DNA of 52,976 nucleotides, filler included, from Streblomastix strix (Eukaryota), in NCBI GenBank assembly GCA_008636045.1. It is 2 parts of 2 records of this genome, joined end to end, with 100 filler letters (N's around TTAATTAATTAA, not from the genome) between each part and the next. Parts side by side here need not be neighbours in the genome. Positions count along the whole stretch, not along the records: positions 1 to 26,475 come from SNRW01000165.1; 1 more part is not named here. One strand, written 5' to 3'. This document shows, one piece after another, positions 1 through 52,976 of this stretch. Made by a program: the position numbers and the translations under genes. Under the pieces are notes generated by a model. It had not been told where the DNA came from. It saw only the letters and a program-made list of their open reading frames with translations, and made no database searches. The first letter of the stretch is position 1, and each line of letters starts with the position of its first letter.

Positions 1-2
1 TT

Positions 3-390
3 TTGAACATATTCGGAATAGATTTAGATGTTAATTAATAGGTCATGCCAAATTAAAAGGAATAACATAATGAATAAGACAAACCACTGCTACAACCAAC
101 AGGATTAATCGATATGAAAAAGGATTTTGTGATTATGTTATGTAAAGGAATAAGTGGTCTTGAAATACATAACGACTCATAGGGTCATAATTTAAATAAT
201 GAAATAACTTTACTTCCATTATTTGCAGCAATTAATAGTATAATTAATGTTGAAGGAATTGATAATCAATACATTTAAGATACATATGAAAAAATAAAAA
301 TTAATAATAATTTAACAGAGAGAGCAAAATAATTATTTGATATAGCTAAAAAAAGATATGAATAAAAATAATCTCATCCGTTTGCTCTAT
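3..390 (+). pseudogene. Fragment of a viral primase-helicase (linker region between the Prim-Pol and helicase domains); 5' end outside the window
   Basis: Code-6 translation MKKDFVIMLCKGISGLEIHNDSQGHNLNNEITLLPLFAAINSIIN...KIKINNNLTERAKQLFDIAKKRYEQKQSHPFAL aligns by eye with MNDELAQTYVDGLKNLEIHNYPQLINMEVSLLSIFCGLYGITN...IRKFNKLSANADKNYEQA...HKPNPWIL at ~12200-12450. No helicase domain follows. Confidence 0.6.
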
Positions 391-982
391 AAAAAAATAA
401 TTAATTACATTTTTGGCTTTAAATAATAAAATTAAAATAGAAAATATATATAAAATAAAAAATATATATTATGCAGAATTAAACAATATTCATTGCACCA
501 AATAATATTAAAATAAATTATTTATTTAATAAAAATTTGAATCATTTAATTTATATTGAATTAATTAAAAAAAAATTTTTTTTTGCTATTTTGGAGAAGC
601 GTTGAAATACTGAATCCCTGAAGTTTAAAATGGCATACAATTGCTGATACTTACATCAAATTTATAATTTATATAATTAAATTTAACGTGTAACTTAATT
701 ACATCATTATTTTAGCATTAAATTGCATTTTTTTTTATTTTATTAAAATCAAGAATATTCGTCCAAATTCACTTTATTCTTTATATTTTTTTCTTTATAA
801 ATCACAAATTGTATTGTTATATAATTATTTGCTTATTTTTATTTAAAACTTAATTTAAACTTTACCTTTATAAAAATTTTAATTTTTATTTTTAATGTTA
901 CAATTATTTTAAATTACTACATTTTATAAAATATTTTATTATTAAATTAATTTTTAGAAGATTTCAATACAAATTGGCAAAA

Positions 983-3900
983 ATGAGCAGAGAAACTTAT
1001 CAAACTCCTTAAGATTATGTTTAATATAATGCGATAAATTCAGATTTTACAGTTAAAGTTGAGAATAAATCAGATGGAAATGAAATAAAAGAAAACATTG
1101 AAAATAAACAGATATTGAAGATAGAAACTTAATAATTGAAATAAAACAATGAATAAGAAAATGAAACAAAAGAAATATAATTATTAAGGACAGATAAAGT
1201 TGATGAAAATATATTTAGTGAAGAATAATAAAATGAAGAAATTAATTATTTATAATATCTCAAACCTACTTAAATGATTACAGTTGAATAATTAAAATAA
1301 ATTTAAATATAATTAAAAACTTTTAAAGAATTTAAAACGGCTTCATAATATTTATTCAATTAACTTTCAAATGCATTATTTGCAATTCGTTCAATTCAAT
1401 CTTAAGAATAAAAAAGAATATCAAATGAAATGAATATTTTAATTTAAAATATAATAAATGATATTTCAGAAATAATAAGTACTGTAATAAAGAAAAAAGA
1501 AGATGCTGATTTAGCATATCAAACAAACTTCATTATAGAATTGATTGATTTAATTAAAAGAACCCCAATTGAAAATTTTAGGTTAAAAATAATTAGTACA
1601 TTATGAATAATCTCTGAATATGGATATGCTAAATTAACACATTTATTATTTTAAATGGATATAATTTAGATTCTTACGTCAAAACTAAAAAATAAATATA
1701 CACAATAATAAATTCTTATAACGTTAATTTATATAATTAGAAATGGATGGAACAAAAATTCATCATCATCTCAAAATCACTTACAATAACTACTCGCTCT
1801 TCCTCATCCTTATTTGACTTAATTTGAATAATAATAAATAATAATAGCATTAATATAAGAGGTTATTTTGAATAATGAAAGCAATATGGAGAATAAAATG
1901 AATGTTTGTAAAATTCTTGATACTCTTTATCCAGAAGGAATTAAACTACCAAACAATCTAAATGCATAAATAATCAAAATCTTTTGTGATAAATCAAAAT
2001 CTAATAATAATGAAAATAGAAAATATGCACTAGAATCACTCTCTTACCTAGCAATTAATTAAGGTTTATAAACAATATTTTTTTTATTCAATATTTTTTA
2101 TTTCTATTATTACACAGAAAACCACGAAACAATTAGAGCTTCTAGAGGAATTGATATTGCCGTAGAATATATTAAGTTTGAATTAGATATATTTGTAAAT
2201 AATTTTATTACAAATTTATAAATTTTATAATATTAATTATTTTTTATTATTTTAAATTTTTAAGGGAAAAAACAGCTGGTAAATGTTTTGATTCTAACAC
2301 TATCAAATATTCTCTTGAATTAGCTATTTATACTTTCATATTTGGAAGTACTGAAATATAATAATTAATTTAAAACTCAATATCAAAAGAAATTCTCAAA
2401 TAACTAAGTGATTGTTAGTAACATGTTGAAATTTAAACTCTCATTTGTTCTTATTCAGATCCAAAAACAATGAAAGAATTAATTATATTAAGTAGAATTG
2501 TTCATAGAAGGAGTGAAGAAAGATTAATTGAATTGATAAATGCAGGATTGATAAGAAGAATAAATGAAATAATAGAAAAATCAATTTAAGAAGAAAATGA
2601 CAAAGAAGGATTAGTGATTATAATTGGTAAAATTATCAAATTATTAGTTTTTAATAATCCTGAAGTAAGTAGAATAATAATAAATTAAACTAAATTTATT
2701 GTTCTTTATACACATCTTCTTAGTTTAATTACCATCCCTCAAATGAAAGCTGAATATCTTGAACCTATTTTTAATCTATCTCAACATATTACAATTTAAA
2801 ATTAGAATAAACTATTTGAAATGGGAATAATTTAATTAATGATTAAAATATTGGATTCAAAAGAATATGGTTTAAAAGAAGATGCAATTAATATAATTAA
2901 TGAATTAATCAAAGCTGGATTAAATGGATTAAAAGAAGGAGAATAACATCCATTATATTAATAATTCAATTCAGATGGAACAATTCCAGAATTAATTGAA
3001 ATATTCAAAGATAAAAATTATTAAGATATTCAAAGATAGATTGCATAAATACTTTCTTATTTATTCAAAGCTCTTCCTCTTCCACCAGAAATCAGAATTA
3101 ATGTTATTGAAAAATTTAAAATAAATGATTATTTTCCTGATTTTTATGAACTTTCACTTCTTGCTGAATGTCCTGGTATACCTTTTAATTTATTATTATT
3201 AAATATATTTATTTTACTTTTTATTTTTTTTTAATATATAATAAATATTTAGGTAACCATGATGCAATTCTTGCTAATTAATTTGAATAAAAACTCTTCT
3301 AAGATGAATTTCTTACTATTAAATATCTTAATTTCTCACTTTCTATTCTTAAATATGGATCAAATTTTAATAAATTAATAGTTGCTTCATTTATTAAAGA
3401 AAAAATTGAATAATTTATAAATGATGAAAATGTTGATGTATTGGGATATAAATGGTATACTAATTGGAATTCAGATAAAAAATAATAAATTAAATCCAAA
3501 TCTTAATAATAACTTCCAATAATAATGTCAATAATTAATGATAAAAATAATGTAAATTTAATTGCTTAATTAGTTTCAAAGATATAAGATTCTAACGATG
3601 AATATTTTAGAAAAAATTTAATTAATATAATTTTAAATATTATCAAACTTTAATCTTATGAATTAAAAGAAGGATAATATCATCCATTTTATTAATAATT
3701 ATAATCAGATGGAACAATTCCAAAATTAATTCAAATATTCAAAAATGAAAAAGATTATTGTATTCATAGATAAATTGCATAAATACTCTCTTGTTTATTC
3801 AAAGCTCTTCCTCTTCTACCAGAAATCAGAAAAAATATTATTGAAGAACTCAAAATTAATCATCCAGATTTTGATTAACTTTCACTTCTTACTGAAGGTT

Positions 3901-6665
3901 CTAATTCTCCTGATTTAGATGAACTTTCATTTCTTGCTGAATCTCCTGGTATGCTTATATTTATTACTTAATTGAATATATTTGCCATATTTTTTCTATT
4001 AAATATTAATTTATTATAAATTCTATTTTATTACATTTTTAAAGAAAACCATGATGCAGTTCTTTCTAATTAATTTGAAATGAAACTCTTCGATAATGAT
4101 AAATATTCTCTTGAATATCTTAATTTCTCACTTTCTATTCTTAGATATGGATCAAATATTAATAAATTAAAAGTTGCTTCAGTTATTAAAGAGGAAGTTG
4201 AATAATTGACAAATGATGAATATGTTGATGAACTAGGAAATAAATGGTATACTAATTGGAATTCAGATAAAAAATAATAAATTAAATCCAAATCCAAAGA
4301 ATTACTTCCAATAATAACATCAATAATTAATGATAAAAATAATATTAAAATAATTTTATTTATAATTAAATTAATTTAAGATTCAGGAGATTATATTATT
4401 AGAAAAGATTTGATTTTTACATTATTAAATTTCATTAAACTATTTATTAATTAATTAAAAGAAGGAGAATAACATCCGTTACATTAATAATTCTAATCTA
4501 ATGGAATAATACAAAAATTAATTGAATTATTCAAAGATGAAAAAGATAAAGATATATAAAGATTTATTGCATATATATTTGTTTACTTATTCAAAGCTCT
4601 TCCTCTTCCACTAGAAATCAAGAATAATGTGATTTAAATATTTAAATAAACTTAAAATTATAAGTATATTGATTTTAAAGAGCTTTCTCTTCTTTCGGAA
4701 TGTGCTGGTATATATATATTGTTTTATAAATATATTTAATTTATTTAATAAATATTAAGACAATCATGATGTAATCCTTGCTAATTAATTCGAAATGAAT
4801 CTCTTCTTAAGTTATTCTTCTACCCTTGAATATCTTAATATTTCACTTTCTATTCTTAAATATGGATCAAATATTAATAAATTAAAAGTTGCTTCAGTTA
4901 TTAAAGAAAAAGTATAATAATTAACAAATGATGAAAATGTTGATAAATTAAGATATGAATTTAATTGGAATTCAGATAAAAAATAATAAATTAAATCCAA
5001 AGCTGAAAAATTATTTAAAAATATAATATCAATAATTAGTGATAAAAGTAATATAAATTTAATATCAAAATTAGTTATAAAGGTTTAAGATTCAAAAAAA
5101 GAAGATGTTAGATAGGATTTGATTTTTACATTATTAAATTTCATTAAACTATTTATTAATTAATTAAAAGAAGGAGAATAACATCCGTTACATTAATAAT
5201 TCTAATCTAATGGAATAATACAAAAATTAATTGAATTATTCAAAGATGAAAAAGATAAAGATATATAAAGATTTATTGCATATATATTTGTTTACTTATT
5301 CAAAGCTCTTCCTCTTCCACTAGAAATCAAGAATAATGTGATTTAAATATTTAAATAAACTTAAAATTATAAGTATATTGATTTTAAAGAGCTTTCTCTT
5401 CTTTCGGAATGTGCTGGTATATATATATTGTTTTATAAATATATTTAATTTATTTAATAAATATTAAGACAATCATGATGTAATCCTTGCTAATTAATTC
5501 GAAATGAATCTCTTCTTAAGTTATTCTTCTACCCTTGAATATCTTAATATTTCACTTCTTATTCTTAAATATGGATCCAATATAAATAAATTAAAAGTTG
5601 CCTCAGTTATTAAATATCAAGTTGAGTAGTTTACAAATGATAAATTTGTTTTTAAATTGGGACATGAATTTAATTGGAATAAAAATAAAAAATTAGAAAT
5701 AAAAATCAAATCCAAAGAATTACTTCCAATAATATTATCAATAATTGGAGATAATAATAATTTTAAGTTAACTTCTCAATTTACAATTTAGCTTTAACAT
5801 TCAAAAGATAAAGATGAAAGACAAGATATAATTGAGAAATTTTTGAATATTATCTAAGATGGATTAGTTGGATTAAAAGAAGGAGAATAACATCCGTTAC
5901 ATTAATAATTCAATTCAGATGGAACAATTCCAGAATTAATTGAAATATTCAAAGATAAAAATTATTAAGATATTCAAAGATAGATTGCATAAATACTTGC
6001 TTATTTATTCAAAGCTCTTCCTCTTCCACCAGATATCCGGAATTATGTTATTTAAATCCTCAAACCAAATCATATCTATGAACTTTCTCTTCTTGCTGAA
6101 TCTCTTTGTATATTTTTTTATCAATTTTTAGATAGATATTAATAATTTAAATGACTTTTATTCTATAATTTATTTATTTTATTCTAATATATAAAAAGAC
6201 AATCATGATGCAATTCTTGCTAATGACTATGAAAAGAAATTATTTGAAAAAGATTCGTTACCAATTTAATATCTTAATATCACTCTTCCATTATTTAAAT
6301 TTGGAAATTATGAGAACAAACTATAAATTTCTTATGCTATTAAAGAAGAAGTTGAGCAATTGATTTCTGATAATTATTTAGATTAACTATTTTTATGTAT
6401 TGAAGAAAAGGATGAAATTAAAACAATAGCAAAAGAAGTAATAAGTTTAATTGATGAATGTTATGAATATGAAGGTGATTTTGAAGAAGAAGATGCTAAA
6501 CAAATATTTAAAATAAACAAACCACGAAAATATTTAGATGGGAAAACTCCTTCAATTTATCTTTATGAAGATGACGATGTTTTTGATTATGATAATAATG
6601 ATTAAGATCAAGAAGATAGTGAAAGTGATATGGATGAAATCCAAAAATTCGATGATGCTGATTGA
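983..6665 (+). CDS. Spliced host gene: helical ARM/HEAT-like protein with five tandem ~220-aa modules and an acidic tail; one in-frame TGA at 1604
   Basis: ATG at 983. The code-6 frame is kept across GT-AG introns 2064-2117, 2176-2264, 3176-3252, 3949-4044, 4708-4759, 5417-5468 and 6108-6198, and ends at TGA 6663-6665. The module LKEGEQHPL...DGTIPELIEIFKD...LFKALPLPPEI...ELSLLAECP|NHDAILAN recurs. Confidence 0.75.
2926..6310 (+). repeat. Five tandem ~710-770-bp coding repeats, each with an intron at the same codon position
   Basis: The ttattcaaagctcttcctctt block recurs near 3060, 3800, 4590, 5300 and 6005. 4407-4848 appears identical to 5116-5557, intron included. Confidence 0.9.
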
Positions 6666-6986
6666 TGATTATAAAAATAAATTGAAGTTTAGTTTGAATT
6701 CTAGATTACTATTAAATTTTGATCATTGAAATAGTTTTATTCAATTTTATATTAATATCTTCATTTTATAAATTTCATTCAATGTTTCATATTAATTTAA
6801 TTTTCAATAAAATGATACAAATATTGATTAATTATGATTTGATTAAATAAATGTTGAATAAATAACTAATAATGATATTACTAACATCTAACTCATTCAG
6901 AAATATTATAAATATTGATTTAAATAATTAATTTAAATGAAAATTAAAAATTTAAAAAATATATGCTGAGTCATCGAATGTTTTGC

Positions 6987-7944
6987 ATAGGGTCACTGTA
7001 AATTATAGAACTTCTGGAATTTCAGGTCCTGCCTGATCTGAACATCCAAGCATCCATTTTAGTTCAACATTTGTTAGCTGGGAACTTGTCACGCAATCCC
7101 TGTAAAATAAAAACTGCAATTAATAATATAAAATAATAAGATATATTATAATTCATACATGTATATCTATTGTGTGCAAAAGTATAATCGGTTGAGTGAG
7201 CAATCGATTGAACATTACCTAGAAATTTTCAAGCCATTTTATGAAGTCCATGCATAACAAATGATAAACTGCATTCTATAAATTATGAATTCGTTGGTTA
7301 ATAAATAATAAAATTTATAAATTATGACAAATTGTATGCTATATACCATGGGATGCAGTTCTCGCCAACCAGCTTGCCACTTTGTTCCTATCTGTATAAA
7401 TATTCATATTTCTACGATTCAATGCAAAATTCATTAAATATCAAAACATGTAGCAATCCCAAGGTGCGTACCAGCTCGAGCAGTTAACCAAATAATAGCC
7501 AAGTTTTTCCATCCATCCCTCTATCTGAGAGAATATATTACTCTATTTTCTAGCATAATTTAACATGTACTATGAAATTTTAAAATTAATTTAACAAATT
7601 GATTCTCGATTCATAAATTTGATTTTATCGTTAGAAACTAAACTTTAATTATAAATTATGGTACTATATTTTTGTAGAATTCTCTTATTTTATATATAAT
7701 CAATACATAAAATAGAATGAGATACTTGTTTAGCCGAGAACAAGCTCAAAATAAACCAAAAACTTGAAAATTACCAGATCGATCCTGAGTGCCTCATGCT
7801 TTAAATCATGAAATGGTCGAAAATCCCCTCTTGTATTTTGATCTAATTTTTAAAAATATATTTTCACTATTTGATTCTTTCTGGTTATGGAAATCGGGTG
7901 GAACCTGAATTGCCGAAAAATACCATAATCTACAGTGACCCTAT
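6987..7944. mobile_element. Non-autonomous TIR DNA element (~0.96 kb) carrying a spliced minus-strand ORF of unknown function
   Basis: atagggtcactgtaaattat (6987) and ataatctacagtgaccctat (ends 7944) are 19/20 inverted matches, with looser similarity to ~55 bp. The minus strand has short exon-like blocks (e.g. SQIEGWMENLAIIWLTARA, RNKVASWLARTASH) bounded by GT/AG. Confidence 0.6.
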
Positions 7945-8520
7945 TTGAGATGATTTTCTTCGTTAGTAAAGCTGTTTTGATGAATTTTTCATGAGTATTA
8001 GCAAATCAATGATGAAATTAACAAAAATATTTTAAATCATCATGTTCAATCTTTACTATTATCATACATGCATTCTTCTAAAAAATCTTTATATCTTTCA
8101 TTTAAATAATTATTCCAATAAGCTTAATAATCAAATTTATGTTCATAAGGAGTAATAATTTTATCAATTAAATCAATTTAAATTGTGTATTATTATATTG
8201 TCGGCAATTGTTTTATAATTGAATACTGATTATTAAGTTCATCCTATTTTTTAAATTGAAATTTATCTAAATCTAGGTAGAAATCATACTTAAGATGATT
8301 TGGAAATACTTTTATAATAGTTATTGTATTTTATAACGACGATGTTGATGCTATTTCTTTTCTTGATTGTCTTTCGTAGAAAATTAAAAAGAATAATTTA
8401 TAAAATAAGGTTGATATAATAAAAAAAATAAATTAAATAAATTTAAAAATTAGCTAATATTTTTTTAAATTTTTAAATTTTTCTTTTTAATAAAATCTTT
8501 ATCTTGATCATTTTAATTTT

Positions 8521-10209
8521 AAAACAAACACCTCCAAATTAACTTAAATATTGATAACACGTAATTATACGAAAAAATAAGTAAAAGCGCTTTGAGAATT
8601 ATTTGGACGTTACTTTTCAAAAATTCCATTGGAGTCAGGATAAAACAAAATTTATCTCTAATTTTAAGATTATAATATTAGTGAACCTCATGATTACACC
8701 CATGAATTGATATAAAGAGTTTTTGATGCAGTGTCACTAAAACGTCTTTAAGAGAGAAAAACTTATTAAAAAATACTAGAAGATGAATTATTAGGTGTTG
8801 AATTTCCGGTTGATAATATTGAATAATTTAACGAAAGAATGTAAAGAATGTATGGAACTAAAGGAAATGAGAAAGAAGAAGAGAAAGAAATATAGTAAGT
8901 AATAGAAAAAGAAATAGAGTAAGATAAGCTTTTTAAATTAATATAATTAAATAAATAATAAAAATAAAAAAAATATTAACAAGAACTAGAAAAAGAACAT
9001 AAAGGTGCTGTTTTATCATAAGAATTATTAGATTATTTATCTGATATTAAAACAAGAAAGAATGTGAAAGATTTATCAGCTGAATATGATAATCTTAAAG
9101 TTATTATTAAAGAACCAACTACAAAATTAAAAGTAAAATTAAAAGGTCATCCATAGAATAAATAAATATAAATTTAATTTAGATTCCCGATTCACAGTTC
9201 AAATCTTTTACCATAATTTGTCCAAGAATAATTAAGAAGACTTGGTAAATATGTTGAAGAACCAACTTTGTTAGCAGACACTAGCTAACGCTTTTGGCAA
9301 CTCATCGATAGAGCAGCTCTAGAATTATTATCATTATAGTTATAAGCTCTTGGCTATGACGATACTAAACCAGCTATTGAAGCAAGAGTTAAAGGCTTTT
9401 TAGATTATTCACTTCCAGATTAATAATATGAGCCTTATTATTATTTTCTTTAACCTCTATCATCCGAGACAATATCAGATATCCATGATAGAGTAGAAAA
9501 TTCTCTAAATAATGTAGAAATTAAAGCATAAAAAGAATAACTTAATGAAAAATATAAGAAGATTCATTAAGAATTTAATGATATTCCTGAAGAATAATTA
9601 CAAACTTTCAAGATGGCTGATGAAGAAATAATAGCTGATATATATCATTTCAATGATAAGGAACTCAAATAAATTTAAATTGAAGGATTAATTGAAGAAC
9701 AAAATCAATCTCTTTTGTTAACTGAGCCTGCTGATTTGAAAATGTTTATATAAAGTTTTCGAGCTGCAAGAAGAGAACATCCAGGCAAATTAAGAGAAAT
9801 TAAAGGAAAATTTGGTAAAGATTAACATGAACCTACACATATATATATAAATAATTAAATTATTTCATTAGATGATAATTGTTAATGAAAAAGACCAATG
9901 CCCTCACATTGATAAACACAGTGATTTGTCCACAACAGAAATACCCAGCAATATTAAGAATTGCTGACATATGAAAAATGAATAGATTATCGAGACCCGA
10001 AAATCAAAGAATAAATTGATGTTGAAAAAGAAATACGGATAAAATAATAAATTATAACATTTATGAATATCATTAGTAATGAAAAATAATTGGTATGATT
10101 TATGATATGCGTTAATAAAAAGTAATTGATCTCGTTTCTGAGACCCACAAATGAACAGGATTTAGGCAATGTTTCGAGCATTGGTTTTTTTCATTAACTA
10201 CTCGATTGA
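8521..10209 (+). pseudogene. Long intronless hypothetical protein, probably viral, with scattered in-frame TGA
   Basis: One code-6 frame is open from 8596 to 9885 (~430 codons, e.g. QRFWQLIDRAALELLSLQLQALGYDD). It continues in frame to 10209 through several TGAs. No start codon was identified. Confidence 0.55.
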
Positions 10210-10699
10210 ATTAGCTTATTTATCTAATTTTATCATGATTGGTAATCTGTCCGATTAAGTTTTCATTGATGAAGTTGAAATAATGGCATCGAGTAGTTGG
10301 TCGATGACTGAAATACATTATTTAATGAAATTGATGGTGATCAACTGATTCAGAATCGCGAATAAGCAACATTTTTGGATTCTTCGTATGCGATATGACC
10401 TTAGTGAAGAGTATGAATTAGATATGAAATATTAAGTTTTTAATAGGGATTTCGACCTAATATAAATTTATTTTATTTTTATTATATAGACTGAAAATCA
10501 TGAAAAAATTGAAGTTTTTTGAATGACCTAAGAATCAATGTACTAATCAATATTGGCACATTGATCACAAATATAATGTTAAAAATGAATGGATGGACTA
10601 TTGATTCGGTCAAATTAAGCGGAATAATGTGATTGATTAATTGTGTGGATAAATGAAGCGAAATGTCAACTTGCACAGGTACTACTTTAAGATAATTCT

Positions 10700-11143
10700 T
10701 AAATTAGTGTTATGACATGGAGATTTACATTAGTTTATCCATCTGCACGGGGTGCACGACCTGCATGGGGTAAGTTGGTAAACTATTTTGAGATCTGCCA
10801 TTAACCATTAATGCCATAAATTAGAGTCATGGAGAAATGAAGTGAATTGTCCATGTGCATCGAGTGCATTGAGTGCATTGGGTCATAAGCAGACAGGCTG
10901 GATTCCCACCATATTTGACATATTGCCATTAATTAGAATTATGAATAAATGAGATGAATTGTCCATGTAAATGAAATATGGCAGTCCAATTAAGTGATTG
11001 ATAAAATTTCTGTACCATTCATATATGGATGAGTTAGCGGAGTAGATAAATGATATGAATTATCTATATGGGACAAAAGGACAGGACGGGATAAAAATTT
11101 TTAGTCCTGACAAATTTGTCTGCCATACGTCATATGCCATAAA
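10700..11143. repeat. Non-coding array of degenerate GC-richer repeats upstream of the primase-helicase
   Basis: Motifs ctgccat...atgccataaa, aattgtccatgt, gtgcat/gtgcac and gggaca/ggacggga recur. 10977-11143 is a diverged direct copy of 14031-14199. Confidence 0.6.
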
Positions 11144-11195
11144 CTAAATAAAATTATTTTTCTCAAACTATTTGAACTTTTTATCCGAAAGCAAA

Positions 11196-14003
11196 ATGGC
11201 AACAGAAGAATTTTCAAAAGACAAATCAAACCAATAAACAAACGTGAAATGCGAGACACTTGAGAAATGACCAAAATGTAAATATATTCGCAAATTGAAA
11301 GCAGATGATAAAGCAAAAGAGAAGATTGACCAAATGATTAATGAATAGGCGAATGAACAGACAAATGAACCCATTAATAGGCAGATTATTGAAGAGAAAT
11401 ATGATCAACACATTCATGATCCAATTAATTCAGAAGGTGATCTTGAAGCAAAACTTTCAAATTAATAATTAGCGTATAGATTAGAAAAAAATAGAGATGA
11501 CAATATATTTCTTGAAATGATACAACTGATAGCAGAATTATATATGTAATAATAAGATTCAAAAACAATAATTGAACGCGTTAAAGATGCTATGATTAAC
11601 ATAGTAAACTATACAAAAATAGGCTAATAGGAAGGAAAAAAATAATAAATAGCTGGTAAACTAATTGATTTCTCATTAATGTGTGACGAAAATCTATATG
11701 TTGTTGATATAAACATTGATAAGGATAAGTCAATAGAAGAGATTGATAAAATAAGATAAAATCTAATTGATACCCTTCCAACAAACGTAGGTTTAGTTAA
11801 GACTGCTCTTGGAGGATTACATATCTATTGCAATAGGAATTATTATAGATTACCTTCCATTCGTAATGTAAAAGTTGCTGTGACAGACAGTTTTGATATT
11901 AACATATTTGCATAAATGAATAAATATAAAATTGAAAATGGAAAAGAGACTAAAGAAATAGTATAGAATCGAGTAGTTGCTCCTAACACAGCTATTCGAG
12001 AAACTAAAAATAATTAACTAATTTCGCACAAAAATGAAGCAATTAATGATTGGGAAAATGCTTCATGCTTAGCGAGTTTGCGAGAGAAACTTGACAAATG
12101 GAATATAGATATTGAGATGTCATATAAAGATTACGCTTAAAACAAACATGATTGAATCTATGGAGTATAAATCAATGATGAAGGTACAATTGAATAAATG
12201 AATGATGAACTTGCATAAACGTATGTTGATGGGTTGAAGAACCTAGAAATACATAATTATCCTTAACTAATCAATATGGAAGTTTCTCTTCTAAGTATAT
12301 TCTGTGGATTATATGGTATCACTAATGAATCAATTAGAGCTGAAGGAATAGGAAATATACGCAAATTTAATAAGCTATCTGCAAACGCTGATAAGAACTA
12401 TGAATAAGCTGCATCTGATGGCGAACATAAACCAAATCCATGGATCTTAACAAAAATCCTTGGGTATCATAACAAAGACTATTATGAATAGATAATTAAA
12501 CCATTATTGAAAAAGAATTATGAAGCAAAAAAGAAGGAAAAATAAATCATAATTAATTAGATATTGATTTCTAATAAGATTGATCTATAAGATGGATTCA
12601 CATTACTTGATATGCAAGAGAAAGCAACTAATGCAGAATACGAAAATGAAGAATAAATTGTTATGGACTTAACAAGATTATTAGTATACTATGAAGGTGA
12701 AACTGAAGATATCTATGCGATTAATGGATATGATTCTATCTGTGACACACAAGTTTTATACCATAAGCTAGAGGGAACAATTTATAAATAAATAGAGAAA
12801 ATTAAAATAAATTTTAAGAATAAGAAAACTGATGAAAAGACTGATGATAAAAAGGATTCTAAACAATTAACTGCAAAACATATCTTTAAGAAATATGCTT
12901 CAAAATTTGCTAAGAAAGGATGTAAATTCATTAGTGAAGATCCAAAGATTCTTACAGTATTCCAAGGGTATAAATAAAAGAAATTTGATACAATTGATTA
13001 TGAATGCTTGCAAATGTACCTTGATTTAATTAAAGAAACTATTGCTGCGGATGATGAATGAGTCTATGAATATATTCTTAATTGGATAGCATGGATGATA
13101 CAAAATCCTGGAAAAAGTCTAGATGTGCAATAGTATTATAAGGCAGATAAAATATAGGTAAAAATAGATTCACTGATGTGATTGCTGAACTAACAAGTCG
13201 ATACAGCTGTCCAAATATAACTAACATAGATGAGTTCACAGGCAGATTCAATTCAGTAGTTGAAAAAAAAATGTTTGCAGTACTGAATGAAATTATGAAT
13301 TATAATGACTCAAAGAAAGGTGTTGCAACAGTAATGAAATCAATTATTTCCGATTTAACTATAAGAATTAATGAAAAGAATTAACCAAGAAGAACTGCTG
13401 AGAATGTAATGAATATAATCTATGTGACAAATGCTGATATGCCTGTATAATTGGACACTGATGATAGACGTCATTTAGTATGTGCTTGTAAAACTGTTCA
13501 TTAAGTGAGTGAAGAACATAAAGAAGATGCTGATTATTTTAATGAATTAAGCTCAAGTTACACATAAGAGTTTTATGAAAATCTTATAACATTCTTTCTT
13601 GAGAGAGATATTTCATAGTTCAATCCAACATTAATTCCAATGACTGAAGCTAAGAAATAATTGATAAATGTTAGTCGATCATCAGCAGATGATGTAATTA
13701 TGGAACATTATGAGTGGTTCAAATAAGGAATTCCAATAGCTCTTGTAAATTAATTCAAACCTTCAAATTGGTTACTAATGACATATAAGAATGCAATGAT
13801 TCACAAATTTGAAGAATAAAGAATTTATATTAATGGAATAAGAACTAGAATATATATTAAATAAGAATTAATAATCATATTACGATAAGATGATGAATGA
13901 AGAAGATACTGAAACGTCAAATGCAAACTATTAGAAATATAAGAAAACAATTGAAGATGATGGACTCGTTGAATAGGTAGTATAAGAGATAAAAGATGAA
14001 TGA
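11196..14003 (+). pseudogene. Prim-Pol (AEP) primase fused to an SF3/D5-like helicase; disabled
   Basis: AEP motifs LYVVDINID (DxD changed to DxN), VKTALGGLHIY (~11800-11828), FDINIF and RVVAPNT. Helicase motifs YILNWIAWMIQNPGKK, Walker A GRQNIGKN (13142-13165), FTGRFNS, AVLNE, IIYVTN and DDRRH. In-frame TGA at 11268, 12153 and 13059; frameshifts near 13115 and 13860. Confidence 0.88.
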
Positions 14004-14030
14004 AAATGATTTTTTTTCTGTTCAAACATT

Positions 14031-14621
14031 TATGGCAGGCTTATCGATTAATGGGACAAAATAATCTGTCCTCATTAGTATGTACATGCTAGCGGAGTGG
14101 GCAAATTGAATAATTATCCATGTGGGACAGTTTTTGGGACGGGACAAATCAGTGGACTCCTGTGAAAAAAGCCTGCCATTACGCCATTCATGCCATAAAT
14201 GAAATCAGTAATAAAGTGTATTGGTGATGGAAATTATTTTTGAAAATGAATGATTCTATGATAAATGAAAATCTTTCAATATATTTACGAAAATGAAGGT
14301 AGGACAAATTTAAAAGTCAATCTTTGAAATAGCTGCCATAATTATCTCTTTATGGTAATGTATAGATGTGCAATTTAGATAGAATGTTCAATAGCTATGG
14401 AGAATTAGATTCAAAATGAATGACATGGCAAAATGGCACGATGGCAGATGAAATGCACAACCTTCAGAGATCTGTCCCGTCCCATCTCGTGTCCCACATA
14501 ATCAAATAATCAATTTACATATATAATAAAAGATAATTCTATACGATTCTAGCATATTAACATATTTCATCAAAAATAATGGGACAAATCCAAAAGTCAA
14601 TCTTTGAATAGCCCGCCATAA
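14031..14621. repeat. Non-coding repeat array downstream of the primase-helicase
   Basis: tatggcag...tagcggagt...attatccatgtgggaca...ggacggga...ctgccat...tgccataaa matches the upstream copy. Two copies of ggacaaat-nn-aaaagtcaatctttgaa-tag-nn-gccataa lie at ~14302 and ~14582. Confidence 0.65.
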
Positions 14622-14887
14622 AATTTTATAATTATTATTATTACTCATTAGCACAAAAATAATTCATATTCATTGATTATTTGGTTAGTTATATCGATCA
14701 ATTATCTCACTAATTTAAAGTAAATCCTGTACGTTTGTTATGATAGTTTTCTAAAGACGTTGAATCAAGAGGAAGTATAAATCGTTGACAGATGCACGGA
14801 ATTCTTATCGCTGAATTCTATATTTTTATTATGCATGGGATCGTTACTCTGTGGCAATGCGTTCGGCTTCGCATGCTAACAAATAAA

Positions 14888-15601
14888 TCACACTCTAATC
14901 ATATTCAATAATTTGACTATTAATTTACAGATATTATCATCTAAACCTGATGTGAAATATTACTGCTTTGTTCGTTAGTTGTCATGGATAATCTCATAAA
15001 ATTTATTCAAACCTATCTCTTATATCTCAACTCTGTAGATAGCTGCATCTCCACTCTTGATCTATCGTTTCTTCATTATTTCTCCAAAACTGATGTGCTT
15101 GAATATTTCATTCATTAATTATTCTATTGACTTATTATATCTTAATGCAGTTGAAAGAGGAACATATGATTCAGTCAATTGGTTTATATTTTCTAGAAAC
15201 GATAGTCTTCCCAATCGTCCATTTCCATCCTCATGTGGATGGATGCGTTCGTATAATAGATAACACGCAAATAGAACCATAATCTTATTTGTTTGATCAT
15301 ACTCATAAGCGAAGTCCACTAATTGTTACAGCTCATTTGAATCGATGTTTTCATGTTAAATTCCAACATTAGTAGCAGAGATTATTTTTGAATTATTCTT
15401 ATCACTAACATATACACTACAATGTCTAAACGTCTCTCTTTTGAATAATGCTTAGTATAGTCCTTCAACCTATGGCACTTCATTATTCTTAAGGTATTCA
15501 ATTGCATCATTAATGTTATTTTTTGGTAATATATCCTATTAAATACAGTTAGAATCCATAATATTCTTATACATCAATCGATCTGCATCATTCGAAGCCA
15601 T
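14888..15601 (-). CDS. Fic/Doc-domain protein (putative AMP transferase), intact, 237 aa
   Basis: Uninterrupted code-6 ORF from ATG 15601 to TGA 14888 containing YERIHPHEDGNGRLGRL, which matches the Fic motif HxFx(D/E)GNGRxxR with F replaced by H. Confidence 0.9.
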
Positions 15602-15698
15602 TATCTTATCTATTTTATTATATCCATCATTATTGAACGTTATTGTAAATTCGTTAATTTTTATAGTTTATCTTGGAATCTTTTTAATAATAAATAAA

Positions 15699-15842
15699 AT
15701 GCTATTCGATATAGTTATTGGAACTTCATTAATGTTCATCGCTATTGCAAACATAGGCTTGTTTCTTATTGCTACAAGTGCTTATAATGCTCTAACCAAA
15801 GAAGAGGAAAAGACCCCAATAAATTTATCATTTTATTCGTGA
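15699..15842 (+). CDS. Small single-transmembrane protein (47 aa)
   Basis: MLFDIVIGTSLMFIAIANIGLFLIATSAYNALTKEEEKTPINLSFYS: one hydrophobic segment and a charged tail, ATG after AAAA, TGA stop. Confidence 0.45.
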   Translation: MLFDIVIGTSLMFIAIANIGLFLIATSAYNALTKEEEKTPINLSFYS

Positions 15843-15873
15843 CTATTAGACCTGTTATTTTTGATAAGAATAA

Positions 15874-16467
15874 ATGTCATTGATAAGATTAGTATCACCA
15901 TCCAAAAAAATAAGTTAAAGAGAACCAATGTCATCTCGTTAATCCGTATCGACAATTCCAGCAATAGTCGAAGTAGATTCACCATTCGAAAAGGAATAAG
16001 ATAAAGTGTCAGTTTAATCTGTTCGTTAAAGAAGAAAATGATCAATATTTGAAGAAATAATAATACCTGATCCATCAGTATGTCGATGGTTACTTGATAT
16101 AATTAGTGAAGATGAACATATGATTAAGGAATCAGCCCATTTCATATTATTCGAACATTAATTAATAAAAGTAATTGCATACACATTTGATGTAATGGAA
16201 AGCTAAGTTTTATTTAATACAGAAGATGAAGGATGTTGTGGTAAATTTATGCACGATGGTACTAGAACATTAAGAGATATTTAAATAAACAACGTAAATA
16301 TACTTATTCTAGATATCGATAAAGTCAAATTTCTCAGAGATTCATATAAATTATGCTTATAAAAAGTTAGAAAAATAACTCGAATTTTAGATCTAGGAGA
16401 TATCTCTTCAAAATTAATGTCTGCAGCAAGTAAAGGGTTAATGGCAGTTCTATCACAAATTCATTGA
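15874..16467 (+). pseudogene. Conserved hypothetical viral protein with a GCCG motif and one internal TGA
   Basis: Code-6 ORF with TGA at 16039. NTEDEGCCGKFMHDGTRTLRDIQINNVNI resembles EEPLMRAHSCMGKTNKKKGLIRVMDVLIKNVSV at ~29220-29330, and both precede a fibre gene. Confidence 0.55.
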
Positions 16468-16494
16468 CCATTCCAGTTTATTTTTGGTAATTAA

Positions 16495-19096
16495 ATGCCA
16501 ACTGATGCAGACTTACTTTCCTTAGATGTGCTCTAAATTCATGATGAAATTTTGTACAGAAACGTTCGTCATAATACTGTTTGGTTGATTGATTAAGTTA
16601 CAAACATTAATACTCAAATCAATATGATAAATAATGCTTCAGCACATGATGTATATATTAGACCTGAAACAAATAAAATATTTGATACAAAAGCTGATAA
16701 AACTGATACTTATACGAAAACTGAAACCGATACTCTACTCTATGATAAAGCATATAAAACTGTTATAATCGATGCATATAACACGACAGAAACCGATGAA
16801 AAATTAAACCTTAAAGCAAATGTTGCAGATATTGTTGATTGTTATTCTAAGACAGAAACCGATACTCTACTCGATGATAAAGCTGATAAAATTAATACTT
16901 ATACAAAAACTGAAACAGATACTTTACTCGATGGTAAAGCAGATAAAACTGATTTGGCTAATTATGTTGATTTAACTTCTGCTCGAACAATATCAGGTTA
17001 AAAATAATTCGGAATAATTAGTGTTTCCAGCATATCAAAACAAAGTAAAAATGATGCTTCTATTCCTCTCGTAGGAGGTGGCGATATGTTTATAAGTTCA
17101 CTAGTAACTTAGCCATAATTATAGGAAGTTAGAGATATTGCTACTGGAAAATCAAAAGCATATGTATTCTCATCATAAGAAGAGTTGAATAATTGGATGG
17201 CTATTCAAGAGAACGTTGCAAAACTAGTGATTGGAGATAATTTATATATTGTTGATAAAGAGGTAACAGAATATTGATGGGATGGAACTGACTTAAAAAT
17301 ACTAGAAACAAAATTATCTGATATGAGTAATGTTATTATAACTCTAGGTGCAGCTACTGGAAGTAGAAATGCAATAACTGATATATCAATTGATGGAAAC
17401 ACATTAACTCCTGTGAAAAATATTACGTTTGTTACTACAGGATTTGATCAATTTATTACTGGAATGAAGACCTTTACAAGTACTATTATTTCTAATGGTA
17501 TTCAATATTCAGGATACGATAATAGTTCTGTATTTTTTTGCTGGTGGAGGAGTAAGATCAATTGCAGATATAAATGCAAGTGATGATTTGAGTAATTATT
17601 ATAATAAAACTTAGACATATTCCTAAACAGAAACTAATAATCTATTAAACAATAAAGCAAACACTGGAGTTTTATATTCTAAATCGGAGGATGATACACT
17701 ATTGTTATTGAAAGCAGATAAGACATAATTGATTGATTCATTCACAAAAATTGAAACAAATAACTTATTGAATAGTAAGACTGACAATGGAGTTTCAAAC
17801 ACAAAAAGTGAAGATGAAGCATTCCTATTGCTGAAAGCAGATAAGACCAAATTGATTGACTCTTATATTAAATCAGAAGATGATGTATTCCTATTATTGA
17901 AAGCAGAAAATACCTAATTGATTGATTCTTATACAAAAACTGAAACAAATAATCTGTAAAATAGTAAAGCAAATACAGAAGTTTCTTATACGAAAGAAGA
18001 AGATGATGCACTCCTATTGCTGAAAGCTGATAAGACATAATTGATTGATTCCTATGCAATGACGGAAACAAATAATCTATTAAATGATAAAGCAAATTAA
18101 TCAACAACATGTATCAAAATAGAAACTGATCAATTAATATCTTAAATTGATACAGGTAATGTTGATTTAAGTAGTTACTACACTAAAACAAAAACAGATG
18201 AATTATTGGATGAGAAAGCAAATACAACTGATCTTTCTAATTATATGACCTTAGATACTGCATAAACAATTAATGCAAATAAGATATTCAATAATGCTTG
18301 TAGATTCGTTAGTTCAATTGATGGAATGTCGACAGTAACAGGGTCATCATTTGTCAAATCAGGTGCGGATGATACTGTAGTTTTACTTGGAGCTAGTGGA
18401 ACAAAACCAATATCTGAATTCGCTGGTGCTCCAACTGATTTATCAAATTATTGTGCAAAAACATAGACATATTCACAAACTGATACAAATAATAAATTTG
18501 TAAGATTGAAAGGTTCAATTCAATAAACAATAACAAGAAGATTAAAATATGTAAGTCCATTTGACTGTCAGGATGAAACACAGGACCCTGTAGCTAATAC
18601 TTACTTAACTATGTCAGAAATTGACGCTAAACTAACGAATGCTGTTACTGCAAATATCACTCAATCAATAACTGGAGCTAAGACATTCAATTCAAAAGTT
18701 AATGCTGCTGGATTTGCTAAAATAGGCAAGGATGATACATTGGTTCTATTGACTGGTGGTGGTGACCGATTATTATCATCATTTGGAGGGATTGAAGACT
18801 TAACATCGTCTGCATTTTCTAGTATGAATGGAGCAGTAGTATAAAATATATTAATTCGAATCGCAAATCTATATATATTTTCATTACTCGCTTATGGAGG
18901 AAATTATAACGTAGGAATTTTTAACCCTTATTACTTAGTTTAAGATGATACGGCTATTGCTACATATATTCCATTTCCGAATAGTACTATTGATAAGAGA
19001 GGTTATGTAATGATTACTCATTCAACTGATCTTATAACCTTAAAATCAAACACCAATACATATATTTAATGTGCATCTGCTACATAGGTTAAATGA
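16495..19096 (+). pseudogene. Virion fibre / tail-fibre-like repeat protein
   Basis: Many ~19-aa KADKTDTYTKTETDTLLDD-type repeats (~16660-16960 and ~17580-18240) and several T-Q-T/S-I-x-G-x-K-T-F...LLxGGG units like phage fibre shaft repeats. TGA at 17276 and a frameshift near 17540. Confidence 0.75.
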
Positions 19097-19133
19097 AGTT
19101 ATAGATCGATTCATACTATTTTTGAACTATGAA

Positions 19134-20774
19134 ATGAGTTACGAAATAAGCAGTGTATACATAGATGAAGCATTATTAGAAGCAGCAGGACTATTAGAAT
19201 TTCCAGAATATTATGCGTATATTATCGAGAGAGATCAAGAGCCAGTTCCACCAGCTGAGAGAGTACCAATCGGAGAATAAACTCTGCAATAACAAATGAA
19301 ACATAATTATGATATTCTCTTTAATACAAACAAAGAGTTTGTTCCTCCAGTTTCAAATGCACCTACAAAATTGGAGTTAAGTTCAAAGTTAGAACGATTT
19401 AATTTCTTAGCTTCAAGTGTATCAGATCCATAATTAATTGTGTACGGTGATCGTGTTACATTAACTGTGTCATATGAAACTACTGGATTGTTTCCTAATG
19501 GAAATTTATTCAAAAGTTATCCTGAAGAAGCTAGACCAAAAGCTGGCGATAAAGTGATTTAATTAGTTGGAACAGATACTACGAATAAAAATAGTATATA
19601 TTGCTATATCGATTAGAATAGACTATTTATCATCAGTACTTCATAGATTCCATCAAAAACTGCACTCTTAATAAATGTAACCAATTATAAAAAATATGAA
19701 TCATCGAAAAAAATAAATTATGATGCAAATAATGATGGACGAGTTGATATAATGGATACTTGGCATGTTAATGGCAAAAGAACTTTCGAAACATCATCTC
19801 ATGTATATGAAACTGTGAAAAGATAAACTGATTTGATCGCAACTGTATTGTTTGGTGATAATAAAATAAATTTTTTAAATAGTGATATAAAATTATAGGA
19901 TGAATTAGCAATCTATAAAGCGGATAGAGCAATATTTCTCATTAAGGAACGTTCATTTATTACATTTAGTTTTGGTGCAAAATTAGGATAAATTATATAA
20001 TAATAAGCTAATTCAGAAAATCAATAAACAGTTCATAGATTATTTTCGATAAAAACTTAAAAATTACTTCCTCCAAATACGAAGTATATGCCAGTTCGTA
20101 CTGAACATTAAGAATATACTGCGATGTGTTTGTTCAAAGATATGTTTGATAAATCATTAGCCGTAGAAGTAGCTGTAAGTGGTGTATTGAATAAGTATGA
20201 TTGTGAATTTTAAGGAACATATATACTCGATAACTATAAGAACCCAACATCAAATGAAAAACCAAACGCATTACCATTAGATCCAAAAGAACCTGATTCA
20301 CACATTGATGTAGTAATTATAAAATAAGATGGAAAATTAGTACCATCACCTTTACCAATGTATACAATAACTAATGTATTCAATTAAATTCAACTTATTG
20401 CACCATTTGATCAGGGTGGACGTGCTTATAATACGTATTATATTGTAGATGATGGGACTTGCAAAGTATGTGTATTCAATCTATATTTTGAAACAAAAGG
20501 ATAAGCAACATGTACATAAGAGATCGGTAGGATTCCAGATTCTATATTACCAACTGATGGTAAAAGTATGTGATTTCCTGCATCTGCCTATAGAAAAGCT
20601 GGTGGATATATAAATTGGTTAGGTACGTGCTATTTCGGATTCAATTAATAATATAAAATGTTATATTGCTTTTTGCAAAATGTTCAAGAAGTTATTCCTG
20701 AATCATCAACAGATATTTATGAATATTGCTCATGTGGAATGTACTATCTATGAGACGTTGATTCTATAAATTGA
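19134..20774 (+). pseudogene. Putative receptor-binding (fibre head) protein with three beta-rich domains and a Ca-binding-like loop
   Basis: Code-6 ORF of ~545 codons with YPEEARPK, QKLLPPN and IGRIPDSILPT motifs resembling fibre head domains, plus YDANNDGRVDIMD at ~19719-19757. In-frame TGA at ~20571 and 20751. Confidence 0.5.
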
Positions 20775-20806
20775 TGCAAGTACGTTTATTTTTGCGTATT
20801 AAAATC

Positions 20807-21136
20807 ATGGCAGCAGGAATATTCAACAAGCTAAAAAAATTAGTCTATATAGTAGGTAAAGGAGTCAGTTGGATGAATGATGAAGTAGTCAAACAAATAA
20901 TGCCCATAACTAACGCATTTCTCTAATCATTGGTACCAGCAGGAAGTATGGTGGCGAAAGGAATTAGTGCAGGATCATCTGCAGTTGATGCACTATGGGG
21001 TCCAAATAAATAATAATCAAAATAACAGTTTAGATAAGATTTTAAGACTTTCCGATAGGATGATTACTTAAGGAAAAATGTTCCGATTGATATAATTAGT
21101 AAACGTATACAGCTTCTTGGAGATAAATTTTAGTGA
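20807..21136 (+). CDS. Small protein (109 aa) with an N-terminal amphipathic helix; candidate membrane-lytic or core virion protein
   Basis: Intact ORF MAAGIFNKLKKLVYIVGKGVSWMNDEVVKQIMP..., located immediately upstream of the probable MCP. Confidence 0.6.
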
Positions 21137-21189
21137 ATCATTATTCGAGTTAACTAACATATAATCAGATTATTTTTGCGCAATTGAAC

Positions 21190-23383
21190 ATGAATCGCTA
21201 GCTTATGAAGACGCATATCTCAAAATCACAAGAAAATTTGTAAACTATTGAGAACTTATTAAAGACATTCGCAATTCAACCATTTTAGAATGACGGAGAG
21301 CACCATTTCTCAATCAAAGAGATCAAACCAGAATCATAAATGCCATCATTTTTTGACAAGGAAGTTATCATCAGTTTATCCGATTCGAATCATGATGTAA
21401 CACAAATGTAAAATTCAATCATTACACTTGAGTTTAAAATGAATCTGTTATTCGATAATAAATTTGATAAATTTGATGATGCTTATAAATAAGGTACTTA
21501 TATATCTGTAGGATTGAAGAATTCAGCTGAATTGAATAAATAATATGTTCTATATCATAGAGGAAAGACCATTGATTGATCCCTCTAGAACGATGTAACA
21601 ACTGAATCATTTATTTATAATACAATCAAACCAAAATTAGAGAAAAATAGTAATAGATTTGTCCATTCACTTTATGAAAATGTGCGTAAAGATGACATAT
21701 CTTGCTGTGGTAGATATTTTAGCATTAAAGAAATTTCAGAAGTACTTGCACCATAAACTTCATCTCCATATACCATGCCCGTTGGCTTCACAGTATCAAT
21801 CCCTCTGGATGATTTACTCATTTTCTCTGCATTCTCTGATCATCTTAGTAGTCTGTTTGGTGATCTCAAAATTAAATTCAAAATTAACCTAAGTGCATTC
21901 ATATTCTGCTAAAAAGATCCAGTACTTTCAATAGCTAAATATTATACAATTACAGTCAATATCGGTTAATTCAAATATCTGTTAATTCACAGTAGATTTA
22001 ATTCGCAGAATTCAATTTAAATGATCTATTTTTAAAATTTTTGCTTAAATTTTTTCACTTAATTTGCAGTAACTAAGTATGTAATTCGCAGCAATTTTTT
22101 ATCAAACTCTTATAAATTTTAATTTTTTAAAAAATAAAATAAAAGTTTATGAAATGTTTATATTTAATTTGGATATAGAATATTTTGTTTCTTTTCATAA
22201 AACTGAAATAAATAAAAATATTTCAAAAAATGTTTAACTAATTTTTTTATAAAACTTATATTTAAAATAAATTTAATTATTATTTTTATCAGTATTCTAT
22301 TAATGAATTTTTTTTAATTAAAATAAATTTTTTAATATTTTTTATGTACAAAAACTGCGAATTATCCCTAATTCGCAATTCCATTTTTTTGCAAAACGAT
22401 TTTTGAATTAACCGATAATACTGTAATAAAGATGAATGATTGAGTTCAGGTCAAGATAAGCTTAAGGATATTGATCTATTCTTCCGCAATTGGTCTCTCA
22501 CATTCTAATACACTATCATGTACACATAAATTGGATGCACTGCTGATTTGATAACTGGAATACGTGTAGAAGAACTAACTCCTTCAGGATTAAGGAATCT
22601 CGTTTGTGATATTAAACCAGTAACAGTATCTGTAAGAAACTATATTATAAAAGCTATAACAGCAAATATGTGTGGATATAAACATCAGAATATTGTCTTA
22701 ATCGTGTATGATAATTTTATTAAAGTCGTCCATTTGTTGTTCCTGCATAACGTATTGAATCATGGGTATTTCCAAGTGCAGCTTCATCTGCTGGAATAAA
22801 AACAACTTAAAATATACCACTATCTCATGTAACAGATATGTGCTTATTATTCCTTAAGGATGCTAGACATGTTACTTGTTACGAAAATACATGCTATTTT
22901 GATATGCAAATTAATACAATGAATAGAAATTTCCCAGATTTTCCAATGAATACTCCTAACGAATAATTCTTCACAATACAATTATAAGCTAATAATCTCG
23001 ATAATATATTCGAAGCACGTGATGAATACGAAGATTCACTCGCTACTTCAAGGGCTAATAAAACACGAAGATACAATCCAGTTAGTGATTATACATCATT
23101 CTTCATTACAATATAATGTGAACGCAATAACAATGGTGCATTAACATTTGATGCATTAGATTCTAAGAACTAGAACACTGCAATTGTACTAAAATGACGT
23201 CCAATATTCGCTAGAGAAGTAGATACTTATTATAATGTTGATACTAATGGAAAACATCCACCTCCTCCGATTTTGTGCACTGTGCATGATACTTTCTGGC
23301 TATTCAATCTTAGAGTTGGAGGATTTTGCCTATACGATACAACTCATTCATTTGATTAGGTTATTAATTAGGTTACTGCTTTA
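21190..23383 (+). pseudogene. Probable double jelly-roll major capsid protein, interrupted by a MITE
   Basis: About 575 codons after removing the insertion, beta-rich (FTVSIPLDDLLIF, LFGDLKIKFKIN, PFVVPAQRIESW, CERNNNGALTFD, PPPPILCTVHDTFWLF). Size and context (fibre genes, ATPase) fit an MCP. Several TGAs and a frameshift near 22683. The fold is inferred. Confidence 0.65.
21953..22423. mobile_element. Tc1/mariner-type MITE, 471 bp, TA target-site duplication
   Basis: ta|cagtcaatatcggttaattcaaa ... tttgaattaaccgataatactg|ta. Removing the element and one TA restores aca att aat aaa gat in the MCP frame. Subterminal taattcgca repeats are present. Confidence 0.9.
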
Positions 23384-23412
23384 TATCAATAGAACATTAT
23401 TTTTATAATAAA

Positions 23413-23787
23413 ATGCCATTTGATATGACCTCAGCTCCTAATGTAAAACGCTTTTTAATAATGTAGGATGATTATACGTATGTGGATGGAATGTTTATGG
23501 TATAGTTGCCTTATGATTTTGTTAACTCAAATAATTAGCGAAAAATAGTATTCGTATAATTTAAGATTCTTAATATTTCTGATATTGTTTCAATTCATTC
23601 AACACTAATATAAGAAGAATAATATTATGATAGTTTTATAAGTTTTTGTAATGAAACTAGAACAATTACTGAATTTTAATAAATAAATCATTACCCAAGT
23701 ATATTGATTTTGTTCAAAAATAATATGAATTAGAATGTATCATAAACGGATATAAAATTTGTTCTTGAATTGATGCTTTAATATTGA
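23413..23787 (+). CDS. Small beta-rich protein (124 aa), candidate minor capsid (single jelly-roll) protein
   Basis: Intact ORF directly after the MCP, ending in KFVLELMLQY, a terminal strand pattern like that of penton proteins. Function inferred. Confidence 0.5.
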
Positions 23788-23795
23788 TTGTGAAC

Positions 23796-23951
23796 TAGGC
23801 CGTTCAATTTGAACGGACCTATTTGATATAGGTAATTGAGTTTATTTTTGAAGGATTATTAGGTGAGTCCTAAATTCATGGTGACCCAATTTACTATGGG
23901 GATTAGTGGTCAAAATTTCAGTTCAATCGGTCAGCTGAAATTCGGCTGACC
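23796..23951. promoter_or_regulatory. Cluster of short palindromes between the capsid module and the KilA-N gene
   Basis: taggccgttcaatttgaacggaccta (23796-23821) and ggtcagctgaaattcggctgacc (23929-23951). Confidence 0.5.
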
Positions 23952-24032
23952 CCCCTCATAAATTATTTTTCATGCATTAATAAATAGTCTTTATTTTAAT
24001 TTACTAATCTATCTTTTTTTACAAATCAGAAA

Positions 24033-24884
24033 ATGGAACAAGTCAAAACTGCTACTGAAATCTAAAACAATGAAAAATTCAAAATTGTATCGAATAATGG
24101 GCTGAATTTCATGATATGGTAATCAGATGAGTTTGTCAATGCTACTAAACTTTGTGATCAACATCATAAACCATTTAAGCTTCTAATGAAAAACTAATTC
24201 TGGCACGATTATTTCGATGAAGAACAATAAGAACTTGAGTGTGGCGGAAATCTGCCATGCCACCTATTGTATGAGATTAATAAAGGGTTTGATAATAAAT
24301 TCAAAGGTTATTAAGTTCATCCACATTTAATCAATTATGTAGCAATTTGGGTATCACCGAAGTATGCTATGACTGTATGAAAGATTTTGGACAAAATTAA
24401 CGAAACAACTATTGCGAAACATGAAGCTGATAAAACATAAGCAATAACAGATTAACTCCATAGTGTAATAAATACAGTTACTGATACATTATCTGATAGA
24501 ATCACTGAGTTAAACAATAAAGTACATTAATTAGCACCAAGAGTTGTTCCAAATGGTAAAGAAATAACATACATATTGATAGTTGAAGAGATTAATGAAG
24601 ATGAATAACTTGAAGAATAGCAAGAAGATCATATTACAACACGAATCAGAAAAATTAATAGAAAAGACTTACGTTCCGCAAAAATAGAACGATATCGTCG
24701 TGAATCATTACTTTTTGTTGATAATTTACCAATAGCTATGACAATTAATGAGAAAATTAAAGAAACTCTATAATTAAGACAAGATGTAAAAATATGGTCA
24801 ACACATTATACATTCCCAGAAGATTAATTAGATTTCATAATTGATATAACATAAGCCGTAATTAACACAGAAAGAGCACATTGA
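24033..24884 (+). pseudogene. KilA-N domain DNA-binding protein with one in-frame TGA
   Basis: DEFVNATKLC...FWHDYF...KGYQVHPHLINYVAIWVSPKYA, followed by a coiled coil and a C-terminal domain. TGA at 24378. Confidence 0.88.
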
Positions 24885-24917
24885 TGTATATGGCTATTTT
24901 ATTTTTATTTAATTGAA

Positions 24918-25322
24918 ATGTCTCGTATACTATTCGATAGTAAATTAGTTATGAACCATAAGTCCTAAGACAAAATATAAAAATTACTTGAACTAAAAAT
25001 AATCAACAATACTGATGTGTAACTATTAACGTTTGATTCGACTGATGAATTCCATTAATATTATGCAGCTAATAAAGAATCTATTGATAAGATGCCAATT
25101 ATAAAATTAAATAAGCAATATAAAATAGAAAGGTATATCTTTACAAAATAAAATGAATAAATAGCATTGAAATAAGCGAAACATAAGTCATCTGAACAAA
25201 TTGAATTTGCTAGTCTATAAGAATAAATCAAAGAAATAGATACTAAACTAACATATTTAATTAACTTCTTTGAATAAAAATAATAATCAATATCCTACTA
25301 AGATGATGAATACGTTCATTGA
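24918..25322 (+). CDS. Hypothetical viral protein (134 aa)
   Basis: Intact code-6 ORF from ATG to TGA (TFDSTDEFHQYYAANKESIDKMPIIKLNKQYKIE) with a C-terminal coiled coil. Confidence 0.6.
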
Positions 25323-26123
25323 TCGTATTATTCGTACCATTGTTCCATCATTATTATACTGTACCATTAATGCTTCTCGTTTGCCTAATTGCTCATATTC
25401 ATTCCATAACGTTTCCTTATCTAACGGAATGCTTGATTAATAGAAGAATAAATTGAATTTTTATCTATTGAATCCATCGAAAAAGTATATTGTATCATCA
25501 TTAGATTTAATATTAGCGTCTAAACAAATTATGTCTTACAAGCATAGGAAATAAGTGATTCTAGGCTATCTATTTTTGAATAGTTTCTTATATAATGGAT
25601 TGTTTTTATTCTTGAAGATACTCATTGCATCATCGAAAAGCACTATTGTATATGGAAATTTGATAGAGAAGTCCTTTGTTCCTACATGAGATAATATATC
25701 TTTTTTAGATTCATCATTCATTTATTTTTCTAATTTCTTTTCAATAAGTTCATCATAAGCTTGTTTACATTCAATTAATTCATCTAATGCTTCATTTACT
25801 TCTGTATATGGAACTATATTAGTTAGGATAGTGATTAAGTCTTTCATTTTCTTATAAGTTATATTGTTATTGCTATCAGTAACATATATGAATAGTGTGT
25901 AACAATTATTAGGCAATTAACTCAATTTAATTAGCTCTTTGAATACATTATATGACTTACCGCTTCCTCGCTAACCAACAAGAAGATTGATTGAATTATA
26001 TGAGAAATTTAGTTCTTTATGAATAATTGATTATACTACATGTTTATTAGTTTTCTATTTACTAAGCAATTGATCTACATATGCGTTAAGAGATATGTGT
26101 TTGTTATTAATTATTTCATTCAG
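25287..26123 (-). CDS. A32-like (FtsK/HerA) genome-packaging ATPase; start codon apparently degenerate (CTG)
   Basis: Walker A LLVGQRGSGKS (25953-25976), Walker B TIVLFDDA, and KNRQPRITYFLCLQD carrying the conserved Arg and Gln. The frame is uninterrupted in code 6. Confidence 0.9.
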
Positions 26124-26147
26124 TTATGAACGTTTTCTTATTAACAA

Positions 26148-26475
26148 ATGAGCACAGAAGAGTTAAATTCTGAAATTGGAAATATCTAGACAATTACACG
26201 AGGTAGTAGTGAATTCGTTAATGAGTTACGTAATGCGTAGGATCGTGTACAAAATTTACATATACACAAAGGTCGTAAAAGTAAAGCTGAAGAATTAGAA
26301 ATATTGAATCAAACAGTTATTGCATTTCGAAGAATATAAGAAAAATATTAGAATTCAACATAATAGATTACTAATAATCCATTGTAAACTTATATTGCAA
26401 GTTAACCTTAAACAATTACTTAAAATCCATTAGTATAATTATAATCAACATAATAACGAACAAAATAACCAACAT
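26148..26475 (+). CDS. Hypothetical viral protein, truncated by the gap
   Basis: ATG at 26148; open in code 6 (MSTEELNSEIGNIQTITRG...) up to the N run. Confidence 0.5.
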
Positions 26476-26575
26476 NNNNNNNNNNNNNNNNNNNNNNNNN
26501 NNNNNNNNNNNNNNNNNNNTTAATTAATTAANNNNNNNNNNNNNNNNNNNNNNNNNNNNNNNNNNNNNNNNNNNN
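26476..26575. other. Artificial 100-nt contig linker or gap
   Basis: N run + TTAATTAATTAA (26520-26531, standard-code stops in all six frames) + N run. Confidence 0.95.
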
Positions 26576-26576
26576 A

Positions 26577-26901
26577 GAGGAATTGTCTTTGAGTGGAATT
26601 GACAGTGCAAAACTAGATGATGATGCTTTGTTGACTTATGAATCAACTGCTTCAAATTTGATGTATGAAAATATTTTAAAATTAATTGATAAAGATTTGA
26701 AAGCAAAAATTATTGATTATTTTAATAAAAAATGAGAATTGATTATGTAAACAGATTATTTTGTATTATTAATTTATTTTTGTTTAAATATTTCAACAAA
26801 CTTAGGAAATAAGCAAAGAAATACACTGATGAAGAGGATAAAAAAGGGGATGACCCTAATACAATTTGATTAAAAGAATGGCTTAAAATGACATCTGAAA
26901 T
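26577..26901 (+). pseudogene. Two exons of a partial spliced host gene
   Basis: EELSLSGIDSAKLDDDALLTYESTASNLM, an intron gtatg...ttag, then KQAKKYTDEEDKKGDDPNTI with an in-frame TGA and a further gtgagt donor. Confidence 0.4.
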
Positions 26902-27089
26902 GTGAGTGTATTTTATTTTTATTAAAAAAAAGAAAAATATTCAATTTTATCACAACCACTTTATACACATCAATTAAAAATTTAAAAATGGCTAATTAAT
27001 AAATTATTATATTTTAATATAACTGCATTTCATTTGAAAGTAATTCAGAGACTACGTTTGACTCGAGCAAATATGGGCTCTGTTAGAGT

Positions 27090-27150
27090 CACGGAAATTC
27101 GATTTTCCGTGCCACACGGAAAATAAAATATTGATCCACACGGAAAATAA
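27090..27150. repeat. cacggaaa motif cluster, possibly a solo transposon end
   Basis: Inverted pair cacggaaattcgattttccgtg followed by two direct copies of ccacacggaaaataa. Confidence 0.5.
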
Positions 27151-27326
27151 TTTTAAATAAACAATTAATTAGAATATTCATTTTTATACATTATTGTAAT
27201 ATATATGTTGTATTTCATATTATTAACTTTAATTCAATAAATGAAACACTATAATCTTGCCTGAATTTCTATATTAAATAAAATTAACCTAATATTTATT
27301 ATAAATTAAAAAATTCATTCAATATA

Positions 27327-27533
27327 AGTAGTATATATAAGTGAAGTTCGCCTCAACCCAAAATACATTTGATTTATCTTAATAATCCCCATTAAAATAA
27401 GCTCGTTCATAAATAACGAATTCGGAATGCTTTCGCATCCTCATTCGTATTTATTCACTCCCTATTTTATTTGCGAGATTATAAAAAATCAAATGTATTA
27501 AAGTTAGTGCAAACTTCACTTATATATACTACT
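27327..27533. repeat. 207-bp imperfect palindrome with AGTAGT...ACTACT ends
   Basis: Perfect outer 22 bp (agtagtatatataagtgaagtt / aacttcacttatatatactact), inner paired blocks (aatacatttgattt / aaatcaaatgtatt) and apex atgc-tttc-gcat near 27430. Confidence 0.92.
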
Positions 27534-27635
27534 GCAACATTATAAAACTACACTTATAATATAAATTTAAAAAAATAAAAAATAAAAAGTTAGTGTTATT
27601 TATAAATATGAATCATTTTTTATCAACTATATAAA

Positions 27636-28040
27636 ATGACTTCAAACATTTCAAACGTTTAAACCGATGAACGACATTAGATAAAACGAAGTAAGGCAAG
27701 TATTGACTGTGAAAATAAGCTTAAGAAAACAATGGAAGATGAAAACTGTAAATTATTAACGTCTTTCAAAGGAGGCCGAAAACTAGTAGAATATGATTAC
27801 GATGGGATGCCCTATAAAGTTATGCCGACAAATTGGAATTAAGGAGCACGGCCACATAAAGCAAAATGCATACGATATACGCAAAGCTACGTTGAAAAAC
27901 TATTCGAAAAAGAAAATTGTAAATTATAAATCGAATACAAAAATATATTCACCATTTTAATATATTAATATAATAGCGAAATATATATAGTTAGATTAAA
28001 TGAATGGCTATATATTAAAGCTTGTCATCATCTTGGCCCA
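27636..28040 (+). CDS. Small protein with two tandem putative DNA-binding repeats (CapR/DUF723-like, lacking the Cys ligands); 3' end uncertain
   Basis: EDENCKLLTSFKGGRKLVEYDYDGMPYKVMPTNWNQGARPH and EKENCKLQIEYKNIFTILIYQYNSEIYIVRLNEWLYIKACHH are internal repeats. Confidence 0.5.
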
Positions 28041-28121
28041 GTATATATATAGACTATCCAGTTCCATCTAATGTTGGGGCGACTTATGAACAATAATAGC
28101 CTATCGAATGATTGTTCAAGT

Positions 28122-28697
28122 TCAAATGTATAATTCATATTCTTGCATTTATCGAACAGGTTATTATTATACATCAGGTTCTTCCTCTCAGATTTTTTCT
28201 CTCTCTTCTACTTATTTCTTTGGCTATTTATAACCCTTTACTTTTTGCTTATATTTCTCTATTTGTTTTATTGCGTCTTATTGTTATTATTTTATAAATG
28301 AGTTTTCCGTTCTCAATCGAATCAGTTCTTCCAAATCGAGCTAAGGATTAGTATAATTAATTTATGGCTACTTTGAACTTTTAACAACTCGCTTTCTTGC
28401 AATTTTTTTCAATGGCTTTTCTCTTGCTTCGCTTTAGCTTTAGCTTTGCGAGCCTTCAGTTTCATTTTCATACTCTGCGGCCTCCTCATATTCTTCAATA
28501 GATTTTTATATCTTCTTTTTCTCAATGCCTCCGTTCCTCACTTTCAGAAGCATTTTATTTTATTGTGCGGGATTCAATGCACGCTCTGATTTTTTCCCAT
28601 TCTCATAAACTTTAATTTTGTCTTTAACTTACATAATATATCCATTGTCAAAGTATTCGATTTATGTTCCATTCTCAATCAAATTTTTTTAATGCAT
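28122..28697 (-). pseudogene. Hypothetical charged coiled-coil viral protein
   Basis: Code-6 frame IENGTQIEYFDNGYIM...LDLEELIRLRTENSFIKQQQQDAIKQIEKYKQK with one late TGA. Confidence 0.5.
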
Positions 28698-28789
28698 ATG
28701 CCTAATCCATTTTAATATTTTAAAAATTATAAAATGATAAAAGGAATAGAAAAAAATTAATTGTGCATGTCAAAAACAAAAAAAAATAT

Positions 28790-29432
28790 ATGTCTCAAAT
28801 TAAACAAAAAGAACTATAAGACCAAGATAAAATAAAACTATAAATATTCGATGAAGCAATTAGCCGAATTATAATGCCCACAGACGAATCAACAACTGAA
28901 AGTTCTTTTATGTAGGCCCAAGAACTTGAAGAATCAGCAAGAAATCATAAAAATATAACATAAATAAATATAAAGAAGTGGAATGCACAACGGCATAAGT
29001 TGAACCCGAAGAGGCTATATAAAAACTTGCAGAAAAAAACTCCTAAATTAATGTTTGTCTCATCCAAATCTTGAAGTAATGAAATTCATTATTGATAAAA
29101 TTTGGGCTATCATTACCACCAGAAAATGAGGAGACGATTTTATTTTCTCCTCTGATAATTTTATAAAACTGTGGGCATTAATAACATAAAATGCTGAGGA
29201 TGATATTGAAATTGTATTAGAGGAGCCACTAATGCGGGCTCATTCGTGCATGGGTAAAACAAATAAAAAGAAAGGTTTGATACGTGTTATGGATGTGTTA
29301 ATTAAGAACGTAAGCGTATCCGTTATTAATAATGTTTTATAGAACAGTATCGAAAAATTATACAGGATAAATAAGGATTTCGTTAGTTTGTCAGATGCCC
29401 CCACCTCTGAAATTACAAAAGACGATTTTTGA
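28790..29432 (+). pseudogene. Frameshifted homolog of ORF 15874-16467
   Basis: DDIEIVLEEPLMRAHSCMGKTNKKKGLIRVMDVLIKNVSVSVINNVLQNSIEKLYRI; same position upstream of a fibre gene. Confidence 0.4.
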
Positions 29433-29467
29433 ATTTATCATCGGATATCTTTTTTATTTTTATATAA

Positions 29468-30516
29468 ATGGACTCATAAATTTTAAGCGATTTATAAAAT
29501 CTTGATGAGGATGATTTAGCTAATGAACAATAATAGTTCCAAATATTGAAATTAAAATAAGACGAGAAAATGAAATAAATAAAGTAAAAAAAATCAATTA
29601 ATGACAATCATTGATAATCAAACTCTAAAGTGGTTCGCTTACTTGTCCCAATTTTTTAAAAAATGCTATTGGGTTCGTTAATCTAAAAACCAATCAACCA
29701 ATTGACGGAATCTAAACCTTTCTATCACCTATTTACGTGGATAAAATTATAAAATAAGGTGGAACAAATAATTGAATTCTACTCGATAATGGAGATACAA
29801 CTGACGTAGGTGATTTTTACCTAAACAGTATCCGCATGCGATGGGGTAATTGATTATTGACCCCTTTGATAACTTATTAGATTAAGGGATTTGAATAATG
29901 AAAAATAAAGCAAATTTGGATAGTTTCGTATTCACAGGCTGCAACACTGACCCCTCAGATAGAGATGGTGTATGGAAAGTTGGATCAACTTCATCATAAT
30001 TTAGGATATAAAAATAATAAGATTAAGCATATGATTATAAGGGTTTGATTATTGATTTCGATTGTACAACACTTAAATTTAACAATTAAATTGTATCACC
30101 TCTCCCTGTTCCTCCTATTGAAAATGCAATATATTAATCTGTTGCCTATGGAATGTATGAATAATTAATTTGGGGTACTGTAAAATCATAAAAATACCGT
30201 GTATATATTTCTCTGTAAATAACTCACCATAATCCTGACACCATATATCGATAGGGATATACTTTATTCGCAATCTTTAATAATGATATAAAACCAAAAT
30301 TTACATGCACACCTCATAATATACCCCTTAATGCTGTTATGTTTGCGTAAAAAGTATTTGGTTATCCTATATGCTGGAATGGTGCAATTCCCATCGATTG
30401 TTTTATTCATCCTAATGGAAATATAATAATAAATACAATATGTTAGCTTAATTTACCTGAAGATTTTTTGTGTATTGGTTTGCGATTCATATGCTGTTTA
30501 TAATTAATCAACTTGA
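29468..30516 (+). pseudogene. Second fibre-like protein, decayed
   Basis: FVNLKTNQPIDGIQTF...IIKQGGTNN*ILLDNG matches the T-Q-I-G-K-T-F...LLxGG unit of 16495-19096 and is followed by a beta-rich head. Frameshifts and TGAs are present. Confidence 0.55.
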
Positions 30517-30868
30517 AATTTTTAAAAATATATAAATGGAAGGTTTTAATGAGACAGTTATTTATGCCCTTGATTAATTAAATATAAATTAGCATGCTAT
30601 ATTTAAAACTATTTGGGAAGCGGCAATAAAATACGCTTGCGAATCTAAAGTTTGCCATTGAAAATAATTAAGTTTTATTATTATATAAATGATTTGGGGG
30701 AAATTATCCAGCATATCATTAATGATTATCGCTTGTAATAATTTGCTTGGATGTATATTAATGATAGCATAAATAAAAATAGATAGTGAAGAAATTAGTG
30801 AAGATGTTCGAAATTCGATATATGGCTGAATCCATTAATGGTATCATCCGTGAAAAATAATTATTTTT

Positions 30869-31300
30869 TCAACCACTATGGACAACTGAACCTCCAAGCT
30901 CTCCAATCACTTCTAAGCTTAGCACTTATGGGTCAGGTGCATCGTCAAATATAATACGAACGATAGCATCGCATAAGTAATGCATTAGTGGGGGTAAATT
31001 AACCTAAAGTGGATTTGGATAACTGCGTATTATACTAAATTAAGTAAAATCATTTTAGTTTTTTTTTTATCTTCTGTAAGAATTGTGTCAATAATTCTTT
31101 ATTACATATTTCCGTGTAAAATAATCTATATATTTGTTCTTGCACCTATTTTTGATGAATTATATCCTCTAATAAATGAATCATCTGTAGCTAATTTTCA
31201 TGCAAGCATAAATTTATTGGGGTACATTGTTTTATTCGCTTTTGAGCCATTATATAATGTAGTAGCTTAAAATAAATTATCAGTATTTTGCCCTACGATC
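30869..31300 (-). pseudogene. C-terminal fragment of a second, divergent major capsid-like protein
   Basis: YPNKFMLA*KLATDDSFIRGYNSSKIGARTNIQIILHG...LPPLMHYLCDAIVRIIFDD...EVIGELGGSVVHSG* parallels the strand pattern of the element-1 MCP end. One frameshift. Confidence 0.5.
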
Positions 31301-31311
31301 CCTAGCGGAAG

Positions 31312-32698
31312 TCAACACATTCAAGTTAATAGTATCAGTAACAATCCAATTAATTTAACATATTATTTGAACAACGATTATATAAAAATATAGCATAATA
31401 TAGTATCTACTGATTCAAGAAAAATCTATTTCTAATATTAAATTGAAGAGGATTAGTTTCATTGAAAATTGTTAGATAACTCACATCCAATACGTATTAG
31501 TTTTAATACAGCAAATAATAATACTTACACCAGTGATCAAACAATATGAAGATATAAATATTCACCATAATTATTATTCTTTACACTGATAAAATATGAT
31601 ATCTTTTCTGATACAACAGAGAAATATTTTAGGACTTAATCAACTTTGAATAGTGGAGCAATATGCTTTAATAATTCAATTAACGAGCATGTATAAAAAT
31701 TATAGAATAATTAGTACTCATTAAATTAGAATTATGGATTATATTTTGTAAATTCAGCAATCAATTACATTAACCTTTGAATTGATGCATTACTACATAA
31801 CTACTGGATCTTAGATATTACAGTTAATGAGTTTTATCGAATGATTGGTTTTATACGATTATATTGTTTAACATCAAATAACTACATAATATCAATAGAA
31901 CCCAAACATTTTAGATAAGATAATGGATTATTAATAAAATACCTATTCGGTAAGTAAGTTGATTTAAATGCTAATGGAACAGTTACTACATCTGAATCAT
32001 AAACAATTAATGTATAACAACTAACAATGTAATAAATCATCAATAATATTAATAAATTTCCAGTTAGAATCATTAATTCATTACCTGCTCTATCAATTCG
32101 AGAATGGTAAAATATTTATACAGCTGTTGGAAGAACTAATTATTATGGATATTTTATACCATAAGTTGTAACTGATTATTGTTAATAAAATAATATATAT
32201 TGGTTTGCTAATTGAATATTATCATCTTCAAATCTATAGGTACAATTAGTTGATGGATAAGGTCTATATGATGGATAGAACGAAAATAGAGCCAATTAAT
32301 TAGTTAATTTACTATCATCTATTAAATAATTTAATCTCAAAGTATGGTTCTATTAAACTAAACATGATAATTAAAATTTAGAAGTAATTTTTCCAATATT
32401 CTGTCCATATATAGGGAATTTTCTAGAGTATCCATAAATGTTGATAATTTGTGTATCTAATTAATTATAAGGAATAACTCTTTAATCAATAGGAGGTAAT
32501 GGATTCTCAAATGTATGCTTTAAATAGAATTTGGTTGATGCACCAGTATTATGGGGATAGAATATGATGAGTCAGTAAAGTCTTGTAGGATAGAATAAAT
32601 CATTAATGTTTACGTTATATGATAACTTTGGAAGAAAGATACCAATGCAATATATTGATATGTATAATAATTTATTTCTAGAGATACAATTTTAATGA
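31312..32698 (+). pseudogene. Penton / minor-capsid-like protein, 5'-truncated and decayed
   Basis: Long beta-rich code-6 frame ending in SLMFTLYDNFGRKIPMQYIDMYNNLFLEIQFQ*, similar to the penton C-terminal hxLxDxxGRxh...hxLEh pattern. Confidence 0.55.
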
Positions 32699-32819
32699 TC
32701 TGTCAAAATTAATTACTTTTATTTTAAACTAACTTTCTTACATAAAGAAAGCGTAGCTAATTAAACTGCATAAAATCAACAACAAAAACATTAACCATTC
32801 AGTGAAAGTAAAATAACTT

Positions 32820-33650
32820 TAAGATTAACTCAATGAATATTTAGACAAAATTAATTATTAGAAACGAGGAAGAAATAAAAACAATGAATTGAAGGTACAT
32901 CCAAAATAAATTCATTACTACAATCAGTTAATAATCAAAGCTAGCATCTCTGAGGTTGCCAAATGTAAAGATATAGTTAGCCATTTCATATGGAATCAAT
33001 AAGATTAAGATTTATAAAAGTATCGTAGAGAATAATTGTAATATTAAGCGGATACATACAATGATTATATATTAGAATTAAATCGATAATTAAATAAAGA
33101 TTTAACTCATTATCATATAAATTATATTGAATAAGATTTATTTGAATATCGAAGAAAATTAAACAAATAAGAAGCTAATGAATTCTTGGAAAATTATATT
33201 TAATAAGGATAAAAATTAGCATAAAGAATAATAAATGAAGAATATAAAGAAAATACATAATTTTTTATAACTAAGCAACAAAATAAAGAGATTCAAGATG
33301 AAATTAACAAAAAAATTTATAAAAAGTTAGAGAATTAGCTAATAATGTTTTTGCATCATTATATTTTTTTCCTGAAGATTTTGATTGATTTAATGCAACA
33401 GTAGATAAGAAAAGATAAAGTTTTGATCATAAACATAGAATTATTAAGGCAAAATATTATTGATAACTTTGTGAATTATATTATAATAGTGATATTGATT
33501 CATTGGATGATATTGATTTGTTTATTAATGAAGTTTATTATGCTTAATTTCATAATGCATTCAAGATATAATTCAATATTGAAATCATTTACGAAAAATA
33601 TAAATATGATTAGAACGATAAAATTTTAGTTGAATAAATTCTGTTAATCA
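32820..33650 (+). pseudogene. Truncated ORF, possibly the N-terminal region of a Polinton protein-primed PolB
   Basis: DIDSLDDIDLFINEVYYAQFHNAFKIQFNIEIIYEKY resembles the N-terminal segment of Polinton polymerases from memory. No catalytic motifs are present. Confidence 0.3.
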
Positions 33651-33918
33651 AGTTGGATCATTTTTTTTATTGTTTTTTTGTAATGTATAGTAGTTTAATG
33701 TAATATTTAAATAATTAATATAATAATTCAATATTTAATAAATTAAAAATAATTAATGTTGCATTATTATTCAACCTTATTCAAGTTTATGTTGCAATTT
33801 ATTGAAAATCCCATTTGCGAAAGTTGAATAAAAGCTTTTCAATTCCGTGTAATTTGTTCTTTTCGAACATATGAAATTTTTATTATTAATATTATAATAT
33901 TTACGTCAGAATTCCACA

Positions 33919-34700
33919 ATGAATCAAGGAATTATTACACCTCTAGCTAAGAAACGTCAGATTATAAGAAATTTCTTTAAAACCAAGAATTTGCGAGAAA
34001 TCGCAAGATAAACTGAATTGGCTTATAGTACTGTGAAAAGAATCATTCATAACAAAGCAGCTGGAAGAAAAGCCAAGAAAAGCGGTAAATTTTCAAAGTT
34101 TAACGACAGAAGTTTAAGATATTTAAAACAGATTATTGGGAGACATCATAAAATCGGAGAAAGATAACTCGTCGAGCTATCTCTGGTTAAGGCTCATTAT
34201 TACATAGTTGCTAGAGTTCTATAAGTTGCAAATATGATGAAAGTTGCAAGAAGATGTAGACTCAGACTCGCAGTTAAATATATAGAATAAAGGAAAAATT
34301 AATTGAGGATTAAGTCATATATTAGGATGAAATTTAAGAATAAAACAAAACCGCATTATATTAAGAAACAGATGATTTGAAATCGTAGGTTTAAGCTCCG
34401 CTAAGCTTTGCTAAGATCAAACCAATTGATATATTTTAGTTGTTGAATTTATTTTGGAAGAAAACAAGATTGCACACGCTTTCGTAATAGCTAATAAATA
34501 AGTATAAACTGGATTGAAATTTTGTCCTAATTATTAATCGAAAGCATTAAATCCTAAAGATAAAAATTACTCAAGTGACTAAGAGAAACATATCATTAAT
34601 ATGAGAATATCAAATTAAAATGAATTTGAAGGTGCTATTATGGAATAAAACGTATTCTAAGAACTTTAATTAGATGAAATTCAATCACAATAATATAATC
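33919..34700 (+). pseudogene. Decayed Tc1/mariner-like transposase
   Basis: HTH region NLREIARQTELAYSTVKRII...KKSGKFSKFNDRSLRYLKQII. Later FILEENKIAHA...PNYQSKALNPKDKNYS resembles FQQDNAPxH...SPDLNPIENLW. The middle appears deleted. Confidence 0.6.
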
Positions 34701-35129
34701 TTTAATATTACTGGACTGAAACTCCAACTCTGATTAATATAAATATTTCATTAAATGAAAGTAATATTGAAGATCAAAAATAATTCACAATTAAAGGACG
34801 AGGTCTGGTTTAAGATAAATTATGATCTATGACTGTTGAATTTGGACCAAAAACATAATTTAATAAGGAAATATTAATATAGTAAGATAGTAAAAAAGAT
34901 ATAATATATCTTTCAGATAAAACAAGCAATCAAATCTATGTTGAACCAAATCTTCAAGGTGAATAAACTGCAACATTTGGAATAAAAAATTATTACGGGT
35001 TTGTTTGTAAAACCAACTAAAGCTGATTATGTAGCAAACCAACAGGCTCGTACAAACGAGCCTCGTTGTATTGAGTGTCGTGAGTTAATAGATTCAGTCA
35101 AAAAGCTATAATTAACTTCAAACTTTGAA

Positions 35130-36300
35130 TAGCCGGACATAACCTTCGAAACACATTCCTTCATACAAACAACGAGAATTTGAATGAATTAGCTCCAGAA
35201 GTCGAGGAGCAACCAGAAATACGAACTTTACCTTTTGACCATTACGTCGAAAAAGTCAATGCCTTACATGATCCTGATACTGATTATATCTATGAATTTG
35301 ATACAGCCTGGATCGACTATCCTTCGCAAGATAACGACTACTTATAAGAATCTGAGGAAGCTGACGTTTATGATTATGAAATTTTGCCAGACTAACCTGA
35401 CAACACAGATGATGAATTGTCCCTTGAATAATTTTCTTACAATCGCGAACATATTATTCAACGAATACGGTTAAACTGTGAAGATTAATAAAAATCTGAT
35501 GGTAACTTTTAATAGCAAGATGAATAAATGACATAAATCGTCAATAAACTAGCCCCTCCAGTCAAATACCTATAAAACAAAATAAACTCACGGAATTACG
35601 TCTCATTTAGAGCAAAACACGTGTCATGCATAAGGATTATAATCCATTACAGCAATCAATTGATGAAAACAGAATGACGTTTCTCGGAGATAAATCCAAA
35701 AGAGATTTGACCGCACTGGTGATTGTTAATCCACCTCCTATAGTTGATGGGGAGATATTTCCTTCAAATGGTGAGTTAGTTCGAAATCTAACAGCAGCAC
35801 AATGAACAATAACTAATTTTCTTATCGATTTTTGCGAATATAGAAAGGCTCTTGCAATAAAACAATTTATGATTCCTTTTAATTAGTTGCTGGTGCTACA
35901 GGACCAGCTTAATGAAATCGAAGAAGAGGACTTTCATTAAAGAAAAATAGACTTTCGCGAAGCCGTACTCCTGTTTCAGCAGCACTTCGTACTCGAGATA
36001 AGATGTCTCTGAGAGTATCCAAATCAATTGGATCTGACTTTGATGCACATCGTGGTTACAATTCCAGATACTTTCCAAAGAGCAATTGACACTGTTGAGA
36101 CAACTTCAATTATAAGCACAAATTATTGGAATCATTTAATAAAAAACAAGAGTCCGTTTCTCAATCCAGCGTTAATTGGTCATCTCTCATATCTAGTTAA
36201 GAAGATCAATAAACATAAACCAATAATAATATAATTTTTAAATATAGATCAATATTAATTCATTTGAAATAAATAAAATTTTCGCAAAACTTCCTCAATG
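35130..36300 (+). pseudogene. DIRS gag-like ORF
   Basis: Acidic then helical ORF remnants between the left ITR and the RT. Assigned by position only. Confidence 0.45.
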
Positions 36301-36399
36301 AACTCAAATTAATGTCTTTGACTCGATAACAGGAAGTTTTCTATTTCTTAGAAAATCTTGGTAAGATCTTGGAGCTCTGCACGTCCTAAACGCTATTGC

Positions 36400-37790
36400 T
36401 TAAGCTCTTTGCATAAGAAAATCTTCACTACACAAACTACAAAATCTTCGAAGGTATTAAGAATTTAGAAGAAATACAATGGAGTAAAAGATATATTTAG
36501 GAGCATTACAGGAAAAGCTAAATTTGTGAATAGTGAAGGAAGTTCCTAAGGATAAAATAAAGTTCTTTAATAGAACTTTCATAATTGAATGAAAAGACAA
36601 ATGATTCAGAAAGATCTTAGACTATTGAACAATAAACCTCTTTCTAAAAGACATATCGTACCAGTACGAAAGTCATAGCACAATAAATAGTTTGGCATAA
36701 GAAAACGATTACGCAGTAACATTAGATATCCATAACGCGTACTACCACATTCCAGTTTCAGAGGAGTTACGGCCATATCAGGGATTCACTTTTAGGAAGA
36801 TAGCTTATCTTTATATGGGCATGTCATTTGGCCTGAAGTCAGCACCACTAATCTTCCATCAAAACCTACTCCCTGTAATTAATAGGATTAGAGCTTCAGG
36901 AATTTGAGCAATAGTAAACATAAACGATATAATCCTACTAGATTAAAACCATATGAAACTGGAAGCAACAGTATTAAAGGTAATTTCATTCCTCGAAAAT
37001 CTTGGATTGCACATCTGTAATAAATCAGTTCTGACTCCTTCATAACAAGTTAAATATCTCGGTTGAGATTGGAACTTCAGAAAATTAAATATGCAACTCC
37101 CAGAAGACACTCGAAAGAAGTTAATCTCCAAGATCCTAAGATTTAGAAGCAAGTCAAGAAGAAGATAAGTAATACGAATCAGGTTCTTATCTTGATTAGA
37201 AGGAAACTTTAACTACTTGAGTTCACAATACCTTTGAGCATCTCTTCATCTTAAACTCCAGTACAACACTCTGTAATAAGGACTTCATTAACAAGGTTGG
37301 AAAGGAATTCTGATACAATAACCAAAGCTACAAAGAGACTGTGTTTGATGGAATAATTCAATGAAACAGAGTAACACATGATCATTCAGAATCATCGCTC
37401 CACAAGCAACCTTAATTACTGATGTCAGTAGTAGAGGCAGCGGTGCAACTCTCATAATTCACAGGTAATTTACAAGGATCTACTGTCCAGGAAGATGGAC
37501 TAAGAAGTGGAGACTTAGAACTAACAATCAACGAGAGTTGGCTGCAGTACTATGCGGGTTGACAATGTTTTTTAAATAATTTACGAAAAGAAAAGATCAA
37601 CGGCTTATATATACTAACAGATAACACAACTTCATCATACAACCTCAATAAACAAAATTTTTCAATATAGCTGACTCATATCTTAGAGAGTACTCTAATC
37701 ATATCTGAGAATCTGGGAATCAAAATTAAGGCAACGAACTTGTAAGGAAAGTATTATCAGGAAGCCGATGCTGTCTCAATATAAAACAGA
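36400..37790 (+). pseudogene. DIRS reverse transcriptase and RNase H
   Basis: FRKILDY*TIN, AVTLDIHNAYYHIPV, MSFGLKSAPLIF, AIVNINDIILL (decayed YIDD), KYLG*DWN; RNase H ITDVSSRGSGA, NNQRELAAV, TDNTT, ADAVS. Confidence 0.9.
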
Positions 37791-37817
37791 GCAGGGGATT
37801 AAAGCTTCAGATAAGAA

Positions 37818-38120
37818 GTGCATCTGGGAATCACGTCTCAGATAAGAATATCTCCAACAATAGATCTTTTTGCGAACAGCAGAACAGCTCTTACTCGAAG
37901 ATATTGCACGATTACTTTCGATCGTAATGCAATTGCAAGAGATACATTCACAATTCCTTGGAAAGGAGAAACTCCAATCATTCATCCTCCATTTCCTTTC
38001 ATTGGATGATGATTCCAACGCGTAAATTAAGAAACGATCGACGTATTTATGATGGTTCCCTGATGTACAGCTCAGTTTTGGTGGCCAACTGCTGATGAAA
38101 CCTTGTAATAAAAATGTCTC
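37818..38120 (+). pseudogene. DIRS-associated N6-adenine methyltransferase-like domain
   Basis: PTIDLFAN...ARDTFTIPWKGETPIIHPPFP...P*CTAQFWWP. Confidence 0.75.
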
Positions 38121-38229
38121 TACTAGGGATATCAAAGCAGATATTGATTAATGGGCCTAAAACAAAGGGAAAATGATAGCATTTACCTCCAGTAGAGTTT
38201 GTAGCAGTCTGGATTAAGTAAAACTCAAT

Positions 38230-39200
38230 GGACAGAAAAGCGAGTCGCTCTTTAGAGATTCAATTGAATCGTATAGAGCAACTCATGAAGCTATTAAAAA
38301 CTCTATCTCCTGGTTCTAAAAAGATGGGGATGATATCGTTAAACGTTGAGACTCATTTTTTCCTTCTAGGCAAGTTAATTAATAACATCAACATAGCTCA
38401 AAAATCTCCAATTTACCTATATCACCGTCCAAAACTTAATTGGATGGCTCAGAAATAGGAAATTTTCACACGCAACTGTATTTTGATGTAAAAGAGCCTC
38501 ATCAATCCTTCTAATAGCAAATGGACACTCAGAAAACAAAATATATAATAGAAACACGATTAATGCAGTGAAAATTGATAGAAGAAAAACAGCCAAACAA
38601 GTTAAAGAGAAAATTACATATGATGTTAACGTAGTCCTGAATCACATTTAGTTGTAATTTACTCACATAGATTAATTGACAGAAATCGAAATAGAATCGA
38701 TAACTTTCACCATAATAATGGCATAAACTGCGAGGAGACTAGCTGAAATATCAAGAGCTACCTTAGATCTTGAGTCAATCAAAACAGATACAATTAATAT
38801 CAACACTGAGATAATGAATGTAGGAAGCTGTCCAGTAATAATATCTCTTCATCAGTTTAATGATGAACGCTTATGTCATGTATAATGGTTCAAACGATGG
38901 TGGCACTACTAAGAGTCAAGAAGTGATAGTGGTGAAATTATTTGGGGGAATGTTATAAAAGGACGCACAACTACTCTCGATTATTGTTCGAGACTTATTA
39001 AATAAGTTTTAGCTGCTGTAGGTATCTATACAAAGCTGAGAATAACTTAGTTAAGATCAGCTTCAATCACTAAAGTAATGAACTTACGTGCTCCATAATA
39101 TGCTGTTAACGCTTGGTGCATCCATTTAGAAACTGCAAAGTCAATGCAAAAATACTATTATAAGAGCAACAATTTACTCGTCTCATAGATGCTTCTAAGA
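38230..39200 (+). pseudogene. DIRS tyrosine recombinase
   Basis: TARRLAEISR (catalytic R), LCHVQWF (CPV-like), ITQLRSASITK (HxxR with H changed to Q), AWCIH...MQKYYY (nucleophile Tyr region). Confidence 0.8.
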
Positions 39201-39990
39201 ACAGGATAGATCAATAGCTATTTTTCAACTACGAGCACTCAATACAACGTGGCTCGTTTGTATGAGCCTGTTGGTTTGCTACATAATCAGCTTTAGCTGG
39301 TTATACGACTTAAACAACGGAACGTAGTACAAACGAGCATCGTTACTCACCCATATATAATAATATAATATTAATATTATTTATAATGTTTAATAATATT
39401 AAAAATAATTTATTAATTTATTTAATATTATATATCCCACCCTTTGATTTGGACAACAGAAATGATCACGAATAATAAAATTGGTCAACAACTTAGGGAT
39501 AAAACAAGTAAATTTAATATGCGACGCATGTCAAAAGAAATCGAGACTTCAACGTTAAATTTAGACATAAGCCGCGTAAATAACAAAGAAGTTGCAAATA
39601 TAGCATAACAGGGACTTCTTTTCTTTTTAAAGGAGGGTATCGCCCTACAAAATTTGAAGTAAAAAAAGAAAATCGTAATGATTTTGGTTCAATTATTTTA
39701 TATTTTACAAACCACTTCATATTATGTCACTTGGATTAACCTTTTGGCTGATCCCGTTGGCTCTTGGCACTCAATGCAACGATGCTCGTTTGCGCAACAC
39801 TCTGTTGTTTAGCTTATTTAAATGTAATATAAATAGTTCTAATAATAATTTTAAAATGATGATGCTGATAAGTATAATAAAGATATTGATGATCAAAATG
39901 GAATTAATTATATAATATTTGAATCGCTCGGAAAAAGACAACAAAAGTGTTGGAAGCTTTATTAAACAAACTTAAATTATTTCTGACATA

Positions 39991-40809
39991 TTCATATGGA
40001 AGTGTTCATTCACAGACAACCCACAAGTTTTTTTATTTCAAATTATTTAAAATATTTTATATATCAAATATTGGGGTTACAAATTTTAGGATTTGCTTCC
40101 GGCGTCAAAAATGCTAAAAAAATTAATTCGGATATTTTCCCTAAAATTTATCATATTATTCTACAATTTTCATTTAAAACATTTAATTTTAATTTTGCAA
40201 TCTAATTACGACGCATTTCGAAAGCATTTTACGGCCAGCATTGCAGAAAATGGATTTTTCTATTTAACAAATTTTTACTCAAATCAGAGTTTTTTATTCA
40301 TATTTTTAATTTTGTATTATTATAAATAATTCTTATTAATATTTTACTAAAATTTAAATTTTATAATTATACACATGTTCCGAAAAAATATTACATTTAT
40401 TTTTATTATCAAAATTTGCCCGTTAGATGAAAGAAAAGAATAATTTGTGTATTTAAAATTATGTAAAATTATATTTATTAATAAAAATTATGAAAATCAG
40501 ACGATAAAAGTAGTTGAGTAGATGAATAACTGTAAAAATAAAAAATTCCTTTTTCTGAGATGCTGTCGGTAAAATGTTTTCGAAATGCGTCGTAATGAGA
40601 CTGTAAAATTAAATTTAAATGTTTTAAATAGAAATTATAGAATAATATGACATATTTTAGGCAAAATATCTGAACTATTTTTTTAGTTTTTTTGACTAAG
40701 GAGGCAAATCCTAAAATTGCAACTCCAACAATTGATATAAAAAATATTTTAAATAATTTGAAATAAAAAAATCCAAGGGTGTTGTACTGAATGGGCACAC
40801 CCACATGAA
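39991..40809. mobile_element. Foldback / long-TIR non-autonomous element (~320-bp arms), Mutator-like architecture
   Basis: 39991-~40310 is a diverged reverse complement of ~40480-40809, e.g. attacgacgcatttcgaaa vs tttcgaaatgcgtcgtaat. No TSD was recognised. Confidence 0.8.
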
Positions 40810-41050
40810 GGATTTTTTAAGATAAATTTGATAACTTTATAATCATATCACCTCTTCTTCATATTAATTGTATTGATTATTTAAATTGTAATAAACTAAT
40901 ATCTCTTCCATAATCCGAAGTGTTGGCAACGTTGCATTTTACTGTTTTAATTATTTTTTTCACACAGCAGATATATTTGAATAATAAAAAATGTTGCAAT
41001 TATTTTAAAATGAAGATATTTTGTAGCATTTGAATATTTAACTAATAACA

Positions 41051-41807
41051 AATGTATATAATAATTTTTAAAATAATAAGATAATCAAATAGAATTACTC
41101 AAGACAATTTTATGAATTAAACACTGCTTTTACATCAATTTCTTCACAAATACAAACTTTTCTTTACGAAATCTGCTTGCAAATTCAATCTTAAAGAATT
41201 AATTGATTATATTATTCTTTTAAAGAATTATTTCTCATTCCAAATTTTTTCAATTCATTAATAATTCTTATAAAATATCATCGAAATAGATAAGAAATAA
41301 ATAATTAATAAGAAAATGTTATTATTTAAATAATAATTTTAAGCATAATTATTATATAACATATATATTACTAAAATTTGAAGAATAATCATGAATTAAT
41401 TATTAATAATGAGCTAATTTTTAAAAAAAAGGATTTATTAAATCTATAAGTGATGGAGGAGCATATTTAAAGAAAACTATAATATCATACATTCTTCATT
41501 AAAATTTATAATTTTAATCTTTCAATTAAGCGAAACATTTGAATTTTATACCACATTCAGTAAACGAAAAGAATTAAAGATTATTGAAGAGTAATTCGAA
41601 GATGAAGGATTAATAGAAGAGATTTAAACTTAAATATATAATGGAAATGATAATAATATAAGAGATATAACATAAATGGCAACTTTAATATAAAACGAAA
41701 TAATAAAACTATTTTAAGATCGATTAAATAGAATTATAAGAATTTTATATTAATTTGCTGAAGATGTTGAGGATGTAGATGATGATCTTTTATTTTATGA
41801 TTTTTGA
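41051..41807 (+). pseudogene. Decayed member of a host helical-repeat gene family
   Basis: Fragments such as IEEQFEDEGLIEEIQTQIYNGNDNNIRDITQMATLIQNEIINYF and an acidic end; frames are broken. Confidence 0.35.
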
Positions 41808-42277
41808 TTATTTTATATCTAATTTGACAACTTTAATGTTATTTATTATCATGAAAATAAATCAATTAAATTAAATGTTATATAGTAGAACTTGTTCGAA
41901 ATTATATTGTGTATATGATAATTTATTAGAATTTTATTACTTTAAATAATATTTAATTCATCCATTGCCAGAGAATAGAGCTCACAACTACTTTTTCATT
42001 TATTTAACCGTCTAGTTCACCAATATCAAATAAATATATCTAATTATATTAACTATAATATTTAATAACATTTATTATTTAATTGGAGTATGATTACATA
42101 GTTTTTAATATGAAAAAAAATATTTTATTTTTCACAACTTTTTCACTATAAATTCTGCTTAATTTATAAAATAATATCTTATTATTTATAAATAAATACA
42201 TATACATTCATTATTTCTCACTATTTAAATAATTTTCATTATTTTACCTATCGTATAATTAGTTTTTATAAAAGAAG

Positions 42278-45200
42278 ATGAATTACTATGAATTGGGCTT
42301 CATGATTTTTGTTTCAAGTGGTGCACTTACATATTATTATTGGAGAAACCCGAAAATGAAGATTAAATTGTTGCGTGCAGTTGCTAACATATTGTACAAA
42401 CTTCATTTGCCAGCAGCACTAAGCGCATACACCTCAAACTCCCTTGCAGTGACTATGCTGAACACTGATCGCCTCTTTTCAGTTATTTAGAAAGATTCTA
42501 AATTTGCTGCTTTAGCCTCTGAATTCATAAGATAAACTACTATGCTTGCTGATATTACTCCGCCAATCACATATTTCTCTCCATCTCCAGGCATTGTCAT
42601 GTCAGTCTGTCTTTCATGTACGACAATAACATTTCTTTTTCTTTTTTTATAATAAAAAAATTTATTAATTTCTTTTTTATATTTCATCTAACAGAAAATT
42701 CGAGATCATATTCCATTGACTTTCCCATTTCATCAGCCATATCCATGGATATTATTGCATCCTACACAATCTTCATTACAAGATTAAGGAAGAAATACAA
42801 ATAAGCTTTAGATTAGAATGATTTAAGCACAGAAATACAATACCAAGCCCTGTGGGATTTATTAACGCAAGGCGAAGACATAGAAAAAGATAATGTAGAT
42901 AGATTGAATATGAAGAATATTATTGGATTAAATGGTATGATATCAATTATTTTAATTTTAATTATTTTGTATTTATCCCAAAATTATATCCATTTATTAG
43001 AAATTGACTTTGAAAGAAACAAATGTCTTAGTCTAGATCTGATATTGTAATTTGTAACAGAGTATGGAGATGATGCAAAAGCTATTCTTTGTTTAGCTAT
43101 GGGGATATAAAATGAAGAAATAAATAAATAAAATAAAATAGAAAAAGAAAAAGAAAAAAATGATGAAAAATTAAATGTGATTCAATTAACCAATCCAATT
43201 TCTAATTCAATTGCTAATTCTAAACAAATAGGATCGCCACAATCTGGAAATTAATAACAATTCTCTTTGTAATTACCATCTTCTCAAATTAATTCATAAT
43301 ATGCTGTTCCAGCAAATTCTCCTCAATCTTCTCCAAGATAGTTTCTTAAAGCACAATTTTCAATTTCCTCTACAATTAAGTAGTTACGCAATTAACAGTT
43401 GGAAAATGTATGTGAATGTATTTGAATGTGTTTAGTAGTATATAATTTGTAATTTATAAGCAAATTAAACAATATTCAACATTTTTTAAATCAAAATTTA
43501 TTTCATTTTTTTATTTATTTTTATGATTATTTAAAACAGTTGCAACGAGGTTTCTCCTTCATAAACTTATGTAATTCAGCAATTGATGCAATTATGTCAT
43601 AGATTGATTCTCCGATAATGAGACAATTCATGATTTCATACATAGCTCATTAACCTAATGGTATGCTATTATTTATTATTATAATTAGATAAAAATTTAT
43701 ATATAAAAATTAAATAACTTAAATAGGATAAATTTATAGGGGAAAATTTAAAATTTTCTACAATTTTAATTAATTTTTTAATTTAATATATTCAGTTATT
43801 CGACACTTCCGAGAAAAAGTATCAATATATACAAAATATTTGATGGAAGAAGAAAAAAAATACAAATAATAGATAAAAAAAATGAAAGAGAAAGAAAAAA
43901 AAGCAGAAAATGAAAAAAATATAAAGAAACCATTGAAAGAATAATGGAATGAAATCAAAATAAAGATTAAAGAATGGATGAAGAAGAGAGAAGAAGAAAA
44001 TAAATTGATAAAAGAATAGAAAATAAGAATGAAGAAATTCAAAAAAGTTTTGATTGAGATGAAAAGAATTGAAAAAGAAGAAAAGAAAATGATTTAATAG
44101 TAAAAGAAAATGAAGTTAGAAAGAGAGAGAAAGAAAAAAGATGAAAAATCGTAAACCATAATTAAGAAAAATATTCAAGAAAGTAATGAAAACAAATAAG
44201 TTTCAGATAATAATGCAAAATTAAATAAAAAGAAAAAAAAGAAAAAGAAAAAGAAGAAGAAAAATATAATTAATAATTTAGATGAAAAACAAATTCAAAA
44301 GGAATAATTAAAAGAAAAAGTATCATTATTTGATAATGATAACATGAATTATCTGAAATAGTAAGATGAAAAACTTGAAACTTAAAAGAAAAAAGGGAAA
44401 AAGAACAAGAAGAAAAATAATAAAATAAAATAAGAATTGAACCCGTTATTAAAAGAAGAATATGACACTGACATTGAAGTAAAAATAGAAAATAATGAAG
44501 AACTTATTAGCCCATTACAACCCCAGCAAACTTTTTATGAATAATCTGTAGAAGGCTCTTCATCATATATTCCTCCAATGTCATTCATTCATCGAGCTCC
44601 AATAAGTTAGCCTGCATACACACAGGCCAGAGGAAGAAGAAGAGATCTGTATGACTGGATACACACTCATCCCCAATTACAAGTCCTGAGATTTGAATAA
44701 GATAATAATCAGGAATAATCGAAATAAAAGTAGAATAATAATTCAAATGATAACATTTAAAAAGAAAAGGGGAAAGGGAAAGGAAAAGGAAAGATGAAAG
44801 AATAAACAAAACCAGTTATTGTTCAACCATTGGTATAGATGATGACTCTGTCCAAATTAGTTGACGTAGTTGCAAATAAAGAGAAAGAATAAGAAAATAA
44901 GAATAGCAAAGAAAATAATAATAATGAGGATAATGTATTATAGAATAAATAAAATTAAAGCGATTATAATTCAAATTCATAGCAATAATCCCAATTATCT
45001 TCATCATCTCATTATTCCCTTCATTCCACACTTCCATTTTACCCACCACCACCATCATTTCCCATTTAAATACCATATCCTCTCTATCCAAATGAAGATC
45101 CACATAGATCTTTCATTTCTCTAGACTTAATTTAGTCTGAATTTAAGCAGTTGATTTTGAAGATGCTTAGATGGCTTATTATTAATGGGGCAATAGCTTG

Positions 45201-46561
45201 GCTGCAGAAATGTAAGAAAGGAGTTTAGATTATGAGTTCGAGAAATGAAGAAAGATAAATAATGCCAAAATTGTATTTTAAAGATGAATAAACTGGAAAT
45301 AATAATAAGAAGAAGAAAGAAAAATCAATAAGGCCAGAATTGGAACTTTATTTTGATGATGATACTAAAAATGAGGAAAATAAAGAAAATTAAAATGAAA
45401 ACTAAAATAATGATAAATTAAAATTGGATAATAAAGCACAAGTATCTTTATCAAATAATACCCAAGTAAATTCACTATTCAACTTTAAATAATCATATTC
45501 ACAATCAAATCCTCCTCGTTAATTATCATTCTCTTAGACTACACACTCATCTCCTTTATTGTCTTAATCTTCTCCAATATCTCATCTTCAATTACTATAA
45601 AGACATTAAAATAAACAATCAAATTTCTTACATTTTAATGGATTTAATCAACAATATAGAAACACTTTACCTTCTAATAGCAGTTCTCCTTAATATCATT
45701 ATCGCTCTTATTCATACTCATTTTCTGCACCATTACATTATTCCTCCACTTCATAGTCTAATTCTTCTAATTAATTACAATAATTATCTTATTCCTTTTC
45801 TGATTCATAGTTTTAATAATTTTAGTAATAATAATAACTTTAACCATAATCAGTTAATCCAAAGTTTGATGAATTTATATAAAGTTTGCACTTAATATTT
45901 AAATAATTCTTTTCTCTATTAATTTTATGAAAAATTAAAAAATGTTATTTTATTTATGTTTATTTTTCATATTTTCAATTCAGACTTCATGGTCGATAAG
46001 CTTTCTGAACTTCTTAGAAAGGGAGTTAAAATTAAATCTTAATTTTACAGTGACAATCTTGTGTTTAACAGTGAATATTCATCATAACTGCTTATTGAAT
46101 AAATGAGAAAGCTACTTTCTCAATCAAATGAATTTGAAAATAAACATTAAATTAATGATTAATGTTCAGAATATGGAAATTAAGAAAATGAATTAGAATA
46201 AGAATTAACAAAAGAAAAAGAAAAAATAGATAATTTTGAGAAATCAGGTTGTATTGAATATAGAAAAGATAATAATGAAACTTTGTTTTCAAATAATGAT
46301 GAAGACTTTAAAACTGGTCATATTGAGTCTGAATTGACTAATCTACAATCCAGAGTGAACTTCCTTCAGTCCAAACTTCTGTAAATATCTAAAAAACGAT
46401 TATAAGCTCAACTTGTCACTACATTAGAAACTCCACAAGAACGCACAGCAGCTCGGGCGCAAGGGAGACGAAGAATTTTTTTCGGTCGAGCACTGGGCAT
46501 TTGGGGTGGATATGATGTTCCAATTCCCAAGAGTGAGAGTGCATTTCCAGTCAAATCATGA
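42278..46561 (+). CDS. Spliced host gene of unknown function: N-terminal hydrophobic segment and long K/E/Q/S-rich regions
   Basis: ATG at 42278. The code-6 frame is kept across five GT-AG introns (~42618-42694, 42935-43000, 43408-43538, 43661-43795, 45884-45982) and ends at ...GRALGIWGGYDVPIPKSESAFPVKS TGA 46559-46561. Confidence 0.75.
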
Positions 46562-47211
46562 TTTAGGTTTAAACTTGAGTAATGTAATATTTAATAAATA
46601 AATTATATGGAATAATAATGCTTGAATTTGAATTTTATATTCTTCAGTAATATATTAATTAATAGTATGTAAATAAACATACTTTTGAAAATATAGAAGA
46701 AGCTTATGATAAGTGGAAAATTTTTAGGCTAAAAATGGAACTTAGCATTTTTATCCTTAATTTATTTTTCAAATTCAATATTTAAGGTAAATTTCATGAT
46801 TATATATCTAATTCTCTCAGATTATTTAATATTATCAAATTTTAGTTTTGTTTTTGCATTGTTCAGAATTTTTTTATTCTTCGATCTATAATAACTTACC
46901 CACCCAAACTATTCTTATATTGAGTAATTAATCAATCAAATAAAAATAATTATCTTTAATTTGTTTGACTTTTTTTTAAATACATTAAATATAAAGCATA
47001 TAAACTTAATTTAATTTTTTTAATTTTTTAATTTTCGTTTTTTAACAACTATTTACTTTAAATATTTACTTTTTATACAATTTTTATTTATAATTATGTA
47101 TTTGTGCATTAATCCAGGGAATAAACTTAATTTTTTTATTTTTATTTATTATTTTTCTTTAATTTATTAAAAACCTACATTTATTTTAATATCCCATATA
47201 GAACTTTAAAC

Positions 47212-50200
47212 ATGGCGTTATAAGAACTTGTCATGCACGGTGATGTAAGTGAAGCTCTTATTAATCGAGTTTAACGTGGTGCGGCTGCATTTGAAGCCTA
47301 ATTACATAATATTTTTACTTATGGAAGAGAAGATAACCAGTTTCTTATAAATTATTCGTAAAGTGAAGCTATTGAGATTTTTAATTGATCTAAGGAAATT
47401 TTGAATTAGTAAATTGAATTTATTTTAGAAATTATGGTTTATCAAATAGCGCAAACTTAAAAGTCAGATTATAAAGAACATGTATGACAAAAATATTTTC
47501 AATATTTATTACTCATTATTGTTTTAGAACAATACCAATGTAAAACAATTGAATGACACTCTGAAATACCTCAATGTTAAAGATCGGGCAAATGAAAAGA
47601 TAATCTTTGATCTGCAATTTGTATTAGATTCAAGAGAAAGAAAGCATTCTGAAATTGAAAAACAATATGAGAAAGAAATTTCTGTTCTTCGTGAACAGGT
47701 TTTCTAGAAATTTCGGCTTGGGGATCCATATTAAGCAGGCAACTTTGATTAAATGAATGCCAAGTCATTTCTTTCTGATCTTTTAGGAAAAGAGTTTAAT
47801 CCCGAAGATACCATAGAATAAATAGCAAAGAAAGTTAAAATTGCATTTGATAATATGAAAAAAGATTTTTAAGAAGAAAAATAGGAATTATAAAATCGAA
47901 TGTAAAAGTAGATCGATGATGGTTTATTTAATATAAAATGCTGATTAATTTTAATATAATTCATTTAAATATTCAATTATCATTAAAATAAATATATTCA
48001 TATTAATCTGTTTATATTAATTAATATTATAAATAGGTGATATGGAAATAAAGATGCTTCGTATGTATTGTGAACGTCTAAAGAAAGAAGTTGAAGATAT
48101 GAAAGAGAAAGAACGTAGTTTAATTGAAGTGCAACGTGATTAAATGAATTAATTGTATAATATTATTATAAATTTTATTATCCATTTATGATTTTGATTA
48201 TTATGATTAAATAAATTTATTTTAATGACTTGATTTTTAAAATTTATAAACATTTTTTTACGTATTCTTTTCTATTTATTTGTTTGTTTTATATGAAATA
48301 GACGTTAAGCTGAAAACAGGATCAAAGACCTTCAAGGCCTTGGTGAGACAAGAGGACGAATAAAATAGCTGGAAAATGATAAACTTGATTTATTGACTGA
48401 AAGAGATAATCTAAAAAAAGAAATAGAAAGATTAATGAAAGAGAATGAAATGGAATCATCAAGATCAGAATCACTGAGTAGTAGAATAAAGAGGCTGAAA
48501 GAAATGGGGATTGGAGATGGTGAAAATAATGGGAAATCGCCCAGAATTAATTTGTTGATGGGGAATGAACTTATTAACAAGACATATTAATCTAAAGAAA
48601 CAGAAACTGAACTATAAGCAAAAGATATATAGGGTTTAGATTAGATTTAAAACATGGTTCAGATCTAAAAAAATGAATGGAAATTTATGTAGGAAAGATT
48701 ATAATCAATGACTGATGAAAAAGTTGCTTTGGAAAAAATGCTTAGAATGAAAGAATCTGCTGGAGTGCTTGGAAATATGAATTAAAAATAATAAGATAAT
48801 TAAAGCTTAAATTAAAAGAAAGATGAATATTAGAAATAATAATAGATGAATATGTATGGAGATGCCATGATAGAAGTCAAAAAGAAAGAAGAATGGGAAA
48901 TTCAGAAATAGAATATGCAAAGGGAATTATACATTCAATCGTGCTAGAATGAGATACTTTAGAGGAAACTTCGACGTACTGAACTGAAAATGTAGTAAAA
49001 CGAAGAAAGCAAGTAAAATTAAGGAAAAGTTGGTTTAAGGTGGGAATTTGATCAAGATAAGCTTATGAAAGAAGAATAAGAATTGGAAAGGAGAGTAACT
49101 GCTGCGAGATTACTATGGGCTGGTTAAGGATATTAATGGAACAAAGATGGTAAATAATTTGAGCAAGATAATAAATAGGAGAAAAAATATGTAATCGATG
49201 AGTATGGATTTAGTGCTGAAGTAAAAGTTCGAAAAGATGAAATTGAATAAATGGATTAGAATGAAGGAGAATAAGAAAATGAATAGATTTTAGGGGCAAG
49301 ATGGTTGACTGGAGAAAAAAGGAAGGAAGTTGAAAAGAAAAAAAGAGAAAGTAAAATTCTTAGTGATATATAGAAATAAAATTAAAATGATGAAGAAAAT
49401 CAAAAGAAAAAAATCATTTCAGAAAAATAATAAAATGAAATTGATATTTAATTGAAGTAATAGAAGCAAAATGAGATTTAAGAAGATTTTAAAATATGGT
49501 AAAACGAATTCGGTAATTTCCTGAAAGAAGGGAATTCAGATAAGAAAAGAATTAAAGGAGAAATATTACTCCTTGGATATGATATGGGTGAATATGAATT
49601 TGAAGATGAGAAAGAAAAAGAAGATGAGAAAAGTAGTTATGTAGAAAAATAAGCTGAGACACCTAAAGTTGAAATTTAAATTATGACATCAAAGCCAATA
49701 AATGAGCCTCCATAGAAAAAAGAAACATTTCTCGATCGAGTTGAGCGTAAAGCGCGTGAAGCTTCAGTTAAAATCAGCCGAATGCGAGAAAGAATGGAAT
49801 TTGATGAAAAACGTAATATTGAGCTAGTGTTAGACGCAATTTCCGTTTTACTTTACACAACTTCAGATCCCGAACTTGAAAAGATATATAGAAATAAATT
49901 TGAACATTAACAATCTCATATTCTTCCAATTAACTAGCCTGAATATTCATAATTTGACAATAATATTGTTACCAACAATTTAATTAATAATAATATGTAA
50001 AATATCAATATTCGGTCTTCTTTATCAAATTAATCGGCATTTATTGAGAATAATTTATTGAATACAAGTGAATACTATAGTTCTAATCAATATAATAAGT
50101 TGCAATTTGAGAGACTTCAATAAATGGACAGGAATATAATGAAATAATTATAATCATAAAATTAATAGCAGTTATAACAAGCACAATAATAAGAATAACC

Positions 50201-52976
50201 ATATTAACTCTATCCTCTTCCAACTATTTAATATCCAGATAAAAACCCAATTAATCTCAGAATTTCTGTTCCTGTTGTTGTTTCTGAATCAACTATTCCA
50301 TTTTATAGATAATAACCATAAAAACAATAAATTGTAAATAGACCAACAACACAACCAGGATAATAAAGATGTAACATTAGAGGAAGCGCAATATAAACGT
50401 ATGAAGACAGCCTTGATAATTTAAATGAATAATAGTAAAAATTAAATTAAATTCGTTCTAATTCTCAGAAACAAATTCCACTAGGCGAAATTGGCTATGC
50501 TTTGAAAAAAGCTCCAATTTTCCCATTAAATGATAATATAAATGATTAATAATATTTAAGTCAAAGATTATAAAGTGCACCTGGTATGATGAGATAAAAC
50601 TTAAATAAATAGTATAATGAATAGCAGTAATTGTAATAATTAAATATATAGTCTGAATAATAAAAAATAGAAAATGTATTGCAAAATTCTGATAAAAATG
50701 ATATAGATAAAGAAGTTGAAAATGATAAAGAATCGATTTCATCATAGATATAAGCTATTCGAATGAAAGATTATGAATAAATTAAATTATTTCAAGAAAC
50801 TCACACACTTATAACAGCTTATAATACGAGACCTACATTTGACATATAAATGAAAAATAATGTAAATGATAATTTATCAAAATAAAAATTCAATTCAAGA
50901 AAATTAAATAATAAATATTTAAGGACAGAATCTGGCATATAATTATATCAATAAGCTTTACTTGAGAGAAGAAAAGAGAATGCTTTGCCTGCTACATACA
51001 GATCATATCGCTCATATGAGACTTAACCTTCATAAAGATTAAATAATAATGTTAACAATAATATAAGTAATAATAATTTAAATCAGTTATCGCACAGATC
51101 AAAAAATGTTAAATAAACTACTTAAGAAAGTGGTCAGGGAAAATAAATTGTTAATTTATTTTCAAAATAAAACTAATCATTCTCTCGTTAGTTGCTCTTT
51201 GGAGAGATTAAAACTGAATAAAGGAAAAATGCAGATTAATAATAAAATATCAACATAATAGAATAAGATTAAATCAAATTGGATAATATGAAGTAAATAT
51301 AAAATAACAATAATATAAATGAATAAATACCAGAACGTGAACTTACTTCTGTATCAGAATAGCCTGTTTATTAATCAGATCACAACTAAGAACAAGAAAA
51401 TTAAAATAAAATAGATTCACGTCTTATTGATGATATTTTGAATAAGAAAAGTTTCTTTGGAAGTAGTGTAGCATTACTTGAATAAGATTTAAATAATAAG
51501 AAAAAACTAGGAAATGATTAGATAAATAATGATTATGAATAATAATAGATAAACTTACCTTAATAGCCAAAAGATCTCAATTAATAAAACTAATTTCTTT
51601 CTGGTTCAACATCATTTTGAAGTAATCCATTCTTCTTCCCACATCCCAATGAATTCAGTCTTCTGGACATAAAAAAACAGATTTTGTCTCAAAAATCATT
51701 GAATTCTTAAACGGAGAAATCAACTCAGTAAATTGAGAGAGAAAGAAAAAGATAGGAACAAAGAAAATAATAGAATTTGAAATAAAGTTAAATGTAATTA
51801 TAAGTTGAAAAAGAAGAAGAAATTTAATAAGAATAAGAAATATATTAAAATGAATAATAAGAAAAATAAAAAAATGATGAAAAAAATGAAAAATAAGTGG
51901 AACTATAAAACATTTGTGAATAAAATTAAGAAAAAAATGAAAATGAAAAATAAAAAAATGAATAAGAAGAATAATAGAAAGAAATAAAAACTTCATCAGC
52001 AGGGTTAGTAACAACAACGTTATCAACAACTTAAACTGAAGGAAAAAATGATTTAAATGAATTGCAAAAAGAAATTTAAAAAGCGAAAGAAAAACAGCAT
52101 GAAATGGATAAAATTAAAATAAATCAATAATTAGATTAAAAAACTTAAATAATTTAATAGGAAGAAACTGCTGAGCAAAGAAAGCAACGAGACTAAGCTC
52201 GGATTCGCGAAATTGAAGCTATGCTTAATTATAACAGTAATATTATTACATTTGGAGTACGTGGGAAAAATATGGGTAAAAGTATTGATGCAGAAAAATA
52301 AGAAAAAAATAATGAATAAAAATAGCAGGAGCAAGAAAATAATAATGAAAAAACAAATAAGTCACCTCGACCAAATACTACAGGATCAAAAAGAAAAAGC
52401 TTAAATTTGAGGTCATCATCCAATAGAAGAAAGAAAGAAAGGAAATAATAATCTTAGAAATAGGAATAAGATCAATTAATATTAAAAAGCATTTCACCGC
52501 AAATATATTCCACAGAAAGAACAAACATTTCAACATTGAATCAAACATTATCTAGTGGGAGTCCTGAAAATAGTACTAGTGCAACAATTAGTATCACTTA
52601 AACTTTAAATAGTTAGAAAAACTTTGGAAATCCTAATATGAGCGAAAGAAATAATGCAAATGCAAATGCAAATATACCACAATTCAACATTTCACAAACA
52701 GAAAGAATTCAAACAAATCGGCCAAACACTTCAGATGAAAGAATTCGAGGTAGAAATCTGTATCCAAATAGTTTGACACAAAGAAACTTCAATTAAAATA
52801 AACACATTGCCAATGCTGGATTAATGCTTGCTTCTACATCAATAGCATAACCATCATTTGGATCATCAGCAATAACATCTCGAATATTTGTTTCGCCACA
52901 AATCCCATCTGAATATACGTCTCCAAAAATATCCAAGAGACCATATGCATTAATTAAAGGTTTTGGAAGACCAATT
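47212..52976 (+). CDS. Large spliced coiled-coil, Gln/Asn-rich host protein running off the window; single in-frame TGA at 51618
   Basis: MALQELVMHGDVSEALINRVQRG..., about four introns (the first two have uncertain phase), then an exon from 48302 that is open in code 6 to the window end apart from one TGA. Confidence 0.72.

What the first reader, a model, noticed from the sequence alone, without database searches (positions are those of the whole stretch)
8521..26475. Code-6 endogenous Polinton-like virus with a Prim-Pol/SF3 helicase and no visible pPolB
Seen: an ~18-kb block of tightly packed intronless genes with AEP primase and SF3 helicase motifs, a packaging ATPase, KilA-N, Fic and fibre repeats, all using TAA/TAG as Gln. 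Established: a packaging ATPase with jelly-roll capsids marks PRD1-adenovirus-lineage viruses, and many Polinton-like viruses and virophages use primase-helicases instead of pPolB. Inference: this is a virus adapted to the host's non-standard code, invisible to standard-code ORF calling and possibly an undescribed lineage of metamonad viruses. The missing part beyond the gap could still hold pPolB or an integrase.
Basis: partly seen in the sequence, partly recalled or inferred. Interest (0 to 1): 0.88.

Follow-up and report, generated by a model that had tools for sequence, protein, structure and literature searches.

The report
Broken recoded virus in termite-gut protist
This is a damaged, cut-off copy of an already published family of small DNA viruses that likely sit in the chromosomes of the termite-gut protist Streblomastix strix and read TAA/TAG as glutamine like their host; it adds that this lineage likely copies its DNA with a primase-helicase gene set between repeats.

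Summary
The block is real, but the family is already published. All 71 capsid homologs and all 106 primase-helicase homologs found are Streblomastix strix proteins. The capsid gene matches KAA6381728.1, a seed of the 'Metamonada group' in Bellas et al. 2023 (PMC10120064), who already reported code-6 viral insertions there (820 capsid hits) with capsids about 32% identical to Trichomonas Mavericks. Code 6, the jelly-roll capsid and an AEP Prim-Pol fused to an NrS-1-like SF3 helicase are supported. This copy is dead: stops, frameshifts, changed catalytic aspartates and a Tc1/mariner-type MITE in the capsid gene. Two corrections: the repeated element starts near 9.9 kb, not 8521, and the 'gap' is a 100-nt six-frame-stop spacer, so DNA beyond it is probably another contig. 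No pPolB or integrase lies in the held part, but one end is missing. Not found in print: the replicase is bracketed by ~175-nt direct repeats, occurs in tandem elsewhere, and co-occurs mainly with one capsid subclade (weak statistics). AEP-SF3 replicases are common in Polinton-like viruses. The scan earlier noted code-6 viral genes in another genome.

The parts
8596..9888 (+). Intronless 430-codon frame of unknown function; low-copy, probably outside the repeated element (host gene or variable terminal gene)
   Evidence: No Pfam or significant PHROG hit; depth 144-248 against about 10,000 or more inside the element in run X1
9890..11195 (.). Left unassigned region; start of the multi-copy part; segments of it recur in either orientation beside other replicase copies
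   Evidence: Depth step; gene models P0174, P0150, P0458 map here; six-frame Pfam scan empty
10977..11149 (+). Repeat R1 (about 175 nt) upstream of the replicase
   Evidence: Aligns with 14031-14205, score 98; best of 300 shuffles 37
11196..14003 (+). Broken AEP Prim-Pol / NrS-1-like SF3 helicase gene (about 900-960 aa in intact relatives); TGA at 11268, 12153, 13059, frameshifts near 13110 and 13850; two catalytic Asp are Asn here
14031..14205 (+). Repeat R2, direct repeat of R1; resembles the DNA upstream of the replicase in two other copies (P0083, P0471)
14425..14516 (-). Partial inverted copy of the same repeat
   Evidence: Score 58, best of 300 shuffles 39;
14888..15850 (-). Fic-domain protein with intact HPHEDGNGRLGR motif (15241-15206); start codon uncertain
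   Evidence: Pfam Fic E 3.8e-5
16120..16467 (+). 115-aa ORF, unknown
   Evidence: No family
16495..19096 (+). Fibre-like repeat gene, broken (TGA at 17275, frameshift near 17540)
   Evidence: PHROG 5004 E 1.7e-9, tail fibre PHROG 10305 E 5e-4; P0060 spans the break
19134..20573 (+). 479-aa ORF conserved upstream of the capsid gene in other copies; likely structural
   Evidence: Fused gene models P0054, P0060, P0065 map across it
20807..21136 (+). 109-aa protein with amphipathic N-terminus, likely a membrane-active virion protein (adenovirus pVI-like; label recalled, untested)
   Evidence: Homolog near the capsid gene in standard-code locus L005, pairwise E 3e-7
21190..23380 (+). Major capsid protein gene (double jelly roll), broken by TGA at 21577 and 23195, a frameshift near 22680 and a MITE
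21953..22423 (.). 471-nt Tc1/mariner-type MITE: CAGT...ACTG inverted arms with TA on both sides
   Evidence: L007 aligns contiguously across it; arms
23413..23787 (+). Likely minor capsid protein (fold not tested)
   Evidence: Homolog directly downstream of the capsid gene in standard-code locus L006, pairwise E 2e-7
24033..24884 (+). KilA-N domain gene with internal TGA at 24378
   Evidence: Pfam E 7.5e-14 read through with X
24918..25322 (+). 134-aa ORF, unknown
   Evidence: Only weak PHROG hits
25287..26096 (-). Likely FtsK/HerA (A32-type) packaging ATPase; Walker A 25976-25953, Walker B 25649-25629, R...Q motif 25577-25536
   Evidence: Motifs in the sequence; profile searches not significant
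26148..26475 (+). ORF cut off at the end of the piece
26476..26575 (.). Artificial 100-nt spacer with standard-code stops in six frames; not part of the element

Best explanation
This is a dead, truncated copy of the published Metamonada-group Polinton-like virus family of Streblomastix strix, written in the host's code 6 and likely integrated in a chromosome, whose intact relatives would likely replicate with an AEP Prim-Pol/SF3-helicase fusion rather than a protein-primed polymerase. Shown: code 6, capsid family membership, replicase domains, many copies, breakage. Inferred mechanism: the helicase unwinds an internal origin, probably the ~175-nt repeats beside the gene; the Prim-Pol starts and extends DNA, alone or with host polymerases. 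The ATPase packs the genome into a double jelly-roll capsid with penton and fibres, and an amphipathic protein aids entry. Long residence let Gln codons drift to TAA/TAG, which ties the virus to code-6 hosts. The integrase (a tyrosine recombinase is the usual partner of AEP replicases) would lie in the missing end or come from a helper.
For: 71 of 71 capsid and 106 of 106 replicase homologs are S. strix proteins. P0375 (KAA6381728.1, Bellas's database capsid) matches the window at 88% (86 aa), 74% (234 aa) and 69% (304 columns, running into the MITE). The top 7 VIA hits of a poor model are double jelly-roll capsid or scaffold proteins, Z 4.5-5.6; Atlas neighbours at 0.96 carry Capsid_N, Capsid_NCLDV and Sputnik MCP families; Bellas Table S3 gives Foldseek E 2.6e-12 to Sputnik for a sister capsid. 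The replicase model matches pRN1 and NrS-1 Prim-Pol (Foldseek ranks 1-9; Z 7.8, rmsd 3.6, 147 aligned); the helicase matches NrS-1 at E 1.5e-26; catalytic D, D, H, D are kept in 34, 34, 36, 35 of 40 aligned relatives. Three other contigs carry both genes 5-6 locus tags apart, as this gene order predicts; P0095 and P0160 tie the replicase to DNA on the Fic side. No unassigned stretch over 1.3 kb remains for a pPolB, and six-frame Pfam scans of those stretches are empty.
Against: The right end is missing and no complete copy could be fetched, so pPolB and an integrase could lie there. Only 3 of 46 capsid-bearing contigs of 9 kb or more had a replicase in my incomplete lists. In run X1 depth over the replicase is several-fold below depth over the structural genes; the gap is smaller in X2 and X4, and depth is no copy number. 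T. vaginalis, with the related capsid, has 388 pPolB copies as well as many primase-helicase homologs, so the two can coexist in this group. My capsid model is poor (pLDDT 37.6) and Foldseek on it gave nothing at E 0.001. Minor capsid and ATPase rest on synteny and motifs.
Confidence: 0.68

Rival explanations
1. The Prim-Pol/helicase is a separately mobile replicase cassette, bracketed by repeats, that has inserted beside or into the capsid module; the virus's own replicase is elsewhere or was displaced.
For: Direct repeats flank the gene. Two long, only 32-56% identical replicase genes sit at adjacent locus tags on one 11,770-nt contig (P0121, P0133). Flanking segments occur in either orientation and order in other gene models. 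Depth steps near 9.9 and 14.5 kb delimit the unit in run X1. Preprint 10.64898/2026.10.13.758929 section 13 reports repeat-bracketed AEP replicases and proposes such mobility.
Against: Same spacing to the capsid gene in 3 other contigs, all with the window's capsid clade, fits a stable module. The flank mappings come from automatic gene models and may be splice artefacts. No target-site duplication or empty site was seen.
Confidence: 0.17
2. It is a Trichomonas-type Maverick whose pPolB and rve integrase lie in the unassembled end or on a separate partner element; the primase-helicase is accessory.
For: Capsid about 32% identical to T. vaginalis Maverick capsids, same cluster MMPC_40. T. vaginalis holds both pPolB and primase-helicase homologs. 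The held part is about 16.6 kb, leaving room in a 20-25 kb genome.
Against: pPolB plus primase-helicase in one genome is described as uncommon (PMC3671162); AEP replicases pair with tyrosine recombinases rather than DDE integrases. No pPolB, rve or protease trace in the held part.
Confidence: 0.13
3. The breaks, or the join of replicase and capsid modules, are short-read assembly artefacts of collapsed repeats.
For: Bellas et al. show that many stops in such elements are assembly errors. No laid contig spans the stretch.
Against: A MITE with inverted arms and TA on both sides is a biological insertion. The linkage recurs on 3 other contigs.
Confidence: 0.05

Closest known systems
Metamonada (MMN) group endogenous viruses of Streblomastix strix, capsid cluster MMPC_40 (Bellas et al. 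2023, PMC10120064)
   Same: Same capsid family (69-88% to KAA6381728.1), same host by homology, same code 6, many copies.
   Different: The text I read gives no gene map or replicase for these elements; its Dataset S1 lists five S. strix entries whose drawings I could not see. This copy is broken.
Trichomonas vaginalis Mavericks/Polintons
   Same: Related capsid (about 32%, E about 1e-72, Bellas Table S5); KilA-N and a packaging ATPase (recalled for T. vaginalis).
   Different: They are known for pPolB (388 copies) and an rve integrase (recalled) and use the standard code; neither gene is seen here.
Polinton-like viruses with AEP-SF3 replicases (preprints 10.64898/2026.06.19.733378 and 10.64898/2026.10.13.758929; entomopoxvirus-associated PLVs, PMC11296320)
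   Same: Capsid module plus AEP-SF3 fusion in place of pPolB; repeats bracketing a replicase.
   Different: Here the AEP resembles pRN1/NrS-1 Prim-Pol and the helicase NrS-1 (DUF5906); no tyrosine recombinase was found; the Metamonada elements remain ungrouped in the June 2026 framework.
Phage NrS-1 primase-polymerase-helicase and plasmid pRN1 ORF904
   Same: Prim-Pol fold, helical domain and SF3 helicase in one chain; helicase E 1.5e-26 to NrS-1.
   Different: Eukaryotic virus context; no sequence-level match of the Prim-Pol domain; activity untested.

Membership tests
Metamonada-group EVE of S. strix (MMPC_40) | Major capsid protein in that cluster | tested here: met
   tblastn of P0375 (KAA6381728.1) and P0422 (KAA6401509.1), both named in Bellas Table S5
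Metamonada-group EVE of S. strix (MMPC_40) | Viral genes use TAA/TAG as Gln | tested here: met
Metamonada-group EVE of S. strix (MMPC_40) | Many copies in the host genome | tested here: met
   71 capsid and 106 replicase clusters, all S. strix; depth step
Polinton-like viruses | Double jelly-roll major capsid protein | tested here: met
   On intact relative P0001: VIA top 7 rows, Z 4.5-5.6 on a poor model; Atlas 0.96; published Foldseek E 2.6e-12
Polinton-like viruses | Single jelly-roll minor capsid protein | tested here: inconclusive
   Syntenic homolog in L006; no fold obtained
Polinton-like viruses | A32-like packaging ATPase | tested here: inconclusive
   Motifs present; no significant Pfam, PHROG or PDB hit
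Polinton-like viruses | Replicase: pPolB or polymerase/primase-helicase fusion | tested here: met
   AEP Prim-Pol plus SF3 helicase
Polinton-like viruses | Integrase (tyrosine recombinase or rve) | tested here: inconclusive
   None in the held part; element is cut off
Polinton-like viruses | Terminal inverted repeats, 15-30 kb length | not testable with these tools
   Right end missing; no whole genome held
Maverick/Polinton in the strict sense | Protein-primed DNA polymerase B | tested here: inconclusive
   No room and no hit in 9890-26475; missing end unseen
Maverick/Polinton in the strict sense | rve integrase with 5-8 nt target-site duplication | tested here: inconclusive
   Not seen in the held part; ends unavailable
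Maverick/Polinton in the strict sense | Adenovirus-like cysteine protease | tested here: inconclusive
   No Pfam hit among 22 frames; three ORFs unassigned
AEP Prim-Pol family | Prim-Pol fold with DxD, H and D catalytic residues | tested here: met
   Met in relatives; in this copy the second and third Asp are Asn
Virophages | Virophage-cluster capsid, cysteine protease, dependence on a giant virus | tested here: inconclusive
   Fold-level likeness to Sputnik and mavirus capsids only; Bellas places virophage capsids in a separate cluster; dependence not testable

The most novel reading that the evidence does not exclude
One S. strix capsid clade has swapped the ancestral Trichomonas-type pPolB/integrase module for a self-mobile, repeat-bracketed Prim-Pol/NrS-1-helicase cassette that still moves and multiplies on its own, while sister clades in the same genome keep another replicase: a single genome recording replicase turnover in hundreds of copies of a recoded virus.
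Probability: 0.22. Interest if true: 0.62.

Novelty: new member of a known kind. Interest (0 to 1): 0.33.

Why it matters
The family and its host-matched code are published, so the headline claim is not new. What this copy adds is a gene map and a replicase for a capsid group that a June 2026 framework still leaves unclassified. If the repeat-bracketed Prim-Pol/helicase proves mobile or clade-specific, S. strix would offer hundreds of natural copies to test the proposal that such replicases move independently of capsid genes. It also flags that six-frame-stop spacers in these windows should not be read as gaps.

Tried and rejected
No whole genome is held. Capsid alignments found no relative in viral contigs, genome contigs or the first metagenome scan; the second gave 8 loci of 1.7-3.1 kb, too short to show a replicase. 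HMM search of the capsid alignment against PDB sequences: 0 hits; Foldseek on the poor capsid model: none at E 0.001; no Pfam capsid family among 53 members. Prim-Pol Pfam did not match any of 40 members. ATPase: no significant PDB or Pfam hit. I used a frame at 32808-33347, which I guessed might be a pPolB N-terminus of a second element, to look for S. strix pPolBs: 408 candidates, none significant; the guess is unsupported and the family-level pPolB question stays open. No RNA holder listed. Depth was seen only for 6500-21500. The Atlas did not answer for the minor-capsid relative. The capsid tree is the quick version, SH-aLRT only, and holds no named Trichomonas, Polinton or virophage sequence, so nesting within Mavericks was not tested by a tree. 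Rejected: that DNA past 26575 continues the element (spacer; tblastx of the two pieces gave no match at E 1e-4); that ORF 8596-9888 is a core gene (low depth, no match among 481 fetched proteins apart from its last few codons).
Full report
Observation. Under the standard code the window has 2 ATG-started ORFs of 100 aa or more; under code 6 a packed block appears. In 20 viral frames TAA/TAG number 190 and CAA/CAG 52. With Gln masked, TAR codons in five capsid pieces align to Gln in 57 of 164 columns of 11 standard-code relatives, CAR in 17 of 49, and other codons in 156 of 4558. So TAR means Gln. Pfam on 22 frames gave DUF5906 (E 6e-18), Fic and KilA-N; PHROGs added fibre families. GC is 28.8% in 9890-26475 against 20.0% in 1-6800.

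Boundaries. The 'gap' is 44 N, TTAATTAATTAA and 44 N, a self-complementary linker with standard-code stops in six frames, between pieces of 26,475 and 26,401 nt. I infer two joined contigs; a scaffold gap is not excluded. tblastx between the pieces found nothing at E 1e-4. Contigs of four public DNA runs (three samples at most; three of the runs labelled termite gut metagenome) laid on 6500-21500 give summed depth in X1 of 101-421 up to 9505, 2,290 in the next bin, 4,400-18,600 over 10.0-14.5 kb and 26,600-144,000 beyond. Depth is no copy number and X1 may be the source sample, but the first step also shows in X2-X4, so the repeated part starts near 9.9 kb. ORF 8596-9888 lies outside it and stays unassigned.

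Capsid. The first capsid piece, read through with X, found 71 proteins among 1,604 candidates, all named Streblomastix strix. tblastn shows the gene broken by TGA at 21577 and 23195, a frameshift near 22680 and an insertion. Locus L007 aligns contiguously across the insertion, which has CAGT...ACTG arms and TA on both sides, the pattern of a Tc1/mariner MITE (recalled). An AlphaFold model of the intact relative P0001 was poor (pLDDT 37.6) and Foldseek found nothing. VIA-align ranked seven double jelly-roll capsid or scaffold proteins first, at weak Z 4.5-5.6. The ESM Atlas put P0001 beside Preaxostyla, Parabasalia and Preplasmiviricota clusters and, at 0.96, clusters with Capsid_N (24-56% of members), Capsid_NCLDV and Sputnik MCP families. 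A profile search found 543 relatives at E 0.001; the closest outside S. strix are unnamed metagenome proteins about 38-40% identical. In a quick tree of 76 rows the 26 S. strix rows form one clade (SH-aLRT 100) with a window-type subclade A of 12 rows and three others. Standard-code loci keep a homolog of 23413-23787 right after the capsid gene (L006) and one of 20807-21136 nearby (L005).

Replicase. The N-terminal two thirds found 106 proteins among 7,994 candidates, all S. strix. The profile matches NrS-1 helicase at E 1.5e-26. A model of P0075 (pLDDT 69) matches pRN1 and NrS-1 Prim-Pol at Foldseek ranks 1-9 (best E 9e-4) and VIA ranks 1-3 (Z 7.5-7.8; Z under 8 is modest). Catalytic D, D, H, D are kept in 34, 34, 36 and 35 of 40 rows, mostly gaps otherwise. 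This copy has three TGA stops, two frameshifts and Asn at two of those Asp: it is dead.

Is the replicase part of the virus? Using equal contig length and near locus tags as a proxy, I compared 48 capsid gene models on 46 contigs of 9 kb or more with 44 replicase contigs. Three contigs hold both, 5, 5 and 6 tags apart. By clade: 3 of 20 clade-A contigs against 0 of 26 with other clades only (Fisher p 0.075); at 14 kb or more, 3 of 8 against 0 of 14 (p 0.036, cut-off chosen after seeing the data). Against a clean split: one of the three contigs also has a clade-B capsid 3 tags from the replicase, the fused model P0157 joins a replicase to a capsid piece scoring best to clade B, and both lists are incomplete. 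The gene is bracketed by a diverged direct repeat (10977-11149 and 14031-14205, score 98, none of 300 shuffles above 37) with a partial inverted copy at 14425-14516. Of 157 replicase models, 8 also map to the flanks, some in other order or orientation, and P0121/P0133 are two divergent replicases at adjacent tags.

pPolB and integrase. Assigned genes cover 13,419 of 16,586 nt; the largest unassigned stretches are 1,306 and 884 nt, and six-frame Pfam scans over them found nothing. So no pPolB lies in the held part. The missing end could not be fetched, and a try for S. strix pPolBs with a guessed fragment failed.

Literature. PMC10120064 (passages, section 9, searched rows of supplement 2, passages of supplement 1, name list of supplement 3; drawings unseen) states that S. 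strix viral insertions use the host code, counts 820 capsid hits in one cluster, and lists KAA6381728.1 as about 32% identical to T. vaginalis contigs. That protein is P0375 and matches the window at 69-88%. Preprint 10.64898/2026.06.19.733378 (passages) calls replicase switches common and leaves Metamonada elements ungrouped. Preprint 10.64898/2026.10.13.758929 (passages, section 13; supplements not seen) reports AEP-SF3 fusions as common, paired with tyrosine recombinases and sometimes bracketed by repeats. T. vaginalis has 388 pPolB copies (10.1101/2023.08.22.554363, passages) and many primase-helicase homologs (PMC11296320, section 7). PMC3671162, PMC4405056 and PMC6431247 were seen as passages. 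Three searches naming Streblomastix with Polinton, capsid or Maverick terms returned only PMC10120064; I found no description of the S. strix replicase in the text I read, but that paper's drawings may show it.

Verdict. A new, dead member of a published virus family. The code adaptation is known and an AEP-SF3 replicase is ordinary among Polinton-like viruses. The residual interest is the repeat-bracketed replicase and its possible tie to one capsid clade, which needs whole-assembly or long-read data.

Noticed in passing
window 26476-26575: 100-nt spacer with a central TTAATTAATTAA; under code 6 it has no stop, so ORF finders run across it and join unrelated pieces.
   Followed up: yes
window 29895-33650: Degraded virus-like genes in the second piece: a fibre-like frame, a penton-like C-terminus ending at 32698, and a frame I guessed to be a pPolB N-terminus. 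No tblastx match to the first element, no Pfam hit, no homolog found.
   Followed up: partly
window 35007-39306: Degraded retroelement with reverse transcriptase (Pfam RVT_1 E 1.3e-15), RNase H-like and tyrosine-recombinase-like stretches (by eye) and 71-nt inverted repeats at 94%: likely DIRS-type.
   Followed up: partly
window 33871-34500: Tc1-like transposase remnant with a weak HTH match.
   Followed up: no
window 40028-40771: Fold-back element with long inverted arms (181 nt at 80%), probably a MITE.
   Followed up: no
window 57-356: Weak match to a divergent Prim-Pol/helicase relative (P0171, 33%, E 3.5e-7): a possible second replicase remnant at the start of the piece.
   Followed up: no
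window 2834-6130: Five tandem ~710-790-nt units of an intron-containing, helical-repeat-like host gene.
   Followed up: no
L005 398-1527: A standard-code relative carries an HNH-like gene (by eye) and the amphipathic small gene on the opposite strand upstream of the capsid gene.
   Followed up: no
P0178-P0325: Hundreds of unnamed standard-code capsid relatives in metagenomes, one 90% cluster on a 22-kb contig: the 'orphan' Metamonada capsid group is larger than published.
   Followed up: partly
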